The notes under the pieces: generated by a model | Databases searched by the model: none | The model's input: only the letters and a program-made list of their open reading frames with translations | What the model was told of the DNA's origin: nothing | IMG/VR virus record: IMGVR_UViG_3300042938_000824 | Span: 1 to 63,708 of that record | Direction: 5' to 3' (one strand) | Source: a virus | Lineage: Duplodnaviria > Caudoviricetes | DNA length: 63,708 nt | In this document: piece after piece, positions 1 through 63,708 of the stretch | Position numbering within the stretch: the first letter of the stretch is position 1 | Layout: every line of letters starts with the position of its first letter | Translations under genes and position numbers: made by a program

Positions 1-127
1 TGAAGCCGCGCGAGATGTGGATTTATCGGACCGAAGAAAAGATCGGCAAGCGCAGCACCGGCTTCTTCGCCCGCCCCGGCGCTGACCCCGACGACAAGTC
101 GGAGCAGGTAGAAATTCTGGGTGCCGG
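1..127. repeat. 127-bp terminal direct repeat identical to 63582-63708 (circular-assembly overlap)
   Basis: Exact match starting tgaagccgcgcgagatgtgg; it falls within an open reading frame. Confidence 0.97.
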
Positions 128-2045
128 TTGCCAGTTCGCGGCCTTCGGGCAAAGAGATCCAGCAACCACCTACACATGGCCAGAGCAGTCATTGGCCGAC
201 TACAAGCTGATGGACCTGCCCGTCATCACCGCGGCTCAGGTCGAGGCGCTGAAGGACTTCGCGGTCCTCTTCTTCGAGGAACGCGGCCTCGTCCGCAAGA
301 GCGCGGAGGGCGGCACCGACGAGGGCTACACCCACGTCTACGACCTCACGCCCGACATGGTCTTCGACGTCCGCAATATCGGCAACATGACCGTCGCCGA
401 AATGCAGACGTACCTCGAAGGCCAGCCGGAGAACACCGAACTCAGGTGCCGGGTTCAGGCTCTTCGACCGGGCACATCCGGCTCGCTGGCAGGGCAGGCG
501 TCCCTGTCCAATGGCGTAGTCTGCATCTCGGACCATGGCTCGTACACCAGCCACTTCCCCGCCGACCTTGGCACCAGCAACAAGCTCGAGGAGCTTGGTG
601 CCCTGCTCGAGAGCCGGGTGGTCGCCTCCATATTCAAGCGGCCAGAACCCATCATCGAAACCAAGCGGTCGATGGAGGTCCAGCCGCACGGCGTTTACGA
701 GGACAACTACGGCATCGTGCTGCGCAGGTACGTCTACGTGTCGGAGATGGACACTGTCGCCGACGTGGTCACCAACCGCTTCGACATGCCGCTGGTCAAC
801 TTCCGCAACCTTCTTGCCCCCTACTACACGGTCGAGATCGGGCCAAAGAAGGGTGAGACGCTGCACTACATGGCCGACCACTGGCTGCGCGACAAGGACA
901 GGCAAGAGGTCAGGCTGGCCCTGATGCGGCCCGACAAGGCGTACCCCCTCTTCGAGGACAAGGGCGACAAGTACTTCAACACCTACCGCGACCTTGAGTT
1001 GCCGACGCATGGTCAGGCCGCCCTCGGTTTCGACCTGCTGGAGAAGCTGCTGCCCATCCACGCCGAGCGTCACTACTTCACCCAATGGCTCAGCTTCAAG
1101 GTCCAGCACCCCGACACCCGCGGCCCCGGCATCATGATGGTCGCCAACGACAGCTACGGCACAGGCCGAGGCACGCTCGTCGAACTCATCACGAAGATGT
1201 TCGCACCCGGGCTGGTACGCGAGATCGACTTCGAGACCCTCGCTGGCAGGGGCACGCAGGGCCAGTACAACGAGTGGCTGGCCGACGCCGTCATTGTCGC
1301 GGTGAACGAAGCGCAGGAGGTGACGGGCAGCGCGTGGCGGAGCCGCACCAATCTGTACGAACATCTCAAGGAAGTGATCGACCCCGGCAAGCATTCGGTC
1401 TACGTGAAGCGCAAGGGCCTGAAGAACTACATGGGCCGCACCTCGGCCAGCCTGCTGATCATGACCAACCATGCCGACAGCGTGGCGATACCCAAGGGCG
1501 ACCGCCGCATCGCGGTTCTGGAGAATGGCCAGAAGCAGCCGCAGGAATACTGGAACCGCTTCAGGTCGTGGATGAACGAGGACGCCAACGTCGGCGCATT
1601 CGTCGAGCAGTTGAAGAAGTACCCCCTAGAGGGCTACCACCCGTTCGCGCCGCCGCCGCTCACCCACGCCAAGGCCGACATGATTGATGCCAGCACCAGC
1701 GCGCTGGATCAGGCGGTCAACCATGTTCTTGCAGAGATGCCCGGATCCCTGCTCACGCGCGAGCAGTTGGTCTTCGCGCTCGAGCGCTACGTCATCGAGT
1801 ACAGCGTAGAGATGCCGATGGACTGGCAGAAGGCAATTCTGTCGATCTATCAGCGGCGCACGCGCACGCCCTTGGGCGGCCCCAACGCCGTGCTCATCGA
1901 CGGCAAGATGCGGTTCATCAGGCAGCTCAAGACACCGCCGCCGGGTACTTTCGACACGGACCAAGCCACCGTGTCGGAGGTGCTGTTGAACGGGCTTCTG
2001 TCCCGGCCTTTGCAGAACGCGGGCAAAGCGGTAACCTTGGGGTAG
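15..2045 (+). CDS. Primase-helicase, C-terminal part (DUF5906/SF3-like NTPase); continues from 63263 across the junction, about 787 aa in total
   Basis: Walker A-like SYGTGRGT, Walker B-like VAVNE, TNH and DRR motifs; in frame with ATG 63263. Confidence 0.85.
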   Translation: MWIYRTEEKIGKRSTGFFARPGADPDDKSEQVEILGAGCQFAAFGQRDPATTYTWPEQSLADYKLMDLPVITAAQVEALKDFAVLFFEERGLVRKSAEGGTDEGYTHVYDLTPDMVFDVRNIGNMTVAEMQTYLEGQPENTELRCRVQALRPGTSGSLAGQASLSNGVVCISDHGSYTSHFPADLGTSNKLEELGALLESRVVASIFKRPEPIIETKRSMEVQPHGVYEDNYGIVLRRYVYVSEMDTVADVVTNRFDMPLVNFRNLLAPYYTVEIGPKKGETLHYMADHWLRDKDRQEVRLALMRPDKAYPLFEDKGDKYFNTYRDLELPTHGQAALGFDLLEKLLPIHAERHYFTQWLSFKVQHPDTRGPGIMMVANDSYGTGRGTLVELITKMFAPGLVREIDFETLAGRGTQGQYNEWLADAVIVAVNEAQEVTGSAWRSRTNLYEHLKEVIDPGKHSVYVKRKGLKNYMGRTSASLLIMTNHADSVAIPKGDRRIAVLENGQKQPQEYWNRFRSWMNEDANVGAFVEQLKKYPLEGYHPFAPPPLTHAKADMIDASTSALDQAVNHVLAEMPGSLLTREQLVFALERYVIEYSVEMPMDWQKAILSIYQRRTRTPLGGPNAVLIDGKMRFIRQLKTPPPGTFDTDQATVSEVLLNGLLSRPLQNAGKAVTLG

Positions 2046-2063
2046 CAAACCCGGAGGTTAGCT

Positions 2064-2774
2064 ATGGACTTTGATGTCGTTCGCCCCCTCTTCGGAGGCA
2101 AGCTGACCCAGAAACAGGTCGACGGAATAAACCACCTCGTGTCGATGTGGGGTCGCTACGGCGACGGAGACCGGTACAAACTCTCGTACCTGCTGGCGAC
2201 TACGGCGTGGGAGACGGCCTACACCATGCAGCCGATCCACGAGCGCGGGCCCAAGAGCTACTTCAGCAAGTACGAACCCGGCACCTCAATCGGTAAGGCC
2301 TTGGGGAATACAACGGCGGGAGACGGCTACAAGTTCCGAGGCCGTGGTCACGTACAGCTTACCGGTCGCCGGAACTACGCCAAGGCGGGGAAGGCCTTCG
2401 GCATAGACCTCATCAAGGAACCAGACCTCGCCTTGACGCCTGACGTATCCGCCCGCGTCCTGATCACAGGATGCCTCGAGGGCTGGTTCACGGGGCGTAG
2501 TCTGGGCCAGTACATTACTCCAGACCTGATCGACTATAAGAACGCGCGCCGAGTCGTTAATGGTCTGGACAAGGCGGCACAGATTGCCGAGATGGCGAAG
2601 GTATTCGAGAGCGCTCTCGGCGTCCGCATACCGGCCCCGCCTCTCACGCAGCCGCGACCAACGCCCGCCACAATTGACAAGCCGAAGCCTTTACCGCAAG
2701 CCTCATTCTGGGTTAGGTTGCAGGCACTTGCAGGTCTGTTCCTCGCGGCGCTGAAGAGGGCCTTTTTCAAATGA
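2064..2774 (+). CDS. Endolysin, glycoside hydrolase family 19-like
   Basis: YLLAT..WET and GDGYKFRGRGHVQLTGRRNY motifs; GGAGG RBS; Pro-rich linker and hydrophobic/basic C-terminal helix. Confidence 0.88.
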   Translation: MDFDVVRPLFGGKLTQKQVDGINHLVSMWGRYGDGDRYKLSYLLATTAWETAYTMQPIHERGPKSYFSKYEPGTSIGKALGNTTAGDGYKFRGRGHVQLTGRRNYAKAGKAFGIDLIKEPDLALTPDVSARVLITGCLEGWFTGRSLGQYITPDLIDYKNARRVVNGLDKAAQIAEMAKVFESALGVRIPAPPLTQPRPTPATIDKPKPLPQASFWVRLQALAGLFLAALKRAFFK

Positions 2775-3007
2775 TAAAGCCTTGGTACACCAGCCGAACC
2801 ATGTGGCTGAACATTGCATCTATCGTCACAACTCTGGCGACGCTTGGTTTGTCTAACCTGTCGTTGCTTGGTCTTCCAGATTACGCCCTGTTTTGGTGGA
2901 TGCTGGGCCTGACCCTAGTGGTCAACGTCTCGAACATTGTTCTGAGGTTGGGGACCACGGACGCCATCGGGAAGTCTGAAGACGGCTTCACGGGCGAGAA
3001 CACATGA
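2771..3007 (+). CDS. Two-TM membrane protein, holin-like
   Basis: KPWYTSRTMWLN start, two hydrophobic helices, ATGA overlap with endolysin. Confidence 0.65.
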   Translation: MIKPWYTSRTMWLNIASIVTTLATLGLSNLSLLGLPDYALFWWMLGLTLVVNVSNIVLRLGTTDAIGKSEDGFTGENT

Positions 3008-3378
3008 ACATTCTCGGCCTTCTCAATCCGCTAGGCGCGTTGAAGGACGGTCTTGTCTCTGCGCAAAAGCAGTGGCTCGACGCCAAGAACGACGCCTCCC
3101 GGCTGAAGGCCGAGGAGAACATGGCCTACTTCAAGGGCCAGATCGAACTGGCGGTCGCCGCCAGCAGGTATGACAAGTGGTACTCGGTGCGGTCGCTGAT
3201 CGGCTACTGCGTCGTGATCTTGGTCGCGAAGCTCCTCATCTGGGACACGGTCCTTGGGTGGGGTGTAACCCCCAACCCCGGCCAGTTGGTGATGTGGATC
3301 ACGGTTACCGTGATCGGGTTCTACTTCGCGAGCAAGACAGCCATTGACGTCGCTCGCATTATACGAGGCGGGAAATGA
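3004..3378 (+). CDS. Holin-like membrane protein
   Basis: Hydrophobic helices and VIGFYF motif; ATGA-coupled within lysis cassette. Confidence 0.65.
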   Translation: MNILGLLNPLGALKDGLVSAQKQWLDAKNDASRLKAEENMAYFKGQIELAVAASRYDKWYSVRSLIGYCVVILVAKLLIWDTVLGWGVTPNPGQLVMWITVTVIGFYFASKTAIDVARIIRGGK

Positions 3379-3689
3379 ACCTGTTCGGTCACGATATTGC
3401 GTTCTGGTTTGCAGCCTTTGGGTCGGCGGCGCTCAAGATAGTTCTGAGCCCGTGGATGGGCGTATGGCAAGGGGTCATCTCCGTCGGTGCCGCGTTGTTC
3501 TGCGCGATTGTCTTCACCTCGCCCGTGCTGAACTACCTGAACATGGACCCCGAAACGTACAAGGCCGCTCTCGCGGCCTTGATTGCGCTGACGGGTGAGA
3601 GCATCGTCAGGTCGATGCTTCAGCTTGTGACCGAGCCGGGTAAGCTTGCGGACATGATCAAGTCCATTCGCGGCGGTGGCGGGAAATGA
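3375..3689 (+). CDS. Membrane protein, putative holin
   Basis: 2-3 hydrophobic segments; ATGA-coupled. Confidence 0.6.
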   Translation: MNLFGHDIAFWFAAFGSAALKIVLSPWMGVWQGVISVGAALFCAIVFTSPVLNYLNMDPETYKAALAALIALTGESIVRSMLQLVTEPGKLADMIKSIRGGGGK

Positions 3690-3787
3690 AGACGGGCCTC
3701 AGACTGCCATGGTTCTGGGTATTGGTGGCCGCGTGGGCCACCGTCCTCCTGATCGCGTGGGCCACCAACACCGGCCTTATCAGTTGA
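3686..3787 (+). CDS. 33-aa single-TM peptide (not in ORF track)
   Basis: MKTGLRLPWFWVLVAAWATVLLIAWATNTGLIS*; ATGA overlap with the upstream gene. Confidence 0.55.
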   Translation: MKTGLRLPWFWVLVAAWATVLLIAWATNTGLIS

Positions 3788-6700
3788 CCTTGGCCCTCTT
3801 TTCCGCCTCGTCATAGTACGCCGCGACTGCGCGGTTCATCACTTCCGCCATGTCGTCGCGGATGTCGGACACCTTCTTCAGCCTTGCGGTCTGCGTCATG
3901 GTCTTGTTGTCCATCGCAGCGCGCAGCTTCTTCCGCAGATCCTTCAGCTGCCGGTCCGCCCGATCAAACGCGGACCGCACCCTTGAACTTGACGCGATGC
4001 GGGTCTTGCCTGAAGCCCGCAACTCCTTGTCCTCAAGTTCGTTCTCCGTGGTTTTTACCTCGCCAGCGAGGTCGTAGTATATGTCCTGCGCACCCCTCTT
4101 GGTCGAGGTTCCGGTCACGAAACGTTTGATCACCGGGATCTTGCCGAGGTCGACCTCTTCGCCAGCAATCACAGCCAGCGGTGCCTCCGTCAGCATGTAC
4201 TTGGCGTCGAGCAGGAACTTACCGGTGCCCGCAGTGGCGAACTCGAACCAGTACTGCAGGTGCTCAGGCGACCAGTCTAGGCCCCCCTTTCGCATCGCGT
4301 TGCCGCCCGTCAGGTCGTTGAGCTTTTGGGCCGCCCACACGAAGGTTCCATCCGTGCTCCGGTAGAAGCGCTCGCTCATGGGTTTGGTTTCGTCGTAGGT
4401 CGGCGGCACGATATCCATGTCCGCCCAATTCTTGTTGGACGCCAATTCGACAAGGGGGTCCACAAACCACGGCGATATGACCACGGCGGGGTTCGAGCTG
4501 GAACCGATGGGGCTGATCGCGCCTACCATGGCCGTGACCGCCCTGCCCATAGCTCCATCAGCCTTGATCGGCTGCCGGGGATTGGTGAAGCTGTCGATGG
4601 CTCGGTTGATATTGCGACCAAGGTTGTAGATCGCGCCATAGACGCCGATGGCCATCGGTATCTTCAACGGCTGGGTGATGCCGGGGACGCCGAACTTATG
4701 AACAGGCAAGACGATGTTGCGGGCCAGTTCGTCTTCCGACATCTGGTCGTAGTCCTTGATGCCGTTCTCGTCCTCATCATCGCTGACTGCGCGGTTGAGC
4801 GCGTCGAGCAAAACCGCCATGCCAATGACGCCGGTCAGGATACCTAGGCCCGCCTTCGACTTCAAGGCGCTGCCAGCCACGGCCATGCCGTTGGTGACGA
4901 CGCTCGCGAACAGGTAGCCGGTGTCCATGAGCTGCTTGTACTTGCCGCCCTTGTTGAAGTTGATGGTCAGGTTCTTGGCCGCGACACCAGCCTCGGTGAT
5001 TGATGCACCCGCATCACGCATGGCAGAGTACAGGCCCAAACGCATTGTGCCCTCGGCCACGTTGTTGAGGCCGTCCCACTTTGCCAGAGCGTAGTCGACA
5101 GCTTGGCCCGCCTTCGCGACAACGGCCTTGCCACCCTCCAAGGCACCGGCGTCACGGCGCAGCTTGTTGATCGTGGTCGCCAGATCGGTCGGCGCAAGGA
5201 AGGATACGATCCAGCCATTCTGCACCATCTCCTCGTAGTGGCGGGTCATCTTGCCGCTGCCCGGGGGAGCCTTCTGGTTGAGCTGGTACTCGCTGATCGC
5301 TATGGCGGCCTGCGGGATGCTGGCCACCATCTTCGGGATCAGGTTCTTTACGTCGTACTGCGCGGCGTTGATCAGGGCTTCCTGCGCGTCGCGCACGAAG
5401 TTGGTCAGCACGAAGTTCGGGTTACGCGACGTGATCAGCGCCGTGTAGGTCCGCCGCACCCACATCATTATCTGCAGGAGCTTGCCAAACTGCTCGATCA
5501 TCGGCGACCGCAGCGCATTGCTGATGTACATGTCGTCGGTCTGCAAGATGACGTCCTTGCCGTCTATCTTGAACACGAGGAAGCGTGGGTCGTTACGGAA
5601 TGAGGGGTCTACGATTTCTCGGATCATACCATCCGCGCCGTAGGCCAGACGCTTCGGGTACTGCGTCAGGATACTGATGCTGCCCTGCACCCCCGCAGCC
5701 TGCGCCTGCCGAATGGTATCGACCAGCGCCTTACCGACGCGGGCCCTCTCGCCCCTCATGACCGTCACGGCCTGCAAGGACACGAGGTTGGCGACGATGT
5801 CGCCAGCCTTGCTGGTGCGCCCGAACATACGCTTGTCGGGCCTCTTGCCCCACGACGTAAAGCCGCGACCGACGCCATCGGCCCGAGGTGGCTTCGTGAT
5901 GAAGTCGTTGGGGTCGGTGTCTTCGGTATCCCGCAGCGGCACCCAGTGCTGGAAGGGGGACGCGGCCAGAACGTCGGCGGTGATCTGCCCCGTTGCAAGC
6001 CGTGTTTGGTTGATGTCGGCAACGATGTCGTCAGCCATACGGCTGATCGCCATGAGGTCGGTGAAGGTGCCTTTCGCCCTTGCGTCGGCTATGATCTTGG
6101 CCGCCACGGCGTCGGTCATGCCAGAGGGGTCAGGCTTCTTCGAGCCGCGCGCACGCAGGTAATCGTTACGTTCCGGCGCGTGCAGGGCGTACAGGAAGTC
6201 GATCACGTCGTCATACGTAAAGCGCTTGGCCTTGATGCCCGCCTTCATGGCGTCAGTCAGCGGCGTGATGAACTGGCGCTCGCGCTGCTGGACTTGGAAG
6301 GCTGCCGCGCTACCGACCGACTGCTCGACGATGTAGGCGTTGAGGTCGGCAGGGATCGGGAGACCTTTCCTGACAAGCTCGTCGTAGTACTCCTTGATGG
6401 GCAGGAAGTTGTCCTGAAAGTTTATGCGGAGGTCAAAGATGCTGCCAGCGATGGGTATCGCCCGCTTGCTGCGCCCGAAGTTGTGCAGGTTCGTGCTGAA
6501 CCAGCCCTGCACCCTGTCGTAGATATTGCGGTGCACCATGCCGCCGTGGGGCGTAACCCGCGCGCGCGGACGACCCCTGCTGTAGCGGATGTCGGACCCA
6601 GCCGCAGACCAAGAGCCGCGGTCGGCAACGGCTGCCTTTGCCTGAGTTGGCTGGAAGGTGATGTAGGCGTCAGGCCCATCGGGTTCGGTACGGTACACGA

Positions 6701-9700
6701 TGCCGTCGTAGCCAGCCTCCATCACGGCGTCCTGCAAAGCGACGGGCCCATTGACCGTGTTGTCCATCACGCTGCGATAGAAGTCGGCGTCGATGACACC
6801 GAGGTCCAGCAACTGCTTGGCGACAGCGTCAGTTTTGAACGAGCCATCGTCTACGAGGGCCAGCGGGTTCTGGATCGACAGATATGACGGGTACCCCGGC
6901 CCCCGGTCACCTTGCGTGTTCGCCTGATCGACAGAGCCGAAGTGCGACCTGAACTCCGACGCCCTCGTGTCGAAGACACCGAGGTTACTGTCAGGAGTAC
7001 CGAGATCGTACACCCTCTTCGGCGCGCCGCTCTCGTCGACGACAGCGCTCTGCTTGAACCACGAATTGAAGGCGACGCTCGACAGGCCCTGACGCGGACC
7101 ACGCCGTTCGATGTCGAACTCGTACATGCCGAGCATGTCGACGAGGCTGCCGTTGGCGGTGAGCGTGTCGGCGTTCTCGATCTGCCCCTTGCCTGAAGGG
7201 TACAAGACCACGGGCATCGCCGTGGACTTACCAACGAGGGCGCGGGCCATGCCAACGCCATCGCTGTTCATGACCGGTACGGCACCAACCTTGCCGCTCT
7301 CGACAACGAGCGACGGCATGGTGTTGAACTTGAGGCCGTCGTTGGCCGCTGCGTTGTAGAGGGCCTGCTCGCGCACCGGTGCGGGGTCAGCGAGGCGCAG
7401 GAAGTCTTCGGGGTTCATGTAGACCAGCACGGCACCACGGTCGCCGTCACGCGCCATCTGCAACTGCTGGTACGCAACGTCGCCACCGAAGAAGGCGTTG
7501 CCGTCGCGCGTCTCGCTGAAGGCTGGAGCCGACGTATCGGCAGGCGATACCACCGCAGCCGCGGACCGCTTCGGGTCGCCGTAGTATTTGCCGCCGGGCA
7601 CGACGTCGTCGAGCATGGCGTAGAACTCAGGCGAGCCGACGTTGTAGCTGTTGGCCGCGGTAAGCTCCCCCATGTTGCCAGCACGGCCATCCAGCCATGT
7701 CCACTCTGGCATCAGGCCGGTCTTCTGGTCAGCGAAGACGGTATCCTCAACCGATGCGGAACGGTTCTTCTCGCCGTACGGGCCGTAGTTCAGCCAAGAG
7801 TTCTGGCCCCTCGTCTCGGTCGTGATCGCGCCGACAGCCGGTCCTTGGAACAGACGGACGTGGGCCTGCCACGCATTCTCTTCGCCGCGCGCACGGAAAC
7901 CAGCCCCCTCGAGGCCGTGGCCGAAGGCGTCGTGAACGGCGCGGAAGAGGTCGTTGGCCGTCACGTTGCGGAGGGGACCGGTCGGTGACCCCCACGCCCA
8001 CTTGATGTCGGTGCTTTGCAGGAGGGGATTACCGGTGACGTCGACGTCCGTGGCCCCGCTGCCGAAGCCGTCGGAAGTCGGGAACACCGCCATGCGCTTA
8101 TTGGCGCGCAGATCGCGCATGGCGTTCCACGGATTGCCGAAGCCGCCCTGCTGCCCTTCGTACGGATCCCGCCCATCGGGGTCACGGAAGTAGAACTGGT
8201 ACCCAGCCTGCTCGAGCGCGCGGTACTGGGCCACGGTCTGGCGGATTAAGTCTTGGTACGCCGCCACGACCTTTGGGTCTGTGGGGGCGTGCGGCATGAC
8301 ATCATAAGCCGCGGCGATACGCGCCGCGCGCTTGGGGTCTACCTCGACAAATTCGGATTGACGCCGGAGGTCGATGCCGTTGTCCCGAGCGTATTGCTCT
8401 GCGACGGCGAGGAGGCGCGCGTCCGGGCCCGATGCTCCTGCAACATTTGGCGCGCCTTCAAGAGGCGTACTGCTTGGGGTCGGTATCCGTCCTCCTCCGT
8501 CTCGGGAGGGGAGCCGCGACTGTTCCGCTGGTCCATACTTTATTCCTCGGCTGTAGAGATAGAAGTCACCCCGCCCCGGTACGCTTTGCCCGGAGGTAGA
8601 TCCATCAGCTCCTCTGGCATATCCACGATCTGCTGCCAGTTGTCCGGTACCGGACCGCTGAACGCGAGCGCGAGCCAGTTCTCCCTCGTAAGAGGTCGGC
8701 CTAGCCGCTGCAGCGCTACCACTATCGGGTCCGAGCCAAGTCGGGTCATTGATGCCTCCTGCAAGAGCCTCGATCTGCGTCCGGGCCGCGCCAACATCCA
8801 ACGCACCGGTCTTCACCGCGTTCCAGACGTTGAGCACCTGTTGTACTTTACCGGCGTTCCGCTTGTCAACGGCGGGAAATAAACCACGTATGGCCTCCCA
8901 CGTAATTGACTGCAATTCGCGCGGCAGAATGCCGAGCTGCTCGGCAGCGCGACGGTAAGCCTCGGCGTAGATACCGTAGGTACCTTGCGCGCCGTTGTCC
9001 GCGATATTTCTGGCCGCGATCCAACCAAGGGGCTGCTTCGATACGCCGGGGCTGGAGCCGAAGTTGTGGTGGACTTCAGGTGAGCTGCCCGACAACGGGC
9101 GTATCAGTGCCGCGGCCACCGCGTGGGTGTCGATTGTTACGTCACCCCACGGCGCTTTCGGCGCGAGGATGTTGTTATAGAAGTTGCGGACCTTGTGCTT
9201 CTCGCCCATCCGCTCGCTGACATTGTCGCGGGTCGGGTTGCCAATGGCACTGATCGCCTTGGCAATTTCGACGTTCGAGCCCCACGCCACGTTGCCTTCA
9301 GGCTGACCGATGAACTCGCCTTCGGGGCTGACCGTGCGGAACCCGCGCGGGTTGTAGGTCTCGTCGTAGATGCGGACCCACATGGCCTTGGTCAGGTCAT
9401 CCGGCATGTCGGTGAGCGTGCCGTTAAGCACGGTCTGCACATCATTGGCGTAGTCGGGTTTGGCGTAGATGCGCTGAGCGGTCGCGGCCATCTCCGGCGT
9501 AGGAGTGAACGCCCGATTGTTGCCGGTGGTGAACGATGTATAAATGTCGAGTACGCGCTCGGCGAGACTGACGTTCTGATACCAGTCTTTTTGCGGCGAC
9601 AATGACGCCAGCACCCCCGCGACAACGTAGTCGGGGAGATTGTACTGACGCGCCCAGCGTTCGGTGATGGTACGAGCGCCGTCGTACCAAAGCTTCGAGC

Positions 9701-12700
9701 GCTGTCGAATTTCCCCCGGCACACGGTTGTGCAGGTAGACAAGATTTCCGACAACGAAGTCGATGAAGTCTTCGGCGATCTGGTCCGGGATTGTCGCCGT
9801 GGTGCGGAAGCCGGGGTACGACTTCACAATTTGCATGTTAGCCGCAAATTTGGCGGGGTCCGCCTTCATCGCCGCGAGGTCGATGATCAGGTTGTCGGTC
9901 AACGGATTTTGCCGCGCCAGACCTCGTATGGTCGTGGGCTGGCGCGTTGAGATACGGTCGGGCGTGTCGCCGTTGGGCATCATGCGCGTCTGAAGAACGC
10001 CGCGGCTGTACCGCGTCTCGTCGCCGATGCCCGACAGGTCGATGATGTCTTCGCGCGGCTGAACCGGTTCGACCAGCGCCTCGGGCGGCAGCAGTGCCGC
10101 CTTCTGTTCAGCGAACTCGCGCATGTTCGGCGGCACGTAGCCAAGGGCGTCCGGTGCCGCGATGCTGCCATCGGTCAGACGCATCTTCGGGCCAGCATTC
10201 TGCCACGCCGACTGGGCCAGCATCTCGGTGGCGAGGGCGCGTGTGCCCTGATCCGAGTACATGCCCTTGAGCGTGTGGTACGCGCGGTAGTCGCCCAGCT
10301 GGCTGGGGACAGCACCCACCGGCGCGTAGCCATACACCTCGGCCACGACGCGCAGCAGATCACCGTTCGAGAGCGAGGAGCCATCCGGCGTGGTGATGCC
10401 CGACGGTTCCTGCATGGGGTGGTTACGGCGTGAGGGGTGGGGCGGGAACAGCTCGTTGCTGAGCCGCATCTTCACCTGACCATTGTCGGCGATGTCGTCG
10501 ATCAGTTCGCGCTGGTTGAGATACGGCTGGCCATTCTCCCGCCACGGCACGACCTCGACGTTGAGCGTGTTGAAGATGGCCTTGGTTTCGGCGACCAGCG
10601 ACGAGTACGCCTTGCCGACCGCGATGTTGCTGGGCTCGTGCTTGGCCTTGTCGTAGGCGTCGGCTAGCTTCATCAGGAAGCCTGCGTCTGGCGTGTCCCT
10701 GTTGGGCGTCGGCGACAGGTTGAGGTCCGTCTTGGCCTTCTCAAGCAGATCCTCGACGCGGTCGAACGAGCCGCGGGGCCCGACCATGAAGTCGTCACTC
10801 GGCGTCGTGCCAAGCACCGAACGGGGCCCGACGCGACCGACGCGGTCTTCGGCGGCCTGCTCGCGGGCCTGAAGGAACTCGCGCTGCGCCGCGAGCGTTT
10901 CTTCGGGCGTCGTTGCCACAGCCATGTCGGCTCTGGCCTTCTCCATCATTTCGACGGCGGCACCGCGGTACGACAGCGGTGCCTTGATGCGCGACCGCGC
11001 CAGCGTGCCGGTCTCGATGCTGCGGAAGATGTCGTCCGGCACCGAGCCAACCAGACGCTTGAACCACTCGACGATCTTCTCAAGAGCGGTGCGCGGCACG
11101 CCGGTCACGGCCCGCCTGTTGGCGGCCCACATGCGGAACGCTTCGGCGATAGCCTCTTCGACAACGACGTCGGGGCGGTCCCGTAGGTCGGGGTTGGTGT
11201 CGAACGCCGTCTCGAGGTACGTCTTGCCCGTCTTCGGGTGCGTTGCCTTCTCGACGTAGTTGGACAGAATTGACCACGCCCGTGTGCGGGGGGCCAGAAC
11301 ACCAGCCTCGCGGAGGGCGTGGACGGTTTCGTGGTCCATCACGCCAGCCAGCGCTTCGACGACCTCGTCGGTCGACATGTTGGGGTCGAGGTTCTCGACC
11401 GACAATTCGATGAGCTGATTGAGGTACGAACCCTCGATGCCACCTTCGCCTTCCTTGTCGGTGATCGCCAAGACGATCTGGACGCGGTTGCCGATCAGGG
11501 GCAGGGCGCGGCGGTTGGCCTGCTCGTTAAGCTTGTCGACGATCTCCTGCAGTCTGCCCTCTACCACCTTGGGGGTCGGGACGATCTGCTGGCGCGACCG
11601 CGCGATGACCGACGGTCGCGGCGCGCGCCCCGACGCGCGTGCTGCGGCCACTTCGTCTGCTATCTCTTGAAAGGCTTCTGGCCCCGTTCGAACGCGTGGC
11701 GGTGCGGCTCCTCGCGCCGTAAATCTTTCGGCTTCCGCCCGTGCGGTGTCTTCGGCGACGTGCGTACTGACGACAGCGCGGTCAACCAGATTGCCTTCGG
11801 CGTCGTAGCGGTTCTCGTAGACGGCGTAGCCCGGTCGGCCATCCATCGCCTTGCCTTCGGCGTCGACACCGCCGCGCGCAACTTCCACCCTGCTGGCCGG
11901 GAGTTGTTCAGCCTTCTCGCGCTCGCGGATCCCGCGCACGGCGTCCTTAGCCGCGACCTGATCCTCGAAGACACCGACGACCTTGCCGTCCTTCTTGACG
12001 GCAATGGTATCTAACGACACAGGGGCAACAGTGAAGGTCTTCAGCGGCGACTGGGTAGACGGGGCAGCGGGTCGTTCGTACGGCTTGAAGGTTCCGGGAC
12101 GGGTACCCGGCACCAAGTCGCCGCGCTGGACCATCTCGTCGCGGATCAGCTTGGCCGCGGCGGGTGTTGCGCCGGTCGCGTCCTGCAGACCCTTGAGAGT
12201 GAAGCGGCCAGCCGAGCGAACGGAGGCAACGCCTGCGCCATACTGCTCTTCGGTAAAGGGGCCAGTGCGCGCGACGGCGCTTTCCTGCGCCGGGCGCGTC
12301 GAAGACGCGAGGCCCTGCTCGCCGGTCAGCGGCTTGCGGGCGAGGATCAGTGCGTCGATGAAGCTTTGGTCGACCTTGGCATTCTTCATGTCGGCAACCG
12401 ACACGGGTGCATCCGGCTGACGCCCGGTACGCATCCGCCACAGGTTTACCTTGCCCGCGACGTCGGGGCCAACCTCGGACATGCTGAACGAGCCGATGGG
12501 CGTGGTGACTTCGCGGGCAGTGCCCAGCGTGGCCCGGGTGCGGTCGGCGGCCTTCTGCGCGATCTGCTCTTCGGTCGGCGAAAGCTTGATCGTCTGCTGC
12601 CGCGCGACGATGGGCGACACGATGTCTTCTGGTGCGGATGGGGGAGGCAGCGCCAACCGCTTCTCGCGCTCAATAGCCTTCGGCTGCGCCGCTACGTTGC

Positions 12701-13925
12701 CGAGCGTTTCCGCGATGCCGGGGTCGGCACCGGTGGGCACACCGAAGTTGGACCCAACGACCCTCTCGGTCGTCGGCGCGGCCTTGTCGTCGGGAACAAA
12801 GGGGCCCTGCGTAATCCGGTCGACGGCACTGACACCGCTCTGCGTGATACCGCCGCCAAAGGCCCCCGATAGGATCGCGGTCGTCAGCCGGTTCGAGGCC
12901 TCGGACCAAGTCATCTCTGGCTCAATAAAACCTTTGTCGAGCCCGATCTGGAGTAGAGCGGTAACGCCTTCCGACAGCCCTTCGGCTGCGACCTGCTCGC
13001 CAAGCTTGCGGAAGAACCGGCCCGGCCCCTGCTGCAGCAGCAGTCCGATGGGTAGGGCGGACGGGATTGCCTCGGACGCGCCAGACAGAACCCCGTACAG
13101 CGCGGCGTCGTTCGGGGAAAGACCTTCATCGCGCCCACGACCATAGCTCTGGCCTTGTGTCATGAGCTGGGCCTGCGCCAACACGGGAGCAGGGGTCTTC
13201 AGGAGAAGCGACGCAGCTATGGCAGGGGCCAGCTGGGCCGTCGAGCTTACAGCCGATACGCCAGCGCCAATAATGGAGCCGGGGACGACATTGACAGGAA
13301 TGCGTTCCGCCTCAATCTTCTTGCGTTCTTTCGCGCCTTCTTTTTCGAGCGCCTGAACACGCTCGTACGATGTACCCAACGGCCTGAAGTTTGGATCCTG
13401 CCCCTTCAACGCGGCTTCAAGCTCCGCCTTGCCCTGCGGCGTCTTGATGAAGGCCTCGACCTGAGCAGTCTGCGCCGGGTCGAGAATGTCGCGACCAGTC
13501 CCAGCAGGTTGTATGCCGAGCCTGCCCGAAGCCCAGCGGATCAGGTTCTGCTCGTCGAAGGAGGCTGTTCGGGTGGCGTTTAGCTTGTATTCGGGGCCGA
13601 TCTGCGCAAGCAGCTTGTCGGGGTCTCCAGCGGAGCCCTCGAAAAGCTGCTGCTTTATGCCGGAAAAAGCCTGCGGAAAATCGGACGCAAAAGCGTTAAT
13701 CGCCGACTTACCTGCAGCAACAAACGGGTTGTCGGCTTTACTCTTCCGCTCAAGGATATTCTGAATTTCGTTGGGGTACTTGGAGCTGATCAGTTCGGCG
13801 ATACGCTGCGGGGTTGTACCCGGCTTAAAAGCAACAAGCTGCCCATCGGGCATCTCTACAACGATGTCGTTTTCGGGCTGCTGTGGAGCCGTCGGAGGCC
13901 CGTAAGGTGACGCGCCAAACGACAT
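3780..13925 (-). CDS. Giant 3381-aa polyvalent virion/ejection protein (wHTH, zincin HExxH, HhH-like glycosylase, duplicated HDxxGH domain, ParB-like, ART-like, LPD38-like C-terminus)
   Basis: Last gene of the late operon after the ejection proteins; HETVH 11319-11333, KVRNF..VTIDTH ~9120-9195, HDAFGH ~7917-7934, WFKQSAVVDESG..GYDGIVY..DIRYSR ~6575-7070. Confidence 0.85.
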   Translation of the reverse strand: MSFGASPYGPPTAPQQPENDIVVEMPDGQLVAFKPGTTPQRIAELISSKYPNEIQNILERKSKADNPFVAAGKSAINAFASDFPQAFSGIKQQLFEGSAGDPDKLLAQIGPEYKLNATRTASFDEQNLIRWASGRLGIQPAGTGRDILDPAQTAQVEAFIKTPQGKAELEAALKGQDPNFRPLGTSYERVQALEKEGAKERKKIEAERIPVNVVPGSIIGAGVSAVSSTAQLAPAIAASLLLKTPAPVLAQAQLMTQGQSYGRGRDEGLSPNDAALYGVLSGASEAIPSALPIGLLLQQGPGRFFRKLGEQVAAEGLSEGVTALLQIGLDKGFIEPEMTWSEASNRLTTAILSGAFGGGITQSGVSAVDRITQGPFVPDDKAAPTTERVVGSNFGVPTGADPGIAETLGNVAAQPKAIEREKRLALPPPSAPEDIVSPIVARQQTIKLSPTEEQIAQKAADRTRATLGTAREVTTPIGSFSMSEVGPDVAGKVNLWRMRTGRQPDAPVSVADMKNAKVDQSFIDALILARKPLTGEQGLASSTRPAQESAVARTGPFTEEQYGAGVASVRSAGRFTLKGLQDATGATPAAAKLIRDEMVQRGDLVPGTRPGTFKPYERPAAPSTQSPLKTFTVAPVSLDTIAVKKDGKVVGVFEDQVAAKDAVRGIREREKAEQLPASRVEVARGGVDAEGKAMDGRPGYAVYENRYDAEGNLVDRAVVSTHVAEDTARAEAERFTARGAAPPRVRTGPEAFQEIADEVAAARASGRAPRPSVIARSRQQIVPTPKVVEGRLQEIVDKLNEQANRRALPLIGNRVQIVLAITDKEGEGGIEGSYLNQLIELSVENLDPNMSTDEVVEALAGVMDHETVHALREAGVLAPRTRAWSILSNYVEKATHPKTGKTYLETAFDTNPDLRDRPDVVVEEAIAEAFRMWAANRRAVTGVPRTALEKIVEWFKRLVGSVPDDIFRSIETGTLARSRIKAPLSYRGAAVEMMEKARADMAVATTPEETLAAQREFLQAREQAAEDRVGRVGPRSVLGTTPSDDFMVGPRGSFDRVEDLLEKAKTDLNLSPTPNRDTPDAGFLMKLADAYDKAKHEPSNIAVGKAYSSLVAETKAIFNTLNVEVVPWRENGQPYLNQRELIDDIADNGQVKMRLSNELFPPHPSRRNHPMQEPSGITTPDGSSLSNGDLLRVVAEVYGYAPVGAVPSQLGDYRAYHTLKGMYSDQGTRALATEMLAQSAWQNAGPKMRLTDGSIAAPDALGYVPPNMREFAEQKAALLPPEALVEPVQPREDIIDLSGIGDETRYSRGVLQTRMMPNGDTPDRISTRQPTTIRGLARQNPLTDNLIIDLAAMKADPAKFAANMQIVKSYPGFRTTATIPDQIAEDFIDFVVGNLVYLHNRVPGEIRQRSKLWYDGARTITERWARQYNLPDYVVAGVLASLSPQKDWYQNVSLAERVLDIYTSFTTGNNRAFTPTPEMAATAQRIYAKPDYANDVQTVLNGTLTDMPDDLTKAMWVRIYDETYNPRGFRTVSPEGEFIGQPEGNVAWGSNVEIAKAISAIGNPTRDNVSERMGEKHKVRNFYNNILAPKAPWGDVTIDTHAVAAALIRPLSGSSPEVHHNFGSSPGVSKQPLGWIAARNIADNGAQGTYGIYAEAYRRAAEQLGILPRELQSITWEAIRGLFPAVDKRNAGKVQQVLNVWNAVKTGALDVGAARTQIEALAGGINDPTWLGPDSGSAAAARPTSYEGELARARVQRSGTGQLAADRGYARGADGSTSGQSVPGRGDFYLYSRGIKYGPAEQSRLPSRDGGGRIPTPSSTPLEGAPNVAGASGPDARLLAVAEQYARDNGIDLRRQSEFVEVDPKRAARIAAAYDVMPHAPTDPKVVAAYQDLIRQTVAQYRALEQAGYQFYFRDPDGRDPYEGQQGGFGNPWNAMRDLRANKRMAVFPTSDGFGSGATDVDVTGNPLLQSTDIKWAWGSPTGPLRNVTANDLFRAVHDAFGHGLEGAGFRARGEENAWQAHVRLFQGPAVGAITTETRGQNSWLNYGPYGEKNRSASVEDTVFADQKTGLMPEWTWLDGRAGNMGELTAANSYNVGSPEFYAMLDDVVPGGKYYGDPKRSAAAVVSPADTSAPAFSETRDGNAFFGGDVAYQQLQMARDGDRGAVLVYMNPEDFLRLADPAPVREQALYNAAANDGLKFNTMPSLVVESGKVGAVPVMNSDGVGMARALVGKSTAMPVVLYPSGKGQIENADTLTANGSLVDMLGMYEFDIERRGPRQGLSSVAFNSWFKQSAVVDESGAPKRVYDLGTPDSNLGVFDTRASEFRSHFGSVDQANTQGDRGPGYPSYLSIQNPLALVDDGSFKTDAVAKQLLDLGVIDADFYRSVMDNTVNGPVALQDAVMEAGYDGIVYRTEPDGPDAYITFQPTQAKAAVADRGSWSAAGSDIRYSRGRPRARVTPHGGMVHRNIYDRVQGWFSTNLHNFGRSKRAIPIAGSIFDLRINFQDNFLPIKEYYDELVRKGLPIPADLNAYIVEQSVGSAAAFQVQQRERQFITPLTDAMKAGIKAKRFTYDDVIDFLYALHAPERNDYLRARGSKKPDPSGMTDAVAAKIIADARAKGTFTDLMAISRMADDIVADINQTRLATGQITADVLAASPFQHWVPLRDTEDTDPNDFITKPPRADGVGRGFTSWGKRPDKRMFGRTSKAGDIVANLVSLQAVTVMRGERARVGKALVDTIRQAQAAGVQGSISILTQYPKRLAYGADGMIREIVDPSFRNDPRFLVFKIDGKDVILQTDDMYISNALRSPMIEQFGKLLQIMMWVRRTYTALITSRNPNFVLTNFVRDAQEALINAAQYDVKNLIPKMVASIPQAAIAISEYQLNQKAPPGSGKMTRHYEEMVQNGWIVSFLAPTDLATTINKLRRDAGALEGGKAVVAKAGQAVDYALAKWDGLNNVAEGTMRLGLYSAMRDAGASITEAGVAAKNLTINFNKGGKYKQLMDTGYLFASVVTNGMAVAGSALKSKAGLGILTGVIGMAVLLDALNRAVSDDEDENGIKDYDQMSEDELARNIVLPVHKFGVPGITQPLKIPMAIGVYGAIYNLGRNINRAIDSFTNPRQPIKADGAMGRAVTAMVGAISPIGSSSNPAVVISPWFVDPLVELASNKNWADMDIVPPTYDETKPMSERFYRSTDGTFVWAAQKLNDLTGGNAMRKGGLDWSPEHLQYWFEFATAGTGKFLLDAKYMLTEAPLAVIAGEEVDLGKIPVIKRFVTGTSTKRGAQDIYYDLAGEVKTTENELEDKELRASGKTRIASSSRVRSAFDRADRQLKDLRKKLRAAMDNKTMTQTARLKKVSDIRDDMAEVMNRAVAAYYDEAEKRAKVN
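8339..8536 (-). CDS. Second nested 65-aa gene in the +1 frame of the giant gene
   Basis: GAGGAaTAAagtATG: starts 3 nt after the stop of the first nested ORF; acidic patch then helix AVRLLKARQMLQEHRAR. Confidence 0.5.
   Translation of the reverse strand: MDQRNSRGSPPETEEDGYRPQAVRLLKARQMLQEHRARTRASSPSQSNTLGTTASTSGVNPNLSR
8540..8749 (-). CDS. Nested 69-aa gene in the +1 frame of the giant gene (candidate immunity protein)
   Basis: AGGAGG-catca-ATG; MTRLGSDPIVVALQRLGRPLTRENWLALAF..; hand-counted GC3 48/69 in this frame vs 33/69 in the host frame. Confidence 0.7.
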   Translation of the reverse strand: MTRLGSDPIVVALQRLGRPLTRENWLALAFSGPVPDNWQQIVDMPEELMDLPPGKAYRGGVTSISTAEE

Positions 13926-13952
13926 GTGCCGAGTGCTCCAAGCTATTCTAGG

Positions 13953-15104
13953 TTAGAAAAAGTCTTCGGCCTTGAGTATAGCCCCGCTGGGTAGGGCTGT
14001 CGAGCCGCCCGGCGCGCCGACGCCAACCTTGTCCAAGTTCTCTTCGACCTTATCAGCGAACGACCCGTAGTCGGGGTAGTTCAGTCGGAACTCGTTAACG
14101 GCTTCGCGCTTGATGAGCTGCTGAAGCTGCGCGCGTCCGGCTGCTACTTCTGTCGGGTCTGCGCTGTCGAGAAGGTCGCGAATGGTCGATGGCACAGCCT
14201 CTGTAGGCATGCCATCGGAAGCAACATACCGGCGCTCTACGGTTTTGTTGAGCGTGTTGAAAGCGTTGGAGATGCGCAGGTTTTCGTTAGCCTGATTAGT
14301 GGTCCGAATTTCATCGTAAGCCGTGCGCTGCTCAGGGGTAGCTTCTTCGTACCAGAGCGCCTCGCGAACATCCGCAGGCATGAGCTGCTGCTCCGACAGG
14401 CCCAACTGCTTGGTCTGCATATCGCGGCTAAACGCGCGATCCTGCTCAGAGCGCTGGTCCTGCTCCATCTGGCGAGCAAGGTCGATCTGATCCCGCATGG
14501 CCTGCATTTCCTGCGTGTTCAGGCGCTCCATCGATTGCTGGTAGGATGGCAGCGCGGCGCTCAGACCAGTGCCGACATTGCTCAGCGTGTTGCGCGAGCG
14601 GCCAGCCATGATCTGCGCGCCGATGTTCATCAGCGCCATCTTCTGAGCCGTCTTGCGGTCTTCGTCAAAGCCAGACAGGCGCTGGCCGTAGGCCGATACC
14701 AAGTCAGCCAAACCCCCATCGGCGTAGCCCACCGGCCCGCCTTCGGCGTACCCGACCATACCGCCGTTGGCGAAGGCCTGCTGCTGCGGCTGGGGCATGG
14801 CGGCGTCAATGCCAGCCGTCGGCATACCGCCACCACCCTGCATCATACCGCCCATCGGCATACCGCCGCCGGGCATCGCTGCGTCGATGCCAGACGGCAT
14901 CTTCTGGCCCATCAGTTCTTCGGCGACGGTCGGCTGGTTGGCGCGGTACTTGGCGTTGGCTGCTTCGTATCGCTCTCGAGCCGACTTGCGCCGGTTGACC
15001 TCGGCGAGCACCAGATATGGCGGCACACTCCCGCCGCCCATCTCGCCCTTGAGGGCGTCGTCGGCGAGGCCGCGTAGGATATTCTGCTGCTCGATCAGGT
15101 TCAT
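13953..15104 (-). CDS. Internal virion/ejection protein
   Basis: Helical, Q/A/M/G-rich; triple [FY]A[NED]GG motif; position before the giant gene. Confidence 0.65.
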   Translation of the reverse strand: MNLIEQQNILRGLADDALKGEMGGGSVPPYLVLAEVNRRKSARERYEAANAKYRANQPTVAEELMGQKMPSGIDAAMPGGGMPMGGMMQGGGGMPTAGIDAAMPQPQQQAFANGGMVGYAEGGPVGYADGGLADLVSAYGQRLSGFDEDRKTAQKMALMNIGAQIMAGRSRNTLSNVGTGLSAALPSYQQSMERLNTQEMQAMRDQIDLARQMEQDQRSEQDRAFSRDMQTKQLGLSEQQLMPADVREALWYEEATPEQRTAYDEIRTTNQANENLRISNAFNTLNKTVERRYVASDGMPTEAVPSTIRDLLDSADPTEVAAGRAQLQQLIKREAVNEFRLNYPDYGSFADKVEENLDKVGVGAPGGSTALPSGAILKAEDFF

Positions 15105-15113
15105 GTCCGCGCC

Positions 15114-16031
15114 TTACAGGAAGAAGCCCGCGCCAGCCGTCACCGCCCCGATGAGCTGCGACAGGAAGTCGGGTGCTGGCTGGGTAGTGGTCTGGGTCGT
15201 AGTCGGCTGGATAGGCTGGCCGTAGAGCAGCGACGAGTACTTCGAGAGTTGCTCGTAGGGGTAATCGCGCTGCCTCTGGAAGTCCTGATACGCCAGATCA
15301 AGGCCAGCCTGCTCGCGCTGCTGCTCCTTCGCGCCGATGCCAGACAGCGCCTCGGCTCCAGAGAAGCCGTACTGCTGCAACATCTTCTGCAGGTCAGCGC
15401 CGGTCTTCGCAGCGTCAAGAGACAGGCCAGCGCCCATGCGGCGGCTTTCTTCGTTGGCCATCTGGGCCTGAAGGTTACGCGCCTGATCCGAGGTGAACAA
15501 ACCGCTCGCCGTATCGAAGCCGCGCTGCAGGCCTTCGGCCTCGATGCCCTGCATCTGCTGGTTCAGGTCGCGCTGGGCGAGGCTGTCCTGAACGAAGCGG
15601 CGGTTGCCGCCAAAGGCACCAGCTTGGATGGCGGACGCATCGCGGCCAGCCTGCTGTTCCTGATACGCCTGCTGAGCACGCTGCTTCTGCACATCCAGCA
15701 CGTTCTGGATGTAGGGGTTCATGTACCCCTGAATGTTGGCCTGCGTAAAATCCTGCGTCGAGATCTGACCCGGCTGGAAGCCGGAAACGCCCTGCGCCGT
15801 CTGCATGGCGTTAGTGATGCCGGTCGGATCCTGACCGGCGGTGTCGCGCATCTGGGTGAATGCGGCCTGCGTGTCGGGGGAGAACTGGGCCAGACGCTGA
15901 CCGCCATACTGCTGGTACGGCATGGTCGATACCGTCTCGGCACGGGGCAGGAACCTGTCGACGTACGGCTTGATGTACCCCGGCAACTCGCTTGTCGTAG
16001 TAGTCGTGGTGCTGTCGTCGCCCTTAGACAT
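15114..16031 (-). CDS. DNA pilot/ejection protein
   Basis: Thr-rich N-terminus, YMNPY, AGAFGG, Gln-rich coiled coil, hydrophobic C-terminus. Confidence 0.7.
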   Translation of the reverse strand: MSKGDDSTTTTTTSELPGYIKPYVDRFLPRAETVSTMPYQQYGGQRLAQFSPDTQAAFTQMRDTAGQDPTGITNAMQTAQGVSGFQPGQISTQDFTQANIQGYMNPYIQNVLDVQKQRAQQAYQEQQAGRDASAIQAGAFGGNRRFVQDSLAQRDLNQQMQGIEAEGLQRGFDTASGLFTSDQARNLQAQMANEESRRMGAGLSLDAAKTGADLQKMLQQYGFSGAEALSGIGAKEQQREQAGLDLAYQDFQRQRDYPYEQLSKYSSLLYGQPIQPTTTQTTTQPAPDFLSQLIGAVTAGAGFFL

Positions 16032-16461
16032 TGAATGCGTCCCCGTCGAAGTTCATTTCACATACCACCATTGAGGGCATCCATCCATAGGCGGCCAATG
16101 CTTTCGACCAGCCGTGACGACCGTACATCTCGAGGCCGTCAAGGCCGCTGTCTTTGGCAAAGTCTCGCAAAGTGCTGGTCAGGTTCTCAAGCCACTCGTT
16201 CATACGGTTGCCGCCGAGGCACTCGACGACCAGCATCTTCTTGAGCGGGTACTGGGCAACGCGCGTCGTTGCAACCGCCGCGATGTCGGGGCCAGCGGTC
16301 GTGGCCCACATGAGGTGGCTACCGCTCATGACGGAGGCGTAGACTGTCGCGTCGGACATACGACCCCCCGACCGCGCGATGGCGGGTGCCAGCATCGGGA
16401 GTGCCAGAGGCCAGAACTGCTCGACCTCCTGTCTCGGTATGATGCCGGTGGTCCATGTCAT
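16024..16461 (-). CDS. Conserved tail-region protein, probable GNAT-like fold
   Basis: LGG..M..W and GR.GW motifs; position next to ejection genes. Confidence 0.5.
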   Translation of the reverse strand: MTWTTGIIPRQEVEQFWPLALPMLAPAIARSGGRMSDATVYASVMSGSHLMWATTAGPDIAAVATTRVAQYPLKKMLVVECLGGNRMNEWLENLTSTLRDFAKDSGLDGLEMYGRHGWSKALAAYGWMPSMVVCEMNFDGDAFNV

Positions 16462-19385
16462 TTGACGTGTTGCACCTTGAGCCGGTCTGCGGGCTTGCCG
16501 TAGCTGAGCATGTTGTTGAGGTCCATGAGCCGCTTCGCACCCAACTCGATGTCGCCATCACCCGCATTCTTGACCGCGGCTGCGGTCATGACGAACTCGC
16601 CGTTCGACAGCTTGGCCTGCTCGACGCCGTCGATCATGGCCGGGATCTTGTCTTCCTTGGGGCCGCCATCGCCGAGGACCAGACGGCCATCGACGAGGCC
16701 ACCGTCGGCGAAGGCGGGGGTGAAGTAGTTTCGTTCTGGGTCAACGCCGGGGACGTAGCCGACACCGGGCCCATTGTACTGGCGCATGTAGTTGCCGTAG
16801 AGCGCGTTCAGCATGGCCTGCACTTCGGGCGTGTACGGGCTGGTGCCCGTGCCGCCAGTTCCGGTACCGCCGGTGCCCGTTCCGCCGGTGTCCGTCTCGT
16901 CCTTCGGCTTGCGCTTCTTACTGCTGCCGCTCGAAGAGACTAGGCTTTCAGGAACAGACGCCGGAGGCGTGGAATAGTACTCAACGGCTTCAGGGCCAGC
17001 GGCTACCTCTTCGGCTGCCGCGTCGTCGTCCTGATTTAGGAAGAGCCGCGCGAACAGACTATCGTCGAACCGCTCTTTCAGGATGTCTCCTGCCTTGTCG
17101 ATGAAGTTCTTCTCGCCCTTCTTCTTGACCTGTTTCTTGGGCTTCGCACCACCGGTCATGATGTTGTTCGGGTCGCGGAAGGCACCCTTGTTCGCCGCTT
17201 CGCTAAGCTGGGCTGGGGTATAGCCGGGCACGCGCCCGACACGCTCGAAGCTGCCGTCGCTCGACTGCTCGTAGATGTAACCGTTCGAGCCGACGAACTG
17301 GCCGGGGCCGGGGGTGAACTTCGTGCCCGCGGCGGGGCCGTTGCTTGCAGCGCCAGCAGGCTCCTCGCCTGCTGCTAGTGGCGTGTCGCCGGTGCCGCCA
17401 GTCTCGAACAATTCGTCGTATCGCGCCTTGTCAGTGCTGGTCGTAATTCCCGGTCGATCAACAGGCTGAACATCTTCCGCGCCGACCAGTTCGACCTGAC
17501 CGGGCGAATTGACGGAAGGGTACGCTCCTAGATCTTCTCCGACGACGCTGACCGGCGCTCCTTCGGCGTCCACAGCCACACTCTCGACCGGTGCGTTGGC
17601 GAGAGCATTGTCCACGAGCCACTTGTTAAACTGGTCTTGAGACGCAATTGCGGGGTCAAGATTGGCAGCGTTCTGATTGATCTGCGCCTGCCGCAGCGCC
17701 CGCGCTGAGCGGGGTGCGCCCGACGCAGCAACATCTATGCCACCCGGCTCAGCCGCTGGAAGGGGCGTCGTAGCAGTGGGCGCAGGGGCAAACTGCCCGT
17801 TGGCGAGCAGCGACAAACCTGCGAGACCGGGGATAGCGACGCCAGCGCCGCCAGCCGCGATCAGCATTCTCTTGGTTACCGGGTCCATACCGGTGTCGGT
17901 TGCGGTTATGCGGGGGCCGGGACGGAGGACATTGGCAGCTTCATCGGCAGACATGAAGCCGGGCGGGTAAACAGTTTGCGCGCCGGGGCGGCGAATGATG
18001 TTGGCCGCCTCGTCTGGATCCATATACCGCATAGCGGGATTTACGTCGAAAAAGAACTGGTCGCTTCCGTCCGCGCGTGTGTTGAGCGTGTTCAGTACGT
18101 CGTTCTCGCGCTGCGCGTTCCGCAGCACAAGTGCGTCATTTTCATTTATGGCGCTCGTTAACGCGCCAGCGTCGTTCTCACGCATCATGTTAGCGAGGAG
18201 GCGCTCGTCGTTCGCTGCCGCAGCGCGCGACACGAAACCTTCGTCCAGCACATTGGCCGCGTCGGGCAACCGAGACCCAACCGCAGCAGGGCGCGACGCG
18301 GTATACCCCAAATTGCCGAGTATGTTTTCTAGGCGAGCAATTTCCGCGGGTGAGATGGCGGGGGCAGGCTGGCCACCACCCGGCGTGACACGCGGCCCGG
18401 CACTCACCGGTCGAGGCGCAGCTGCTGCAGCGTTCGCTGGGTCAGCGTTAAGGCTGTCCATGAGCTGGCGAAATTGCGCTTGCCGGGGCGTCAGCGCGGC
18501 ATCTATGCCTGCTGCTGTTGCGCGCGGTATAACCGCCGCTGCTGTTGCGCGCGGTATGGCTGCCGCGGCCACACGCGGCCCAACAAGAGGTATTCCACCC
18601 GTCTGCGCAAACCCCGCCAAAGCCGCAGCGTCATCAATCATCCGCGGGTCGAGCATCGAGATCACCCTCCCGGTTTCCGGGTCGATCACGAACTGGTCAT
18701 AGTACCCAGTCGTCGCACGGCTGGGGGCCATGAAGCCCCGGTACGCCATGTCAGCGAGGCTGTCCAACGACCTTTGCCATTTGGGCTTGGGCCCGGCAGG
18801 CGCAGTCATCATTGCTTCGAGTAGTTCTGGCGACCACACGTTCCCGCTAGCAAGGGGTGCAACCGGCTGGCCGGAAACGGGGGCGTAGCCAATTTGGTTT
18901 ACCGGGTTTGCCGAAACGCGCGGCCGTATCGCATAGTTGGCGGCGGGATCACGACCGGGGGCCATGTTGCCGAGCGGGATGTTTACGCTGGGGCGGTAGG
19001 GTAGGGCAACGTCCAGCCCGCCCGAAGGTGTCAGGCTTCTGCTTGCGCCCATTGAGGCGATGGGGGCCGCCGGAAGGCGCAGACCCGCGACCGGCGCGAG
19101 CGGCTTGCTTGGCGTAGTCTTTGTGGTCGTTGGCTTCTTCGTAGACGTCGTACCGAGCGACGACCCCGCCATGCTCGACAGCGTGTTGGTAGTCGGCTTC
19201 TTTGCCGCTGTAGTTGTCGTGGGCTTCTTCGTGGACGTAGTGCCGAGCGACGACCCGGCCATGGTCGAGAGGGTGTTGGTCGTCGGCTTCTTTACCGCTG
19301 TAGTTGTCGCGGGCTTCTTTTCCGCGGGCTTGGTCGTGCCCGTGGTCGGGAGGTACAGGCCGCCGCCGACGTACATAGTTGCCAT
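16458..19385 (-). CDS. 975-aa low-complexity virion-associated protein
   Basis: Long ORF in the operon; N-terminal K/T repeats; C-terminal FADGG..GDGGPKEDKIPA..LSNGEFV. Confidence 0.7.
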   Translation of the reverse strand: MATMYVGGGLYLPTTGTTKPAEKKPATTTAVKKPTTNTLSTMAGSSLGTTSTKKPTTTTAAKKPTTNTLSSMAGSSLGTTSTKKPTTTKTTPSKPLAPVAGLRLPAAPIASMGASRSLTPSGGLDVALPYRPSVNIPLGNMAPGRDPAANYAIRPRVSANPVNQIGYAPVSGQPVAPLASGNVWSPELLEAMMTAPAGPKPKWQRSLDSLADMAYRGFMAPSRATTGYYDQFVIDPETGRVISMLDPRMIDDAAALAGFAQTGGIPLVGPRVAAAAIPRATAAAVIPRATAAGIDAALTPRQAQFRQLMDSLNADPANAAAAAPRPVSAGPRVTPGGGQPAPAISPAEIARLENILGNLGYTASRPAAVGSRLPDAANVLDEGFVSRAAAANDERLLANMMRENDAGALTSAINENDALVLRNAQRENDVLNTLNTRADGSDQFFFDVNPAMRYMDPDEAANIIRRPGAQTVYPPGFMSADEAANVLRPGPRITATDTGMDPVTKRMLIAAGGAGVAIPGLAGLSLLANGQFAPAPTATTPLPAAEPGGIDVAASGAPRSARALRQAQINQNAANLDPAIASQDQFNKWLVDNALANAPVESVAVDAEGAPVSVVGEDLGAYPSVNSPGQVELVGAEDVQPVDRPGITTSTDKARYDELFETGGTGDTPLAAGEEPAGAASNGPAAGTKFTPGPGQFVGSNGYIYEQSSDGSFERVGRVPGYTPAQLSEAANKGAFRDPNNIMTGGAKPKKQVKKKGEKNFIDKAGDILKERFDDSLFARLFLNQDDDAAAEEVAAGPEAVEYYSTPPASVPESLVSSSGSSKKRKPKDETDTGGTGTGGTGTGGTGTSPYTPEVQAMLNALYGNYMRQYNGPGVGYVPGVDPERNYFTPAFADGGLVDGRLVLGDGGPKEDKIPAMIDGVEQAKLSNGEFVMTAAAVKNAGDGDIELGAKRLMDLNNMLSYGKPADRLKVQHVK
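19115..19320 (-). repeat. Tandem 30-aa (90-nt) coding repeat KKPTTNTLS(T/S)MAGSSLGTTSTKKPTTT
   Basis: Two full copies plus a partial copy visible in DNA and protein. Confidence 0.85.
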
Positions 19386-19395
19386 CTCGATGCTC

Positions 19396-19707
19396 CTAGA
19401 CCGTGACGGTCAATGTACCCACGGACCCCGTCGCCGACAGGCTGGTTGGTCCGATGTATGCGTAGTTGGCGAGAACGACCTTGAGAACGTCGGCGTCGCG
19501 ATAGACTTCACCAACAATAAGGCCAACAGGGTTATCGGGCAAGCTCGGCAGATACAGCCTGCCGCCGCGCAGCACAGCCGGGAAATCTGCAAGGCGTGTG
19601 TAGTTTTCGATCCAGCGGTTCAGCTGGAAGGCCCAGTTCTGGTTGTACTCGAACGGGGCTCGAGGTGGTGCTGGTGGGAGGGCAGCCGTCGATTTGGGCT
19701 GGCTCAT
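19396..19707 (-). CDS. Small tail-associated protein (103 aa, start MSQPKS)
   Basis: ATGA overlap with the upstream nozzle gene; ends SATGSVGTLTVTV. Confidence 0.7.
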   Translation of the reverse strand: MSQPKSTAALPPAPPRAPFEYNQNWAFQLNRWIENYTRLADFPAVLRGGRLYLPSLPDNPVGLIVGEVYRDADVLKVVLANYAYIGPTSLSATGSVGTLTVTV

Positions 19708-21641
19708 CGCTGGCCATCCGGGCTGGCGTACAGGCGAGGCACGCCCAGCTGCCACAGCGTTCCGTCAGTGTCCGTGGCCACGGTGAAGTCAATCGAACGG
19801 GCGCGGAAGCGGCGGTCGAGCTTGTCCGTGTACTCCTCAACGGGCACCAGCAACGTGCCAGCCGCGGTGCGCGTGATATTCGGATCCGGCCCCGTCACGA
19901 AGCCTGAACCCGGGTAATCGCGCTTGTTGAACCTGAAGGTAATGCGAGGCGTCTGCGTGTTCGAGCCGTAGAAATTGACGTCTGGGATGATACGGCTGAT
20001 CAGCATAAAATCCATGCCGCTGCCGATTTCAAACACCGACGACGTCAGGTAGGCGTCTAGCTTCGCGCCGGGTGCGACCGAGTTATCGCGGGTGCCCAAG
20101 TCCTGCATGTAGATGTAGCCATCAGGCGACGCCGCGAGGGGTACGTCCTCGTGCCATGCATCGAGCCAAGTGGTGCGGCCAACGTCGTTGTAGCTGCCGT
20201 AGTACCAGATCAGGTTCGAGGGATCTTCGTAGTTGCAGACCACGTAGAAGTTGCACTCCTCCGATCCGTTGACGGGGATGTGCCAGATCACTTCCTTGTA
20301 CTGGCGGTCGACACCGGCGTAGATCTTGTCGGTCTGGTTGAAGTTCAGGATCGAGAAGATGTACTGGCGCACCGAGCACGGCATGTCGCGCACGACGCCG
20401 TCGTACATTTGGAAGACGCCATTCGCCATCCAGAAAGTCATTGCACCTGTGGAGATGACGGCGTTGGGCCCGATCAGGTGGATGTTCGTGCCGATGCGGA
20501 CTTCGCCGAAGGTGTAGGGGGGACCAACGTACTTGAAGCTGTGCAGGCTGACGTCGGTGAAGATCAACACTTCGGTGGTCGTCTCAATGGCCTTCAGGAT
20601 GCTGGAGCCGACGCCGAGGCGAAGTTCGCCCGCGCTGTTGGTGGTGTCGGGGAACCACACGGTCTTGTCTTCGGTGGTCGACCACCTGATCAGGACGGGA
20701 TCCTGCGTATCGCTGTCGAGGGGGTTGGCACCAAAGCAGATGACGTGTCGGCTGTTGTCGCTGACCAAGACCTGAGATGCGACGACGGGCACGTATTGCT
20801 GGATGGCCGACGCGGCGGTCGAGCGCAGCGTCACGGCACGGCCACTGACCGTCGAGGTGTCCTTGAAGTACACGCCAGCATTGCGGGCGTTGAATAGGAT
20901 GTCTTCGCCGAAGGCGTCCTCAGACCACAGGCGAATGCCTTCGGTCGTCAGAGGATCGCCGGTGCCCTGACCCCAACCAACCGAACCGTTCCAAGTGCCG
21001 GTGCCCCAACCATCGCCAGTCTGCGCCGTCGCGAAGCCGACGTTGATCTGGTACTCGGCGGTAACCGTTCCGCCGCCGGTGGCAACTGTAGATGTGACTG
21101 GCGACGAGGTGGTCAGCGTGAACGTGTAGCTGTCGGCGTTGATGACTTCGACGACCTGAAACTCACCCTCGAAGTCGGCGAGGGCGATGCCGCCGAGGGT
21201 GCCAACGATGCTGGCGAGATCGAAGGTCACGAAGTCGCCGACGTCGCAACCATGAGCCGTGTCGGCGACCGTGATCAGGTGGCTGGTGACGCTCGTCGCT
21301 GCTACGGTGGTAAAGGGGTCAGTGAGGCTTGCGGTATCCCGTAGGGGCGTGATGTCGACGAGCTGGCTGCCCTGAATGAGGTAGTACTTGAGGTTGGTGC
21401 CAGCAGCGTAGAGGTTCAGGCCGTTCAGTTTGGTGAAGGGGAAGAGGCTGCGGAAGGTTCCTTCGGCGGGCGAGGACGTAAACTTCGACCAGCCGCCCAT
21501 GCTCTCAGCGGTGCCCGAGCGCCAACGGATCAAATTGCAGTCATACCAACCGCCGGTGTTGCCGTAGTTGGTCGTCTCCCGATTTACACCGGGGCGGAAC
21601 TGCAGCTTGATGGGGTCTGGTGCGGGTCCGCCTTCGGCCAT
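19704..21641 (-). CDS. Tail nozzle / packaged-DNA stabilisation protein
   Basis: PGVNRETT, IRWST, GPPYTFG motifs; 645 aa, beta-rich; position. Confidence 0.75.
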   Translation of the reverse strand: MAEGGPAPDPIKLQFRPGVNRETTNYGNTGGWYDCNLIRWRSGTAESMGGWSKFTSSPAEGTFRSLFPFTKLNGLNLYAAGTNLKYYLIQGSQLVDITPLRDTASLTDPFTTVAATSVTSHLITVADTAHGCDVGDFVTFDLASIVGTLGGIALADFEGEFQVVEVINADSYTFTLTTSSPVTSTVATGGGTVTAEYQINVGFATAQTGDGWGTGTWNGSVGWGQGTGDPLTTEGIRLWSEDAFGEDILFNARNAGVYFKDTSTVSGRAVTLRSTAASAIQQYVPVVASQVLVSDNSRHVICFGANPLDSDTQDPVLIRWSTTEDKTVWFPDTTNSAGELRLGVGSSILKAIETTTEVLIFTDVSLHSFKYVGPPYTFGEVRIGTNIHLIGPNAVISTGAMTFWMANGVFQMYDGVVRDMPCSVRQYIFSILNFNQTDKIYAGVDRQYKEVIWHIPVNGSEECNFYVVCNYEDPSNLIWYYGSYNDVGRTTWLDAWHEDVPLAASPDGYIYMQDLGTRDNSVAPGAKLDAYLTSSVFEIGSGMDFMLISRIIPDVNFYGSNTQTPRITFRFNKRDYPGSGFVTGPDPNITRTAAGTLLVPVEEYTDKLDRRFRARSIDFTVATDTDGTLWQLGVPRLYASPDGQR

Positions 21642-21881
21642 TTATCTCGACTTCCTGCGCCTCAACAACCGCACAAGGGGGCGGAACAAAACCATGACCG
21701 CCACACCCGCAGCCGCGAAGGGCCATACCCATGCTGGCAGGCTGGTCTGCAAGCAGTCTAGCAGCGTGCCGTCTGTGCCGCCAGCGTCATGCACTACGCA
21801 GCAAGCGCGGATGGCAGGGAAGATTAGCTCCGCCCATTGGAAGCCCGTGCAGCCGTCGGAGGTGAACCCGTCAGGCGTCAA
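21642..21881 (-). CDS. Small Cys-rich membrane-anchored protein, PLA2-like motif
   Basis: FTSDGCT..ACCVVHD; C-terminal TM and basic tail; TTG start. Confidence 0.5.
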   Translation of the reverse strand: MTPDGFTSDGCTGFQWAELIFPAIRACCVVHDAGGTDGTLLDCLQTSLPAWVWPFAAAGVAVMVLFRPLVRLLRRRKSR

Positions 21882-22242
21882 GGTCTTTCGCCTGCATCCA
21901 CATGGCCGCAGCCTGCTCAGTCGTGATGCCAGCCGCCGCGATAAGCTGCTGCGTCATCGGGTGGCCCCACTCAACCGTGGCGCTTTCGTCGTACCAGATC
22001 TGCGCGACACCGCGCGCGGTGGCGTCCGGGATCGCGTTGATCGCGTCCTGAATGAACGTGGCTGGAAAGCCGCCGATCAGCAGCAGACCAAGCCGAAGCT
22101 GGCGCATAGTCAGGGGCGTATCCGCTGGGGTGGAGGAGTACGCGGCAGCGGCGTCTTCTGCCGCTTCTTCCTCTGGGGAAAACGGTACGACTGCTTTAGC
22201 CCCGGTGCGTGCATCAACTATTGTGTGGAACCTAGCCATCAC
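21871..22242 (-). CDS. Putative tail fibre assembly chaperone
   Basis: Directly after the fibre gene; LT.RQLRL.L motif. Confidence 0.55.
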   Translation of the reverse strand: MMARFHTIVDARTGAKAVVPFSPEEEAAEDAAAAYSSTPADTPLTMRQLRLGLLLIGGFPATFIQDAINAIPDATARGVAQIWYDESATVEWGHPMTQQLIAAAGITTEQAAAMWMQAKDLDA

Positions 22243-23741
22243 TTCACCCCGTAAATGCGAATTGACCCGGCGTCAAACGAGCCGCCGGTAAGTGTAAATC
22301 TGATAGCATTAGCTACGGCAGCCGTGTTTGTCGGCGCAACACCTGCAACTGCCGCCGTCAGTGTATTATTTAGCGCGACAAGACCAAGTACGGTTTTTGC
22401 ATTGGCAATCGTTGAAGAAATACTTCCAATCTCAAACCACCCATTCCAGATATCGGTAGCGGCGGCGTTTGATGCGCCTACATTAAAAACCGATCCATAC
22501 GCTGCCCCATTAGTGCTGCTAAGTGCTACTCGTAAAAAGCGGCCTGTGCTTTCAACGCTGACGCCGTCAACTTCAACATAAAGCTTTCTGTACCCTGCAG
22601 GAATATCCGTTAAGCTGTGCGTTGTTCCCGAAGTTGTCGTCAGAGTGCCAAGAAGAGTAAAGCTTCCGCCAGCTGTCGTCGCCCACTCCGGTGCCGTAGC
22701 CCCAGCGTTCATGGTCAGAACCTGCGAGGCGGTGCCCTTGGCCAGACGCTCCCACTCCGTTGCGCCACGGTAGAGCAGATCGCCCGACGCCTGCGATGCG
22801 GGTGAAGGGACGCGATTGCCCTCGACGGCGATGAAACCAGCCGCACCGCGCGAGAGTGTCGTGTCGGTGGCCGCGCCGAGTTCAATCGTGCCAGCGGTCA
22901 GCGCGTTGCCGGTGCCGATACTGAATGCACCGTTGGCTGTCAGCACGCCAGCGGAGTGCGTAAGCGTGTAGTTGCCTGCGTTAAAGTTGATGACGCCGCC
23001 GGATGCAAGGAACAGATCCGCCCATGCTGTGCCGCTTACGCCAAGCGCTGCCGCGTCATTTGTGGAAGGCAGCAGCGCGGCGTCATAACTGTACCCGCTC
23101 GACGCGCCTGCAAAGGCCAGCGTGTTCGTGCCTTCGGTGATGGTCACATCGCCGTTGTCAAAATTGATGACGCCGCCCGACGCGAGGAACAGATCAGCCC
23201 ACTGCAACGAGCTTGTTCCGAGCGCGGCGGCGTTGTTGGTGGCAGGTGTAGCCGCGCCAGAAGCCAGCGTCAGATTGGTGAGCCCTGTCACCGTGCCGCC
23301 CGTGATGGCGACACTGGACGCGGCCTGCGTGGCCAGCGTTCCCGTCAGGGCGTCCAGCACATTCGTGCCGTCGCAGTACAGCCACCGCGACGTCCCCGTC
23401 GCGACCGTGATAGTCGTACCGGTCGCGCCCTTGACGGTCATCGCGCCGTTGGTCGAGTTTTTGAAGACCCACAGCTTCTCGGCCAGAGGGACGATAACGT
23501 TGAACGCGCCGCCCGGCGTGCCGGTAAATTCGATGAGCGCGTTGCGGTTCTCGTTGGCTGCGTAGTCGGTATTGCTGAGCGTGTAGTCGCCCGTTCCCAC
23601 CTTGGCGATAGCCAGATAGCCGGTGATGGCCTGCTCGAGCAGCGTGCCAAGGTTCGTGTTGGTCGTATCACCCCACGTTCCCGACTGATCGCCGGTCGCC
23701 ATAAGCTCCAAGCGGAGTGAGGGGGAAGCTGTGCTCGCCAT
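22239..23741 (-). CDS. Tail fibre protein
   Basis: N-terminal LELMATGDQSGTWG..TN.NL anchor; internal duplicated WADLFLASGGVINF; C-terminal SFDAGSIRIYGVK. Confidence 0.75.
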   Translation of the reverse strand: MASTASPSLRLELMATGDQSGTWGDTTNTNLGTLLEQAITGYLAIAKVGTGDYTLSNTDYAANENRNALIEFTGTPGGAFNVIVPLAEKLWVFKNSTNGAMTVKGATGTTITVATGTSRWLYCDGTNVLDALTGTLATQAASSVAITGGTVTGLTNLTLASGAATPATNNAAALGTSSLQWADLFLASGGVINFDNGDVTITEGTNTLAFAGASSGYSYDAALLPSTNDAAALGVSGTAWADLFLASGGVINFNAGNYTLTHSAGVLTANGAFSIGTGNALTAGTIELGAATDTTLSRGAAGFIAVEGNRVPSPASQASGDLLYRGATEWERLAKGTASQVLTMNAGATAPEWATTAGGSFTLLGTLTTTSGTTHSLTDIPAGYRKLYVEVDGVSVESTGRFLRVALSSTNGAAYGSVFNVGASNAAATDIWNGWFEIGSISSTIANAKTVLGLVALNNTLTAAVAGVAPTNTAAVANAIRFTLTGGSFDAGSIRIYGVK

Positions 23742-23750
23742 TCTGTTTCC

Positions 23751-24806
23751 TTACGTCACAACCTGCGTCCAGCCACCGCCGGGCCCGGTAGGAACTTGAA
23801 CCCATCCCGCAACAGGACCGGGCGGGATCAGTTCCCAGACGAGTACATTACCTGCAAGCACCGACGCCGACAAGCCTACGGGGTATATGTTGGCTGTACC
23901 CGTGACGGTCAGCGAACCTTGCGCCGTTGCGCCGCTCAGCCCCGTCGGGAAAATGTTGGCGTCAGCCTCGACGGTGACGCCGTTCAGTGCCGTCGTAGCC
24001 GCTTCGCCCGTCGGGTATATATTGGCGTCAGCCTCAACGGCGAGATCGCCGAGCGCCGTGATCGCCTCTACGCCTACAACGGTAATAGAAATAAAGATGT
24101 CTAGTGCGCCCACAGCGCCAGTGGCAGCGACGCCGGTGATTGCAATGTCTACCGAAACGTCGACACCCAGCGTACCGACAGCGCCTGTAGCCGTCACACC
24201 CGTGACGGTGATGTTGGCGTCACCCTCGACAGCTGTGGTGCCGAGATTGCCGGACGCGCTCACGCCAGTCGGGTACGCTTTAGCCGCGCCAATTGCAGTA
24301 AGTGTACCCACAGCGCCGGTGGCAGCGACGCCTGTGGTCGCGATGTTTACCGAGACAATAACACCCAGCGTACCGACAGCGCCTGTAGCCGTCACACCCG
24401 TGACGGCGGTGTTGGCGTTAGCCTTGACAGCTGTGGTGCCAAGATTGCCAGACGCGCTGACGCCCGTCGGGTACACTTTAGCAGCGCCAATCGCGGTGGG
24501 TGTACCCAAAGCGCCGGTGGCTGCAACGCCGGTGAGGCTGGCCGCAGCGTTGGCTTTTACGGCGACCGAATTGACGGACCCGGTAGCCGAAACACCGGTG
24601 ACGCTGATGCGCGCAGGCAGCGCGACAGCGATCGTACCTACGGCACCGACCGATGAAACGCCTGTAATGCTTACATTAGCGTTGGCTTTGACGACAACGG
24701 TGCCGACAGCCCCAACCGCCGCGACGCCGGTGATGTCCACCTGCGTAGCAGTATCAAGGCCCCAAGGGCCGGAGCCCCACGTACTTCTGCCCCAGCCAAT
24801 CGACAC
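23751..24806 (-). CDS. Virion protein built of 22-aa beta repeats
   Basis: About 14 copies of TGVxATGAVGT; near-exact 198-nt duplication (24163 vs 24361). Confidence 0.75.
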   Translation of the reverse strand: MSIGWGRSTWGSGPWGLDTATQVDITGVAAVGAVGTVVVKANANVSITGVSSVGAVGTIAVALPARISVTGVSATGSVNSVAVKANAAASLTGVAATGALGTPTAIGAAKVYPTGVSASGNLGTTAVKANANTAVTGVTATGAVGTLGVIVSVNIATTGVAATGAVGTLTAIGAAKAYPTGVSASGNLGTTAVEGDANITVTGVTATGAVGTLGVDVSVDIAITGVAATGAVGALDIFISITVVGVEAITALGDLAVEADANIYPTGEAATTALNGVTVEADANIFPTGLSGATAQGSLTVTGTANIYPVGLSASVLAGNVLVWELIPPGPVAGWVQVPTGPGGGWTQVVT

Positions 24807-24831
24807 TTACGCCTCCTTGGGCAGGAGGTTA

Positions 24832-25278
24832 TCAGGCTAGACGGATAACCGCGTTGGAAGCGTCAGCCGTCGGGAAAATGACGGTTAAGTCACCAGCCGT
24901 GGCAGTCTTGTCGCCACCAAACGAAAACACGCCAACGGCCTTATCTGACTTCGACGAGTTGTAGATCAGGCAGCCCGAGGTGGTGATCGTCACGGTCGTG
25001 AACGTCAGATCCGCAAAGTCGGTGATGGCAGTCGTGCCCGAAACAGTTGGGGTGACGTTGGTCAGCGGCGACCCGCCTGCAGAGTACCCGGTGCCGGACG
25101 CTTGGTCCGCGCCCATGTTGGAATAGTTGGTCGTGCCTGCGCCGAACGTACCGACGATCGATGCCGTGGCGCGGAACAGCGCCAGCTTGAAGGCATCGCC
25201 GGTAGTGAGTGTAAAGTTGTGGGTCGCGACCAGCAGTTCCTGCTTGAACGACGAACACATAGCCTGCGAAATAGCCAT
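24832..25278 (-). CDS. Conserved virion structural protein
   Basis: MAISQAMCSSFKQELL..GTGYSAGG..GCLIYNSS. Confidence 0.7.
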   Translation of the reverse strand: MAISQAMCSSFKQELLVATHNFTLTTGDAFKLALFRATASIVGTFGAGTTNYSNMGADQASGTGYSAGGSPLTNVTPTVSGTTAITDFADLTFTTVTITTSGCLIYNSSKSDKAVGVFSFGGDKTATAGDLTVIFPTADASNAVIRLA

Positions 25279-25568
25279 TAGAGTTTCCTCACGATTTCCG
25301 CGGCATCATGCTGACCCGCCTGATTTAGAACGTTGTAGAGCGTGGTGCGTTCGCTGCGCTGGGCCTGCTCGACATAGTGCTTCACTACCACGCGCATACG
25401 ATCTTTGAAAGCGATGGCCTGCTCTCGGATGGCGGGCGGGGCGGTGTCGGCCACATGCAGCAGCTTGTTGACCGCCATGTCGGTGATCTCGTCGGCGTTC
25501 AGGCCCCTGCCCGAAGTGATGACCGACTGAACGGTGCCGACCTTGCCGCCGCCTTCGAGTGAAAACAT
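25278..25568 (-). CDS. Hypothetical protein
   Basis: TAATG-coupled in the operon; APPAIREQA.AFK. Confidence 0.7.
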   Translation of the reverse strand: MFSLEGGGKVGTVQSVITSGRGLNADEITDMAVNKLLHVADTAPPAIREQAIAFKDRMRVVVKHYVEQAQRSERTTLYNVLNQAGQHDAAEIVRKL

Positions 25569-26237
25569 TTACTGCTCCGCCGTGCGCTTTTCGCCGCCGC
25601 GGTAGACGTCCTTGCGGTCGCGCGCTTCGCCGAGGTTTTTGAGGCCCTGAAGGCCAATGAGGAAACGCTCGCCATAGGTCGAGGCCATGCCATCGACGCC
25701 AGACGTACGCTTCATCCAGTTCGCTGCTTCCTCGAGCGTACCGTACAACAGCGTGTCGTAGGCGTTCTCGCTGAGCCACGTCGTGCCTGCGTCGCCAGCG
25801 AGGGTGAGGGAGGCAGGCTTGTAGAAGTAGTGCAGTTCCGCGGCGTAGTTCGCGTCGGGCGTCGGCGCGACGATGATCGTCGTGTTCGTCGCGTCCGCCG
25901 AGAACAGCGCGTAGTAGCGGGGAACACCCTCAACCGTCGGGTTCGGGTAGACCTCGCGCATGTAGTTCACGTCCTTGTTGAGCAGGTACGTGTACTCGTT
26001 CAGCGCGATCACCGCGAGGCTGGCCGGGGCGAGGAAGTCTGCCGGGAGCTGTAGGTACTGGCTCCCGGCATCGAACGCACCGGTGACGTTGCGTCGGAAG
26101 AATGGAAGCTGGACGAAATACCAGATCCGCTCTTCAGCCTCGCGGATGAAGGTCGGGATCATGGCGACGAAGCCGGGGTCATCGTACTGCGTATACGACT
26201 TTACATCGTCTTCGAGATCGGCCAGCGTGTAGACCAT
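25569..26237 (-). CDS. Head-tail adaptor / tail tubular protein
   Basis: IPTFIREAEERI, G.PRYYA, TWLSENA..LLYG. Confidence 0.75.
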   Translation of the reverse strand: MVYTLADLEDDVKSYTQYDDPGFVAMIPTFIREAEERIWYFVQLPFFRRNVTGAFDAGSQYLQLPADFLAPASLAVIALNEYTYLLNKDVNYMREVYPNPTVEGVPRYYALFSADATNTTIIVAPTPDANYAAELHYFYKPASLTLAGDAGTTWLSENAYDTLLYGTLEEAANWMKRTSGVDGMASTYGERFLIGLQGLKNLGEARDRKDVYRGGEKRTAEQ

Positions 26238-26401
26238 TACTTCTGCTTCCGGCCTTCGTGGTAGTCATCCTCCGTCGCAAACTTCGCCTTCTGCTCGGCG
26301 TTGAAATACGGCGGCGCGATCTGCGGCGACATGCAATAGCGGTCGACCACGGGTCGCTTCTCGAGGGGCTTCATGGCACCCCTGCCACGGGACTCCATCA
26401 T
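26237..26401 (-). CDS. Small hypothetical protein (54 aa, MMESRGRG)
   Basis: ATG 1 nt after the upstream stop; TAATG-coupled to the downstream gene. Confidence 0.55.
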   Translation of the reverse strand: MMESRGRGAMKPLEKRPVVDRYCMSPQIAPPYFNAEQKAKFATEDDYHEGRKQK

Positions 26402-26402
26402 G

Positions 26403-26636
26403 TTACTTCCCCTTTCGGGCAGCGCCGCGCATCGTCGCGGAACTCTTCGGGGTGTAGTTGCAACCAACCATGCCGCCCTTGGCGTACGCCCGGCCCATGG
26501 GCATGATCTGCTGCGCGGCCATAGGCGTCATCGACCGCTGCATCATCGCGGCGGCGGGGGCAGGAAGCCCCTGACCCATACCGGGGCTGGGCATGGGAGC
26601 GCCGGTTGGGCCCCTCATCATCTTGCCGTCCATCAT
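26403..26636 (-). CDS. Small Met/Gly-rich protein with YAKGG motif (77 aa)
   Basis: ATGA-coupled to the upstream peptide gene. Confidence 0.6.
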   Translation of the reverse strand: MMDGKMMRGPTGAPMPSPGMGQGLPAPAAAMMQRSMTPMAAQQIMPMGRAYAKGGMVGCNYTPKSSATMRGAARKGK

Positions 26637-26758
26637 TTCTTCAGTTCCTTCGCGTTCGCGCCCTTTGCGGGGGCAACAGCAGTCTTCTCGATACGCCCGA
26701 GCCCGCCTCCAGCGCCGCCGGTCATCTTGGCTGGCTTGACCTTGACCATGTTCTTCAT
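26633..26758 (-). CDS. 41-aa basic peptide MKNMVKVKPAKMTGGAGGGLGRIEK.. (not in track)
   Basis: GAGAGGA RBS; fills the gap exactly; ATGA overlap downstream. Confidence 0.6.
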   Translation of the reverse strand: MKNMVKVKPAKMTGGAGGGLGRIEKTAVAPAKGANAKELKK

Positions 26759-26769
26759 GCGCCGTCCTC

Positions 26770-27108
26770 TCAAGTGATCGAGACCGTGAGGTCACCTACG
26801 TAGCAATATATCGTGGAAGTGATCGGATTGCCAATCGGGTTCCAGCCAAAGTACGTCGTCGAGGGCTGCCGCTGATCGGGGCGGGGGTTGTAGAGCGCCT
26901 GCGGGTCATAGACCCGGATGCGGCCAAGCTGGAGTTGCGGATGGTCCTTGTCGAGGCACGTCCTGCACACCTTCAGCCCGTTGGGGCGAAGATCATAAAA
27001 TTCGGTATGCAGTTGGTTGAGGCGAAAGCTGAAGCCGCACCGGTCGCAGAGCGCAAGCGCGCGCGGGTTCGATGCAAACTTCGCTGTTGCTCCGCCTCCG
27101 TAGGTCAT
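26770..27108 (-). CDS. Zinc-finger virion-associated protein
   Basis: CDRCG..CRTC.D..HPQL..PRPD. Confidence 0.7.
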   Translation of the reverse strand: MTYGGGATAKFASNPRALALCDRCGFSFRLNQLHTEFYDLRPNGLKVCRTCLDKDHPQLQLGRIRVYDPQALYNPRPDQRQPSTTYFGWNPIGNPITSTIYCYVGDLTVSIT

Positions 27109-27800
27109 GCCCCGATCCTGTAGCTTGCACCCCGCGGCACGATGCTCAGCGTGGCCTTCTCGCGATCTTCCTCAGAGGCGTTCTGCCAGTCTTCTTCGTA
27201 GCGCGCCTTGAGACGCATGATCAGTTCAGGATTGCCAGACGCCTTCTTCTCGGCGATGTGGTAGGCCAACCCTGAGACAAAGACAGGCAGGAAACGGAAC
27301 GGGAAGTCGCCGGTATTTGTGTACGCGCCTGCGTCCTCGATGCGCTTCAGGATCCAGTAGTGGAGCGTGTAGCCCGCGATGTTGGGCAGCGGCCAGAGGT
27401 GGACCTTCGGCCCCGCGTTCAGCCGTTCAATGTAGATCTGCGTCGGGCGTGACTGGATCGTCGGGTTGGTGCGGGTGGCGTAGGTGGACACCGAAACACG
27501 GCTGACCGTGTAGCGCGTCGTCTGCGTCTGGTTGGGAAGCTGGACGACCTGCTCAATGATGTCGACGATGTCGGCGTCAAGCTGGTATTCGCCGACGCCC
27601 TGCGTGAGCGTGACGACGCGCTCTTCCATCGTCCACATGTTGATGCCGCGGTTGGCCCACTCGAGCAGCATCAGGTTGATGCTGCGGCGGGCGGAGCGCA
27701 TGTCGTAGCCACTCCTGCTCTCGCTACCCGCGCGCTCGTAGGCCTCTTCGATGGCTTCGGTCAGATCAAGGTTGAACGTGGTCGTTCCGCTGGTCGTCAT
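27105..27800 (-). CDS. Head-tail connector/adaptor protein
   Basis: TTSGT..F.LD..E.IEEAYER, EWANRG.N.W, PFRFLP. Confidence 0.75.
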   Translation of the reverse strand: MTTSGTTTFNLDLTEAIEEAYERAGSESRSGYDMRSARRSINLMLLEWANRGINMWTMEERVVTLTQGVGEYQLDADIVDIIEQVVQLPNQTQTTRYTVSRVSVSTYATRTNPTIQSRPTQIYIERLNAGPKVHLWPLPNIAGYTLHYWILKRIEDAGAYTNTGDFPFRFLPVFVSGLAYHIAEKKASGNPELIMRLKARYEEDWQNASEEDREKATLSIVPRGASYRIGA

Positions 27801-28442
27801 CTACGCCACCTGTTTCGGCATGGCGATGTTAGCATGCTCACAGGAATACTCAAACGCGCCGATGTGGCGGACCTGCTGCGAAACCATATCGTCCACGAAA
27901 GTCGGAAAGCCAAACTCAGCCGCCTTGCGGCAGAAGTAGACGTCCTCGCCCTCGAGGCCGCCGGGGATGTCGTCACCGACGCGCATCAGGAACCACGGCT
28001 TCGGCAGCGTCTCGAACACATCGCGGCGGGTTAGCATGAAGCCCATGCCGACATGCGCGACGAGTTCCAGCTTTTGGCTGCCGCGCACCGTGTGGTGGTA
28101 GGTCTTGCCTGCAGGGTCCAGCGCAGCCACGGGGCGGAGAGGCAGACGCCGCGTCGAGTAGTTGGCTGCAATGATCGGCTGCCCATGCCCGATCATGCGG
28201 TCGACAGCGTCACACGGAAATCGCATGTCGCTGTCGATCCAGAGCATCCAGTCCGCGCCCGCGTCGAGCGCCATCTGCGCCAGCTTCTGCCGCTGGTCGA
28301 AGATGAGCGTGCCCTCAAGCACCAGCGGAGTGATTTGGTCGCCCCGATGGTTGCTGACGAAGTGGCCCATCAGGTTCGCCAGATCGAAGGCGAAGGCTGT
28401 GTGGACCTGATCGCGGGCAGGCGTGCAGATGGCAAGATGCAT
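27801..28442 (-). CDS. GT-A fold (GT2-like) glycosyltransferase
   Basis: WIDSDM DxD motif, GMGFML..RDVFE, GEDVYFC, HIG. Confidence 0.8.
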   Translation of the reverse strand: MHLAICTPARDQVHTAFAFDLANLMGHFVSNHRGDQITPLVLEGTLIFDQRQKLAQMALDAGADWMLWIDSDMRFPCDAVDRMIGHGQPIIAANYSTRRLPLRPVAALDPAGKTYHHTVRGSQKLELVAHVGMGFMLTRRDVFETLPKPWFLMRVGDDIPGGLEGEDVYFCRKAAEFGFPTFVDDMVSQQVRHIGAFEYSCEHANIAMPKQVA

Positions 28443-29215
28443 TACGGAGCGTCCTCTACGAGCACGATCTGGAAATAGCAGGATACCGCTTCGTTGTCCG
28501 CAGAAGTTTTGACCGTGGCCGTGATGCGCTCACCCGGGTTGATCGTAACCGGGAACGTAAAATCGAAGGGGTACAGGCCATTGGCAAACGTCACGATGGC
28601 CGCCGTTCGCTGCACCCCACTGGCATCCATGAGCTTGAGGCGGCCTGTGATGAAGTTGGCCCCATTCTCGGTGCCTGATCCAATAGAGCCATACGTGACA
28701 TACGCCTTATGCCCCGCCGGGCACTGCCACGCGCCGGTCAGCGAGTTGTTCTCACCGATACCCGCGAAGCCGTGGACGACCGCGGGCACGCCCGTGGTAA
28801 CCGTTCCCGTGCCGACGTAGATATTACCGGCGTTCACTCCACCGGAACCGACCGTCAGCACGGTGACCTGCTGGATGAAGCTATAGGTCTTGGTCGTGTT
28901 GACCGCCGTCTGCCCATTGAGGGTGACGGTTTCCTCGGCTTCATCGCCGTTGTTATTGATGCCCTTGATGTAGACGGTGCGCGCACCTGTTCCAGCTGAG
29001 GCGTCATCGGTGCTAGACGAACTGACCTTCATCGTAACGGGGGCAGACAGGTAAGGGATCGCGGTGCCGGGTGGCCACACGGTCTCTTCTGTGGCGCTGT
29101 CGGCGTCGGCGTTGAAGCCGAAGACATGGACAACGGTGTGATAGCCGATGTCGCCTTTGCCCACCTGAAACTCGAAGGACTCCGTACGACCGAACTTGGA
29201 GATTGAGGAGGTCAT
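28442..29215 (-). CDS. Beta-rich virion structural protein
   Basis: VFGFN, SSSTDD..GTGART, TLNGQTAV. Confidence 0.6.
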   Translation of the reverse strand: MTSSISKFGRTESFEFQVGKGDIGYHTVVHVFGFNADADSATEETVWPPGTAIPYLSAPVTMKVSSSSTDDASAGTGARTVYIKGINNNGDEAEETVTLNGQTAVNTTKTYSFIQQVTVLTVGSGGVNAGNIYVGTGTVTTGVPAVVHGFAGIGENNSLTGAWQCPAGHKAYVTYGSIGSGTENGANFITGRLKLMDASGVQRTAAIVTFANGLYPFDFTFPVTINPGERITATVKTSADNEAVSCYFQIVLVEDAP

Positions 29216-29217
29216 GG

Positions 29218-29646
29218 TTATGCCCAGACACGAGCGCGCAGATTGATTACACCGGGATCAAACAGCCGCACACCATTCGGCCCCTCATACCCAGCCGGAA
29301 CGCCCGCCTCGGTGATCGGCTTGAAGTCGAGGTCTTGGATGATCTGGAGCAAGTGCGTGCGCGTGAACACGTCGCCTTCTTGCGGCAGGCCGTAGGTGAC
29401 CTGATCTGCAAACTCACCATAGGCGCGGAGGTTGACGTGGTGGCCGTGGACTATGACAGCGGGTGTTAGCTCGTTGCCATCTTCGTCATAGGTTGCGCGG
29501 GTCTTGGGAACAGGGCCTAGCTCGTCAATCAACACGCCATCGGTTGGGGTGAGGATGTCGTCGGCGTAGGTGGCAAGGCCGTTCTGGACCATGCCGGTGA
29601 TGAACTGCTCGCGGGTTGGTGCCCATACCATGAGGTCGATGATCAT
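29218..29646 (-). CDS. Hypothetical protein, possible fibre chaperone
   Basis: ATGA-coupled behind the spike/fibre gene; GHHVNLR, RVWA C-terminus. Confidence 0.6.
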   Translation of the reverse strand: MIIDLMVWAPTREQFITGMVQNGLATYADDILTPTDGVLIDELGPVPKTRATYDEDGNELTPAVIVHGHHVNLRAYGEFADQVTYGLPQEGDVFTRTHLLQIIQDLDFKPITEAGVPAGYEGPNGVRLFDPGVINLRARVWA

Positions 29647-31802
29647 GTTGATAGCACCTGTAGTTCTGCGTCCGTCTTCCGCACTGCGTAATAGTCAAGG
29701 CGCTTGATGTGGCCGTTGAGGTTGTGCTGGCCGTCGAACTGCCTACCAAGACGAAGTATGTTGACGGTGGGCATTGTACCAGCACCATCGGTAGCAACCG
29801 TCCCGCCATTGATGCAAGCTGCAAAGTCATTAGCTGCGAACGCTTGCGCGGACTTCGCAAAAACGCCAGTTACAAAAGTGCCAGCATCGAGATCGGCGAC
29901 CGTAACGCCGCCATCCACAACAAAAAGATGGCTCGCGGCTTTTGCGTTGCTGAGTATGCGCTCATTAGCCGTACCATCGCTGAGTTCATACACGAACGCC
30001 AGTGCTGTTCCCCCATTGGCAGCCTCGTAGGCGAATGTCCCTGCCGTCGCGCTATACGGAAACGCACTCGTCAGAATGGTTATGTTGTCCGCTGCACGGG
30101 TGACTTGCGAGGCCACGGTGGCAATCGGGCTTGTGATGAACGCGCCGTTCTCAATTTGGAACAGCGCAACGTCGATAGCATCGCCGCTTGTTGCCATGCG
30201 GATGATGAGTGGTGGGTTGGTGACGGTCGCTGATGCTGTAGCGACACGGGTCCAGCTAGAGGTCACGGTGACTGTGGTTTCAGATGCCACCTTGCAGCTA
30301 ATATTATCAAAGTAACCAGTGCGCCCTAACACCGCCTGATTTGATGACACACGGATAAAGGTGCTTGTTGATGACGCAACAAAATACAAAAAGCCATCGA
30401 CGTTCGATGCGCTGGTTAGTGTAACAAAGGTTTCGGCCCCACCTGCGGTCTTACGCACCTCAATGCCTGCGCTTGAAGATGTCCCCCGCCGAGCCGTATA
30501 CCCAACTATATACGCGGTTCCCACTACCGTCGCAAAAGCATCGCTATCCGCAAACCCTGCGGAAGCACCAGTGTTGGTAACTTCTAGTTCGCCTGAAACA
30601 ACCGCTAACGTTGCGGCAGTAGCCGTCCACCCAGTCGTATCCGTTGGGAAAGTTCCATTGACGACCAGTTCGCTTCCGGTCGTCGCTCCTTGGCTCAGAT
30701 AGACCGCCCCCGTGCCCGTCCGCCGCTTGACGAACATGGATGTGATGCGGGCAGCTGATGCGGATGTAATGTCCTGCCGTGCCGTGGCGTTGGCGGCAGT
30801 GGCGGTAAGCGTCGATGCGCTATTGGCGACACCATCCGGGCCGGTTGCCGTCTTGGCCGTGGTGAGGTTCGATTTGACCCATGCCGCGTTGGTGAAATCG
30901 TCGGAGTAGAGGCAGAGGTTCGTCCTTGCCTCCTCGATCAGCACGCCTAGCGCTGCACCCGTGGTCGGGTTGTAATTCCGTGGGAGGGAGTAGACGGCGG
31001 CGGTAGTGGTGGGGATGTAGGTGAGGGCGGAGGAGCCGAGGTTTAGCTGAGCGCCCCATGCATAAATAAACTCACCCACACCTTCGACTTGTCCGGTAAC
31101 ACCCACGAAAAATCGAATGCTGTCCCCGACTGTTGCAGTCAGACTAAACGGCATTACAATCCGCCACCAGCCGTTTCCGACATCGGTTGCCGTTGCTCCG
31201 CTACCTGTAATATGCGTTATGGCCCCGGTAGACCAATCAATTGTTATCGAAACAGCGTTAACTCCTGTCGTGTTATTCCTAACAACAAATCTGTTACTAT
31301 CCGCCGCGCCCGATCCAATTTTTGCGTAAACTGAATAAACGTATGCCCCAGTCCCCAATGTCGTCAAGGTCTGAATAATCTGAGCACCGGCAGATGGTGC
31401 GTTTATTGTATTCTCAATCTTATCAGCGGTGAGCGTTCCGTCCGGCGCGACTACATCCGCTGTGTTAACAACAGACACATTTGTCTTCACCCAAGTTCCA
31501 CTATTGAGTGTCTGGCTTTGCAGCAGCAAATTATGCGGCGCATACCTCAGCACCCCATCCGACCCATAGACCAGCTTCGGCGAGGGAGCCGTGTACGTGA
31601 GAATGCTGTCTGGCGTGACGATTCCACCACCGGAGGACTTGTAGGCTTGGTTCTCGTCGAACCACAGGGCGAGGTTGGCACCGGTGGCAGCGATGCCGCC
31701 CACGTTGGCGAGGAGAGATGGCGGGGTTGACAACGTCGTAGACGAAATCAGCCCCGGCAAGCCGCCCCATAGACCAATGGCACCAGTGTACAAGCCCGCC
31801 AT
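29643..31802 (-). CDS. Head spike/fibre protein with tandem carbohydrate-binding-like modules (719 aa, start MAGLYT)
   Basis: AGGAGG RBS before 31802; repeated NL..S....W, APDG..TA, GVLIEEARTN, WGAQL. Confidence 0.7.
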   Translation of the reverse strand: MAGLYTGAIGLWGGLPGLISSTTLSTPPSLLANVGGIAATGANLALWFDENQAYKSSGGGIVTPDSILTYTAPSPKLVYGSDGVLRYAPHNLLLQSQTLNSGTWVKTNVSVVNTADVVAPDGTLTADKIENTINAPSAGAQIIQTLTTLGTGAYVYSVYAKIGSGAADSNRFVVRNNTTGVNAVSITIDWSTGAITHITGSGATATDVGNGWWRIVMPFSLTATVGDSIRFFVGVTGQVEGVGEFIYAWGAQLNLGSSALTYIPTTTAAVYSLPRNYNPTTGAALGVLIEEARTNLCLYSDDFTNAAWVKSNLTTAKTATGPDGVANSASTLTATAANATARQDITSASAARITSMFVKRRTGTGAVYLSQGATTGSELVVNGTFPTDTTGWTATAATLAVVSGELEVTNTGASAGFADSDAFATVVGTAYIVGYTARRGTSSSAGIEVRKTAGGAETFVTLTSASNVDGFLYFVASSTSTFIRVSSNQAVLGRTGYFDNISCKVASETTVTVTSSWTRVATASATVTNPPLIIRMATSGDAIDVALFQIENGAFITSPIATVASQVTRAADNITILTSAFPYSATAGTFAYEAANGGTALAFVYELSDGTANERILSNAKAASHLFVVDGGVTVADLDAGTFVTGVFAKSAQAFAANDFAACINGGTVATDGAGTMPTVNILRLGRQFDGQHNLNGHIKRLDYYAVRKTDAELQVLST

Positions 31803-31815
31803 CCCCGCCTCCTGC

Positions 31816-32457
31816 TTACACGCCCGACTGAAGGAACGTCGCCACCACGCTCCCAGTACCGCTGTTGAGCGTGACGCGAGCGAACACCGGCGAGTAGCCG
31901 TAATTGCCCTGCACGCTGATCGTAGCTCCGACGAGGGCTGGATCTGGGTGATTGAGCCAAGTGACAGCCGACGGCTCCATCGGAGCAGACGGATTGTTGG
32001 TGTTGTCGAGCGTCTGCTGAACCGTGTAGTTGACCGTGCCGCTGACCGTGCACTGGATTGCAATCTGGGCATCTGCCCAGCTACTGAACTGGACCCACGC
32101 CGAAGAGGCTACACCGCTGGTGCCAACAGTCAGAGCGTTAGCGGCATTGCCGCTGATGGTGATGCGCGTGACGGTCTGGTAGTCCAGCACCGACTGCGCC
32201 GTAGTGGCGTTCGGTCCAGTGATGGTCTCCGACTGCACGACGCCACTGCGGCTGGTGCCGGTGATGGTGAAGCTTCGGGTGCTCTCATTGCCCGTGCAGG
32301 TGATCAGCACCCGGCGCGCAACATCAAGAGTGGCGACCCCTCCCGAGACACGCGCGCCGTTCAGCGTCAACGCCCCAGCAGTGGGGGTTTGAGATAGACA
32401 GATAGCGTTGGCCGAGGCGGCTGCCAGCGGGCCAACTGTGACGCGATTGGGGCGCAC
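31816..32457 (-). CDS. Virion structural protein
   Basis: AGGAG RBS with GTG start; beta-rich Thr/Ser/Val sequence. Confidence 0.7.
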   Translation of the reverse strand: MRPNRVTVGPLAAASANAICLSQTPTAGALTLNGARVSGGVATLDVARRVLITCTGNESTRSFTITGTSRSGVVQSETITGPNATTAQSVLDYQTVTRITISGNAANALTVGTSGVASSAWVQFSSWADAQIAIQCTVSGTVNYTVQQTLDNTNNPSAPMEPSAVTWLNHPDPALVGATISVQGNYGYSPVFARVTLNSGTGSVVATFLQSGV

Positions 32458-32471
32458 TTGGATCTCCTGTT

Positions 32472-32500
32472 AAAGAAGAGCGGGGGCGCTAAGCCCCCGC
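32472..32500 (-). terminator. Rho-independent terminator
   Basis: gcgggggc/gcccccgc stem followed by tcttcttt on the minus strand. Confidence 0.7.
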
Positions 32501-32506
32501 ATCAAA

Positions 32507-33022
32507 TCAGACCGTGGAGAACGGCGAAGCTTCGACGCCCGTTGCCGACTGAAGAATGCGCACGAACCAAGTGTCCGTACGCATATCGATCAGTTCGATG
32601 CTATCGCCGATGATGCCGCCCTTGGTCGAGCCATCGAAGGTAATACGGTTCGTGCCAGCAGCCTCATAGAACGCCGCAGTCGTGCCACCGTCGGCAAACT
32701 GTATGCACGTGCCCTGAAACACGTCGTTGCCGGTGACCGCGATGGTGGTGCCGACCGAGGTGACCGTAGTGCCGATGAGGAAACGCAGGCTGAGACCGGA
32801 TCCGGTGGCAGCCGGTAGGGTGATCGCCTGACCATTGGCCTTGTTCAGGACGTTGGTGACGCCCGCGTTGGCGGACGTTATGGCGAGGGTGGCACCGGTC
32901 TGCGAGGTGACAGAGCCGACGGCAGTGCCGTTGATCTGGGCAGCCGTGGCGGTGACCTCGACGTCGGCAATCGAAAGCACGCCAACGTTCACGGTATTCG
33001 GGAAATTCGTAATCTGACCCAT
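32507..33022 (-). CDS. Putative head decoration protein (start MGQITN)
   Basis: AAGGAG RBS; ITLPAATGSG motif; downstream of the capsid gene. Confidence 0.65.
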   Translation of the reverse strand: MGQITNFPNTVNVGVLSIADVEVTATAAQINGTAVGSVTSQTGATLAITSANAGVTNVLNKANGQAITLPAATGSGLSLRFLIGTTVTSVGTTIAVTGNDVFQGTCIQFADGGTTAAFYEAAGTNRITFDGSTKGGIIGDSIELIDMRTDTWFVRILQSATGVEASPFSTV

Positions 33023-33096
33023 GATCGTCTCCTTGGGGGGCAACAGGCCACAGTCGGGAGTGACCACCGCATGGGCGCGGCATGACCTGTTCGGGT

Positions 33097-33125
33097 ACTC
33101 TACGCCTACCATGAGGGGGGTGCAA
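33097..33125 (-). promoter_or_regulatory. Sigma70-like promoter
   Basis: TTGCAC-17-TAGAGT. Confidence 0.55.
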
Positions 33126-33150
33126 AAGAAAGGCCCGCCGAAGCGGGCCT
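33124..33150 (-). terminator. Rho-independent terminator after the endonuclease gene
   Basis: AGGCCCGC-ttcg-GCGGGCCT then ttctttt. Confidence 0.8.
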
Positions 33151-33218
33151 AGTTATCATGCAGGGGAGTCAACCAGAGGTGTCGGTTGGGATGTCAAAAC
33201 GGAACCTCTGCCGCGATA

Positions 33219-34019
33219 CTACGATGCGTCCTTGTGCTTGGCAAGGTAGGCGATGGCGCGAGCAAGAAGGGTTGTATCGTCGCGAAACTTACCGAGACCG
33301 GTGTTGCAGGACTGGCAAAGAAGGCCGCGTATCGCGCCGGTGCCGTGGTCATGATCTACGGCAAGGTGGCGCAAAAGACCGTTTCGCATTTCCTTCTCCG
33401 GTTCTCCGCAGACGGCGCAGCAATGGTGCTGTTCTTCGGCCATAGCCACGACTTCGCGTTTCGTTACGCCATATTTGCGTTTCAGTTCGTTGTTTCGATA
33501 GTCGTGGCCGTAGGCCTCGCGGTGCGCACGATGGTACCGCGTGTTGTATTCCTGCGCAGTCTCGCCGGGAAGTTTCTGGACCAAGGCTAGACGCCACTCA
33601 AAATTGTCGGGGCCGAAAGGCTTGGTGGTGTCGAGCCGGTACAGCCGATGGCGCGGACTAGGGCGCGTACCGACACCGGCCAAAAACGCCTCGAAGCTGT
33701 CTTTCCACTCTTGCACAACAGGGCGGGCATTTTCCTTCCGCTGGAAATCAATCCACTGCGGGTAAAGCGGGTGGTGGGTCTTCAGGTCAGGCTTGTTAAG
33801 CCGAGGATCATCCGTCGACCCGGTAGTGCGAAGGCGTTTTAGGTGCATCTGACAAAGGCCGCGCCCATGAGCGGGGTTGTCGCAACCCTCTATTGTGCAG
33901 CCTTCCCGCTTCATGCGGTGTCGTTCTGTGGTCCCATACTTTTTCGCGTGAACGTAGCACGCGTTGCAAAGACCTTTAGCTTTAAGAGGCTTGTCTTGGT
34001 TACAGCCTGCACATACCAT
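33219..34019 (-). CDS. Free-standing endonuclease VII-type HNH (homing) endonuclease
   Basis: CAVC..LAVDHDH.TG.IRGLLC..CN.GLG; N-terminal Cys clusters. Confidence 0.85.
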   Translation of the reverse strand: MVCAGCNQDKPLKAKGLCNACYVHAKKYGTTERHRMKREGCTIEGCDNPAHGRGLCQMHLKRLRTTGSTDDPRLNKPDLKTHHPLYPQWIDFQRKENARPVVQEWKDSFEAFLAGVGTRPSPRHRLYRLDTTKPFGPDNFEWRLALVQKLPGETAQEYNTRYHRAHREAYGHDYRNNELKRKYGVTKREVVAMAEEQHHCCAVCGEPEKEMRNGLLRHLAVDHDHGTGAIRGLLCQSCNTGLGKFRDDTTLLARAIAYLAKHKDAS

Positions 34020-34063
34020 GTCATAGGCTCCTTATGCCCGTGTGAGTTAGTCTGAACACCTCA

Positions 34064-34092
34064 CTTATACGGAACGTAAGGGGCCTAGTCAA
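34064..34092 (-). promoter_or_regulatory. Sigma70-like promoter of the endonuclease gene
   Basis: TTGACT-17-TATAAG. Confidence 0.65.
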
Positions 34093-34131
34093 CTGTTAAT
34101 TTGACACGGGAAATACGCAGTAACGTAAATG

Positions 34132-34163
34132 AAAAAGGCCCGCGTTAGCGGGCCTTTTCCTTT
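34132..34163. terminator. Terminator after the major capsid gene (potentially bidirectional)
   Basis: aaaaaGGCCCGC-gtta-GCGGGCCtttt. Confidence 0.85.
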
Positions 34164-34177
34164 TGGTTGTCAGGCAC

Positions 34178-35089
34178 TTACGGAGCGCCGGGCGAACCCC
34201 AAGTGGCGAGATAATCGCTGATGCCGAAAGCATAACGCTCACGCATTTTGTATCTCATGTTGCCAGTGTCGAAATCACCGTCACTATCTTCAGAGATCGG
34301 CACACGGTTGAAATACTTGAAGCCGTCCGACACGTCGGTCATCAGGAACCAAGCATCCGGGTCAGTCAGGTAGTGGTTGACCGCGAAGCCTTCCGGCACC
34401 GAGGCCGAAGTGCGGATCGCGTTCACGTCGTTGTTGGCCGTACCGGGCTGGAGCTGAGTTTCCAGCAGGCGAATGGCGGTGTACTGCAGATCGATGGGCA
34501 CGATCATCTTACGCGTGCGGGCGTTGATGATCTTGCCGCGATCATCCGTCCACTTGCCGATCTGAATGTTGGCCGCCTCAAGCGACGTCTCGTTCAGGTC
34601 GGTGGGGGTGGTCGGGCGGTTCGAGATAACCGGACCAGCCACCTGCGGGTGGGCAGTGTTGTACAGAGACACACCGTCACCAGTCAGGAAGGTCGTGAAG
34701 CCGTTGTTGAGAACGGCTGCGGCCTTGATCTGCTTGGTGTTCGCCATGGAGCGAGCAAGCTCCTTGGTATAGCGAGCCGACAGGCTGTCGTAGAGGTTGT
34801 CTTCAAAGGCTTCCTGCGTAAGCGCGAAGCCCATGGAGATCGTCTCCATGACGTAGCGGGTGGTGTAGCCTTCCTGCGCGGTATCGAACAGGGTAGCGGC
34901 ACCTTCCTGCTTCACCGGCGCGTTGCCGAACGAGGTGATCTTCTGATCTTCCTCGAACGAACGCTCCGACGAGTGCTCGGTGTAGATTTCCTTATGCTCC
35001 TGCTCGTATCGATTGTACTCGAGACCGAACAGGGCATTCAGACCGGGGAGAAGCTCCTTGAGGAGCTGGGCACGGGAGATAGCGGCCAT
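34178..35089 (-). CDS. Major capsid protein
   Basis: ISRAQLLKELLPGLNALFGLEY, DFDTGNMRYK.RERY; strong RBS; followed by a terminator. Confidence 0.9.
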   Translation of the reverse strand: MAAISRAQLLKELLPGLNALFGLEYNRYEQEHKEIYTEHSSERSFEEDQKITSFGNAPVKQEGAATLFDTAQEGYTTRYVMETISMGFALTQEAFEDNLYDSLSARYTKELARSMANTKQIKAAAVLNNGFTTFLTGDGVSLYNTAHPQVAGPVISNRPTTPTDLNETSLEAANIQIGKWTDDRGKIINARTRKMIVPIDLQYTAIRLLETQLQPGTANNDVNAIRTSASVPEGFAVNHYLTDPDAWFLMTDVSDGFKYFNRVPISEDSDGDFDTGNMRYKMRERYAFGISDYLATWGSPGAP

Positions 35090-35105
35090 TTCAGATTAGC
35101 TCCTC

Positions 35106-35699
35106 TTAGACGCCAGTAGTCGAAACGTACTGGTGACCAACGTTCCACTTGACGAGGACGTTGGCGTACGTGTCGGCCCACTCATTGTTGGGTTCCTCGA
35201 CAAGGCCCACGATGCGCAGAGGCAACGTGTTGGTCGTCGAGCACGAGTCGCCGTTGAGGGCGTTCTTCGACTTGCCGAAAACAGCCGAGCCAGCGGTCTG
35301 GACGATGGCGGCGTTGAGGCCGTTCACTTCCGAACCGGTGTTCGAGCCGCCGTCAGTCAGCGCGCCGTCAGCCTGAATGGCGAATACGGCGTCTGGATCC
35401 GTCACGACCTTGGCGTACACGGTGTAACCCGTGGTGACGCCGGGCCAGTACTGGCTGTCGACAGCGTAGCCAATCGAGTTGATGTACCGGCAACCCACGA
35501 ACACGCCAATCGGCGTAAGCGAGGTAGTGCCCTCATCCTTCTGGATGGTGCCGCCGGTGACCTTCTTGACGACGTCACCGAAGTAGATGGGCGTAGTGTA
35601 GCCATCGGCGATGTTCAGGGTTTCAAAGCCCTGAGTATTGTACCCAGCGGAAAGGTTCTCAACCGGAACCATGCCGTAGGAATATGCAGAAGAGGCCAT
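35106..35699 (-). CDS. Capsid-associated (cement/decoration) protein
   Basis: IYFGDVV, GVFVGC.Y, DPD..F.IQAD; immediately before the capsid gene. Confidence 0.65.
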   Translation of the reverse strand: MASSAYSYGMVPVENLSAGYNTQGFETLNIADGYTTPIYFGDVVKKVTGGTIQKDEGTTSLTPIGVFVGCRYINSIGYAVDSQYWPGVTTGYTVYAKVVTDPDAVFAIQADGALTDGGSNTGSEVNGLNAAIVQTAGSAVFGKSKNALNGDSCSTTNTLPLRIVGLVEEPNNEWADTYANVLVKWNVGHQYVSTTGV

Positions 35700-35731
35700 T
35701 TGCCAAATCTCCTAGTTGGTGCTCTTGCCGA

Positions 35732-36217
35732 TCACCGACCGAAAACCATCTTGCGCTGCTTTTCCGCAAACTTCTTCATGCGCTCATCACTGTCGCGCAG
35801 GAAGGAGTTCTCAGCACTGTCAAGCTCAGCCGTTGTCCGGCGGTGATAATAGTCCTTGCGCTGCTCTGCCATATCCTCTGGCATCTTGCATAGGATCAGG
35901 CCACCCACTTCCACTTTGCCTGATGTCTGCCCGACGCTGAGTTCCAGCATCATTTCGGGGTGTTCGGCGGCGTCAACCGGCTCCCACCCTTCGCGGATGC
36001 GTTTCTGGTAGTTGGTCTTGTCTTCGACATTGCGCGTTGCTGTACGGACCCATTTGAAGACGTAGCCGTCTTGGGGGGTGGGATCCGGCAGCATCGTAGG
36101 TTCGACCCAAGACCTGCGGCGAGAGGACTGCTCTCTCGTCTCAAGAGTTCTCGGTGCCCTTGCAGTAGGCTCAACCAAAATGGCATCCCACGGATCAGTC
36201 ATCGAGTTCTCCATCAA
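35732..36217 (-). CDS. Conserved head-module protein
   Basis: FKWVR, REGWEPV, VGGLILCK. Confidence 0.7.
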   Translation of the reverse strand: MMENSMTDPWDAILVEPTARAPRTLETREQSSRRRSWVEPTMLPDPTPQDGYVFKWVRTATRNVEDKTNYQKRIREGWEPVDAAEHPEMMLELSVGQTSGKVEVGGLILCKMPEDMAEQRKDYYHRRTTAELDSAENSFLRDSDERMKKFAEKQRKMVFGR

Positions 36218-37266
36218 AGTGCACCACGGCCACCGGCGTTCTGCCGCATCTTAGATGCAGCATACGCCTGCGGGGAAACGCCGAGCTTTCTGGCGATCTC
36301 TAGCTCGGACCTCGTTAGCGTGACCTTGCGCTTGTCCTGCGGCTGCGTAACGGCGTTCTCACGCCCGGCATCTGCAGTTGCGTTGGGACGACGAGCCTCA
36401 CGCCGGGGCCCGCCATCATTGCCGTCGTAGGACATGTTGTCCTCGAATGGTTGGTGTTCACTGTATACGGCTTTCAAACCGCGGTCTAGTTCCCGTGTAT
36501 ACTCGGGACTTTCGGGTCTGACACCCCTTGCTTCGAGGGCTTTGTGTATGGACAACGCAACACCAGTCTTGGCTTCGTTGCCCTGCTGACCGAACCACGA
36601 ATTGCGGCTAATCCACGCTGCTACGTTGGGTGCGAGCTGCGGAGCGGCAGGCTGCTGCTGTGGCTGGGGTGCAGCGAGCGCAGGCTCTCGCTCCTCAACC
36701 TGCCTCGGCATCCGCGACCGGATGGCAAGGTTCTCGGCGGAGATGCGCGACAGCATCTCCTGAGCATCGACAATCTGGTCGGTGTCGCCCAGTTCGTGGG
36801 CCTGCTTCAGCTTGGCCTTGGCTTCGCGCATGGCCGCTTCGTTGCGAGCCACCATGCTTTCGGCAAGGGCCGTTCCGCTCATCTGGGCTGTACGACGAAG
36901 GCCGTCAGCTTCCTGCTGAGCCATGCGGGCAGCCTCGACGGCAGCGGTAAGCTGGCGCTGAGCTTCCTCTTTCGCACGGCGCTCAGTCTCACGTTCGAAA
37001 CTAAGCCGCTTGATGCGGGCCTCGATCTTCTTTTTGCTGCCCCTGCCACGAAGGTCGTCAAGTTGCTCGTCGAGGGATGGGTCAGGGTCATACGAAGTTG
37101 GGCGTCCACGGTCCTCTTCAGGCGTGTCATCCTCTTCAATGACCTCAAACGCATTGGGGTCGGCGTTATCAAGGTCTACCTCGACTTCATCAGGCAGATC
37201 GTCGTTGCCGACATAGACCGCCTTCGAGGCGTCGCCGTTGGAGGCGCGGAAACTTTCGCGTGCCAT
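36214..37266 (-). CDS. Putative scaffolding protein (start MARESF)
   Basis: Acidic N-terminus, coiled coil, W...N.WFG, V.LT..E..IARKLGV. Confidence 0.7.
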   Translation of the reverse strand: MARESFRASNGDASKAVYVGNDDLPDEVEVDLDNADPNAFEVIEEDDTPEEDRGRPTSYDPDPSLDEQLDDLRGRGSKKKIEARIKRLSFERETERRAKEEAQRQLTAAVEAARMAQQEADGLRRTAQMSGTALAESMVARNEAAMREAKAKLKQAHELGDTDQIVDAQEMLSRISAENLAIRSRMPRQVEEREPALAAPQPQQQPAAPQLAPNVAAWISRNSWFGQQGNEAKTGVALSIHKALEARGVRPESPEYTRELDRGLKAVYSEHQPFEDNMSYDGNDGGPRREARRPNATADAGRENAVTQPQDKRKVTLTRSELEIARKLGVSPQAYAASKMRQNAGGRGAL

Positions 37267-37787
37267 CAGAGGCCTCCTACCTTGGCACCGCTTGGGATAG
37301 TGGCGGTGATCTCGTCGTCGGACAGCATCCGAAACTCGATGCCCTCGATAGTGAAGCGTTTGCCCGCGTACCGCGAGAACAGGACCGTGTCGCCGACCTT
37401 GCACCATGGGCCAGACGGAAAGCGGGGCCGTGCAGCGAGAACGGTAACAGGCGTGCCGGGGGGCAGGTCGTCGGGTAGCTTGGGTGCGGCATCAACGTAG
37501 CAGTCAGGCCCCATGGAGATAACAGTGCCGATCACGGACGCAGCGCGCTCGCGGTCGGTAACGGTTTCGGGGATGTAGACGCCGGTGTCGGTGCGGTCAT
37601 TGAGCTGCGGCAGCGCGACCAGCATGAAGTGCCCGACAGGGTCGGGGGCCTGCATCATGTCCATCTGCGCCGATGCGTAGTCGTCGTCGGACATCTTCGT
37701 CAGGAGGTTGGCCTTGGAGCCTTTTGCTGCGGCGGTCAGCTTTGGGAATTTATGCGCCAGTTTAGTCGTCACTATCGTCTCCATCAC
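37266..37787 (-). CDS. GroES-like co-chaperonin
   Basis: T.TGVYIP, GTVI.MGPD, CKVGDTVLFSRYAG, DDEI. Confidence 0.8.
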   Translation of the reverse strand: MMETIVTTKLAHKFPKLTAAAKGSKANLLTKMSDDDYASAQMDMMQAPDPVGHFMLVALPQLNDRTDTGVYIPETVTDRERAASVIGTVISMGPDCYVDAAPKLPDDLPPGTPVTVLAARPRFPSGPWCKVGDTVLFSRYAGKRFTIEGIEFRMLSDDEITATIPSGAKVGGL

Positions 37788-37947
37788 TGAGGCGTTTGCG
37801 CTCCTCGACGAACATGGTCAGTTCGCGCAAGGTAGCGAGGCGGCCTACTGCCTCACGATAGGCCGCGTAATCTTGAGGCTGCCCCGACAAGATCGTTGTC
37901 GAGACAGCCTCAATTTTTTCCTTAAGCTCTTTGTCGAGCGCCCTCAT
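37762..37947 (-). CDS. Small hypothetical protein
   Basis: ATGA-coupled to portal; G...DY..Y...VG. Confidence 0.65.
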   Translation of the reverse strand: MRALDKELKEKIEAVSTTILSGQPQDYAAYREAVGRLATLRELTMFVEERKRLSDGDDSDD

Positions 37948-40442
37948 TGCGGGCCCTTCATCTTGGTGGCCTGAGACAGCACCTTGACCGCCGTCGACAT
38001 GTCGTTGTTGCGAACAGACGCGGCCAACTCAGCCTGCTTCAGCTGACGGTCGTCAGCCTTTGTCTGCATCTGGAGTTGCGTCACAAGCGTCGAGCGTTCA
38101 GTCTCGGACATCTCCTTGAAGATGGCGATGGCCGCCTTCATGCGGCGCTCTTCAGCCTTGTCTGCCAGCTGAGCGTCGGCGATTTCCTTCTTGACCTCGA
38201 CGGCGCGCTCCTTGATCTCGTTCTCGCGCATCTGCTGCTGGACGATTGGATCTTCCATGGCCTCTTCAGCCTGCTTCTGCGCAGCCTTGGCCTTGTTGTC
38301 GTTGAGAAGCTTGTCAGCCGCGTCGGCGGTAAGCTGGGCCAGTTCGTATTCGACATCTTCGGGAAGCGGCTCGCCGGGCGGAGGCAGCGGCACGCCGAGC
38401 TTTTCTTCGATCTGCTGGCGGTACTGGAAGGCGAGGTGCTCCTGCACATGCGCGGCGGCGGCAGCCATGATGGATGGTGCCGACGGATTGTTCGCCATCA
38501 TCGCCTGCATCGATGGATCCTGAATGGCGGCCATGTGGACAGCGATGTGGGCCTCGTGGTTCTGGCCCGGGCCCGCCTTCACGGGCTTCATGTTCATCAG
38601 GTTCATGTTCTCGGTGACGGGGTCGAGGGGCTCGATATCCGTGTCTGGAGGAATGAACAGGTCAGCCTGATCAGAACCCAGCGTCATGACCATTTGCCGG
38701 TGCACGGCCTTCTGGTTGTAGATGCCGGGGTTCTGCTGCATCAACTGCGTGATGGCCTGCATCTGGATAATCTGCTGGGCCATCGTCGTGGCGTTCGGGT
38801 CGGCGACCGGAACGACGTCGATGTTCATGCCGTAGTCTTCTTGGCGGGTCGACTGCGCCTCGTCGTCGGCCAAGGCGAAGGGGTACGGCATCTCGAGCAT
38901 GTAGCTCTTGACGATGTCGTAGAGGACGTTGAGTTCCTGAGTGAAGCTCTCGTACAGCCGCTGCTGCACCGAACTCATCACCTTCAGCGACCGCTCGATG
39001 ATGGCCAGCGTCGTACCAACAGGCATATTGGTCCCCGACATGTCGGTGACCTTCATGTCCGCAACCGCGCCGATCCGTCGTGCCTCTTCAACGATCTGGC
39101 CCAGAAGGCTGTACAGGACCGTCGACGGCTCCTTGTAGGGGAGTGGGAAGAAGTTCTCGCGCAGAGTGCCCGCGCTGACTTCCACGTCCCTCCACTCGCC
39201 GGGGCCAATGGGATCGCTGTCGTCCTTGATGCGGAGGCCCTTGGCCTTGTAGCCAGCTGGCAGGTTCGACAGCGTTCCTGCGTCGACCAACTGGCGCAGG
39301 ATCGACGTCGCGCTCTCGGTCAGGCCGCCAAGGATGTTGATCAGGCCGATACCGTAAGGGCCGAAGCCGGGCATGTACTTGTGCTGGACAACCGACCGAA
39401 CCCGCTCGCAGGTCGGGTCATCTTCCCTCCACTCGCGCCTGATGGCCAGCACTTCGTGGCTGCCGGTGTCGACGGTGATGACGTAGGGAAGCGGCTCGCC
39501 GTTCTGGTTGTAGGGGTCTTCCTCGATGTAGTAGAGGATGTGGCACTCGTACAGCTTGTGGGGGCTGTCGTCGCGCGCCGTGCTGGCGTCGGACTTGCCC
39601 TCAATCCGATCCTTTTCCTGCGTGATAGGGTCGTTGTAGGTCGCGGATCCGGGCCCGATGTCGACGTCGCGATAAAAGCCCGACGACTGCTTGGCCTTGA
39701 CCCAGTTCGACGTCTTGTAGTGGGTGATGGTGAAGCGGTCGGCGCTGTCGAGGCTGGCCGCGGAGTAGGGTATGAGCATGTGCTCAGGCAAGATGTAGTG
39801 GGCCGCGGGCCGCTTGTGCACTTCATCGAAGCGCCACGACCGGAAGGTCGTACCCGCCAGAGGCAGGTTGAACAGCATCATGTCGGTTTCGTCGCGGAAA
39901 CCCTTGATGATGCGCCTGCACATGTTGTTCAGGTCGCGCTGGATGCGCTTCGCCGTCTTCGTGCGCTTCTCGCTGACGGCCCCGATGATCTCGGTCTTCA
40001 CCGGGCCAGCGCCCGGGAACAGGCTCGACATCGCTTCGGCATTGAAACGGATGACGCTCTCGAGCAGGACGGGATGGAAGGCACCGCAGGCATTCTCCCA
40101 CGGCTCGGTGCGGCTCTCGTACTTCAGACCCAGCAACTTGAGACCGTTGGAGTACGTCTTGCGCCACTCCTCCCTGCCCCGGTCATCGTCGTCGGCGAGG
40201 TTGATGATCTCATGGCCGATGGAGCCGAGCCTGCCCTCGTCGATCATGTCGGCGAGGTTGCCGTTAAAGTCCGTCGGATCCGTGCTGACGGGGAGCGGCG
40301 GCCCGAAGTCGACGACCATGCCGCCGTCTTCGGTCTCTTCCATGACGGCGTCGTCGAGTTCGACGTCCATCGTGTCAGCAAGGTTGTCCATTTCAGGAGT
40401 GTCGAGGGTGGTCGGTAGTCCGGTCCTGCGCTCGATAGCCAT
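37944..40442 (-). CDS. Portal protein
   Basis: EPWENACG..HPVL.E, GPVKT, G.YG.GLI, RQLVDAGTLSN; follows TerL. Confidence 0.9.
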   Translation of the reverse strand: MAIERRTGLPTTLDTPEMDNLADTMDVELDDAVMEETEDGGMVVDFGPPLPVSTDPTDFNGNLADMIDEGRLGSIGHEIINLADDDDRGREEWRKTYSNGLKLLGLKYESRTEPWENACGAFHPVLLESVIRFNAEAMSSLFPGAGPVKTEIIGAVSEKRTKTAKRIQRDLNNMCRRIIKGFRDETDMMLFNLPLAGTTFRSWRFDEVHKRPAAHYILPEHMLIPYSAASLDSADRFTITHYKTSNWVKAKQSSGFYRDVDIGPGSATYNDPITQEKDRIEGKSDASTARDDSPHKLYECHILYYIEEDPYNQNGEPLPYVITVDTGSHEVLAIRREWREDDPTCERVRSVVQHKYMPGFGPYGIGLINILGGLTESATSILRQLVDAGTLSNLPAGYKAKGLRIKDDSDPIGPGEWRDVEVSAGTLRENFFPLPYKEPSTVLYSLLGQIVEEARRIGAVADMKVTDMSGTNMPVGTTLAIIERSLKVMSSVQQRLYESFTQELNVLYDIVKSYMLEMPYPFALADDEAQSTRQEDYGMNIDVVPVADPNATTMAQQIIQMQAITQLMQQNPGIYNQKAVHRQMVMTLGSDQADLFIPPDTDIEPLDPVTENMNLMNMKPVKAGPGQNHEAHIAVHMAAIQDPSMQAMMANNPSAPSIMAAAAAHVQEHLAFQYRQQIEEKLGVPLPPPGEPLPEDVEYELAQLTADAADKLLNDNKAKAAQKQAEEAMEDPIVQQQMRENEIKERAVEVKKEIADAQLADKAEERRMKAAIAIFKEMSETERSTLVTQLQMQTKADDRQLKQAELAASVRNNDMSTAVKVLSQATKMKGPQ

Positions 40443-42085
40443 CAGTAATATCTCCTAGCCCGGTACTGCCGGGGCTGGTCCGAGTCATCGGCACGGTCGT
40501 TGGCGGTGCGGATAAGGCCGCCTGAGCGGAACCGCAGCAAAGCCTGAACCACACTGTCGACATAGTCGTCGTGGTCACCATACGGGAACTCGGCGCACTC
40601 CTCAATGCACTCTTCAGCAAAGCGCCGTTCGGGGGCCCACACGTAGCCTGACGCAAAAATATCCGACACCATGTTGGCGCGGGCGACCTTGTCGTTGGAC
40701 ACGTACTTGCCACCGCGGCCAAAGCTGAAGTCCTCGACGGCGATGTCCATGGCTCTCAGTTCTTGGATGAGGCTGATGCCGGAGCCCTTGTTTTCAATGA
40801 GCAGCGTGTCGGGCATGTCCTCGTTATAGAACTGCAGCACCTTCTTTTTCAGTTCAGGAAACTCCATGCGCTCCTTGTAGGCGCTGAGAAGAATGATGTT
40901 GTTGATCGGTAGCCCCGTGGCGGGGTCGTCGACCTTGAACACGCCCCACGTCGTGAACGCCGAATAGTCGGCGCGCTGCGTCTTGGTCAGCGCCGTGTCG
41001 ACGCTCATCATGATAAGCTCGCACGCTGGTGGGTCCAGACTGTTCCACGCACCCAGAAGATGATCGGCAGGGCACGTCTCGCGGTCGCTGCCCCACTTCC
41101 TCCAGTTCTCGCGCTTGATGATCGCGCCTTCTTCAGACGTCGGGTTCTGCTGGTACTGGGCCTTCCACTTGCTGACGGGCAGCACGGCGCGCGTGGCGCG
41201 CAGGTCTTCCAGTTTCCAGAAGCCGGGCCACAGGCTGCGCTCCTGCGGCGTGTTCTCGTCGAGAATGGCCGGGAACTCGATGACTTCCCACCTGTCGCCG
41301 GGTTCGCCTTCCTCAAGGGCGGCCTGCTTCTTCAGCACCTGCCCTGTAAGGTCTCGTTTACTCCATCGTGTCATAACCACGATCACGGACCCGCCCGGCT
41401 GAAGTCTTTGGCGCGGACCTGAAGTATACCACTCGTAGACGTCGTCGAAAATCTCTGGGCTAGTCTCTGCTTGTCTTGCCTCTTGTTCAGAGTGAGGGTC
41501 GTCGATGATGACGATATCGCCGCCCTTGCCCGTTACCTTGCCACGAATACCAATAGCGAAGTACTCGCCGCCCTTGCTCGTGCTCCAACCAGCCGCGGCC
41601 TGACTGTCCTTGGCCAATTTGACGCCGGGGAAGATGTCGGCGTAGGCGACGCCGGGGTTGCCTTCGTCGTCTTCCGATTGCTCGCCCGCGATCAGGTTAC
41701 GAACGCGCCGACCGAAGCCTGCGGCCAAAGCCTCCGTGTTCGACGACTGGATGATCTTCTTTTTCGGGAACCTACCGAGGAACCACGCAGGCAACAGCCA
41801 GCTGGTGAGTTCCGACTTCGTGTGGCGGGGTGCCATGTTGATGACTAGGCGCTTGCACTCACCTTTGGCCACGCGCTCGAAGGCCTCGGCCATGATGTAG
41901 TGGTGCGCGCCGGGGATGAAGTCGGGCCAGACCAGCTTCACGAAATCAATGAAGCTGTGGCGCGCCTTCTCGATCTTCTGCAGCCGCTCCCGCTTCTCAA
42001 GCAGGCCGAGAACGTACTCCTTATCGCCGCCAGACAGGCGGTCGATGTGCTTGAGGGCGTCGTCGAGATCGAGGTCGAGGCTCAT
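40442..42085 (-). CDS. terL: Terminase large subunit
   Basis: INMAPRHTKS Walker A, IIDDPH Walker B, MTRW, QQNP, HDDYVDS nuclease motif. Confidence 0.93.
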   Translation of the reverse strand: MSLDLDLDDALKHIDRLSGGDKEYVLGLLEKRERLQKIEKARHSFIDFVKLVWPDFIPGAHHYIMAEAFERVAKGECKRLVINMAPRHTKSELTSWLLPAWFLGRFPKKKIIQSSNTEALAAGFGRRVRNLIAGEQSEDDEGNPGVAYADIFPGVKLAKDSQAAAGWSTSKGGEYFAIGIRGKVTGKGGDIVIIDDPHSEQEARQAETSPEIFDDVYEWYTSGPRQRLQPGGSVIVVMTRWSKRDLTGQVLKKQAALEEGEPGDRWEVIEFPAILDENTPQERSLWPGFWKLEDLRATRAVLPVSKWKAQYQQNPTSEEGAIIKRENWRKWGSDRETCPADHLLGAWNSLDPPACELIMMSVDTALTKTQRADYSAFTTWGVFKVDDPATGLPINNIILLSAYKERMEFPELKKKVLQFYNEDMPDTLLIENKGSGISLIQELRAMDIAVEDFSFGRGGKYVSNDKVARANMVSDIFASGYVWAPERRFAEECIEECAEFPYGDHDDYVDSVVQALLRFRSGGLIRTANDRADDSDQPRQYRARRYY

Positions 42086-42429
42086 TTAGCCTTCTTTTTT
42101 CGGCCTTTGGTAATCTGCGCAGCGACAAGGTCAGGCATATTGACCTTCAGCGGCTCGATGACGGAGTAGCCGGGGATGGTCTGGACCGGGCCGACGGATC
42201 CAAACGGCTTCTCGTCGAACGAGGGCGGCGCTTTCTTGGCGGCGTCGGGAAGGGCCGCCTCCTTCAGATTGAAATAACCGTCTATGCCGGGCGTCAGGAG
42301 GATGGCCTCCTTGTTGCGACCGCGGCCAAGCACTTCGCCGTTGGGGCCGACGGCCACATAGTCGTAGGGGCCGAGGCCGAGCATCAGCTTCGAGGGCTGG
42401 ATGAAGTCGAAATCGACGAGCTTTGTCAT
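42082..42429 (-). CDS. Hypothetical protein
   Basis: Coupled in the operon upstream of terL. Confidence 0.6.
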   Translation of the reverse strand: MTKLVDFDFIQPSKLMLGLGPYDYVAVGPNGEVLGRGRNKEAILLTPGIDGYFNLKEAALPDAAKKAPPSFDEKPFGSVGPVQTIPGYSVIEPLKVNMPDLVAAQITKGRKKKAK

Positions 42430-42430
42430 G

Positions 42431-42691
42431 TCAGCAGTTCCATGCGCGCAGGCTTTTGTTTACGCGGGAGTTGGGGTCGTTCGCCGTCTTCGACGACGTC
42501 AGCTTCTTCTTTAACCCGGTCATTCTGGCGCAAAAGCTAGCCTTTCGACCCTTGGCTTCCTTGGTCTTGGGCGTCGGGGCAGGTGGCTTCAGGTTCATGC
42601 CCTGCGCCTTGGCGCTGGCCCGGCCCTTGGCGTTCAGGCCCCCAGCGTCACTCTTGCCTGCTTTTCGTTGCCATGCGGGGGTCTTCGGCAT
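42431..42691 (-). CDS. Small basic conserved phage protein (DUF6321-like)
   Basis: AWQRKAGK..GGLNAKGRAS, RKASFCARM, W.C end. Confidence 0.75.
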   Translation of the reverse strand: MPKTPAWQRKAGKSDAGGLNAKGRASAKAQGMNLKPPAPTPKTKEAKGRKASFCARMTGLKKKLTSSKTANDPNSRVNKSLRAWNC

Positions 42692-42702
42692 TTCATCGCT
42701 CC

Positions 42703-42999
42703 TCAGCGCCAGATGTTAGGAGTATCCGGCTCTTCGTCCCACGGGTCAACCGACCTCCGGCTCAGCCGTATTTCGGGGTCGACGAGGGTCAGGCCGCGCG
42801 CCGTGAACTTCTGCTGGTCGAGGTAGCCCCGCTTCTTCAATTCGCGTATGGCCTTGATGACAGTCGTGTTCGAACAGCCGATGGCGTCGCGCAGCTCTTT
42901 CTGGCTGGGGGCGATCTTGTGCTTGATCAGGGCCTCACGGATGGCGTGGTAGACCTCGATAAAGGCTGGCGTCAGGGAGGGATCGACGATAACCGGCAT
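42703..42999 (-). CDS. LexA-N-like winged-helix DNA-binding protein
   Basis: PSQKEL..AIG.S...V...I..L..RGYL. Confidence 0.7.
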   Translation of the reverse strand: MPVIVDPSLTPAFIEVYHAIREALIKHKIAPSQKELRDAIGCSNTTVIKAIRELKKRGYLDQQKFTARGLTLVDPEIRLSRRSVDPWDEEPDTPNIWR

Positions 43000-43059
43000 A
43001 GGCGTAGTCCACGTTGTTGGAGCAACGTGGCCTACTTACACCGCGGTTCGCGGTCGTGT

Positions 43060-43212
43060 CTACTTTTTCTTGGCCGCGTTCATGTTGTCGACAAGGTTGG
43101 GGTAGGGCCTACCGGCCTTCTTTGCCGCGGCCTTCGCCTTGGCCTTCATGGCTGGTTTCAGCTTGGTAGACGTCTTCTTTGGGTTGGGCTTTTGCCATGG
43201 GGCTTTCATCAT
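43060..43212 (-). CDS. 50-aa Lys/Ala-rich protein (not in track)
   Basis: MMKAPWQKPNPKK..AKKAGRPYPNLVDNM; ATGA overlap. Confidence 0.7.
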   Translation of the reverse strand: MMKAPWQKPNPKKTSTKLKPAMKAKAKAAAKKAGRPYPNLVDNMNAAKKK

Positions 43213-43466
43213 GAGGCCTTTTTGTGGAGGGGCTCGTCGGGGCGGAACCCGGCCTGCTCAGGCATTAGCAACAGGGCGGTCTCCGCATCGCGACTAGGCA
43301 CGATACCGTGGTCGGTCATCTTGCGGAAGAGGCTGCGCCGGTTGCCGATCCACTTTTCGACCGTGCGGTAGATGCCGTCGTCATCCTTCTTGGCGATCTC
43401 CCACTCCTTGTCGCGCCGGTAGGCGACGTGTTTGCGGTCGAGAGAGATCTGGGTGGGCTCGGTCAT
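43209..43466 (-). CDS. Hypothetical protein
   Basis: GGAG RBS; biased codon usage. Confidence 0.65.
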   Translation of the reverse strand: MTEPTQISLDRKHVAYRRDKEWEIAKKDDDGIYRTVEKWIGNRRSLFRKMTDHGIVPSRDAETALLLMPEQAGFRPDEPLHKKAS

Positions 43467-43690
43467 GTCGGTCTCCGTCTTGGGTCGGGGAAGTTGTATA
43501 AAATTTTTTGCATATTTTTTGTACCAAAAAGCCGTTTGGGCGGTGAGGCCGCGCCCGGAATGACATGTAATATACAGGCGCGCGGACCCAAGCCAGAAAG
43601 TTTGGGGGTGACCCTCGACGCGCGACGCCTAGCCGAACGGACCGCGTTTCCGCCAGCCAGCAGCCGACGATCGGCAGGCACCGAGCCGGT

Positions 43691-43788
43691 CGACACGTAG
43701 CTCAATGGTTACGGATGGCAGGCGCGACGCGTAACATATTGGTTACGGATTGGATGGCGTGACGCGTAACGCATTGGTTACGGATTGG
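43691..43788. repeat. Three 34-35-bp tandem units containing TGGTTACGGAT
   Basis: TGGTTACGGAT at 43706, 43740, 43775, interleaved with GACGCGTAAC. Confidence 0.85.
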
Positions 43789-43804
43789 GGGCGCGCACTA
43801 TCCC

Positions 43805-44428
43805 CTAGGTTGCATCCCCCCGGCGGACGAACGACCTCGGCCTGCGTCGCCGCTTGCGCACGTCTTCGGGCTCAACAGCTGGCGGTTCGACGGGCGACGC
43901 CGGGTGCGCGCCGGGTGCATCGGGAGGCTGATCGATCACCGGCGGATTGAGCGCGGACGACAGCTTGCGCTTTAGCTCCGCGTCAATATCGTTTACGGTT
44001 TTCATCTGCGGCGTTGCTTCGGTGGCTGATCTATCGAAGAGGCCGATGGCTTTGCCAAGTAGTTCGTAGCCGCGCAAGCGAGTCGTATCCTTCTCGCTTG
44101 TTATTGCAATCTGCGCTATACCTGTTAGTACGAAGTCTTCATCTATCTTGGGGATTAGACTTGCTTCACCGTTACTGTCAAAAAGCAATCGGCGCAGCTT
44201 TGACTGCACTTTAGGGTTGGCTTCGACCGCTGCGCCCATGTAACCAAGCGACAGGCGGGGCACTTCTGGCCGGGGTCGATATGCCTCTACGTAGGCATCG
44301 GTAACGCTGAGACCTGCCGCTCTATGCCGCGCATAATGCCACTGTTGCGGCGTTAACCCCTCATACGCCCTATCGTCGCGCAGCGCTCCGCCGCGCGGCG
44401 CGACCGGTGTGAGGCGCGATACATCCAT
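43805..44428 (-). CDS. Putative terminase small subunit (start uncertain)
   Basis: LTPQQ..YA....G.S..DAY..AY HTH; RLRGYELLGKAIGLF. Confidence 0.65.
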   Translation of the reverse strand: MDVSRLTPVAPRGGALRDDRAYEGLTPQQWHYARHRAAGLSVTDAYVEAYRPRPEVPRLSLGYMGAAVEANPKVQSKLRRLLFDSNGEASLIPKIDEDFVLTGIAQIAITSEKDTTRLRGYELLGKAIGLFDRSATEATPQMKTVNDIDAELKRKLSSALNPPVIDQPPDAPGAHPASPVEPPAVEPEDVRKRRRRPRSFVRRGDAT

Positions 44429-44519
44429 ATTGTCGACAACCCCTTGCGCGCGCGGCATCAGCGGGAAGGCACGATAACCGCCGCGCACATAGATTGTAGG
44501 CTGCTTTTGATTTTAGGCG

Positions 44520-44548
44520 TTGACACCATAGGCGGGGCCACGTAGAAG
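44520..44548 (+). promoter_or_regulatory. Early promoter 1
   Basis: aggcgTTGACA-17-TAGAAG followed by a shared leader. Confidence 0.75.
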
Positions 44549-44602
44549 GGGGTCATCGCAGCGGCAATTCAGCCGGTGCCAACCACCCCGGAGCCCCTAC
44601 CA

Positions 44603-44770
44603 ATGACCGCTTACCTCCACCGCGCACCCGGCAAAAAATGGACCCTGACCCTCGTGTCGCGCCCCTGCAACGGCGCGGAATTTCAGGCAGGCGAAAAGAT
44701 TGCCGTTACTGGCAAGCGCGACGCGACTGCAATCTGCAAAGCGCGCGGCGCAACGCCGCACAATTTCTAA
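44603..44770 (+). CDS. Early small protein
   Basis: GGAG RBS cassette; MTAYLHRAPGKKW. Confidence 0.7.
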   Translation: MTAYLHRAPGKKWTLTLVSRPCNGAEFQAGEKIAVTGKRDATAICKARGATPHNF

Positions 44771-44773
44771 CCC

Positions 44774-44821
44774 CCGTGTCCCGTGGTGCCCGGCGAACTC
44801 GCCGGGCAGTACCGGGCACGG
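44774..44821 (+). repeat. Conserved intergenic long hairpin, copy 1
   Basis: ccgtgtcccgtggtgcccggcga..tcgccgggcagtaccgggcacgg. Confidence 0.85.
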
Positions 44822-44852
44822 ACCCGACAACCACCACCTAGGAGCACCTACC

Positions 44853-45101
44853 ATGCACGCCACACGCAAGCCGCGCCGCCAGTACGTCCGCGCGTTCGAC
44901 ATCACCAGCCTGCCGCCCGCCGCCCTGTCAGGCGTCAGCATCGGGCAGTGGGTGTTCGCCGGTGAGCGCACCCGTGACGGCATCGGTCGCTTCCTAGGCG
45001 TCAAGCCGAGCGGTGTAATCGTTGTCGCATGGCTGGGCAATGGCCGCCGCCGTTGGCGCTCTTACTGCCGCACCCTGCGGCAGTTCGCGACGACCCACTG
45101 A
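44853..45101 (+). CDS. Early small basic protein
   Basis: ggagcacctaccATG cassette; GQWV..G...GRFLG. Confidence 0.7.
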   Translation: MHATRKPRRQYVRAFDITSLPPAALSGVSIGQWVFAGERTRDGIGRFLGVKPSGVIVVAWLGNGRRRWRSYCRTLRQFATTH

Positions 45102-45103
45102 CC

Positions 45104-45150
45104 CAGTCACCTGTGGTGCCCGCCTCGCTGGCGGGCAGTACCGGGGACTG
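45104..45150 (+). repeat. Conserved intergenic long hairpin, copy 2 (covarying)
   Basis: cagtcacctgtggtgcccgcc..ggcgggcagtaccggggactg. Confidence 0.8.
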
Positions 45151-45183
45151 AACCCGACAACCCACAACCACGGAGCACCTACC

Positions 45184-45624
45184 ATGCACACCCCCACCAT
45201 CAGCACCATTTCACACGGCACGCTAAACACTTTCGACCTGCTCGAGGCGTTCGGCTGGGAATTGCAGCACATCAGCACGAATGCAGGGCATCAGGCACTG
45301 GCTGAAGAGGCGCGAAAGCGCGCGCACTTCTACACATGGAACGACAACGTCGAGGAAACCGATGCCGATAGCGAAATGGTCAACGCCTTGATTGACGCAC
45401 TGAACGCGCTTGCACCGGCTTACTGCTTTTTTGGTGCCCACGAGGGCGACGGATCAGACTTCGGCTTTTGGCCGGACATGGGAGCCATTGAGGAATTGCC
45501 GCGCGTCGCCGATCCGGCGGACGTGCCTGCTGGCGGCACCGGCGAGGACGTCGTGTACGTGAACGACCATGGCAACGTGACCGTGTACGGCGCGAACGGC
45601 GCGGTACTGCTCGGTATCGTTTAG
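45184..45624 (+). CDS. Early acidic protein
   Basis: ggagcacctaccATG; SHGTL..DL, FGAHEGDGSDFGFW, VNDHGNVT. Confidence 0.75.
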   Translation: MHTPTISTISHGTLNTFDLLEAFGWELQHISTNAGHQALAEEARKRAHFYTWNDNVEETDADSEMVNALIDALNALAPAYCFFGAHEGDGSDFGFWPDMGAIEELPRVADPADVPAGGTGEDVVYVNDHGNVTVYGANGAVLLGIV

Positions 45625-45638
45625 ATTAGTTGCAGGCG

Positions 45639-45667
45639 TTGACACCGCCGTTCTGATGCTGTACTGA
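45639..45667 (+). promoter_or_regulatory. Early promoter 2
   Basis: aggcgTTGACA-17-TACTGA. Confidence 0.75.
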
Positions 45668-45719
45668 CAACCTACCGCAGCGGCAATTCAGCCGACGCCA
45701 ACCACCCCGGAGCCTACCA

Positions 45720-45983
45720 ATGACCACCACCGCACGCTGGACCAAGGCCTTTTTCGCCGAAGCCGGGCACATTGCCGGTATCGCACCGCTGCACGCAGCG
45801 CACACTGATCGCTGGAACCAGCTCGAGGATAGGATCAACGCTCTTGCACACTGGCAGGTCGAAGCTCTGCTGACATACTGCGAGGCGCACGCGACCGACA
45901 ATTGGCAGGCTGCCTGCGTGATAACGTCGATGATCCCGGATGACTACTACACGCCCACAGCGCTTGACATGCTCGAAGCTTGA
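45720..45983 (+). CDS. Early hypothetical protein
   Basis: GGAG RBS cassette. Confidence 0.7.
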   Translation: MTTTARWTKAFFAEAGHIAGIAPLHAAHTDRWNQLEDRINALAHWQVEALLTYCEAHATDNWQAACVITSMIPDDYYTPTALDMLEA

Positions 45984-45985
45984 CC

Positions 45986-46033
45986 CCGTGTCCCGTGGTG
46001 CCCGGCGAGATCGCCGGGCAGTACCGGGCACGG
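45986..46033 (+). repeat. Conserved intergenic long hairpin, copy 3
   Basis: Identical to copy 1 except in the loop. Confidence 0.85.
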
Positions 46034-46063
46034 ACCCAGCCACCTACCAAAGGAGCACCTACC

Positions 46064-46402
46064 ATGACCCAGCTGAAGACGATCGCCATCCCCTGCGAGG
46101 GAGAAACACGAGAAATGACTGGCACTGTCGCCATCCTGCCGATCGGCACGCGCAAGGTCCGCTTCCTGATTGAGCGCACAGAAGACGGCTCCTTGGGCTC
46201 GCTTACCCACTACGCTTCCGGCTTTGCATTCGCGCGCAGCCTGAACCGTTTTGCCGTATCGTTCCTCGTTCAGCACGGCACCTATGCCCGCCGCCCTTCA
46301 CCCCGTGAACTCGCCGAGGCAGCAATCGCCGACGCTGTGTACTCGCTCGGAGCCGACAAAGTGCTGGCGATAATCGACGCCGCACCCATGATCAACCGCT
46401 AA
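46064..46402 (+). CDS. Early hypothetical protein
   Basis: aggagcacctaccATG; LTHYASG motif. Confidence 0.7.
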   Translation: MTQLKTIAIPCEGETREMTGTVAILPIGTRKVRFLIERTEDGSLGSLTHYASGFAFARSLNRFAVSFLVQHGTYARRPSPRELAEAAIADAVYSLGADKVLAIIDAAPMINR

Positions 46403-46419
46403 CCCGCAGGAGCTTCCCC

Positions 46420-46557
46420 GTGAACACCACCACCACTTGGACGAACGACAACCCCGCCACAATTTGGAACCGCCTCGCCGCACGGCTTGGCCGCCAGCCG
46501 ACCAATGCCGAAGCCGAAGCCGAGGTAAAGCGCATTTTGTCTGCTTGCAGGCGTTGA
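46420..46557 (+). CDS. 45-aa early peptide (not in track)
   Basis: AGGAG RBS with GTG start; TIWNRLAARLGRQPT.AE..AEVKRIL. Confidence 0.65.
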   Translation: MNTTTTWTNDNPATIWNRLAARLGRQPTNAEAEAEVKRILSACRR

Positions 46558-46583
46558 CAACACCGCCCTGAATGCCTTACTGA
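46554..46583 (+). promoter_or_regulatory. Early promoter 3
   Basis: aggcgTTGACA-18-TACTGA. Confidence 0.7.
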
Positions 46584-46637
46584 CAATCCCACAGCGTCGG
46601 CAATGGTGCCGACGCCAACCACCCCGGAGCACCTACC

Positions 46638-47006
46638 ATGCCCACCACCATCGACAACACCGCCGACGCCATCGACAGCCGCGACATCATCGCCCGCATT
46701 GAGGAGCTGCGCTCGCAGCTCGAGGCCGACGGCAGCCTGTCCGACGAAGACACCGCCGAGTTGCTCACCCTCGACGCACTGGCCAAGCAGGGCGAGGACT
46801 ACGCCGCCGACTGGGAGTACGGCGAGACGCTGATCCGTGACAGCTATTTCAAAGCCTACGCGCAGGAGCTCGCCGAGGAGATCGGCGCGATCAGCCCCTC
46901 CGCCACGTGGCCCAACACGTGCATCGACTGGGATCAGGCCGCGCGCGAACTGCGGATGGACTACACCGCCGTAGAGTTTGGTTCCGTCACCTACTGGGTC
47001 CGCTAA
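46638..47006 (+). CDS. Acidic ArdA-like antirestriction (DNA-mimic) protein
   Basis: Very D/E-rich; YAQELAEE.G..CIDWDQAAREL resembles the ArdA C-terminal region. Confidence 0.55.
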   Translation: MPTTIDNTADAIDSRDIIARIEELRSQLEADGSLSDEDTAELLTLDALAKQGEDYAADWEYGETLIRDSYFKAYAQELAEEIGAISPSATWPNTCIDWDQAARELRMDYTAVEFGSVTYWVR

Positions 47007-47073
47007 CCCCTCCCCCTCGCCGCCGTGGCAACACGGCGGCACCCACCCACAACCACCTAGAGGAGCCCCCACC

Positions 47074-47334
47074 ATGCCCCGCCACCACTACGCGCTTGAG
47101 TACCCCTACGGCCCCGGCGTGAACCACGCCGACACGGGCAAACCCGTCGTGAAGCTGGCCCGCTTCACCTCCCCGCAGGAACGCGACCTGTGGGTTGACG
47201 AACGCGCCGAGGCCAACGAGTGGCGCGCCCGTGGCGCTCGCTGCGCCGCGCCGAGCACCAACACCATGATCCGCGCCGCGCTGGCGCTGCAGCGCCGGGG
47301 CCTCGAGCCCTACTGGTGCAATTGGGGCGTCTGA
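47074..47334 (+). CDS. Early hypothetical protein
   Basis: GAGGAG RBS; F.S..ERD.WV. Confidence 0.65.
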   Translation: MPRHHYALEYPYGPGVNHADTGKPVVKLARFTSPQERDLWVDERAEANEWRARGARCAAPSTNTMIRAALALQRRGLEPYWCNWGV

Positions 47335-47337
47335 TCC

Positions 47338-47412
47338 ATGCTGAACACCATCACCGAAACCCTCGCCTTTATCGGGTTCATCACATTCATCGCCGCGCTC
47401 ATGCTGCTGTAG
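47338..47412 (+). CDS. 24-aa hydrophobic peptide
   Basis: MLNTITETLAFIGFITFIAALMLL*; 3 nt after the upstream stop. Confidence 0.4.
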   Translation: MLNTITETLAFIGFITFIAALMLL

Positions 47413-47485
47413 CGCCGCGCCAGAACCGGGGCCGCAGTGGGCCGCAGATCCAGCCGCTCGAAGAGGCCAAAGAACCTAGGGGGGC

Positions 47486-47607
47486 GTAACGCCCCCTAGG
47501 ACCATTTTCAATTCTAAGGCTGTAGAAACAAGATAACAACCTTATTTATAAGGTTGTTATCCTTCTTCTATAGCTCTAAGGATCAAAAAAGTCCTAAGGG
47601 GTGTTAC
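47486..47607. repeat. 122-bp imperfect palindrome, candidate replication origin
   Basis: 60-bp arms, 45/60 matches without gaps, perfect 14-bp core arms GATAACAACCTTAT; AT-rich and non-coding. Confidence 0.85.
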
Positions 47608-47697
47608 AAAAAAACCTAACGCCCGCGATAAGATACGGCGATCCCGACCCCCTACGGTTCCCTAGTTGTTCGACCGATTGCAACGATCCCTGACACC

Positions 47698-47726
47698 TTG
47701 CCAAAACTCTCTTGGGTCGTTACACC
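47698..47726 (+). promoter_or_regulatory. Possible sigma70-like promoter overlapped by a GTTAC..GTAAC inverted repeat
   Basis: TTGCCA-17-TACACC. Confidence 0.4.
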
Positions 47727-47761
47727 TAGTAGCGTAACAACCCCCTGTTTAAGAGGTCGCA

Positions 47762-48739
47762 ATGCCCTTCCACTACACCCCCGATGCCATCTCCACCGCC
47801 CTCGACTACGTCCCCGACACCGGCGAGTTCATCTGGAAACGCAGCTACGGCAAGCGCATCCGACCCGGCACCCCCGCCGGGTCGATCAACAAAGATGGCG
47901 AGCGGGTCATCACCCTTTTCGGCCAGACCTACTTAGCCAAGCGGCTTGCTTGGCTGCTGTCGTATGGCCATTGGCCCGAATACCCTGTCACCTACCGCTC
48001 ACTGTCAACCGCCTTCACCCCCGAGGCCCGCGCCGCCGCCCGCCTCGACCTGCGGATCGCCAACCTCTGCCTCTACGCACCCCCAAGGGTGCAGAACAGC
48101 CGCGCCGACTACATGCGCCGCCGCCGCGCCGCAGCTGCCGCCGAGCGCACCGCCAAGGCTGAAGCCGAGGCCCACGTCATCGAGAACTACCCCTCGATTG
48201 TCTGGTCCGACACCCACCAGCATTGGCAGGTGCGCGAGGAAGTCTCCGTGCGCCGGAGGATCGCCCCCGGTCGCGAGTACGACATCATCGGCACCACCCG
48301 CGACCGCAACAAAGCCGTCGAAATGTTCAACGTCTTCACCGACCGTTGCCTCTACGTGCTCGACAACCCCGCCAGCGACATACCCGACGACCGCGCCGAC
48401 ATCCGCACCGGCAAAGGGCACACGCTGCGCGAGATCAGCGCCGCCATCTGCTACAACCCTGAGACCGGCGAGTTCCTGTCGCGTCTAGGCAAGCTGGCAG
48501 GCACGCGCATCGACCGGCCAAAGGACGGCGCGGCCCTTGAGAGCGTCCGTGTGGTGCCATTCAGGCAAGACACCTACTACGCCCGCAACCTCGCGTGGTT
48601 CCTCGGCTACTACGAGTGGCCAGCCCCCCGCGAAATCGTCTATGACAACGGCTGGAACGACGATTGCCGCCTCGAAAATCTGGTTCGCCGCGCCGACAAA
48701 GAGGCGCGCGAACGTTACGGCGTTCACGTCACCCCTTGA
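47762..48739 (+). CDS. Tandem degenerate HNH-endonuclease-like protein
   Basis: Two Y.P.TGEF..LAW...Y..WP..D.R..NL units, both lacking the catalytic DH. Confidence 0.7.
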   Translation: MPFHYTPDAISTALDYVPDTGEFIWKRSYGKRIRPGTPAGSINKDGERVITLFGQTYLAKRLAWLLSYGHWPEYPVTYRSLSTAFTPEARAAARLDLRIANLCLYAPPRVQNSRADYMRRRRAAAAAERTAKAEAEAHVIENYPSIVWSDTHQHWQVREEVSVRRRIAPGREYDIIGTTRDRNKAVEMFNVFTDRCLYVLDNPASDIPDDRADIRTGKGHTLREISAAICYNPETGEFLSRLGKLAGTRIDRPKDGAALESVRVVPFRQDTYYARNLAWFLGYYEWPAPREIVYDNGWNDDCRLENLVRRADKEARERYGVHVTP

Positions 48740-48793
48740 CGCCTTTGTCAGCGCATGCAATAAAACACACCTACCAACCACGGAGGACTACCA

Positions 48794-49009
48794 ATGCCGA
48801 CCCCCACCGACCTCGACGGCAACCCCTACACCCCCACCGGAAACTACGGATGGATGACCGACGCCCACCGCGCCACCTGCGCCCTGCACATGGCCTGCGA
48901 TCCCGCCCAGATCGAGTATCGGCTCGACGCCCGCGCGGCGATGGACGCCAAGCTCGCCGAGCGGCGCGAGTACGAAGACCCGATGGCCTACACCCGGTCG
49001 CGGTACTGA
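48794..49009 (+). CDS. Hypothetical protein
   Basis: GGAGG RBS. Confidence 0.65.
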   Translation: MPTPTDLDGNPYTPTGNYGWMTDAHRATCALHMACDPAQIEYRLDARAAMDAKLAERREYEDPMAYTRSRY

Positions 49010-49012
49010 CCC

Positions 49013-49267
49013 GTGGCCATAACCCGCCCGCTGAAGCCGACCAAATCCACCGACCCGCTGCTCCAGCAGATATTCGACGAGCAGCAGCGGCTAGGCATGA
49101 CAACCACGGACCTCGCCCAACGGGCGGGGTTGCCTAAGCCAACCGTCGACGGGTTGCGCCAGCCGCGACCCGGCAGAGGCAAGGTTGTCCCGATCAACTA
49201 CGTGCGCCGGTTGGCGACTGCGGTGGGGTTTTCGTTCCCCTCCGAACTGCAGAGGCTGGACCAATGA
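49013..49267 (+). CDS. XRE/Cro-type HTH regulator (paralogue 1)
   Basis: MTTTDLAQRAGL..PTV; GTG start. Confidence 0.7.
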   Translation: MAITRPLKPTKSTDPLLQQIFDEQQRLGMTTTDLAQRAGLPKPTVDGLRQPRPGRGKVVPINYVRRLATAVGFSFPSELQRLDQ

Positions 49268-49707
49268 CCGACGCAATCGACACCTTGTGCCGGGAACACC
49301 TCGCTGCGGTCGCCGACGAGTACGCCGTAGACCCTCACCGCATTCGCGGCGAGGATCGAACGGGGAGGGCCTCCGAGGCGCGCAAGGCGCTCATCTGGCG
49401 GCTGCACACTGCCGACGTGCCCCACGTCGCCATCGCCGACTGGATAAACCGCTCGGTCACCTACGTGAACGTCGCCGTCAAGTACAAGGTTCTGCGCGAG
49501 GGGCTGCACGACGAACGCAACCCCTTCGAGCAGGCCTACGAGCGGAGGAAAGAGGTCTTGTCCTTGATCGACAAAGGCGTTCCCCTCCACGAGATCGCTG
49601 CCCGCACGGGCTACACCTACGGCTCGCTCCGCAGCGTTCTCAGCCGCATGCGTAAACGCGGCGAAGTCCACTACCTCTACAACCACAACAAGGAAGCCAA
49701 GCTATGA
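49264..49707 (+). CDS. DnaA domain-IV-like plus second HTH DNA-binding protein
   Basis: VA.EY.V....I.G..R....SEAR...IA..INR; C-terminal G....EIA..TG. Confidence 0.55.
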   Translation: MTDAIDTLCREHLAAVADEYAVDPHRIRGEDRTGRASEARKALIWRLHTADVPHVAIADWINRSVTYVNVAVKYKVLREGLHDERNPFEQAYERRKEVLSLIDKGVPLHEIAARTGYTYGSLRSVLSRMRKRGEVHYLYNHNKEAKL

Positions 49708-50048
49708 CCACCAAGAAGCCGACCACCACCACGATCAGCAAGACCACCACCGGCGTGACCGAGTTCGTCGAGCACTCGACCGACATGCAGCTGACGCCCA
49801 TGCCCATCAGCGCCCGCCCCTACATCCTCGAGAGTTCTGAGTTCGACGCATTCATCCACGGCAAGCGGACCTCCGCCATGCGCGAGATCGAAGATCTCGA
49901 CGCCGAGATCGTGCGCCTCCAGACCGAGATCGACGCCCGCCTCGACCGCCGCCAAGACCTTATGGCAATCGTCATCCGCGCCGACGCCGCCCTCACCATC
50001 GACAGGCTCGACCGCCCGTCGCCCCAGATCACCAGCAAGGAAGACTAA
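49704..50048 (+). CDS. Coiled-coil hypothetical protein
   Basis: AAGGA RBS, ATGA overlap. Confidence 0.65.
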   Translation: MTTKKPTTTTISKTTTGVTEFVEHSTDMQLTPMPISARPYILESSEFDAFIHGKRTSAMREIEDLDAEIVRLQTEIDARLDRRQDLMAIVIRADAALTIDRLDRPSPQITSKED

Positions 50049-50052
50049 TGAA

Positions 50053-50310
50053 ATGACCCAGCACAACGGACTACCAGTATCCGGCTACAAGCCGCAGAGC
50101 GACGACAAGGTGCAGTTCGTCAACGAGAACAAGGCGCTCGAGGAGCGAGTGCTGCGCCAACTTGACGCCATGAAAGCCAATCCTGCCTTTGACCAGCGGA
50201 TGGTCGCCATCGCCTACACCGGCATCCAAGAGGCGTTCATGTGGGCCAACCGGGCGGTGTTCCAGCCGGGCCGCGTGACGTTGCCAGAGGACCAAGGCAC
50301 CACGACATGA
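50053..50310 (+). CDS. acb2: Acb2-like anti-CBASS nucleotide sponge
   Basis: GYKPQSD..V..VN.NK..EE..R...IA.T.IQ...MW..RAV.QP pattern; 85 aa. Confidence 0.75.
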   Translation: MTQHNGLPVSGYKPQSDDKVQFVNENKALEERVLRQLDAMKANPAFDQRMVAIAYTGIQEAFMWANRAVFQPGRVTLPEDQGTTT

Positions 50311-50891
50311 CCAAGACAATGGATTGGCCAGCCTCCGTGCCCGACCGCACGAAGCTGGTCCGCTACTACATCATGGAAGAGGGCTGGACCTACCTGCAAC
50401 TGGCCGAAGCCTTTGGTGTGTCGCGCAGCGCCATCGCTGGCGTGTGCTTCCGCGCCGACATACGGAAGCTGAAGCCTGCAGCCAAGGCCGCGGTCGTTAC
50501 CCGACCCTTGCCCGGCGACCACCTTTCGACGAGACTGACTGCAGCGCCCATTGAGGAGGCACCAGTTGACATCATGGCCAAGCGAGCAAGGTCTGCGCAG
50601 CGACCGATGCAGAGGGGCCCCATCATGGGGCCCCCACTAAAGGCCGTACCCATTGAGGGCGGCGTGTGGTCGCCTTTGCCCGGCATCGACGCCATCGCCT
50701 TCGCCGACACGACGGCGAGCCAGTGCAAGTGGATGGTCGGGCACCACCTGTGCTGCGGCGCTCAGGCCGCGCGCGACAAGCCCTACTGTCCCACGCACTG
50801 CGCCGTAGCCTACAAAGACCCGCCGCCGCACCTCATGAAGCGGCGCGGCAACAGCCAGACAAGCACGTTCAAGGTGAGGCTAACCCCATGA
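50307..50891 (+). CDS. gcrA: GcrA-like cell-cycle regulator
   Basis: EG.T..QLA..FGVSRSAIAG...R; C-terminal CKW..G...CCG......YC..H...AY. Confidence 0.8.
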   Translation: MTKTMDWPASVPDRTKLVRYYIMEEGWTYLQLAEAFGVSRSAIAGVCFRADIRKLKPAAKAAVVTRPLPGDHLSTRLTAAPIEEAPVDIMAKRARSAQRPMQRGPIMGPPLKAVPIEGGVWSPLPGIDAIAFADTTASQCKWMVGHHLCCGAQAARDKPYCPTHCAVAYKDPPPHLMKRRGNSQTSTFKVRLTP

Positions 50892-51412
50892 CTCAATCCA
50901 GTACGATGCACTCGCCGCTTGGGCCGCAGACGGATGACGAGCGGCGGTGCTTCGACCGAGGCATGGAACAGTGGCGCGCATCATTGAAGCGCCCTGACAT
51001 GACTGAGGAAGATCGCGTCAAAGGTGCCCTCGAAGCCTATTGCCGTCAGGCGTTCGCGCTGGCCCTCTCCGCTCCCATCAAAGCGGGGGAGGCTGTGCCG
51101 GTGGCGTGGCGCTGGCGGTATCCTGCGTCGATGACCGACGATCAATCGTGGCGCTTCATGGAACTGGAGCCAAACTGGGTTCGCCAGCGTGGCTACCCGG
51201 TCGAACCCCTCTACGCATCCCCTCAAGCCTATGGGGTGAGGGTCACGGACGAGATGGTGAAATCCGCAACCGCAGCATTTATGACCGCTCCGGGTGTAGG
51301 AAACGCGCATCTGGTGCGACGACCTTTAGAAGTCCAAATGCGCGCCGCCCTTGAAGCCGCCCTATCCCACACCGAACAGGGGGCAGCCCATGACCCAATC
51401 CAGTACCGATAG
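50888..51412 (+). CDS. Hypothetical protein
   Basis: ATGA overlap; PVAWRW, EPLYA, VTDEMV motifs. Confidence 0.65.
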   Translation: MTQSSTMHSPLGPQTDDERRCFDRGMEQWRASLKRPDMTEEDRVKGALEAYCRQAFALALSAPIKAGEAVPVAWRWRYPASMTDDQSWRFMELEPNWVRQRGYPVEPLYASPQAYGVRVTDEMVKSATAAFMTAPGVGNAHLVRRPLEVQMRAALEAALSHTEQGAAHDPIQYR

Positions 51413-51794
51413 CTCACTGGTGGAGAGACTGCGGGCCAATTCGTTATGGCCCACCGGTGCCTACAAGTCGCTCACAGCCGAAGCCGCCGACGAACTCACC
51501 GCCCTCACCGCCAAGATATCGGACGCCGAGCAGCGCATTGCCGCCCTCATGTCCGAGCGGTCTAGCCTTATCGCAACGAAGGCCGAGCAGCTTGTCGCGT
51601 TGACGAAGCGCGCCACCGCCGCCGAAGCAAAGGTAGCACGGATGGGGGAGGCGCTGGAATGGTACGGCGAACGGGCGCGGCTCGCACGCCTGATCCACAG
51701 TGGGGGCGACCCTGCGCGATTTGAGCTGTCTGATGACGGTGGCAAGCGTGCCCGCGCCGCTCTCCAATCCGAAGACCGGGAGGGCGGGGAATGA
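51390..51794 (+). CDS. Coiled-coil hypothetical protein
   Basis: LVERLR, EAAD, EALEWY..ARAAL. Confidence 0.65.
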   Translation: MTQSSTDSSLVERLRANSLWPTGAYKSLTAEAADELTALTAKISDAEQRIAALMSERSSLIATKAEQLVALTKRATAAEAKVARMGEALEWYGERARLARLIHSGGDPARFELSDDGGKRARAALQSEDREGGE

Positions 51795-52051
51795 CCGGTC
51801 GTCGAGAAGGCAAGCCCCTCCAGCCCAACACCGCGTACGATCCGCTGATAAAGCAAATCTTTGACGAGCAGGAGCGGCTCAACATTTCTTCGAGGCTGCT
51901 GGCTAGCATATCAGGGGTTCCGAAGCACGCCATCGATGAACTGCGCCACCCCTCGCTTGACAAGGGCAAGCGCGTACCGCTGCACCAAGTCAGGCGACTG
52001 GCCGAGGCGCTCGACTTCGAGTTCCCCGACCGCCTGCGCAAACGCATCTGA
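51791..52051 (+). CDS. XRE/Cro-type HTH regulator (paralogue 2)
   Basis: DPL..QIFDEQ.RL..GK.VP...VRRLA shared with 49013-49267. Confidence 0.75.
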   Translation: MTGRREGKPLQPNTAYDPLIKQIFDEQERLNISSRLLASISGVPKHAIDELRHPSLDKGKRVPLHQVRRLAEALDFEFPDRLRKRI

Positions 52052-52067
52052 AAGAAGGAACACCACC

Positions 52068-52511
52068 ATGATCAACGTCACCGGCATCCGCGAACTGCTC
52101 CCGCGCCGCGGCGAGGTAATCTACGCCTACGGCGGCCCGCCACCCGGCGTCGACGTGATGTGGCGCGCCGAGGCACCGACATACTCGGTCGTCATCGACT
52201 ACGAGACCGAGCGCTACAGCAGCTCGGATCCGGTGATCGAGATGCGTTGGTACGAGGTCAAGAAGCGGACGCGCTGCGGCGCACGGCTGGAGAACGGCCG
52301 CTTAACCTACACCGACAAGAGCGTCACCGCCCGCGAGTGGGCAAGCAACACCCCCGCCGAGGCGCTGGCCTCGTTCAGGGAACGCCGCCGCAGGCAGATC
52401 GGTATACTGAAACACCAGCTTCGCCGCGCCGAGATCGAGCTGGCGCTGACCGAAGGCGCTGAAGTTGGCACGCCGCCCGCGCACCAGCCCTACATCATGC
52501 GAGGCTGGTGA
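52068..52511 (+). CDS. Hypothetical protein
   Basis: AAGGA RBS; KRT.CGA, EAL.SF..R..RQI.IL. Confidence 0.65.
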   Translation: MINVTGIRELLPRRGEVIYAYGGPPPGVDVMWRAEAPTYSVVIDYETERYSSSDPVIEMRWYEVKKRTRCGARLENGRLTYTDKSVTAREWASNTPAEALASFRERRRRQIGILKHQLRRAEIELALTEGAEVGTPPAHQPYIMRGW

Positions 52512-52515
52512 TCCG

Positions 52516-52767
52516 ATGAGCATGGATCGCTTCAGGGCCATCAAGCCGCCCGACCGAGCCCACCCTCTGGTGCGCCAGATGTTCGCCGAAATGAACGAGC
52601 AGCAGTGCTCGCAGCAGACCATGTCGGAGCGATCCGGCATCAACAAGAACACCTTCAGGTCGTGGCGCACCAAGGCCGTGCCACGCATCGACGACCTCGA
52701 GGCCTGCCTCAACGTGCTGGGGCTCGAGATCGTCGTCAGGCCCATCAAGGACACAGGACGCGGATGA
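52516..52767 (+). CDS. XRE-type HTH regulator (paralogue 3)
   Basis: HPLVRQ.F..SERSGIN.NT...W....PR..DLEACLN.LG. Confidence 0.75.
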   Translation: MSMDRFRAIKPPDRAHPLVRQMFAEMNEQQCSQQTMSERSGINKNTFRSWRTKAVPRIDDLEACLNVLGLEIVVRPIKDTGRG

Positions 52768-53240
52768 CCAAGCGCAAATGGGGCCGCAAGAAGTCCCAGC
52801 CGAAGATCCCGAGCCTGCTCAGCCGCAACGTGGCCAAGGTCTGGTCTCAGAAAGGCGGCGTCCTGCGGTTCACCCTATCCTACGACATCGTGGAGCGGCT
52901 CGTGCTGCTCCGCGATGGGCCCAAGGGGAAGCTCAACGCCTACTCATGGCGCGACATGCACGTCGAGTTCATGACCATGACGCACCAATCGGTGCCAGCC
53001 ATCTTCCTGCGCCTCGACCAGTGGAGGCTGTCCTCCGACAAGTCGCCACACCCCAAGATATCGAAGCGCAATGACGGCCACCGCTTCCACACCTCGATAT
53101 CGGCGCGTCGTGTCGGTATCAGACCTGACCAGCCCCACACCCGGCTGAAGCTGCTCTGGCTCAAGAAGCTGAAGGGTCTCCTGCTCATCTTCCCAGACGA
53201 GTCCATCTGCGTCAAAAAGGAAGAGCCACCGGCTGGATGA
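52764..53240 (+). CDS. Basic hypothetical protein
   Basis: ATGA overlap, AGGA RBS. Confidence 0.6.
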   Translation: MTKRKWGRKKSQPKIPSLLSRNVAKVWSQKGGVLRFTLSYDIVERLVLLRDGPKGKLNAYSWRDMHVEFMTMTHQSVPAIFLRLDQWRLSSDKSPHPKISKRNDGHRFHTSISARRVGIRPDQPHTRLKLLWLKKLKGLLLIFPDESICVKKEEPPAG

Positions 53241-53363
53241 CCGGTGGCTCTCCTCTTCAACCACGAAGGAACCGAAGGCCTCACGGACCTCGTTGCTCAG
53301 GCTACCACCCCCAAGCAGACCCTGTATACGCTTGTGGTTCGCGCGGCGCAAGCACCACTACAT

Positions 53364-54161
53364 CTAGGCGGCGAACGACGCCGCCTTCTCGCGGAACATG
53401 GTCGAGAGGCGCTTCTTCTCCTCCGCCGTCCCGAAGTCCATGACGAAGCTGGCAGCGCTTTGGTTCTTCGTCCACATGGCCGTGACCCCTGCCCGATCCC
53501 CCGGCGCGTCGATGTTGTCATCGAACACCTCCATGATGGCCGTCGCCAGTTCCGTTGCAGGGATACCGTCGAGAGGGTACGGGTCGATCATGACCGGCAA
53601 GCCGTCAGGCGTGCGGCGTTGGATCAGCTTGGGGATTTCTGCTCGAGGCTTCCCCTCGTTCGCACGCCACGGAATTTCCGGCTCGGGTACAGGTGCCGGA
53701 TCCTCCTCGACCTCCTCCGTCCACTCGCGCTCCGCCACCGCGGCGGGTGCCTGCGGCTGAGGCGGCAGCCTGCCGAAGATCATGTATGTCAGGGCCACCT
53801 GCGCGTTGAGGCGCGCAAACAGCGACGGCGACGGTGCCTCCTGCGGCACCATCATCGAGATGGTGTCCAAGTCCTCGAAGTATGGCCTGTCCTTGTGCCC
53901 GACCTCGACGCTGAAGCGGACCATGACGAAGCCGGGCGCGGCGACATGGCAGTCGAACTCGGTCATCTTCCACATCCAGCCAGCGGCCCATGCCACCGAC
54001 GCCAGTTCGTGGTAGGCGGTATCAACCGGCACGCCACGCACGAACTCGTGCAGGTCGTGGAGCAGCGGCGGCAGGCCGACCGCGGTCGTGCCAGCGGTGG
54101 TCTCGGTAGCGACGCCGACGTCGGTGTCGACAGGATCGGGGATGGGTTTACGTACGGGCAT
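53364..54161 (-). CDS. Hypothetical protein (start MPVRKP)
   Basis: AAAGGA RBS; biased codon usage. Confidence 0.7.
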   Translation of the reverse strand: MPVRKPIPDPVDTDVGVATETTAGTTAVGLPPLLHDLHEFVRGVPVDTAYHELASVAWAAGWMWKMTEFDCHVAAPGFVMVRFSVEVGHKDRPYFEDLDTISMMVPQEAPSPSLFARLNAQVALTYMIFGRLPPQPQAPAAVAEREWTEEVEEDPAPVPEPEIPWRANEGKPRAEIPKLIQRRTPDGLPVMIDPYPLDGIPATELATAIMEVFDDNIDAPGDRAGVTAMWTKNQSAASFVMDFGTAEEKKRLSTMFREKAASFAA

Positions 54162-54172
54162 GTGTGTTCCTT

Positions 54173-54400
54173 TCAATCTTCCCACGGGTCGTGGATGAAG
54201 TCGGCGAGGTCGGGCCTGAGCCGTTCGGGTTCGATACCAAGTATGCGGGCCACGCTCACGACGCGGTTCTCGGGCACGACGGTCCAGTGGTGGATGGACA
54301 CCGCCGAAATGCCCAACTGCCGCGCCAGCGCGGCTCGGTTGATCAGTTTTCGGTAGCGTCTCCATACGGCGACGGCCCTGCGGTCACGTTTTTGTTTCAT
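54173..54400 (-). CDS. Cro-like HTH regulator
   Basis: AALARQLGIS..SI..W..VP..R......GI....LRPDL. Confidence 0.8.
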   Translation of the reverse strand: MKQKRDRRAVAVWRRYRKLINRAALARQLGISAVSIHHWTVVPENRVVSVARILGIEPERLRPDLADFIHDPWED

Positions 54401-54408
54401 GGCACCGC

Positions 54409-54485
54409 ACTCTACAAGCTAACCACGGTTAATTCAACTTAATGTATGTTAGGTAGTTGCAAGGGTCCGCGACTGCCGCTATGAG
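54409..54485. promoter_or_regulatory. Divergent promoter pair with a candidate operator
   Basis: Minus TTGAAT-17-TAGAGT (54437-54409) with TAACC-ac-GGTTA in the spacer; plus TTGCAA-17-TATGAG (54457-54485). Confidence 0.6.
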
Positions 54486-54542
54486 TTACAAAGGTTCAAT
54501 CAGGGACGCATTGTGCGAAACGTTCGGCAAGGGAGACGGTGA

Positions 54543-54776
54543 ATGAGCGACTACAGGCCCTATTTCGTCCAAGATGGTCACGCCGACGCTTGGCGCCCTT
54601 GGTTTGCGTGGTGCCCTGTATGGGTTGCTGACCTCAACTGGCCTTACCCGCGTCAGAAACGTATCTGGCTCAAGCGCATCCTTCGCAGACGCTTCCACGC
54701 TGCGTCGTGGTTTCTCGATGGCTGCACATGGTGGTGGCAGTACGCCGAAAGCCCCACCCCCTCAAAGGAGCAATGA
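54543..54776 (+). CDS. Trp-rich hypothetical protein
   Basis: WRPWFAW.PV..WL..I.RR; GGGAG RBS. Confidence 0.65.
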   Translation: MSDYRPYFVQDGHADAWRPWFAWCPVWVADLNWPYPRQKRIWLKRILRRRFHAASWFLDGCTWWWQYAESPTPSKEQ

Positions 54777-54998
54777 ATGAGCGCGACCATCCACGCATTC
54801 CCACAGTTCACCCGCTTCGGTCCGCAACGCGAGGAATCTCGCCAACGTCTCGCCAAGCTATTCGCAGGCAAGTCCAAGGACGACATGCGGAAGCTATGGG
54901 ACACGGTAGGCGAGGACAGCTTCTCTGGCCCGTACGACTGCACCGACATCCACAGCTACATGAACATGCTGGGCGACGGCGAATACTGCGCGGTCTGA
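54777..54998 (+). CDS. Hypothetical protein
   Basis: AAGGAG RBS; GDG.YCAV end. Confidence 0.65.
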   Translation: MSATIHAFPQFTRFGPQREESRQRLAKLFAGKSKDDMRKLWDTVGEDSFSGPYDCTDIHSYMNMLGDGEYCAV

Positions 54999-55031
54999 AC
55001 TAACCCTCCCACCAACCCGGGCAAGACATCA

Positions 55032-55439
55032 ATGGGGATGACCATAATGACCAAACCTGAACGAGTTCTGCTTCTTGAAGAAGCTGCGCGCCTGACCAGC
55101 GGTGCCCGCGATGCCACCTACGGACCGCCGCTTATCAACCTGTCGGCATCCGGCGAACTGAAGGCCGTCATGCGTGCCCACCTCGTCCGCGACTTGTCGT
55201 TCGCCGAGATCGAGGCCCTCGACATGGTGCTGACCAAGATTGGCCGCATCATCACGGGCCCCGAGCCGCACCGGGACAACTATGTCGACGCTGCCGGGTA
55301 CATGGCCATCGCGTGGGAGGCAGCCGATGCGGACAAGAAAGACATCGACGAGGTCGGCAAGCTGCTAGACAGCCTCTTCCATCCTCAAGGCCGCGGCCCG
55401 GTAGTGTGGCCCGACGATGAGAAGCCGTCGGATAGCTGA
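55032..55439 (+). CDS. DUF6378-like helical protein
   Basis: L.EA.....R...YG.P..N, KI.R, H.DNYVD.AGY. Confidence 0.75.
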   Translation: MGMTIMTKPERVLLLEEAARLTSGARDATYGPPLINLSASGELKAVMRAHLVRDLSFAEIEALDMVLTKIGRIITGPEPHRDNYVDAAGYMAIAWEAADADKKDIDEVGKLLDSLFHPQGRGPVVWPDDEKPSDS

Positions 55440-55499
55440 CGCTATTCCGGCGCGCGGTGAAGTGGGGTATGCTCGACCCACACGCCAGCATGAGGTCAG

Positions 55500-55682
55500 A
55501 TGATGCCGCTCAAAAAGGGCAAGTCGAGCAAGGTCGTCAGCGCCAACATACGCGAATTGATGAAGTCAGGGCGGCCACAGAAGCAAGCGGTTGCCATTTC
55601 TTTGCGCTCGGCAGGCGTACCGCCCAAGAAAGCGACACCGGATGCCCCTCGCCATCAGCGCAAGGGCCCCGGTGTGAAGTAG
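55500..55682 (+). CDS. Small basic conserved phage protein
   Basis: MPLKKGKS..VVS.NI.E..SGRPQKQAVAI. Confidence 0.75.
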   Translation: MMPLKKGKSSKVVSANIRELMKSGRPQKQAVAISLRSAGVPPKKATPDAPRHQRKGPGVK

Positions 55683-55834
55683 GGGTTGAGCGGGGTCGGG
55701 TTCCAGCGGCGCACCTCTAGCGGGCCGATATGCGCCCGCCAGAGGTAGATGAAGCCGAGCGGCTTCTCGTCCCGCACGAACCAGAACTGCAAGCGCAGCC
55801 ACCAAACGAACTGGTATCGGGGCACGCGCATCAT
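55655..55834 (-). CDS. 59-aa hypothetical protein (not in track)
   Basis: ATGA overlap with the helicase stop; MMRVPRYQFVWW..IGPLEVRRW. Confidence 0.4.
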   Translation of the reverse strand: MMRVPRYQFVWWLRLQFWFVRDEKPLGFIYLWRAHIGPLEVRRWNPTPLNPYFTPGPLR

Positions 55835-57336
55835 ACGCGCCGGATCGCGTCGATGATCGTCTGCTGCGTCACGGCCTTGTCGCGCAGCGCCGCCGACACA
55901 CGCTGGTCAACGGTGTCGGTGGCAACGATGTGGTGACCGAAGCAGGCTCTGGTCTGGCCCTGCCTATCGACCCGGCCATTCGTCTGCATGTAGCTTTCAA
56001 GGGGCCAAGGCAATGCATACCAGCAGATATGCGAACCGCCCTTCTGCAGGTTTAGGCCATGGCCAGCTGAGAACGGATGCAGCGCCAGCACCGGCAGTTC
56101 CCGGTTGTTCCATCGGCGCACATGCTCTTCCGCCTTCGATGAGCCGACGCCCTGCCCGAGGTACGGCACATTGGGCCACACACGCTGGATCGCGCGAAGG
56201 TCTTCGGTGAACTCGTACGCGACCAGCAGCGGCTCGCCCTGTAGCTCGTCGATCAGGTCGGCGAGGGCGTGGGCCTTCTCTCCATGCACGACGTGGCTGT
56301 CGCCGTACTCGTCGTAGACAAAGCCCTGCGTCAGCTGGCGCAGCTTCATTGATGCGGCGGCTGCGGAGAAGGTGGTGATGTCCATGTCCTCGAGGGCCAT
56401 GGTCTTCTCCATCTCGTCGTACAGTTCGCGCGCCTTGTGCGGCAGTTCGACAGGGATCGCCGAGTGCATCATCGACTTCTGGTAGCTGAGCTGCGTCTCG
56501 TCGACCTTGAAGGCGACCGTGTTCAGTTGGCTGGTCAGCCGGTCGAGGGTTCCGTACTGCGGCCCCCACTTGAAGCCCTTGTAGTCGAGCGGCCTGAAGT
56601 ACTCCTGCCTCCACTTGTAGAAGCTCTTGCCCCACAGCGCGCCGCCGTCGACGATGGACACCTGCGCGAACAGGTCGAGGAAGCCCTCTGGCGCAGGCGT
56701 GCCGTTCAGGCCCCACACGATGGGCACCTTGGCCGTGTGCTTCTTGACTTCCTTGTACCTCGGAGACTTCGGGTTCTTGAGCTTGCCGATCTCGTCGAAG
56801 ATCCACAGGTCGAAGGGGCTCTCGCCCGGCGGCCAGACGTCGCACACCCACATCAGGTTCTCGTAGCTGGTGACGTGCAGGCACCGCGGCGGCTCGCTGG
56901 CGCGCACCAACTTGTTCACAGCGGTGTAATCCACAGTGTATTGCTTCAGTTTGGCTTCCAGTTCGCGCCGTTTCAGCACGTCATGCATCTTGGGGATGCG
57001 CGCCGTTGCCGACACGATCTTGCCCCAAAGGGTACGGCTGTCGCGGTACACGCCCTCGGGCCAGCCCGACGGCTCGCCGCCCCACGCCACGATGTCGGCG
57101 TCCTTGAGGTGCTCCCACTCCCCCCGCTCTTGTGGCCACACCAACTGCGCCACGCGGAGGGGAGCGAGCACCAGCGGGCGCTTCACATGACCGTCGCGCA
57201 TCAGTTCGAGCGCGGTCGTCCACCCGATCACGCTCTTACCAGCGCCCACCGGCAGCAGGGCAAGCGCCGAGTTGTGCTCATAGAGGTAGTCGATGGCGTT
57301 CTGCTGGTAGTCGAACAGATCAGATTTCTTGCGCAT
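55831..57336 (-). CDS. SNF2-like superfamily 2 helicase
   Basis: YQ, G.GKS, FDE, L.GTP, SAGHGLNLQ, Q.NGR.DRQGQ. Confidence 0.9.
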   Translation of the reverse strand: MRKKSDLFDYQQNAIDYLYEHNSALALLPVGAGKSVIGWTTALELMRDGHVKRPLVLAPLRVAQLVWPQERGEWEHLKDADIVAWGGEPSGWPEGVYRDSRTLWGKIVSATARIPKMHDVLKRRELEAKLKQYTVDYTAVNKLVRASEPPRCLHVTSYENLMWVCDVWPPGESPFDLWIFDEIGKLKNPKSPRYKEVKKHTAKVPIVWGLNGTPAPEGFLDLFAQVSIVDGGALWGKSFYKWRQEYFRPLDYKGFKWGPQYGTLDRLTSQLNTVAFKVDETQLSYQKSMMHSAIPVELPHKARELYDEMEKTMALEDMDITTFSAAAASMKLRQLTQGFVYDEYGDSHVVHGEKAHALADLIDELQGEPLLVAYEFTEDLRAIQRVWPNVPYLGQGVGSSKAEEHVRRWNNRELPVLALHPFSAGHGLNLQKGGSHICWYALPWPLESYMQTNGRVDRQGQTRACFGHHIVATDTVDQRVSAALRDKAVTQQTIIDAIRRV

Positions 57337-57901
57337 CGCGGGTCACCTTCAAAATGTACTTGTGTTTGTAAAACGAGCCCCCACGCTGGTGACCCAGCGC
57401 CAGCATCTCGGCCTTGGTCCTGTTGTAGGTGGCCTTGGCCGCGACCTGCCGCCCATCTTGCGACAGCCACTTCGTGTACGGGCCGGTGCGCCCGACATAG
57501 CGCCAGTTGGCCGTGCGGTAGACTAGGCCGGTGTGCCCTTGGCTCTCGTCAGCATAGGTGACGAGGTCTGTGAAGCGCCCGTCGCGGCGGATCAGTTTCA
57601 CTGACTTGGACAGCAGAAACGACGCGGCGTTCTTGGGCACCCCCGGCAAGATGACCATCCGGGTGAGCGAAAGAACCTTTTTCCAGTTCGTCTTGTTCAC
57701 GCTCTCAGCTGCAACCCGCGTCGGCGGCAGCCACCACGCGATGCCCATCAGCGCATCACCCTCACGCCGGTAGAGGCCATGCACATAGACCGCTGTGTTC
57801 GACCCACCCTTGGCGTAGTGATGCTCGCGTACCATCTGCTGCGCCGCCTTAAGGTCAGCATCGGTAACGTACCAATCTTCTTTATGCAGACGCTCGAGCA
57901 T
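57320..57901 (-). CDS. Mom-like GNAT DNA-modification protein (start MLERLH)
   Basis: V.EHHY, L.R....PKN..SFLL, TYAD..QGH.G..Y..ANW.Y.G. Confidence 0.75.
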   Translation of the reverse strand: MLERLHKEDWYVTDADLKAAQQMVREHHYAKGGSNTAVYVHGLYRREGDALMGIAWWLPPTRVAAESVNKTNWKKVLSLTRMVILPGVPKNAASFLLSKSVKLIRRDGRFTDLVTYADESQGHTGLVYRTANWRYVGRTGPYTKWLSQDGRQVAAKATYNRTKAEMLALGHQRGGSFYKHKYILKVTRDAQEI

Positions 57902-58190
57902 TTGTAGCCTCCCTCTCAAGCGTCTCTTCGAACTCGGCCTCGTTGTCGATGAAGTAGGTGGCAAAGCCTGCCTTGGCCAAGCGCTCGGCCCATCGCTTCT
58001 GCTGGCTGCTCACCCGCCCGGTCTTGATCCGCTTGAACTCGGCGAACCAGATGTGCCGACCCAGCATGATCGTCCTGTCGGGGAAGCCCCGCACGCCGGG
58101 GATCTGCAGCTTGATGGCGAGGCCGCCAAGGCGCTCGACCATCTGCACGCACCGCTCTTCCAGACTGCTCTCGAGTTCAACTCTTCCCAA
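57882..58190 (-). CDS. VRR-NUC nuclease (TTG start likely)
   Basis: E..LE, G.PDR, F.E.K...G..S.QQ; GGAG RBS. Confidence 0.8.
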   Translation of the reverse strand: MGRVELESSLEERCVQMVERLGGLAIKLQIPGVRGFPDRTIMLGRHIWFAEFKRIKTGRVSSQQKRWAERLAKAGFATYFIDNEAEFEETLEREATNARASA

Positions 58191-58213
58191 AGCTCTATCT
58201 CCAAAATGTTGGA

Positions 58214-58246
58214 TTGACACTAGTCCAACGACGCAGTAAACGTCAA
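58214..58246. promoter_or_regulatory. Overlapping divergent promoters
   Basis: Plus TTGACA-17-TAAACG; minus TTGACG-18-TAGTGT within the same 33 bp. Confidence 0.6.
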
Positions 58247-58268
58247 GGCAGAAACGGAGACGCAGCCT

Positions 58269-58445
58269 ATGCCATTCGAAAAACAGGGCGACCGCGTCGA
58301 CATCCACATATGGTTGTCGGAGCGCCATGTCGCTGTGCTGGACCGCTTGGCCCGACAGTTCGAACTGAGCCGGGCCAAGGTCATCGCGGGCCTGATCGAC
58401 GATTACGCCAAGGGTGAAAACAGGGGTGAAAACCGTGACCGCTGA
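58269..58445 (+). CDS. Ribbon-helix-helix DNA-binding protein (58 aa, not in track)
   Basis: GGAG RBS; IHIWLSERHVAVLDRLARQFELSRAKVIAGLI. Confidence 0.7.
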   Translation: MPFEKQGDRVDIHIWLSERHVAVLDRLARQFELSRAKVIAGLIDDYAKGENRGENRDR

Positions 58446-58539
58446 GAAGATGGCCTCGTGGGCCATGCTTGCCGCGCTTGCCGCCGTGGTGATCGCGTAC
58501 GTGATATTGGAGGGATTGCATGCCGTCGCGCTACTATGA
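58435..58539 (+). CDS. 34-aa hydrophobic peptide
   Basis: GTG start; MTAEKMASWAMLAALAAVVIAYVILEGL..; fills the gap. Confidence 0.4.
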   Translation: MTAEKMASWAMLAALAAVVIAYVILEGLHAVALL

Positions 58540-58732
58540 ACCGCTGACAACCGAAGAGGTCTGCGAAGCGCTCAGCGACTTCTTGCAGAAGAAGTACCCG
58601 CTGCGCACGATGCCGGAGGTGATCTGGTTCAGCCACGACATCCCGGCCCAGCGGCTCACCGTCGAGACCGCGACGCCGATCCCAGCGGACTTTTCTACCG
58701 ACGACGTGTACGATGAAGGGACGCCCGTATGA
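58520..58732 (+). CDS. Hypothetical protein
   Basis: GGAGG RBS; ATGA-coupled to the nuclease gene. Confidence 0.6.
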   Translation: MPSRYYEPLTTEEVCEALSDFLQKKYPLRTMPEVIWFSHDIPAQRLTVETATPIPADFSTDDVYDEGTPV

Positions 58733-59904
58733 CCACTACCGACATTGCCCACAAGGACCGCGCTCACAGCTACGTCGGCGGCTCGACCGCCAAGCGCGTC
58801 ATGAATTGTCCGGGCTCGGTCAATCTCTGCGCCCAGTACCCCAACGTCGAGACGGTGTTTGCCGCCGAGGGCACGGCACTGCACGAAGCCATCGACCTGA
58901 TCTTTCAGGGCCTGCTGAAGCACGACCGCGACGTGATCGGCCTCGACTTTAACGGCTTCGTCATCACCGAGGACATGTTCGAGCAGGCCATCGTGCCAGC
59001 CCTCGCCATGTGGGACGCGCTCGACGCTGAGTTGGGTGGTATCAACTACTACAACGAGCGGCGTGTGGTCTTCCCCGGCATTGAGGGGGCCTTCGGCACG
59101 GTCGACATGGTCGGCACGTCCAAGGACCGGACCGTGGTCTGGGACTGGAAGTTCGGTCGAGGCGTGGCAGTCACGGCTGAGAAGAACGAGCAGCTGATGT
59201 ACTACGCCTACGCTGCCGCCCACACGCAGCCCACCGACAGGTTCTTCGACTACGACAAGCCCATCGAGTTGTTCATCTGCCAGCCCATGATTTCGAACGG
59301 CGAGCGGTTCACGCGCTGGACGACAAGCTGGGCCCAGCTCGAGGTCTTCGCCCTCGAGTTGCGGCATGCCGTCGAGCGGTCGCAGGAGCCGGATCCGCCG
59401 TTCAAGACGGGGTCGTGGTGCCGGTTCTGCAACGCCAAGACGGGTTGCCCAGCATACCGGGGCATGGTCGATCAGGTAGCCACTCTCTCGTCTGCGCAGA
59501 TGCAGAGTGAGATCGAGCGGTGGTTGCCCTACGCAGACATGATGATCGAGTGGGGTCAGGCCGTGAAGGACACGGCGCACAGGCACCTCGAGGAGGGCGG
59601 CAGCATCGATGGCTGGAAGCTCGTCCAGAAGCGGGCGACGCGCAGGTGGGTCGATGAGGAGGCAGCCGACCGCTTCATGCAGGAGGCTGGCGTGCCGCCT
59701 GAACAGCGCAGTGTCAATACAGTGATTTCGCCTGCCGAGGCGGAAAAGGTGTTGAAGCGGCTCAAGGCCGGAGAGATACCTGACAGTCTGGTCTCGAAGA
59801 TTTCTTCGGGCACCACCTTGGCAACAGCCGATGACAAGCGACCAGCGGTCGAGACATCGGTGACGGCCTTGCAACGGTTGGCCGACGGGCTTGCCGCGAT
59901 GTGA
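58729..59904 (+). CDS. DUF2800-like Cas4/PD-(D/E)XK exonuclease
   Basis: R...CPGS, EGT..H, FGT.D, DWKFG.G, QL..YA, CRFC....CP. Confidence 0.85.
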   Translation: MTTTDIAHKDRAHSYVGGSTAKRVMNCPGSVNLCAQYPNVETVFAAEGTALHEAIDLIFQGLLKHDRDVIGLDFNGFVITEDMFEQAIVPALAMWDALDAELGGINYYNERRVVFPGIEGAFGTVDMVGTSKDRTVVWDWKFGRGVAVTAEKNEQLMYYAYAAAHTQPTDRFFDYDKPIELFICQPMISNGERFTRWTTSWAQLEVFALELRHAVERSQEPDPPFKTGSWCRFCNAKTGCPAYRGMVDQVATLSSAQMQSEIERWLPYADMMIEWGQAVKDTAHRHLEEGGSIDGWKLVQKRATRRWVDEEAADRFMQEAGVPPEQRSVNTVISPAEAEKVLKRLKAGEIPDSLVSKISSGTTLATADDKRPAVETSVTALQRLADGLAAM

Positions 59905-59949
59905 TGGGATGGTCCCATCACTTTAAGAAATAGGAAAAGGAATACGACT

Positions 59950-60720
59950 ATGGCTAACGACATCGCCTTCGCCAGCACGGCAGGCCTTATGTCCCGCGAG
60001 AGCCTCGCATCCTCCCTCAGCAACGTCGCCAGCGCGCTCCCCTCGAGCGTTGGCAGCGACGTCCAGTACCTGAAGATGGAGAAGGGGTCGGGTGACTGGC
60101 TCTATGGTCAGGAGGAAACTCTTGTCGACGCCGACAGCCTGTGGGCTGTCAACCCCCACTCCATCCAGCACGGCTGGGTCGCGTGGGACAGCGACGCGGG
60201 TGGCGCGCCGGTGCAGGAGATCATGGTTCCTGCCTCTCGCCCCATTCCTGCTGAAGGTTCGCTGCCTGTCCTGCCGCAGGGCGTGAGGGGCAATCAGCTG
60301 GCCTACAAGGCGCAGAGGTCGGTGCAGCTCGTCTGCATCGCCGACCCCAACGCCGACGGCAAGGACACCGACGTCGGCGTCGTCTGCGAGTACAAGCAGT
60401 CTAGCGTCGGCGCGATGCGCCTGTTCAAGGATCTGATCGACAAGCTGCTCGAGCGTGTACACGCTGGCGACGAAGCCATCGTGCCCATCGCGAAGCTGTC
60501 GCACTCGTCCTACAAGCACGACCGCTACGGCAAGATCATCAACCCCGTGTTGGAGATCGTTGAGTGGCGCGCGATGAACGACACGTCGCCAGCCGGTGCC
60601 GCCGCCGAGGAGACCGCCAACGAGGCGGTCGAGGAGGAGGACGAACTGGCTGCTGCGTATGAGGCGGAAGTCGAGGCAGCAGCCGCTGCTACCCCCCGCC
60701 GTCGTGCACGCCGGGACTAA
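59950..60720 (+). CDS. Single-stranded DNA-binding protein
   Basis: Between the exonuclease and PolA; YKH..YGKI..P; acidic tail. Confidence 0.7.
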   Translation: MANDIAFASTAGLMSRESLASSLSNVASALPSSVGSDVQYLKMEKGSGDWLYGQEETLVDADSLWAVNPHSIQHGWVAWDSDAGGAPVQEIMVPASRPIPAEGSLPVLPQGVRGNQLAYKAQRSVQLVCIADPNADGKDTDVGVVCEYKQSSVGAMRLFKDLIDKLLERVHAGDEAIVPIAKLSHSSYKHDRYGKIINPVLEIVEWRAMNDTSPAGAAAEETANEAVEEEDELAAAYEAEVEAAAAATPRRRARRD

Positions 60721-60726
60721 CCCGTC

Positions 60727-61026
60727 ATGAGCAAGGCTATTTACACGCCTCGCGTCGGAAACTCCGGCGCGATCCTGAAGGGCTTCATTGAGCGCATCGA
60801 AAACCTCAACGAAGAAAAGCGGGCTATCTCGGTCGACATCCGCGATATCTTCGCCGAGGCGAAGGGCAGCGGCTTCGAGCCCAAGATCATGCGCATCGTC
60901 ATGAAGCGCAGGGCCATGGATCGTGCCGCCGTGCAGGAGCAGGACGCGCTGGTTACGACCTACGCTCACGCTATCGGCGAGCCTGCCCCCGACGACGACG
61001 AGGAGACCACCTCGTCGTCTGACTGA
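60727..61026 (+). CDS. gapR: GapR (DUF2312)-like nucleoid-associated protein
   Basis: L..FIERIE.L.EEK..I..DI.DIFAEAKG.GF..K..R. Confidence 0.85.
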   Translation: MSKAIYTPRVGNSGAILKGFIERIENLNEEKRAISVDIRDIFAEAKGSGFEPKIMRIVMKRRAMDRAAVQEQDALVTTYAHAIGEPAPDDDEETTSSSD

Positions 61027-61095
61027 AGTAAGAGGGCCCCCGCCCGTTCAGGTACTGCGTACCGGGCGGGGGCCGCTCGAATGGGGGGACCATTT

Positions 61096-63210
61096 ATGCC
61101 GTACTGTTTCATGGACTGGGAGACCAGATCCGAACTCGACCTGACCATCGTCGGCGGCGCTCGCTACGCCAAGCACCCCTCGACGATGCCGCTGCTCCTG
61201 TCGTGGGCGGTTGACGATGGCCCGGTAAAGCTGTGGGTTCCAGACCTCTCCAGCCACCTCAGTCCCAAGGTGTGGTCCTTCGTCAAGGGCTACGTCGATG
61301 CCGTTGGTGCCTTCCCGCCTGAATTGCACGCCTTCGCCAAGAGTGCGGGCTGTTACTGGGTGGCATGGAACATGGCCTTCGACAGGCAGATCGCGCAGCA
61401 CTGCGCCGCGCCCCGCTTCGGCTTCCCTGACATGCCGACCACCAAGACGCTCGACGCCATGGCGCAGGCCGCGGCGTCGAACCTGCCCGGTCGTCTCGAC
61501 ATGGCCGGTCGTGTTCTCGGCCTCGGCAGCAAGACCGTGGGCGGCAAGGGCATCATGAAGAAGTTCGCCGACGCGGGCACGCCGATGCCCGACAACGTCG
61601 ACGACTGGAAGACCTACCTCGACTACTCCCGTCAGGACACGGTCCTGATGCGCGACATCTGGAAGGTGACGCGCCCGCTCGATGCCAGCGAGTGGCAGGA
61701 GTACTGGGTCAGCGAAGCCATCAATGACCGGGGCATGCTGGCCGACCTCGACGTCTGCCGCGGCGCGCTCAAGTACCGTGCCGAGGACGAGGCCTACAAC
61801 CGCGACGAGATCAAGCGCCTGACGCATGGCGCGGTTCCCGCCGTGACCATGACGGCCCGCATCAACGGGTGGATGTACCCCCGCCTGAGCCATGAGCTTC
61901 AGGAGTTCATGGTCAAGGAACGCAACGAAGCCGGTGAGCCGACGAAGTTCACGCTCTCGAAAGACACCATCGGGCGGCTGCTCGAAGAAATTGGCCTCAG
62001 CGATACACCGCCCGAAGACGAAGTGGTCGAGGTGCTGGAACTGCTCCAGTTCGGTCGCTCGTCGAGCGCGGTCAAGTTTGAGAAGATACTGAACCAAGCC
62101 GACGAAGGTCGGCTCAAGGGCAGCTACGTCTTCAATGGCGCGGGCCAGACCGGGCGCTTCTCGTCGCGCGGCGTGCAGGTACACAACCTGCCTCGCAAGT
62201 CGATGAACACCAAGCAGAACAAGACGCTTGAGCTTGACCTGCTCGACATGATCGCAGCGCAGGAACCCATTGAGAAACTGCGTCAGTACGGACCGGTCAG
62301 TTCGACGCTGTCGAAGCTGATCCGGCCCACCTTCCACGCGCCGAAGGGTCGTCTTCTGGTGTGGGGCGACTGGGCCGCCATCGAAGCTCGCGTTGCGCCA
62401 TGGCTGGCCAACTCGCACTCGGCCCGCAAGGCTGTGCTCGAACCCTTCGAGACTGGTGCCGACCTCTACATCCTCAACGCCGAGTCGATCTTCGGCGTGC
62501 CAGCCGACGTCATCCTCGAGCGCTACAACAACGGCGACAAAGAAGCCAACGAGATGCGCCAGTCGGGTAAGGTCGCAGTCCTCGCGCTCGGCTTCCTTGG
62601 CGGTGCCGGGGCCCTCAAGGCTATGGCTCGCGGCTACGGCATGAAGCTCAGCAACGAGGACGCCCAGAAGATCGTCGATGGCTGGAGGGAGCGCAACAGG
62701 TGGGCCCGGATCTTCGGCGATCAGTGCGAGGGTGCCGCCTTCTCGGCGATGAACAACCCCACGACGACCTTCGACGCTGGTCTGCTGCAATACGTGTTCA
62801 TGCCCAACCTGCTGCGCGGCACGCTGCTGTGCCGTCTGCCCGACGGTCGCTTCTTGTCGTACCCGATGGCGAAGGTTGAGGAGATCGAGAAGTTCGACCG
62901 CAAGTCTATGGCGATCACGTATCTGAACGGGGCAGGCAGGCGGTCGCTCTGGACAGGCCTCCAGCTGGAGAACGGTACACAGGCACTCGCAGCCTCGCTG
63001 CTACGTCAGACACTAGTGAAGATACACACGACGGTCAACTCCGCCGACATCGTCGGGCACACCCACGACGAGGTCATCTGCGAAACCGACGAAGACAACG
63101 CAGAACTCTTTGCCGAAAGGCTGAAGTCGATTATGCTGGAGGGGTTCGACTGGACGACGGGTCTGCCCCTCGGTGCCGAGGTGAAGACGTCGTGGTACTA
63201 TCACAAATGA
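61096..63210 (+). CDS. DNA polymerase family A with 3'-5' exonuclease
   Basis: DWETRS exonuclease I, TGRFSS, DWAAIE.R motif A, R...K...L motif B, HTHDE motif C. Confidence 0.92.
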   Translation: MPYCFMDWETRSELDLTIVGGARYAKHPSTMPLLLSWAVDDGPVKLWVPDLSSHLSPKVWSFVKGYVDAVGAFPPELHAFAKSAGCYWVAWNMAFDRQIAQHCAAPRFGFPDMPTTKTLDAMAQAAASNLPGRLDMAGRVLGLGSKTVGGKGIMKKFADAGTPMPDNVDDWKTYLDYSRQDTVLMRDIWKVTRPLDASEWQEYWVSEAINDRGMLADLDVCRGALKYRAEDEAYNRDEIKRLTHGAVPAVTMTARINGWMYPRLSHELQEFMVKERNEAGEPTKFTLSKDTIGRLLEEIGLSDTPPEDEVVEVLELLQFGRSSSAVKFEKILNQADEGRLKGSYVFNGAGQTGRFSSRGVQVHNLPRKSMNTKQNKTLELDLLDMIAAQEPIEKLRQYGPVSSTLSKLIRPTFHAPKGRLLVWGDWAAIEARVAPWLANSHSARKAVLEPFETGADLYILNAESIFGVPADVILERYNNGDKEANEMRQSGKVAVLALGFLGGAGALKAMARGYGMKLSNEDAQKIVDGWRERNRWARIFGDQCEGAAFSAMNNPTTTFDAGLLQYVFMPNLLRGTLLCRLPDGRFLSYPMAKVEEIEKFDRKSMAITYLNGAGRRSLWTGLQLENGTQALAASLLRQTLVKIHTTVNSADIVGHTHDEVICETDEDNAELFAERLKSIMLEGFDWTTGLPLGAEVKTSWYYHK

Positions 63211-63262
63211 AGCCTGCGCCTCTCGGCTGACTACCGCAGCCGCTACCAACCACGAGGACTTG

Positions 63263-63708
63263 ATGGACAAATTCCCTCTCGAAGACGCCCGCGCCCGTTG
63301 CACCGACCTCCGGCTGCGGCTTTTCAATAATGGGTTCTATCCCCTACCCAACGAGAACAAGATACCCCGCCTCAAGGATTGGTCTCGCATTGAGATCACC
63401 GAGGACATGATCCGGTCTCGGACGTGGGCGCGCTCGAACAAGACCCGCGACACCGGCATACGCTGCGGCGATGTGATCGCAATCGACTGGGACATAAACG
63501 ACAAGGGCCTGCTCAACGACCTGCTCGACCTCGCGGTCGACCAGAAGATCATCCCCGAAAGCCCCTTCGTCCGCATCGGCATGAAGCCGCGCGAGATGTG
63601 GATTTATCGGACCGAAGAAAAGATCGGCAAGCGCAGCACCGGCTTCTTCGCCCGCCCCGGCGCTGACCCCGACGACAAGTCGGAGCAGGTAGAAATTCTG
63701 GGTGCCGG
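63263..63708 (+). CDS. Primase-helicase N-terminal Prim-Pol-like domain (continues at window start)
   Basis: GAGG RBS; G..PLP...K.P....W, TGIRCG.V.AID.D; in frame with ORF 15-2045. Confidence 0.85.
   Translation, partial: MDKFPLEDARARCTDLRLRLFNNGFYPLPNENKIPRLKDWSRIEITEDMIRSRTWARSNKTRDTGIRCGDVIAIDWDINDKGLLNDLLDLAVDQKIIPESPFVRIGMKPREMWIYRTEEKIGKRSTGFFARPGADPDDKSEQVEILGA

Follow-up and report, generated by a model that had tools for sequence, protein, structure and literature searches.

A giant phage polyvalent protein carries a module of predicted DNA-glycosylase fold and a conserved out-of-frame gene at its end

Results

A single giant gene fills the region. In the window (the whole 63,708-nucleotide stretch of phage DNA analysed here), the entire span that an earlier note had described as an effector array (6575–10690) lies within one open reading frame on the minus strand. 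The genes nearby encode a DNA-ejection protein, a virion structural protein, tail proteins and the portal, and the genome has a GC content of 62%. Pfam LPD38 matches the protein at residues 3057–3265 (E 2.3e-30) and PHROG giant-protein families match its C-terminal 930 residues. The polyvalent protein would be packaged in the virion and is probably delivered with the DNA. Its features, in window coordinates, are these.

3780–13925, minus strand: giant gene of 3,381 codons, encoding a phage polyvalent (virion/ejection-associated) protein, from the ORF list and translation
10692–11555, minus strand: zincin-like region with HExxH, a backbone domain (DHETVH at residues 864–869, 11319–11336)
9996–10691, minus strand: HD1-type backbone domain, paralogous to HD2 but degenerate (AEVYGY at residues 1195–1200, 10326–10343)
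8736–9995, minus strand: DUF7178 module, predicted HhH-GPD DNA-glycosylase fold (Pfam DUF7178, E 5.7e-27; AF2 model)
8540–8749, minus strand: n1, a 69-codon gene in the +1 frame, with its ATG at 8749 after AGGAGG, overlapping the main-frame low-complexity linker
8339–8536, minus strand: n2, a 65-codon +1-frame ORF and candidate gene, with an ATG, GAGGAA upstream, lying one stop and one codon after n1
7626–8420, minus strand: HD2 module, a variable cassette (HDAFGH at 7917–7934, GEE at 7878–7886, and ETRGQNSW)
7071–7535, minus strand: ParB/Srx-like domain without G.HR, in the backbone (SDGVGMA at residues 2221–2227, 7245–7265)
6573–7070, minus strand: ART-PolyVal module, strand-1 His lost and YDG Asp retained (VYDLGT at residues 2305–2310, 6996–7013)

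We compared this architecture with that of 19 full-length relatives. They share a backbone made up of the N-terminal region, the zincin-like HExxH, HD1-type and ParB/Srx-like domains, usually an ART module, and the C-terminal LPD38. Exchangeable cassettes sit between the HD1 and ParB-like domains; here these are the DUF7178 and HD2 modules. The relative P0136 has a DUF7178 module 90% identical to that of the window in a protein that is otherwise only 31–40% identical, and P0122 and P0124 have no such module, so that these sequence comparisons support the exchange of modules as cassettes.

The closest known systems are the polyvalent proteins of phages and conjugative elements (Iyer, Burroughs, Anand, de Souza and Aravind 2017, PMC5512222). 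As described in the available part of that paper, they resemble the present protein in being giant, multidomain and encoded within a block of virion genes, and in their mosaic content of unrelated enzyme modules (ART-PolyVal, ParB-type, zincin-like HExxH and LPD38). The protein described here differs in its predicted HhH-GPD module and its out-of-frame linker gene; the terms 'overlapping', 'frameshift', 'glycosylase' and 'linker' are absent from the available main text.

The sequence motifs are as the earlier note had read them. Both domains flanking the nested ORFs retain theirs: IDTH at residues 1598–1601 (9123–9134) in the DUF7178 module, and HDAFGH (residues 1998–2003) with GEE (residues 2014–2016) in HD2. 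The zincin-like region keeps its HExxH; this segment is present in 19/19 full-length relatives at 33–79% identity and had no match in Pfam or NCBIfam. The three other domains are eroded in this protein. HD1 and HD2 are homologous (BLASTP E 6e-8), AEVYGY aligning to HDAFGH and GDY to GEE. HD..GH is intact in 6 of the 19 HD1-type copies of the relatives. The ParB/Srx-like domain (VYMNPEDFL at residues 2168–2176) has SDGVGMA and no (H/D)GxHR. Its predicted fold comes from an AF2 model (pLDDT 87.3) whose top ten Foldseek matches are all ParB/Srx proteins, though at a best E of only 0.031; the VIA search gave Osa at Z 5.1, and 19 entries among the matches listed were all ParB/Srx. A profile of the domain aligned in the PDB with SbnI, on DGvHR, at E 0.044. 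Its 23 relatives lie nearly all in proteins of 1,800–3,700 residues, and G.HR is kept in 4 of 24 aligned sequences. The ART-PolyVal module scores 35.8 bits as a segment alone (Pfam cut-off 31.2) and 28.8, under the cut-off, within the whole protein. The family triad is H-Y-D, according to the available part of the survey by Iyer et al. (2017, PMC5512222); the strand-1 His is present in 14 of the 16 ART modules examined in giant relatives, with Asp in its place in the window and in the closest orthologue.

Only the ART loss looks recent. The orthologue of 76% identity has the His substitution too and those of 52–53% identity lack it, so by sequence comparison the loss of this NAD-site residue appears to be young. 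The HD1-type and ParB-like domains tell a different story. Both occupy the same position in 19/19 full-length relatives (the HD1-type domain always after the zincin), their motif loss is old and frequent among relatives and the rest of each domain is conserved; we therefore regard them as domains retained with a changed role, not as domains in decay. Their catalytic residues would have been lost long ago in many lineages, and their present roles are probably non-catalytic. The cycle of cassette gain and decay envisaged in the earlier note thus stands as far as exchange is concerned (P0136) and falls with regard to decay.

The DUF7178 module is predicted to be a glycosylase-fold protein. Its AF2 model (pLDDT 93.6, pTM 0.92) indicates that the module first noticed for its K..IDTH motif folds as an HhH-GPD DNA glycosylase, an assignment that is new here. 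When the model was compared with 48,161 chains in an unbiased VIA search, the best 22 entries were all HhH-GPD glycosylases or DUF2419, at Z 9.5–4.7, values that are moderate for a helical protein. Tm1821 came first (Z 9.5, rmsd 3.8 over 184 residues), and the first entry of unrelated fold followed the 22 at Z 4.2. The first Foldseek match was AGOG (E 0.083, prob 0.72); a sequence search of PDB chains gave no match. The predicted fold is that of EndoIII/Nth, MutY, OGG, AGOG, AlkA, MagIII and the DUF2419 queuosine-salvage hydrolase.

As in the HhH-GPD glycosylases, an invariant Lys precedes by 21 residues an invariant Asp, which lies where a helix begins with 'T-I-D-T-H-A' (Lys1578, codon 9192–9194; Asp1599-Thr-His within IDTH). 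K268, D289, T290 and H291 (segment numbering) are unchanged across 52 DUF7178 sequences, and the motif is kept in 94/98 loci. Unlike those enzymes, the module has 420 residues with extra helices and is embedded in a virion polyprotein. By analogy, Lys1578 and Asp1599 would be the glycosylase catalytic pair, given their spacing and the EndoIII-type signature VDTH. With this modelled fold and Lys...Asp signature, the module may have glycosylase activity.

Sequence comparison identifies n1 as a real and widespread gene. It begins directly at the end of the conserved DUF7178 domain. Its codon usage scores +0.49 and that of the overlapping main frame −0.46, with the main-frame GC3 dropping there to 0.42–0.5. 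An n1 HMM matches in 85 of 88 DUF7178 loci, in the +1 frame every time; an ATG with an SD-like site is found in 82/85, and the start position relative to the domain end differs among loci. The main frame is open through n1 in 65 of 84 loci and ends before it in the other 19. Over the same nucleotides, identity is 0.449 in the n1 frame, 0.368 in the main frame and 0.334 in the third frame, and of 599 pairs, 85% are more alike in the n1 frame than in the main frame. Of 518 candidates in the protein database, 304 called proteins match n1 at E≤1e-3. Synonymous resampling over the fixed n1 span revealed no excess openness of the +1 frame (33/74 open, 28.8 expected). The n1 proteins are acidic (median pI 4.5, median net charge −5, n=85).

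The n1 protein is predicted to bind the module that it adjoins. Three runs of the complex model gave ipSAE (a model confidence score) of 0.74, 0.88 and 0.74, with at least 83% of contacts in common and partner pLDDT of at least 76; the best of three controls reached 0.00. The same mark is reached by 58/80 solved complexes and 2/110 mismatched pairs, a calibration that holds only roughly because we supplied our own alignments. Predicted contacts on the module include residues 134–135, 238–249, 261 and 264–266, which would place n1 on the helix-hairpin-helix surface; Lys268 and Asp289 are absent from the contacts listed.

A second ORF, n2, may be the partner of HD2 in a similar way. It is linked to HD2 at the 5′ edge of that module, a +1-frame motif (PETEEDG.RAEALRRLKV) lies upstream of HD2 in 58–65 of 89 loci, and 333 called proteins of uniform length (about 61 residues) are found in the database. 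The +1 frame is open in 46/89 loci against 23 expected, and the +2 frame in 8 against 8.8. Conservation over n2 is 0.408 in the main frame and 0.338 in the +1 frame, which is the higher in only 26% of pairs. HD2 itself has HDAFGH, GEE and ETRGQNSW all present in 88/91 loci and matches PHROG 3170, a family of unknown function (E 1.7e-13); a sequence search of the PDB gave no relative and the ESM Atlas returned only unnamed viral clusters.

Nested genes follow the module family and not the integrity of its motif. Among the 32 same-strand alternative-frame ORFs of at least 40 residues in the giant gene, only n1 outscores the main frame, and n2 ties with it. Beside the three eroded domains, such ORFs lack an SD and reach −0.69 to −0.98, where the main frame scores +0.47 to +0.81; this bears out the earlier observation that no SD-led ORF lies there; nor is there a credible one at the zincin. 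Across relatives, 25/26 intact, His-bearing ART modules have no alternative-frame signal (the one exception is at the start of a neighbouring HD2), nor do 13/13 intact HD1-type modules. Our detector recovers 31–44% of known sites with 0/97 false calls, and at that power nested genes at ART or HD1 are unlikely. Because n1 accompanies DUF7178 in nearly every locus and intact ART and HD1 modules have no signal, we conclude that it is family that matters. The proposal that a domain stays active only alongside its inhibitor is therefore not supported, and the correlation between intact sites and nested ORFs across relatives that would have followed from it fails.

Discussion

We consider it probable that the giant protein is a backbone with exchangeable cassettes, one of them the glycosylase-fold DUF7178 module with an out-of-frame partner, n1, and that the eroded domains are not decayed cassettes. 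Could the nested ORFs instead yield nothing and be by-products of linker DNA whose high GC content and low complexity leave alternative frames open? The GC content of the genome and the number of alternative-frame ORFs in the gene would suit this, and so would n2, where the main-frame peptide is the better conserved and 23 open frames are already expected. There a Gly/Arg-rich main frame favours an open +1 frame and alone can raise its codon score. Yet n1 persists in the 19 loci whose main frame ends ahead of it, keeps its start signals, outdoes the main frame in conservation and recurs in the database, while n2 shows excess openness in +1 and not in +2 and a constant length; a by-product is scarcely credible. 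It is very improbable, too, that ribosomes enter n1 through a programmed +1 frameshift, making it an alternative C-terminus of the DUF7178 module. Its invariable +1 frame, its position right at the domain end and the main frame open across it in most loci would fit, but an ATG and SD-like site precede the conserved part of n1 almost everywhere and its start position varies. In the model n1 docks as a separate chain, though this is compatible with a fusion.

The idea that every effector domain needs a nested immunity gene and is inactivated when that partner is lost, leaving the three eroded domains as orphans, draws on the pattern within this one protein, where the modules beside nested ORFs keep their family-invariant residues and the three others do not; on the predicted binding of n1 to its own module; and on the movement of cassettes between relatives. 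But the pattern is weak evidence, since two partners would both fall among the three intact of six domains by chance with p = 3/15 = 0.2. Moreover, about nine ART and four HD1 detections would have been expected at the power of our detector, the HD1-type and ParB-like domains are too constant for decaying orphans, and the zincin keeps HExxH without a partner. We regard this explanation as improbable. What survives of the nested effector-immunity model is n1 itself, real and predicted to bind its module; the eroded domains are not its orphans. Rather unlikely, in our view, is that n1 is a true partner other than an inhibitor: a chaperone for folding or packaging, an adaptor for capsid incorporation or a stable subunit delivered together with the module. 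Conservation and predicted binding would be the same, most stand-alone DUF7178 genes with n1 adjoin structural genes, as in this genome, and phage morphogenesis often employs small acidic chaperones. The predicted contacts on the HhH hairpin (264–266) and the conserved surface next to it, together with the acidity, seem to fit a DNA-competitive binder somewhat better.

Known gene pairs offer partial parallels for n1 as a binding partner. In lambda Rz/Rz1, the larger gene contains, entirely within its +1 frame, a small one that has its own start, and the products are believed to cooperate. n1 is likewise small, with its own start in the +1 frame; its host gene, in contrast, is a 3,381-codon effector polyprotein, the overlap covers a disordered linker and not a functional domain, and in 19/84 loci n1 is merely a downstream gene overlapping at the 3′ end. 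As in polymorphic toxin-immunity and effector-immunity pairs, n1 is physically linked to its module, and the two travel together as one cassette (P0136), but it is encoded out of frame inside the gene of the putative effector and not downstream. Ugi is a phage inhibitor of host uracil-DNA glycosylase, an enzyme of another fold than HhH-GPD. In outline n1 is similar, being small, acidic, phage-encoded and predicted to bind a glycosylase-fold enzyme on its DNA-binding face; its candidate target is the phage's own module and not a host enzyme.

The most likely role of n1 is that of a cognate inhibitor or keeper of the glycosylase-like module. While the phage is being produced, it would prevent the module from acting on DNA in that cell, much in the manner of Ugi with uracil-DNA glycosylase.

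The giant gene and its setting

The motifs reported in the earlier note were all found where it had placed them, and the span that holds them is enclosed by a single ORF on the minus strand, 3780..13925 (3381 codons; 3381 aa). The window is a complete 63,708-bp contig with a GC content of about 62%. The one 3381-residue reading frame combines an ART-PolyVal domain, DUF7178, LPD38, a weakly supported ParB/Srx-like fold and two HD-type domains, which we call HD1 (the copy reading AEVYGY) and HD2 (the copy reading HDAFGH).

Named domains of the giant protein and PHROG matches of other genes (aa, residue of the giant protein; other positions are window positions)
aa 1311-1730, minus strand: DUF7178 (Pfam E 5.7e-27, searched as a segment)
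aa 2297-2437, minus strand: ART-PolyVal, PF18760 (Pfam 35.8 bits for the segment alone, 28.8 bits in the whole protein)
aa 3057-3265, minus strand: LPD38 (Pfam E 2.3e-30)
15-2045: primase
2064-2774: endolysin
15114-16031: DNA ejection protein
19704-21641: virion structural protein
29643-32072: tail protein
37944-40442: portal

The gathering score of the ART-PolyVal family, 31.2 bits, is exceeded by the isolated segment and not by the whole-protein search. The C-terminal 930 residues match PHROG families of giant phage proteins without an assigned function, and the genes adjoining the giant gene match DNA ejection, virion structural, tail and portal proteins. Because of this domain mix, the giant PHROG families and the virion-gene neighbours, the protein is a phage-type polyvalent protein as Iyer et al. 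2017 (PMC5512222) describe the class. The gene lies at the edge of the structural block, beside the ejection-protein gene.

Other searches returned little. Pfam, PHROGs and NCBIfam yielded no named family for the zincin, HD1, HD2, ParB-like or nested-ORF segments. Megablast of the region against phage records gave no match, a PDB sequence search with the 1661-residue middle region found nothing, and a search of viral contigs with the joint ParB and ART segment found no related loci.

A nested gene at the end of the DUF7178 module

A codon-usage scan across the 3381 codons found one strong stretch in which the +1 frame scores above the main frame (aa 1721-1840, window 8406-8765). Here the main-frame GC3 drops from 0.785 to 0.42-0.5. 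The stretch contains two ORFs in the same +1 frame, with one TAA and one codon between them.

Nested ORFs
8540-8749, minus strand, +1 frame: n1, over the linker after the DUF7178 module; ATG at 8749, 69 codons, AGGAGG upstream
8339-8536, minus strand, +1 frame: n2, at the 5' edge of HD2; ATG at 8536, 65 codons, GAGGAA upstream

The coding strand of the giant gene carries 32 alternative-frame ORFs of at least 40 residues. By codon usage, only n1 outscores the main frame, and n2 ties with it.

An HMM built from four copies of n1 found unseeded copies in other loci. Of 88 DUF7178 loci (the window and 87 viral contigs), 85 have n1, which without exception lies in frame +1 at the module's 3' end; measured against the main frame, it is +1 in 84 of 84 loci. 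The exceptions are L053, which ends 21 nt past the domain, and L001 and L009, which carry another +1 ORF common to both. That ORF (L001:6666-7208 and L009:~4300-4470, +1 relative to the giant ORF) lies at the position of n1 and has the motif RAF.K..G.E.TE.E...LD...SGLP. Its presence there suggests that the nested partner has been replaced in these two loci.

The main frame continues across n1 in 65 loci. In 19 it stops beforehand, and there n1 is therefore an ordinary, partly overlapping downstream gene. An ATG and a Shine–Dalgarno-like tetramer precede the conserved part of n1 in 82 of the 85 loci. Over the same nucleotides in the 65 nested loci, identity is 0.449 in the n1 frame, 0.368 in the main frame and 0.334 in the third, so that the main-frame reading barely exceeds the third frame; the n1 reading is the better conserved of n1 and main frame in 85% of 599 pairs. 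Among 518 candidate proteins, 304 match n1 at E<=1e-3, none of them with a Pfam domain. Proteins of the n1 family are acidic, with a median pI of 4.5 and a median net charge of -5 (n=85). Synonymous resampling over a fixed span gave no significant excess of open +1 frames at n1 (33 of 74, 28.8 expected). Judged from its sequence conservation, n1 is a real gene, of the embedded overlapping type with its own start signals.

In this phage the main frame has the motif AGGINDPTW (aa 1722-1730) at the end of the glycosylase-fold module, and the codons for its conserved C-terminal A-G-G-I-N-D also spell the AGGAGG and ATG of n1 (window 8760-8749). The end of the domain, the Shine–Dalgarno sequence and the start codon thus share the same nucleotides.

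DUF7178 is predicted to have a DNA-glycosylase-type fold

An AF2 model of the DUF7178 module (aa 1311-1730), made from 52 sequences, has a pLDDT of 93.6 and a pTM of 0.92. We compared it with 48,161 PDB representatives in a structure search (VIA) that is independent of Foldseek. The first 22 rows all belong to the HhH-GPD superfamily or DUF2419 (Z 9.5 to 4.7), and the next row has Z 4.2. The best match is the 8-oxoG glycosylase Tm1821 (Z 9.5, rmsd 3.8 over 184 residues), and DUF2419 queuosine-salvage hydrolases match with Z 8.9 and 8.6. The remainder of the top 22 includes endonuclease III, AGOG, OGG1, MagIII, Mag1, ROS1, NTHL1, MutY, MUTYH, MIG and AlkA. Foldseek returned only two entries above a probability of 0.1, both AGOG (E 0.083, prob 0.72; E 0.17, prob 0.60), and a profile of the module found nothing among PDB sequences. 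As modelled, DUF7178 has the two-lobed helical HhH-GPD fold with its helix-hairpin-helix.

The K..IDTH motif of the earlier note corresponds to Lys1578 and Asp1599-Thr-His, 21 residues apart and invariant in the 52 sequences. Their spacing and context resemble the EndoIII-type HhH-GPD signature; in that superfamily the HhH Lys is followed after about 20 residues by the catalytic Asp. On this spacing and signature, Lys1578 and Asp1599 would equate to the catalytic pair. The motif is present in 94 of 98 loci, and the module has at least 544 relatives among viral contigs. We found no published paper that names DUF7178, and no printed description of an HhH-GPD-fold module within polyvalent proteins.

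n1 is predicted to bind the module

Prediction of the complex between n1 and the DUF7178 module gave ipSAE values of 0.74, 0.88 and 0.74 when run three times, and none of three controls scored above 0.00. Of 80 solved complexes, 58 attain the ipSAE mark, as do 2 of 110 mismatched pairs; these counts are rough (our own alignments were used). The runs have at least 83% of contacts in common, with a partner pLDDT of at least 76. These predictions support binding of n1 to the module.

The predicted contacts on the module fall at module residues 134-135 (the invariant S-P of SPQKDW), 238-249 (including the invariant W238), 261 and 264-266. Residues 261 and 264-266 lie in the hairpin between model helices 256-262 and 267-277, which is the predicted helix-hairpin-helix. 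Binding as such might also mean that n1 is a chaperone or a subunit of the module, not an inhibitor. The predicted contacts, taken with the acidic charge of the family, are consistent with n1 as a keeper that competes with DNA.

n2 and the HD2 module

The case for n2 is more evenly divided. In 58-65 of 89 loci a +1-frame motif, DPN.PETEEDG.RAEALRRLKV, precedes the start of HD2 by about 90 nt. Over a 60-codon span, synonymous resampling predicts 23 loci with an open +1 frame and 46 of 89 have one; the +2 frame is open in 8, with 8.8 expected. Moreover, 333 database proteins of about 61 residues match n2. Against this, a Gly/Arg-rich main frame alone can yield a good +1 codon score here, and when the region is anchored on the main frame, the main-frame peptide G.L.PLEGAP..GA.GPD is the better conserved (0.408 versus 0.338). 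We regard n2 as a candidate gene.

All three HD2 motifs (HD..GH, GEE and ETRGQNSW) are found in 88 of 91 loci. The copy in the window is intact as to motifs because the three motifs of the family are all present in it. The cluster of His, Asp and Glu residues suggests a metal-dependent hydrolase. Searches with HD2 gave only chance-level matches against the PDB (profile) and only unnamed viral clusters in the ESM Atlas.

Modules of other HD subfamilies are preceded by another conserved +1 ORF (L230:2043-2360, L067:975-1157 and L076:1657-1887) with the motif KRE(D/N)F.T.E(D/E)(F/Y)EEAL.F(Y/F)KH. Codon usage favours the +1 frame 195-360 nt ahead of the module in about 20 of 67 loci of this kind.

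Backbone and cassettes

The backbone is constant among 19 full-length relatives, and the cassettes that vary lie between HD1 and the ParB-like domain. The order of the backbone is N-terminal region, zincin, HD1-type domain, ParB-like domain, often ART, and C-terminal region. Given this fixed architecture, the HD1-type and ParB-like domains are conserved parts of the backbone. Their catalytic residues have been lost repeatedly, and these two domains, which the earlier note called eroded, probably serve non-catalytic roles.

Cassette exchange is supported by comparison of relatives. The DUF7178 module of the giant relative P0136 (aa 1627-2046) is 90% identical to aa 1311-1730 of the window protein, the proteins otherwise being 31-40% identical, and the main-frame linker over n1 is also similar between the two. 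These similarities indicate that the module moved recently and took its nested gene along. The place of DUF7178 is taken by an intact ART domain in P0122 and by an unrelated insert of about 630 residues in P0124.

Short peptides stand at module ends: ETRYSRG (window 9999-10019, aa 1303-1309), FYLYSRG (8544-8564, aa 1788-1794) and DIRYSRG (6573-6593, aa 2445-2451). PDIRYS closes nearly every ART module in 16 relatives and in 8 contig or phage homologues. Junctions of the form (D/E)xR(Y/F)S recur, and the module-end peptide may be a junction or processing signal for the built-in zincin.

The domains called eroded

HD1 is, as had been claimed, a degenerate copy of the HD2-type domain. The two are homologous (BLASTP E 6e-8), with AEVYGY aligned to HDAFGH and GDY to GEE, and a wider alignment shows that HD1 also lacks most of the ETRGQNSW block. 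Among HD1-type copies of relatives, only 6 of 19 keep HD..GH exactly.

In the ART domain VYDLGT does align with V-Y-H-G-T, and the strand-1 His is replaced by Asp. That His is present in 8 of 8 homologous ART modules from viral contigs and phage records and in 14 of 16 ART modules of giant relatives. The Asp is shared between the window copy and that of P0122, the closest orthologue, whose ART module is 76% identical. For this family Iyer et al. 2017 (PMC5512222) list a triad of His in strand 1, Tyr in strand 2 and Asp in strand 5. By sequence alignment, the window copy keeps the Asp of YDG. Its putative strand-2 column is Phe (HFG) throughout the subfamily, and this is no copy-specific erosion because the whole subfamily has it. 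A second lost residue (strand-2 Tyr to Gly) in our first alignment was dropped, since modules of the same subfamily all carry HFG. The loss of the ART His looks recent, and would be the sole such case among the eroded domains.

The ParB/Srx-like domain lacks its usual motif, also as described: the window reads SDGVGMARAL and lacks the Arg of the active-site motif (G.HR or GxxR). Among 24 aligned rows just 4 retain the H-R pair (P0138, P0141, P0143 and P0144), in the canonical form (H/S)(D/N)G.HR, and the rest of the domain is well conserved across rows. Among 1.84 billion representative proteins the segment has 23 relatives, nearly all within proteins of 1800-3700 residues. Its AF2 model has a pLDDT of 87.3. 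The top 10 Foldseek matches are all ParB/Srx and weak (best Osa, E 0.031, prob 0.97), as are the 19 listed VIA rows (Osa with Z 5.1, rmsd 4.4 over 111 residues). Searched as a profile against PDB sequences, the segment finds SbnI first (E 0.044), aligned exactly on DGvHR. Pfam ParB models match neither the window segment nor the canonical relatives. The ParB/Srx assignment is probably right.

The zincin-like region has HExxH and is a segment conserved in the 19 relatives, with no Pfam or NCBIfam match.

A coupling of motif integrity to nested partners is not supported

The earlier note proposed that effector activity is kept where a nested inhibitor is kept. Its starting observation stands: the ART, ParB-like and HD1 domains of the window have no nested partner beside them. 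The alternative ORFs there have codon scores of -0.69 to -0.98, where the main frame has +0.47 to +0.81, and they lack a Shine–Dalgarno sequence.

The correlation fails across relatives. Nested ORFs follow the module family: n1 goes with DUF7178 and n2 with HD2, and both domain families are almost always intact. In the fetched loci, 25 of 26 ART modules with the His have no alternative-frame signal within 300 nt, and the one signal lies at an adjacent HD2 start. All 13 HD1-type modules with an intact HD..GH likewise have none. The detector finds 30 of 97 n1 sites and 58 of 133 sites upstream of HD-type modules, with 0 of 97 false calls inside DUF7178, and about 9 (ART) and 4 (HD1) detections were therefore expected. 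The wider model of effectors, immunity genes and a cassette cycle thus survives in part: n1 is a real nested gene by its sequence and cassettes do appear to turn over, but a tie of motif integrity to partners is not supported.

A third +1 candidate, upstream of the zincin (window 11586-11795, minus strand), was rejected; its codon score is only marginally above that of the main frame (-0.01 against -0.17), and its translation is R/T/P-rich and not protein-like. The main frame there resembles a genuine small domain with an Ala/Arg-rich linker behind it.

Discussion

Embedded +1 genes are known in phages (Rz/Rz1), as are effector-immunity pairs and Ugi-type glycosylase inhibitors. Like an Rz/Rz1-type gene, n1 is a separate ORF with its own start signals and conservation at the protein level. 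Compared with a known effector-immunity pair, the binding of partner to effector here is a model prediction (ipSAE 0.74 versus 0.00 for the best control). In the current view, polyvalent proteins are the first weapons that reach the cell from a phage, and to our knowledge most of their modules have no known function.

We came across no published account of a partner gene that is overprinted on a polyvalent-protein linker, and 'polyvalent protein' was absent among the matches listed in the overlapping-gene literature. In Iyer et al. 2017 (PMC5512222), the main text mentions neither overlapping genes, frameshifts nor glycosylases; its supplements, with the full domain lists, may bear on this.

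How the cassettes might use their nested genes can be put forward tentatively, as a reading we consider rather unlikely in its entirety. The cassettes would carry their own out-of-frame linker regulators. n1 would be a Ugi-like, DNA-competitive inhibitor that denies a phage-delivered HhH-GPD glycosylase access to DNA in the producing cell and that stays behind at packaging or injection of the polyprotein. Standard annotation would be missing a general class of partner genes encoded in linkers, to which n2, the L001/L009 ORF and the KREDF..EEAL.FYKH ORFs would also belong.

An attractive generalization is corrected here: neighbouring domains do not lose their catalytic residues in step with the absence of a nested partner. 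DUF7178 gains a concrete, testable identity as a predicted DNA-glycosylase-fold module. It is almost always accompanied by a hidden gene, out of frame and of a kind that annotation pipelines omit, whose product is predicted to bind it. If these partners are inhibitors, they would explain why a DNA-damaging effector can be made by a phage and leave the phage's own replication unharmed.

Follow-up and report, generated by a model that had tools for sequence, protein, structure and literature searches.

A conserved small gene nested in the +1 frame of a giant phage polyvalent-protein gene, and its predicted partnership with the DUF7178 module

Does an open reading frame (ORF) of 69 codons that lies entirely within a giant phage gene represent a gene in its own right, and if so, what does its product do to the protein module that it follows? 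The question is raised by the window, i.e. the whole 63,708-nucleotide stretch of viral DNA analysed here, for which the original prediction had proposed an immunity gene hidden directly behind a DNA-glycosylase-like toxin domain. Based on the features of the locus and of its homologues combined with structural modelling, we propose the following arrangement. The 69-codon ORF would be translated independently while embedded in the +1 frame of the gene of a polyvalent virion protein, from a Shine-Dalgarno (SD) sequence and an ATG that coincide with the final conserved codons (A-G-G-I-N-D) of the preceding module, DUF7178, with its 45-residue core overprinted on what would be a disordered linker in the host frame. 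The product, a small, mostly acidic and presumably helical protein made alongside the giant protein, perhaps late in infection, would bind the DUF7178 module as its cognate partner, the two forming one cassette. One-to-one binding would then hold the module inactive, or in its correct fold, inside the producing cell up to packaging and ejection of the giant protein, in the manner of an immunity-like guard. Taken as a whole, with independent nested gene, cognate partner and guard combined, the proposal has in our estimate slightly less than an even chance of being right.

The giant ORF forms the end of a minus-strand block with virion genes (Table 1). PHROG giant-protein families match it in a PHROG search, and the Pfam domains LPD38 (E 2.3e-30), DUF7178 and ART-PolyVal (E 2.4e-06) were detected along its length, the last of these below threshold (28.8 bits compared to a cut-off of 31.2 bits). 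Several polyvalent-associated domains are combined in this one giant protein, as is the criterion for polyvalent proteins, and its ejection and structural gene neighbours provide a context in which it may be packaged and delivered with the virion.

Table 1 Features of the nested gene, its host ORF and their surroundings (positions in the window).
Feature	Position	Strand	Remarks
Giant polyvalent-protein ORF	3780..13925	-	3381 aa, uninterrupted; host frame of the nested gene
DUF7178 module of the host protein	8721..10013	-	aa 1305-1735, conserved ~1312-1733, ends AGGINDPTW
Host-frame linker	8470..8735	-	aa ~1731-1819, R/G/S/A-rich; dual-coded over 8540-8735
Shine-Dalgarno AGGAGG of the nested gene	8755..8760	-	within host codons A-G-G
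Nested small-protein gene (candidate)	8540..8749	-	+1 frame, 69 aa + TAA (8542-8540)
Conserved core of the small protein	8606..8737	-	residues 5-48, GSDPIVVALQRLGRPLTRENWLALAFSGPVPDNWQQIVDMPEEL; HMM domain coordinates
C-terminal tail of the small protein	8540..8605	-	residues 49-69, poorly conserved
PHROG 'DNA ejection protein'	15114..16031	-	same block as the giant ORF
PHROG 'virion structural protein'	19704..21641	-	same block as the giant ORF
Holin and endolysin	2064..3689		opposite strand to the giant ORF
Metatranscriptome contigs	8592-8741 and 8974-9124		0 and 1 differences, respectively

Pfam PF23802 (DUF7178) matches the module with E-values of 3.4e-27 to 1.5e-24 and likewise all 53/53 aligned homologues, which share 47 invariant columns; the module limits were set by tblastn, the PF23802 model comprising 193 positions compared to ~420 conserved residues here. 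The AlphaFold2 model of the module is of high confidence (pLDDT 93.5, pTM 0.92), and its nearest clusters in the ESM Atlas are viral DUF7178 proteins and no others. Foldseek returned no PDB match for this model at E<=0.001, and a PDB sequence profile search gave 0 matches at E<=10. The term 'DUF7178' is absent from the searched literature and the Pfam entry carries no assigned function; a toxin role of the module is hence an assumption. We note that in phage CRP-738 a DUF7178 protein is encoded between the portal and coat genes, a site for genes of head-cargo proteins.

The glycosylase assignment failed every test run. Across the window, the HhH-GPD model (PF00730) yielded 0 HMM matches at E<=10, its controls being recovered in 14/14, none of the 53 DUF7178 members matched it at E<=1, and hhalign against 13 HhH-GPD domains gave a probability of 0.3% and an E-value of 0.2 over 21 columns outside the motif; the PDB profile search was equally negative, and Foldseek gave no PDB match at E<=0.001. 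The original prediction is thereby supported in part: the small ORF does start at the end of the domain, with its ATG in AGGINDPTW, but the HhH-like label is not confirmed, the Pfam name being DUF7178.

Its description of the nested ORF itself holds in all sequence statements. On the minus strand, AGGAGG, a 5-nt spacer (CATCA) and an ATG at 8749-8747 open a 69-aa ORF in the +1 frame of the uninterrupted 3381-aa ORF (offset from the giant ORF start 5176, mod 3 = 1), the ATG overlapping the host codons I-N-D of AGGINDPTW (aa 1722-1730), the conserved C-terminal end of the module. The predicted switch of third-position G+C is likewise present (48/70 in the nested frame vs 33/70 in the host frame, with a gene-wide host GC3 of 0.785), as is the R/G/S/A-rich translation of the host frame over the nested ORF. 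By codon position, host G+C amounts to 0.69/0.67/0.47 in the linker vs 0.64/0.47/0.79 gene-wide, and SYEGEL, the sole host-frame motif that recurs in the linker, merely mirrors PLTRENW as encoded in the other frame. The core of the small protein spans ~45 residues, with P19, T21, E39 and P45 nearly invariant, and its model (pLDDT 71) contains helices at 8-16, 22-29 and 46-49, with pLDDT <50 for tail residues 61-66. Net charge is negative in 42/59 members of the family (median -4). The three closest relatives share 37-41/51 core residues with the window copy vs 9-10/18 in the tail. A promoter and terminator scan of 8200-9400 gave 0 sites, an outcome that is uninformative in either direction. 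One metatranscriptome run contained 23% of the sampled words and delivered two 151-nt contigs at depth 4 (Table 1), possibly DNA-derived and therefore not counted as evidence of transcription or translation.

The ORF has homologues well beyond the window, and these lie beside the same module, both nested and free-standing, as originally predicted. An iterated HMM detects the small-protein core after DUF7178 in 79/80 IMG/VR loci and in the window, and throughout the viral set including the window (80/80) the core uses the +1 frame and follows the end of DUF7178 immediately. The same HMM was built on this viral set, making E-values there circular; out of sample, it identifies the core in 58/68 metagenome loci that extend to the end of DUF7178, of which 54 carry it in the +1 frame (30 embedded, 24 non-embedded), and in 18/32 genome-contig loci; one of the latter, with the embedded layout, belongs to the sequenced isolate Jannaschia seohaensis DSM 25227 (L165). 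Three layouts of the pair exist, embedded, overlapped and separated, the overlapped small ORFs starting 10-25 codons before the DUF7178 stop; the 61 unique viral sequences divide into 37 embedded and 24 overlapped. At least 10 unrelated downstream sequences follow module and small gene, supporting the earlier suggestion that the two travel as one cassette ahead of varied downstream domains.

In a representative protein library, clustered at 50% identity, the family comprises 2013 clusters, 494 of them at E<=1e-10; the best 150 of the 2013 matches are proteins of 54-190 aa, and relatives at 67-77% identity have been called elsewhere as 69-73-aa proteins. Tandem double copies of the small domain also occur (P0003, P0011). 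The window peptide by itself matched 0 families in Pfam and PHROGs. None of 59 members has a PHROG family, Pfam returned rows at chance level (E>=0.01), and NCBIfam and PADLOC hold 0 families for the small protein. The ESM Atlas gave unnamed clusters only, Foldseek of the model against the PDB nothing at E<=0.001, tblastn with the 69-aa peptide as query no match below E = 4 among GenBank phages, and blastn of the region two short matches only. In agreement with the prediction that gene callers miss the nested gene, the one GenBank record examined that carries a (weak) nested copy leaves it unannotated. The small protein is a member of a widespread, unnamed family missed by standard annotation.

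Modelling supports a physical association of the two products. The complex of small protein and DUF7178 module reached an ipSAE of 0.86 in 3/3 runs, while the best of three controls scored 0.00, the score being the model's own confidence; in calibration this mark was attained by 58/80 solved complexes and 2/110 mismatched pairs, figures that apply approximately here (own alignments). The partner has a pLDDT of 80 in the complex, and the 95-107 contacts agree in at least 86%. On the small protein, the predicted interface is confined to residues between 3 and 46, and on the module it includes the conserved P140, Q141, K252, G270 and V314. Sequence variation of the module follows the presence of the partner: H316 occurs in 96% of partner-bearing vs 12% of partner-less modules, and the consensus residues of the loop at 321, 322, 323 and 326 in 23-56% vs 0. 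We conclude that the small protein, as modelled, probably binds the module.

What binding would achieve is less evident. The invariant K274, R276, D295 and H297 are not among the predicted contacts and the interface positions are mostly variable (mean consensus frequency 0.52), and an occlusion of an active site by the small protein is therefore unsupported. Furthermore, the partner is absent from 1/80 viral, 10/68 metagenome and 14/32 genome loci and from phages CRP-738 and zth2-2, all of these copies retaining the catalytic-like invariant residues. Among near-full modules, 10/143 are without it and have kept K274, R276, D295 and H297, as have 8 dereplicated partner-less DUF7178 copies in 100%; the partner is thus not indispensable, and its absence beside intact catalytic-like residues fits poorly with an indispensable antidote. 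Consequently, we put forward a role as inhibitor tentatively. A competing explanation, which we consider possible though somewhat doubtful, is that the small protein binds as a chaperone, adaptor or obligate subunit, aiding folding, head packaging or substrate choice, and might enter the next host together with the module. The large predicted interface, mostly on variable surface and away from the invariant motif residues, is compatible with such a function, as are the head-cargo position of the CRP-738 protein and the tandem double small domains, and the invariant residues retained by partner-less copies would imply an enzyme that needs no antidote. However, no chaperone or adaptor family was matched in Pfam, PHROGs, NCBIfam, PADLOC or by Foldseek, and loss of the partner in many lineages speaks against an obligate subunit.

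Independent translation of the nested frame is suggested by the start codon, which is located 3-29 codons upstream of the core in 80/80 small ORFs, most with an SD core of at least 4 nt, in agreement with the expectation that homologous linkers keep the start and an intact +1 ORF. The peptide could instead be an alternative C-terminus of the module, reached by a programmed +1 frameshift near ...PTW, as its +1 position in 80/80 adjacent viral cases would allow and as a 190-aa database fragment (P0116) that fuses the DUF7178 C-end in frame to the core might indicate. This is very improbable: every locus has its own start codon, and a stop codon directly precedes the ATG at several loci, which in L004, L012 and L051 leaves 3-4 codons for any slip. 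No common slippery sequence is visible, the window being devoid of the CCC CCA found in others, and further copies are read in the +2 frame behind the end of the host ORF (L142, L152, L175, L189), more than 1 kb downstream (L144, L147) or on the opposite strand (L160, L180). The best 150 of the 2013 library matches are small stand-alone proteins and, as weak evidence, no fused form was found among proteins of 210-2000 aa.

Selection acts differently on the two frames, in line with the substitution pattern expected for a nested gene. In the small frame pN is below pS in 32/32 embedded pairs, and in the host frame pN exceeds pS in 31/32; ten independent embedded pairs, when pooled, give a pN/pS of 0.29 in the small frame vs 2.07 in the host frame. 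The pair L016/L018 illustrates this, with 6/6 changes synonymous in the small frame and 6/6 non-synonymous in the host frame. Over the small ORF, the host frame has 0 stops in 37/37 embedded loci compared to an average of 3.3 in the third frame, which together with the pN/pS of 0.29 indicates that both frames are kept; in 24 non-embedded loci, host-frame stops average 3.75. These lineages are other than that of the window, since it has no close DNA relative: its closest relatives show 57-64% protein identity, and a metagenome scan found none above 59%. Embedded lineages are separated by branches of >1 change per site in a quick tree, which is unrooted and leaves the direction of change unfixed. 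The original argument that a domain in the middle of a polyprotein rules out a conventional downstream gene is thus an evolutionary scenario that this tree does not decide. Judged by these patterns, the nested ORF is almost certainly a genuine gene under purifying selection.

The same data bear on the idea of a decaying relic, i.e. a free-standing gene that was engulfed when fusion joined the DUF7178 gene to its neighbour, leaving a non-functional nested copy. The window copy does carry a tail of 21 poorly conserved residues, compared to 2-3 residues past the core in most members, and selection was measured outside its own lineage. Nevertheless, this reading has very little probability, considering that the small ORF is intact in all embedded loci (37/37 unique viral, 30/30 metagenome, 11/11 genome), that pN/pS is low in the embedded pairs and the lineages are far apart, that the three closest relatives keep the core, and that a perfect SD precedes the window copy at a distance of 5 nt.

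As the giant gene contains 23 same-strand alternative-frame ORFs of at least 60 aa, the length of the nested ORF is by itself unremarkable. Only two of the 23, 8806..8540 (+0.19) and 8536..8339 (+0.20), have a GC3 of their own that exceeds that of the host, and AGGAGG-N4-9-ATG is present at one site in the giant gene and at four in the whole window on both strands, yet what lifts the ORF above chance is, by sequence comparison, its conservation in other genomes. The reading that both ORF and SD arose by chance in a gene rich in G+C, with the frame bias a by-product of an Ala/Arg/Gly-rich linker as the +1-like G+C periodicity of another A/R-rich stretch (aa 701-790) might suggest, is already contradicted by homologues in three independent collections, the 494 library clusters and frame-specific selection, and its probability is negligible.

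For phage biology, the locus reveals a widespread family, 2013 clusters in size, that is absent from Pfam, PHROGs, NCBIfam and PADLOC. The 'linkers' between the domains of polyvalent virion proteins can be dual-coding DNA, and gene callers and domain surveys therefore undercount these loci. The DUF7178 module gains a predicted physical partner, which renders its function directly testable. An inhibitory role of the partner, if true, would account for the safe synthesis of an injected effector in the phage's own production cell and for the exchange of effector and antidote between phages as one cassette. An extension that we regard as unlikely is that giant virion-delivered polyvalent proteins carry a general, unannotated layer of embedded 'guard' genes in the +1 frame of their linkers, with a cognate inhibitor after each dangerous effector. 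Inheritance, shuffling and expression would then act on effector and guard as a single stretch of DNA, polyprotein linkers would be the read-through of guard genes, and the guard would stay behind or be shed during ejection, so that the effector becomes armed in the next host only. The second +1 ORF at 8536..8339, directly downstream, would be a further member; no inference is drawn from it here, as its similarity to the +1 tails of L003, L005 and L009 runs into the shadow of the conserved host domain.

Among known arrangements, polymorphic toxin-immunity and type II toxin-antitoxin systems place a small partner gene directly 3' of the toxin gene, and the two move as a unit. Polymorphic toxin-immunity cassettes were reportedly treated by Zhang and co-workers in 2012. 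The DUF7178 pair resembles them in that a small partner gene immediately 3' of an enzyme-like module forms a unit before varying neighbours. In contrast to toxin-immunity pairs, the partner is overprinted on the ORF bearing the putative toxin rather than placed after its stop, and it is missing from many homologues with conserved residues intact; among the immunity and antitoxin families of Pfam, PHROGs, NCBIfam and PADLOC, none matches the small protein.

With the polyvalent proteins of Iyer et al. 2017 (PMC5512222), as presented in the available part of that paper, the host shares the giant multi-domain ORF, LPD38, a sub-threshold ART-PolyVal, ejection and structural gene neighbours and domains shuffled between relatives. 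In the same part of the text, the words 'overlapping' and 'glycosylase' are absent, 'reading frame' appears a single time, with regard to small ORFs nearby, and 'immunity' in reference to other systems only; by these term counts, partner genes embedded in polyvalent ORFs are not described there. Nor do the available main texts on polyvalent or overlapping phage genes, including PMC9503650 and with supplements excluded, contain a description of genes embedded in polyvalent ORFs.

By analogy, the closest known architecture appears to be that of the lambda Rz/Rz1 spanin genes (PMC6139136, PMC5295617), as far as the available portions of these papers describe it. In the accessible text of Kongari et al. 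2018 (PMC6139136), 528 spanin systems comprise 182 embedded, 228 overlapped and 118 separated pairs, 196 o-spanins are listed as not identified, the embedded gene being usually missed by callers, and disorder-promoting residues are enriched in the part of the larger protein that the overlap encodes. Judging from its sequence, the nested gene seems to correspond to this type: a small partner gene that has an SD and a start codon of its own is contained entirely in a larger ORF, whose +1 frame it uses, both frames are maintained, and the pair is found embedded, overlapped or separated. The larger protein likewise has disorder-type residues in the overlap, the embedded gene is missed, and the products, which bind each other in the case of Rz and Rz1, are predicted by the model to do so here. 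Spanin identity finds no backing, as the family shows no sequence relation to spanins, with 0/59 members matching PHROG or Pfam and the gene situated in the virion block, apart from holin and endolysin. Unlike the spanins, of which no family mixes embedded with other layouts according to the available text of PMC6139136, the DUF7178 partner family mixes all three, and hence offers a good natural system for studying the origin and persistence of overprinted genes. The host also differs, being a 10-kb multi-domain virion gene rather than a lysis gene, with the overlap placed on a mid-gene inter-domain linker.

The window, a viral record of 63.7 kb, is complete and has direct terminal repeats; in it, a minus-strand block that includes the PHROG annotations 'DNA ejection protein' and 'virion structural protein' ends with the giant ORF. 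This ORF matches giant-phage-protein families (PHROGs) and is a 'polyvalent protein' as defined by Iyer et al. 2017.

Features of the giant host ORF and of the small gene nested within it (window coordinates, or host residues where marked)
Feature	Position	Strand	Remark
Giant ORF	3780..13925	-	uninterrupted, 3381 codons
DUF7178 module	8721..10013 (host aa 1305-1735)	-	just upstream of the small gene
DUF7178	host aa 1406-1464 (best stretch)	-	Pfam
ART-PolyVal match, sub-threshold	host aa 2297-2437	-	Pfam
LPD38	host aa 3057-3265	-	Pfam
SD AGGAGG	8760-8755	-	five bases before ATG
Nested start ATG	8749-8747	-	opens 69-codon ORF, +1 frame
Nested stop TAA	8542-8540	-	ends 69-codon ORF

The nested ORF, its ribosome-binding motif and the intact frame around it are present in the sequence as the original prediction had described. 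With 23 same-strand, alternative-frame ORFs of 60 codons or more in the giant gene, length alone is nothing unusual. Only two of the 23 have a higher third-position G+C (GC3) than the host frame, namely the nested ORF (+0.19) and the adjacent ORF at 8536..8339 (+0.20), and of four AGGAGG-N4-9-ATG motifs in the window just one lies in the giant gene. Over the overlap, GC3 amounts to 48/70 in the nested frame versus 33/70 in the host frame (0.785 for the whole giant gene), so the earlier hand counts of 48 and 33 were correct, and the proposed switch of bias is seen in a sliding window as a shift of the coding-composition signal from the host to the +1 frame between ~8825 and 8320. Translation of the host frame across the small gene likewise gives the R/G/S/A-rich text reported before. 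One RNA-library run yielded two short contigs on this stretch, possibly DNA-derived.

A second +1 ORF of 65 aa (8339-8536, minus strand) has its ATG 3 nt past the first ORF's TAA, preceded by GAGGA, and a GC3 of 0.78 versus 0.58 in the host frame. Its first half resembles the +1 stretch 3' of the small gene in the viral loci L003 (E 1.8e-12), L009 and L005, and in L001, L002, L005 and L008 the small protein itself is extended at its C-terminus by the equivalent stretch; the match, however, extends into the shadow of a conserved downstream host domain. Another stretch with +1-like G+C periodicity lies at ~11560-11825 (minus strand; host aa ~701-790), is A/R-rich in the host frame and is overlapped by a +1 ORF at 12004..11660 (114 aa, TTG start) with a GC3 merely 0.08 above the host's. 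The host frame also reads Y-L-Y-S-R-G at 8545-8565 (minus strand), precisely where the nested gene has its non-conserved tail and stop. Past the small gene, the host frames of L006 (RLYSAARR), L023 (PKYSRRS) and L060 (TKYSKRS) show similar [YF]-S-[RK] motifs, and YSRG had been noticed originally at two other domain borders of the giant protein; these may be processing or junction motifs.

Homologues of the nested gene, embedded or free-standing, lie beside the module in three collections (79/80, 58/68 and 18/32 loci), an association that the original prediction had proposed as a check. The viral set comprises 80 IMG/VR loci encoding relatives of host residues 1376-1975. Using the nested peptide as tblastn query, a related peptide was found just 3' of the module in most of these, and an iterated profile detected a 47-position core in all except L009, with the consensus D-P-x-x-x-x-L-M-x-x-x-x-x-P-x-T-R-E-x-Y-L-x-L-A-Y-x-G-x-x-P ... 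A-E-x-E-x-x-L-P. The core is +1 relative to the module in all 79 loci and in the window. Since the profile had been trained on the viral set, it was applied unchanged to the two further collections. Among 80 metagenome loci, 68 reach the module end; the peptide is in +1 in 54 of 58 (embedded in 30, non-embedded in 24; a single one of these 54 is 1.2 kb downstream), the remaining four being two in +2 past the host stop, one that is 1.3 kb downstream in frame 0, and one on the opposite strand, and the same profile found no peptide in 10. Bacterial genome assemblies contributed 40 loci, of which 32 extend to the module end, with 15 of 18 peptides in +1 (11 embedded), two in +2 and one on the opposite strand, and none detected by the profile in 14.

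Embedding also extends to a cultured organism. A contig from the genome of the isolate Jannaschia seohaensis DSM 25227 (L165) carries an embedded copy at 3753-3908 (small gene E 2.7e-21), with a module 56% identical across the full query and a host ORF extending 317 nt past the small gene's stop; this pair probably sits in a prophage of the alphaproteobacterium, which is a candidate experimental system. In the GenBank record of phage LS06-2018-MD07 (Rhodobacteraceae; OP947163.1, L163), a weak +1 homologue (3298-3540, E 2.3e-5) without an annotated CDS lies just after the DUF7178 part of a giant 'methyltransferase' CDS of ~9.3 kb that spans the record's origin. The GenBank records of phages CRP-738 and zth2-2 contain the module and no homologue of the small gene. 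In the isolated Roseobacter phage CRP-738 (L162), the DUF7178 protein gp40 (835 aa, 1173-3895) has the portal gene and a 71-aa ORF (gp41) on one side and the coat gene on the other; head-cargo proteins are usually encoded in this portal-to-coat interval.

Searching 1.84 billion representative proteins with the profile returned 2013 clusters at E<=0.001, of which 494 reach E<=1e-10; the best 150 of the 2013 range from 54 to 190 residues. In the larger collection, matches are named 'hypothetical protein' only and carry no Pfam domain. Three of them, of 69-73 residues, are 67-77% identical to the window's peptide and keep 37-41 of 51 core residues versus 9-10 of 18 tail residues. Two others, P0003 (189 aa) and P0011 (149 aa), contain two tandem copies of the core each, and the 190-aa fragment P0116 joins the C-terminal part of DUF7178 in frame to the core, through a natural fusion or else a frameshift in the assembly.

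The original description of the module as DNA-glycosylase-like (HhH-like) was not confirmed. An HhH-GPD profile gave no match in the window at E<=10, with controls found in 14/14 genomes, and matched none of 53 module sequences at E<=1; when the module alignment was compared by hhalign with 13 HhH-GPD domains from five bacterial genomes, the probability was 0.3%, a PDB sequence profile search gave no hits, and Foldseek of the module model against PDB gave no match below E 0.5. The module runs through a helix, a short loop, a helix with K274/R276, a Pro/Gly-rich loop and D295-T-H297 starting the next helix, and the likeness of this order to the HhH-GPD signature, drawn by eye, is taken as a lead only. 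The name DUF7178 was not found in the literature searched.

The module is modelled as a mainly helical domain (pLDDT 93.5, pTM 0.92) and the small protein as three short helices with a disordered tail (AlphaFold2, 59 sequences; pLDDT 71); the family is mostly acidic, with a median net charge of -4. When predicted together from module and peptide alignments, the pair reached an ipSAE, the model's own confidence, of 0.86 in 3/3 runs, compared with 0.00 for the best of three controls, with a partner pLDDT of 80 and at least 86% of contacts common to the runs. In calibration the ipSAE mark was reached by 58/80 solved complexes and 2/110 mismatched pairs, counts that are only approximate here because our own alignments were used. 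All contacting peptide residues fall within the conserved core (residues 3-46), and the module side of the predicted interface includes the conserved P140, Q141, K252, G270 and V314, as well as positions 318-323 and 325-326. The invariant K274, R276, D295 and H297 lie outside the predicted contacts and are kept in 100% of eight dereplicated modules without the small gene, whereas H316 (numbering of window:8721-10013:-) is present in 96% of modules with the small gene versus 12% without, and none of the latter has the consensus residues at loop positions 321, 322, 323 and 326. As such modules are few and the lineages related, these differences are a hint of interface co-variation, no more. We read the small protein as the putative cognate binding partner of the module. 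It would be made together with the giant protein and would keep the module inert in the producing cell, i.e. an immunity-like guard, as originally proposed, is its most likely role, closely followed in likelihood by that of a chaperone, adaptor or subunit.

The arrangement of the pair varies. Among 61 distinct viral sequences, 37 are embedded, with the host ORF continuing beyond the small ORF's stop by ~25 codons in some and by hundreds in others, including the window, and 24 are overlapped, the DUF7178 ORF stopping 1-40 nt after the core begins and the small gene starting 10-25 codons upstream of that stop. Separated copies also occur in the metagenome and genome sets. In L013, L014, L016, L018, L024 and L034 the DUF7178 ORF ends ~25 codons beyond the small gene, and these codons encode a conserved host-frame N-I-[DE]-R-A-[LM]-x-L-T-S-x-Y, i.e. 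read-through over the small gene there reaches a conserved C-terminal peptide. Past the overlap, host proteins continue into at least 10 unrelated sequences, indicating that the module moves jointly with the small gene. On a quick module tree that fixes neither the root nor the direction of change, five changes of layout are needed; most overlapped members form a single clade there, and long branches separate the embedded lineages.

Programmed +1 frameshifting, which would yield the conserved peptide as an extension of the module, accounts for the constant +1 frame and for the fusion in P0116, but does not fit the starts. The module always ends in A-G-G-I-x-x-P-[TS]-W; the window has its SD within the A-G-G codons and its ATG within I-N-D, and other lineages have ATGs ~12 or ~19 codons further upstream, likewise formed by host Asp/Glu codons. 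A start codon lies 3-29 codons before the core in 80/80, with an SD core of at least 4 nt in most, and a stop directly precedes the ATG in L004, L012, L051, L063 and L068. Copies in other frames and on the opposite strand, and thousands of stand-alone small proteins, also argue against frameshifting.

Selection acts on the small frame. As the window phage has no close DNA relative, this is inferred from other lineages, in 32 embedded pairs sharing 70-99.5% identity across the core: pN is below pS in the small frame in 32/32 and above pS in the host frame in 31/32. When ten phylogenetically separate pairs, seven of them deeply embedded, were pooled, synonymous changes numbered 99.7 and non-synonymous ones 91.3 in the small frame (pN/pS 0.29), versus 27.8 and 154.2 in the host frame (2.07). 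Over the overlap, the host-frame text is not conserved in its own right; its sole recurrent motif, S-Y-x-G-E-L, reads as the shadow of small-frame P-L-T-R-E-N-W. Judging by stop counts, the host frame is nevertheless kept open over the small gene in embedded loci, with none in 37/37, against averages of 3.3 in the third frame of the same DNA and 3.75 in the host frame of the 24 overlapped loci. The intact ORFs and the pN/pS of 0.29 in embedded pairs speak against a decaying relic, and conservation in other genomes contradicts a chance ORF.

In the paper defining polyvalent proteins, 'overlapping' and 'glycosylase' are absent and reading frames are mentioned solely for neighbouring small ORFs (PMC5512222). 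Of known architectures, the two-component spanin pair Rz/Rz1 comes closest. In spanins, the partner gene lies in the +1 frame of a larger gene, 182 of 528 systems are embedded, 228 overlapped and 118 separated, and the embedded gene is usually missed by gene callers (PMC6139136). Like Rz/Rz1, the DUF7178 pair combines a +1-frame partner with embedded, overlapped and separated layouts.

Follow-up and report, generated by a model that had tools for sequence, protein, structure and literature searches.

A probable overlapping gene at the N-terminal boundary of a domain in a giant phage polyvalent protein, and its predicted pairing with that domain

In phage lambda, the whole of Rz1 is contained in Rz, read in the +1 frame. 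Colicin, CDI and other polymorphic-toxin cassettes genetically link a variable enzymatic domain, sited where modules meet, to a small binder specific for it; there, toxin and immunity partners are swapped and duplicated together, and the immunity genes lie downstream of the toxin, non-overlapping. Rz and Rz1 are embedded spanin genes (PMC5295617), and the polyvalent proteins of phages and conjugative elements have been described by Iyer et al. 2017 (PMC5512222). The terms 'overlapping', 'frameshift' and 'linker' are all absent from the text of PMC5512222, so nested linker genes lie outside its description; nor did we find a printed description of such nested genes. Here we analyse a 63,708-nucleotide Caudoviricetes sequence (IMG/VR record IMGVR_UViG_3300042938_000824; the window), in which a giant gene resembles the polyvalent proteins in its LPD38, its DUF7178, its many domains and its position in a virion module. 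Against Pfam, LPD38 (106.6 bits) and DUF7178 (87.5 bits) both exceed their cutoffs of 27, whereas ART-PolyVal, at 28.8 bits, falls under its cutoff of 31.2, and we class the gene as polyvalent on the first two. It is flanked by genes for a DNA ejection protein and a virion structural protein.

Embedded wholly within this host gene, on the same strand but in another frame, is a small ORF (ORF2) with its own start and ribosome-binding site (GAGGA, 7 nt, ATG; Table 1). A preliminary description of the window had placed ORF2 in the +1 frame with its start 3 nt past the TAA of a first nested ORF (ORF1), which agrees exactly with the sequence and the ORF list, and had put the host motif YSRG at the junction of the two, which is right because the host YSRG codons encode the GAGGA pentamer. 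It also read the pair as a mini-operon, and this is reasonable: ORF1, whose longest form begins at a GTG at 8806, appears to be a real gene as well, and the two are fused into one ORF in some genomes. The acidic patch and helix quoted earlier are present in the ORF2 peptide; in this sequence the helix departs from the family consensus and has a proline inside, and the 65-residue translation contains no cysteine and no hydrophobic signal. The host frame had been called linker-like over the first 40 codons of ORF2. From nested codon 12 onwards (host residue 1808) this does not hold, a conserved domain extension being found there; the tail was rightly taken for shadow sequence, with host third positions fully variable and 125 stops against 167 expected. 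The core in Table 1 is supported by codon-position entropy, frame identities, stop depletion and the lack of SNPs there in a variant strain.

Table 1. Coordinates of the host gene, the nested ORFs and their parts within the window.
Feature	Position	Strand	Description
Host gene	3780..13925	-	3381 codons; phage polyvalent (virion-associated, multi-domain) protein
HDAFGH domain of host protein	7656..8465	-	Host residues 1821-2090; alignments A2, A4; predicted partner of the ORF2 peptide
Nested ORF2	8339..8536	-	65 codons + stop; +1 frame; host residues 1797-1862; member of a conserved family (A3)
ORF2 start ATG	8534-8536	-	From the sequence
ORF2 stop	8339-8341	-	From the sequence
Spacer AGT between ORF1 stop and ORF2 ATG	8537-8539	-	From the sequence
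TAA stop of upstream +1 ORF (ORF1)	8540-8542	-	From the sequence
SD-like GAGGA	8544..8548	-	7 nt 5' of ORF2 ATG; bases double as host YSRG codons
Conserved +1 core, dual-coding	8447..8509	-	Peptide residues 10-30: acidic PETEEDG, then basic helix; host reads GDGxGR ... PLEGAP
Post-core part of ORF2 with depleted +1 stops	8414..8446	-	Host residues 1827-1837; 8 stops against 37.2 expected (140 loci, kinship ignored)
S/T/P-rich tail of ORF2	8339..8413	-	Unconstrained shadow of host domain; length differs among homologues
Nested ORF1, ATG form	8540..8749	-	69 codons + stop; same +1 frame as ORF2
ORF1 GGAGG	8755-8759	-	5 nt ahead of ORF1 ATG

The domain that ORF2 overlaps, which we refer to as the HDAFGH domain, has an N-terminal extension that is conserved in the host frame (GDGxGR, 8 residues, PLEGAP), and its model reaches a pLDDT of 89.4. 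It has no Pfam match and no PDB sequence match, and the best Foldseek hit to the model had E = 0.5. A VIA-wide search for its fold gave Z 2.7 at best; the abylysin and YbeY rows, at Z 2.1-2.2, are too weak, and no fold name is therefore given to the domain.

By this sequence alone, ORF2 is unremarkable. It is just one among 18 +1-frame ORFs of at least 50 aa in the host gene; 15 reach at least 65 aa, where shuffling synonymous codons gives 8.9 +/- 2.1, a comparable excess exists in the +2 frame, and the remaining +1 ORFs are GC-rich shadow without a Shine-Dalgarno (SD) sequence. The +1 frame has 4 strong SD-ATG pairs where 1.3 +/- 1.1 are expected, and 3 of the 4 cluster at 8536-8749. Once homologues are compared, ORF2 is placed far beyond chance, and the comparison with about 140 diverged HDAFGH-domain homologues indicates that it is a real gene. 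Across the site the +1 frame is open in all 148 unique homologous loci, with an in-ORF ATG in 132 and an ATG-initiated ORF of at least 50 aa in 123, whereas the +2 control frame has an ATG in 3 of the 148 and a median open stretch of 35 codons. The homologue alignment that the preliminary description proposed finds that in nearly all close HDAFGH homologues the domain is preceded by a conserved +1 ORF that has the start codon, the acidic patch and the helix; the absence of a conserved +1 ORF before intact domains, which it had named as fatal to the idea, did not occur.

The embedded +1 frame is under purifying selection according to codon-position entropy, stop codons and identity, all calculated with the kinship of the loci ignored. 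Over host residues 1808-1820, third codon positions are constrained, their entropy being 0.3-1.3 bits where four-fold sites downstream have 1.6-1.97, and first positions are the most variable, which is the signature of +1 coding, and the usual host pattern is back near residue 1827 (141 loci). In the core there are 9 +1 stops, a five-fold depletion against the 53.0 expected from synonymous resampling, which keeps every host residue and leaves the shared ancestry of the 140 loci uncorrected, and the depletion continues through the next 11 codons (Table 1). Inside the domain, +1 stops occur at 0.97-1.04 of expectation; for the +2 frame the ratio is 0.6-1.1 (140 loci). Over the core, the +1 peptide is better conserved than the host protein, with mean pairwise identities of 0.50 (+1), 0.36 (host) and 0.17 (resampled +1); in control regions the +1 values are 0.28-0.34 against 0.23-0.31. 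A variant strain, a small sample, carries three SNPs in the ORF2 tail, all at host third positions, and none in the core.

Structure prediction points to a partner for the peptide. The co-fold suggested in the preliminary description, of the domain (alignment A4) with peptide residues 1-45 (A3), passes its controls, with ipSAE values of 0.91, 0.88 and 0.91 against 0.06 for the best of three controls; among solved complexes 58 of 80 attain the co-fold mark, and among mismatched pairs 2 of 110 do, a calibration that holds only roughly here because our own alignments were used. The runs share at least 77% of contacts, the partner pLDDT is at least 72, and the predicted interface takes in all of the conserved core (peptide residues 8-39). 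The contacts are not enriched for invariant domain columns (9 of the 51 invariants among about 46 contacts, about 9 expected, by hand count), and H178, D179, H183 and E186 are absent from the named contacts, which leaves occlusion of an active site unsupported. The modelling thus supports, short of proof, the ORF2 peptide as a cassette partner binding the HDAFGH domain.

The family is widespread. Matches to the peptide profile comprise 181 small called proteins and, among cluster representatives, at least 308; the phages that carry the family include some from lake, wetland, soil and marine samples. The earlier proposal that ORF2 belongs to the downstream domain cassette is supported in phages by the co-fold and by two further observations: viral loci retrieved via the peptide contain the domain in 76 of 76 and 19 of 19 cases, a co-occurrence that is partly automatic because ORF2 overlaps the domain, and ORF2 is present in both domain copies of a tandem duplication (L181). 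In 148 of 148 loci the host frame runs without a stop for at least 116 codons upstream, and none of these has a free-standing ORF2 beside a separately started domain. The close relatives are found in metagenomes rather than in GenBank phages; a tblastn search with both against 50,697 phage records returned nothing under E = 1, Pfam and PHROGs gave zero matches for either peptide, and the ESM Atlas yielded no usable match, only single-helix look-alikes. The pattern scan was run on A5, a subset of A3, the latter being too diverse.

Given these observations, we favour, with somewhat better than even confidence, a model in which ORF2 is a genuine overlapping gene whose product binds the HDAFGH domain, forms an inseparable cassette with it and likely holds or silences it. 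ORF2 would be translated from its own ATG (8536) by means of GAGGA, or by re-initiation after the ORF1 stop 3 bases upstream. The product would have about 40 functional residues, in which a short variable N-terminus leads into the acidic PETEEDG patch and then into a basic amphipathic helix. The tail beyond them would be dispensable, and the product would bind the domain coded by the giant gene on the same DNA. Peptide and domain would then move and be duplicated jointly among phage polyvalent proteins. Inside the producing cell the peptide would most likely act in an immunity-like or chaperone-like manner, keeping the domain held or silenced up to the packaging of the giant protein.

An unlikely alternative that nevertheless keeps real weight is that ORF2 is translated into a product independent of the HDAFGH domain, for instance a host-directed or regulatory peptide, and that a small gene was there first and serves as a linker for the giant gene, which reads through it. 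Exactly such a history is seen for ORF1, which comparison indicates to be a conserved, real small gene: among 59 unique loci, its homologues are free-standing behind the upstream domain in 24 and nested or read through in 26. In bacterial bins the ORF2 motif is also found at the head of stand-alone or in-frame proteins, and 7 of 14 motif loci there are without the domain. Some of the stand-alone proteins carry other C-terminal domains (P0149/L357; P0164/P0210/P0214), the motif is in-frame in a kinase-TPR protein, and Pfam finds nothing on the stand-alone motif proteins save kinase/TPR for L358. The domain was found in 0 of 5 bacterial genomes with stand-alone motif proteins, bins that may be incomplete, and distant homologues of the domain (Catera gp103, L004, L005) are without ORF2; both observations speak against an exclusive tie to the domain. 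Against an independent product stand the domain at every peptide-based phage match, the lack of any free-standing ORF2 near a separately started domain among the 148 loci, and the wide margin by which the co-fold passes. Among individual relatives, P0122 (96 aa) continues into other sequence after the motif, while L168 and L169, which are related to it, are ordinary nested cases, and L344, the sole viral relative of the P0214 C-terminal domain, has a decayed motif ORF and no HDAFGH domain.

It is very improbable, and already largely refuted, that there is no gene and that the conservation of ORF2 is a shadow of the host motifs GDGxGR and PLEGAP combined with GC-rich codon usage. These motifs do overlap the core, 65 aa is an ordinary length among the +1 ORFs of the host gene, and Gly-/Asp-rich linkers alone yield GGAGG and xAT-Gxx (ATG). 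However, resampling predicts a 3-fold lower +1 identity, 5-fold more stops and half the ATGs, and the third-position constraint is confined to the region of the ORF2 core, where +1 conservation exceeds that of the host. In a sub-group of loci (L054, L105, L141, L150) the +1 motif stops short of the host PLxGAP and is thus no shadow of it, and the motif is also seen in different registers and in places where no host frame runs.

Start codons bear on a further possibility, programmed frameshifting from the host frame to give a truncated giant protein that ends in the conserved peptide, which would account for +1 selection without a fixed start codon. The start position does seem to vary among homologues: the canonical window is without an ATG in 55 of 140 loci, the open stretch is without any ATG in 9 of 141, and a 4-mer SD accompanies 38 of the 85 canonical ATGs. 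ATGs are nevertheless enriched, with one lying 4-20 codons upstream without an intervening stop in 85 of 140 loci, against 40.6 +/- 4.7 on resampling, and one followed by at least 30 open codons in 80, against 18.8 +/- 3.7 and a maximum of 27 across 200 resamplings (kinship ignored in both). Moreover, 24 of 141 loci have a +1 stop 5-14 codons ahead of the motif, in many cases with the ATG directly after it; no slippery-site candidate is conserved upstream of the core (entropy 1.4-1.95 bits at all three positions); and free-standing forms start at the motif. We therefore regard frameshifting as highly improbable. A survey of metagenome and metatranscriptome data at contig level found RNA-library contigs over two stretches, 8592-8741 and 7775-8035, with no strand or ends to be read from them; the first of them, confined to its stretch, could be DNA. 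A promoter and terminator scan of 8200-9400 returned 0 sites.

That the conserved bases act at the nucleic-acid level, as an internal site for ribosome binding or pausing, an RNA structure or a domain-shuffling recombination hotspot, with no second coding frame, is scarcely credible: the core does have a GGAGGAGGA-like run and polyvalent proteins recombine at cassette boundaries, but the search for a consensus RNA structure came back empty (-0.12 kcal/mol, 2 invariant pairs, 35 sequences), the constraint shows 3-periodicity in the +1 register, and stop depletion runs 11 codons past the conserved bases.

Because gene callers always pass over a 65-codon ORF lying within a gene of 10 kb, phage annotation does not reveal the ORF2 family. 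The family shows that a second frame can be coding in the low-complexity 'linkers' of polyvalent virion proteins, and it suggests a route by which giant genes grow, namely by reading through small neighbouring genes. The 40-residue peptide and the 270-residue orphan domain offer a concrete pair for asking how injected effector domains stay checked before packaging. It is conceivable, though we think it doubtful, that phage polyvalent effector domains carry their own out-of-frame keeper at the N-terminal boundary and that linkers are generally read-through small partner genes; a keeper overprinted on the domain boundary would mean that shuffling recombination cannot part the domain from its inhibitor or chaperone. 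Examples of such an arrangement would be ORF1 behind a DUF7178-like domain and ORF2 ahead of the HDAFGH domain.

Compared with known systems, ORF2 resembles Rz/Rz1 in being a small same-strand +1 gene that a larger phage gene fully encloses and that has a start of its own, and in the mutual binding of the two products, a partnership that is only predicted here. It differs in that the ORF2 peptide is without the cysteine, lipobox and signal sequence of a spanin, in that its host gene encodes a 10-kb multi-domain virion protein, and in that the overlap lies at a domain boundary and travels with one domain. From toxin-immunity cassettes it is set apart by being overprinted on the domain's own N-terminal extension, toxicity and neutralisation being putative, whereas it shares with them a small putative partner whose gene is linked to, and duplicated jointly with, a domain sited where modules meet.

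The second nested ORF (ORF2), which opens in the +1 frame of a giant phage gene ahead of its HDAFGH domain, is very likely a true overlapping gene. The host gene encodes a polyvalent virion protein, since LPD38 and DUF7178 score above their Pfam cutoffs (ART-PolyVal falls under its own) and neighbouring genes code for a DNA ejection protein and for a structural protein of the virion. The start region of ORF2 laid out in the preliminary description is borne out base by base by the sequence (see table).

Features of the host gene and its nested ORFs
Feature	Position	Strand	Remarks
Host gene	3780..13925	-	single ORF of 3381 codons
ORF1	8540..8806	-	+1 frame; ATG at 8749 behind GGAGG
GAGGA	8544-8548	-	within host YSRG codons
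TAA	8540-8542	-	stop codon of the preceding +1 ORF (ORF1)
AGT	8537-8539	-	between ORF1 stop and ORF2 ATG
ATG	8534-8536	-	ORF2 start
ORF2	8339..8536	-	65 codons, +1 frame; spans host residues 1797-1862
HDAFGH domain	7656..8465	-	270-residue host segment after the ORF2 start

Judged from the window sequence alone, ORF2 is no more than chance. The host gene holds 18 +1-frame ORFs of at least 50 aa. Long ORFs (at least 65 aa in +1) number 15 in the +1 frame and 7 in the +2 frame, against 8.9 +/- 2.1 and 2.5 +/- 1.4 in synonymous shuffles of the host gene, an excess in both alternative frames that is a general codon-context effect. The remaining +1 ORFs are R/S/T/P/A-rich shadow without a Shine-Dalgarno (SD) sequence, and the sole feature standing out is the number of strong SD-ATG pairs in the +1 frame (4, against 1.3 +/- 1.1 expected), clustered at 8749, 8605 and 8536. 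As for the host frame here, module boundaries in these giant proteins, including that of locus L169, repeatedly show a short [RK]-[YF]-S-[RLV]-G-type motif some 10-15 residues ahead of the next cassette, which may be a site of processing or a scar left by recombination; the window has three YSRG copies (host residues ~1331, 1791 and 2497; about 9930, 8550 and 6430, minus strand).

Homologues of the HDAFGH domain were drawn from a single-sequence query (2 loci), GenBank phages (5 loci) and a search with the domain alignment A2, which contributed the top 80 of 575 relatives on viral contigs and the top 80 of 545 in metagenomes. Once identical segments were removed, 148 loci were left, with 58-74% domain identity to the window. 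Their host sequence upstream of the cassette is wholly different, and similarity starts at a module boundary ~25 residues ahead of an extension conserved in the host frame (GDGxGR and PLEGAP, eight residues apart). The +1 frame is open over the site in all 148 loci, with an in-ORF ATG in 132 and an ATG-initiated ORF of at least 50 aa in 123; the first ATGs concentrate at 121-150 nt ahead of the anchor, where those of 51 loci lie, and the downstream stop falls in the window's position class in 72. As a control, the +2 frame has an ATG in just 3 of the 148 loci and a median open stretch of 35 codons. In each of the 148 loci, at least 116 upstream codons of the host frame are free of stops. The nested +1 ORF claimed from the single sequence is thereby confirmed, and it is conserved upstream of homologous HDAFGH domains. 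The stop of ORF2 in the window (8339-8341; host V1862-D1863, Val GTA followed by Asp) is shared by 76 of 140 loci, against 28.3 expected from synonymous resampling; either a rare GTA codon was inherited or +1 termination is favoured here. DNA near-identical to window 7600-9400 is present in metagenomes of lakes, wetlands, soil and wastewater from 14 studies (13 without one that is possibly the source sample), and one wastewater contig links 7959 to 8483 via 505 other letters, a variant N-terminal half of the domain.

The +1 translations form an obvious family, consisting of Met, ~8-12 variable residues often with DPN, PETEEDG, a basic helix of the RAEALRRLKVRQL type and a variable S/T/P/Q tail. 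Four controls show that this is no by-product of host-frame conservation; all of them treat the loci without correction for shared ancestry, although third positions elsewhere in the alignment are saturated. (i) Codon-position entropy. Over host residues 1808-1820 (141 loci), third positions are constrained and first positions most variable, the signature of the +1 register, and the ordinary pattern is back at about residue 1827. (ii) Stop codons. When synonymous codons were resampled within each of 140 loci (100 replicates, kinship ignored), 9 +1 stops were observed against 53.0 expected in host 1807-1826 and 8 against 37.2 in 1827-1837; inside the domain, observed/expected is 0.97-1.04 (+2 frame, 0.6-1.1). 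(iii) Identity. Mean pairwise identity of the core reaches 0.50 in the +1 frame, against 0.36 for the host frame and 0.17 for the +1 frame after resampling, and control regions give 0.28-0.34 versus 0.23-0.31. (iv) Start codons. An ATG lies 4-20 codons upstream with no intervening stop in 85 of 140 loci (40.6 +/- 4.7 expected), and is followed by at least 30 open codons in 80 (18.8 +/- 3.7; maximum 27 in 200 replicates). Nor is the +1 motif tied to host PLxGAP, because in a sub-group (L054, L105, L141 and L150) it is kept while the ORF ends before PLxGAP, where ~8 host codons are inserted. Past host residue 1837, +1 stops are near neutral (125 against 167 expected) and three strain SNPs in the window's ORF2 tail all fall at host third positions, so the earlier reading of the tail as shadow sequence was correct; the +1 frame is unconstrained from there on, which would leave a functional peptide of ~40 residues.

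Other explanations of the conserved bases fare poorly. Access to the +1 frame by frameshifting is unlikely, given that no conserved bases lie upstream of the core and that 24 of 141 loci have +1 stops 5-14 codons ahead of the motif, frequently right before the ATG. An RNA element is likewise unlikely, as an alignment of 35 core segments yields no consensus structure and the constraint is 3-periodic.

The neighbouring ORF1, too, is a real gene, as its homologues show. Its product, in the window and in loci L188-L267, combines an LP-x-TRE-x-Y-L type motif with an acidic AE..E..LP stretch after it, and neither Pfam nor PHROGs has a family for it. Of the upstream DUF7178-like domain's 59 unique homologues, 50 carry such a small +1 protein by a strict motif pattern, and the other 9, window included, have variants recognisable by eye. 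The domain frame stops right after the DUF7178-like domain in 24 loci, leaving the small protein as an ordinary separate gene, and continues across it in 26, which shows how the giant gene acquired its 'linker': it reads on through a small gene that lies in a different frame. Given this conserved neighbour, the order ORF1-stop-ATG-ORF2 also seen in L203, and the fusion of both into a single ORF in L191 and the called protein P0127, 'mini-operon' is a fair description, and the two are possibly coupled by termination-reinitiation.

The HDAFGH domain is modelled confidently (pLDDT 89.4), has no match in Pfam, PDB sequences or PDB folds, and carries invariant H, D, H and E residues plus GEENAW and ETRGQNSW motifs. 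Retrieval by the peptide alone recovered the domain in 19/19 loci and 76/76 viral contigs, and the peptide frame always leads that of the domain by one base; given the overlap of the two, this co-occurrence chiefly demonstrates that free-standing copies are absent from phages. In L181, one giant gene contains a tandem pair of cassettes (3046-3870 and 4033-4851), with near-identical upstream linkers and an ORF in each. Co-folding of the domain (alignment A4, 66 rows) with peptide residues 1-45 (alignment A3) gave ipSAE values of 0.91, 0.88 and 0.91, whereas the best of three controls scored 0.06. Among 80 solved complexes 58 reach this mark, as do 2 among 110 mismatched pairs, a calibration that holds only approximately here because self-made alignments went into the co-fold. 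Contact agreement between runs is at least 77% and partner pLDDT at least 72. The predicted interface takes in peptide residues 8-39, the entire conserved core, and domain residues 4-11 (the PLEGAP stretch), N171 and R175 of the NDLFRAVHDAFGH helix, and 189-195. The model supports binding and is silent on the blocking of a catalytic site, because invariant columns are not over-represented among the contacts (by hand count) and the H/D/H/E residues are missing from those named. We consider the chances roughly even that the ORF2 product is a partner of the domain next to it; inhibition of that domain, as first proposed, is a reasonable but doubtful guess.

The peptide profile (66 peptides, A3; cluster search at E <= 0.001) matches 181 small called proteins and 308 cluster representatives, none of which carries a name, and the peptide has no match in Pfam, PHROGs or Atlas. 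One called protein (P0124, 105 aa) has two motif copies in one frame. In species-representative bacterial genomes, peptide patterns found 14 loci: 3 full cassettes, 1 cut by a contig end, 3 decayed remnants with the domain's N-terminal part alone and 7 without the domain. In the last group, L357 (related to P0149/L346) is a free-standing protein of 128 aa, L355 has the motif in frame and L358 has it within a kinase-TPR protein; the HDAFGH domain was found in 0/5 genomes of this group, whose bins may be incomplete. Because of these domain-less cases and the joining of the motif to a different C-terminal domain in P0164, P0210 and P0214, it may be a more general interaction module. In the bacterial-bin proteins L357, L346 and P0149 (~130 aa), the acidic-patch/helix motif comes first and a shared small helical domain last; L357 (1492-1878) has a paralogue of this C-terminal domain just downstream (1965-2216). 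A third small +1-frame type, E-x-KDWLG-x-GIV-x-PGP, precedes ORF2 in L003; in P0210 and P0214 it is joined in one protein with the ORF2 motif and another C-terminal domain.

Full-text literature searches, judged by listings and abstracts, turned up no report of genes nested in, or overlapping, those for polyvalent proteins, and the words 'overlapping', 'frameshift' and 'linker' are absent from the founding polyvalent-protein paper (PMC5512222). About 199 Bixzunavirus-type mycobacteriophages have a stand-alone, 27%-identical version of the domain, e.g. Catera gp103. This distant homologue and those in L004 and L005 are without ORF2, and L006 and L007 carry a weaker look-alike in a different register.
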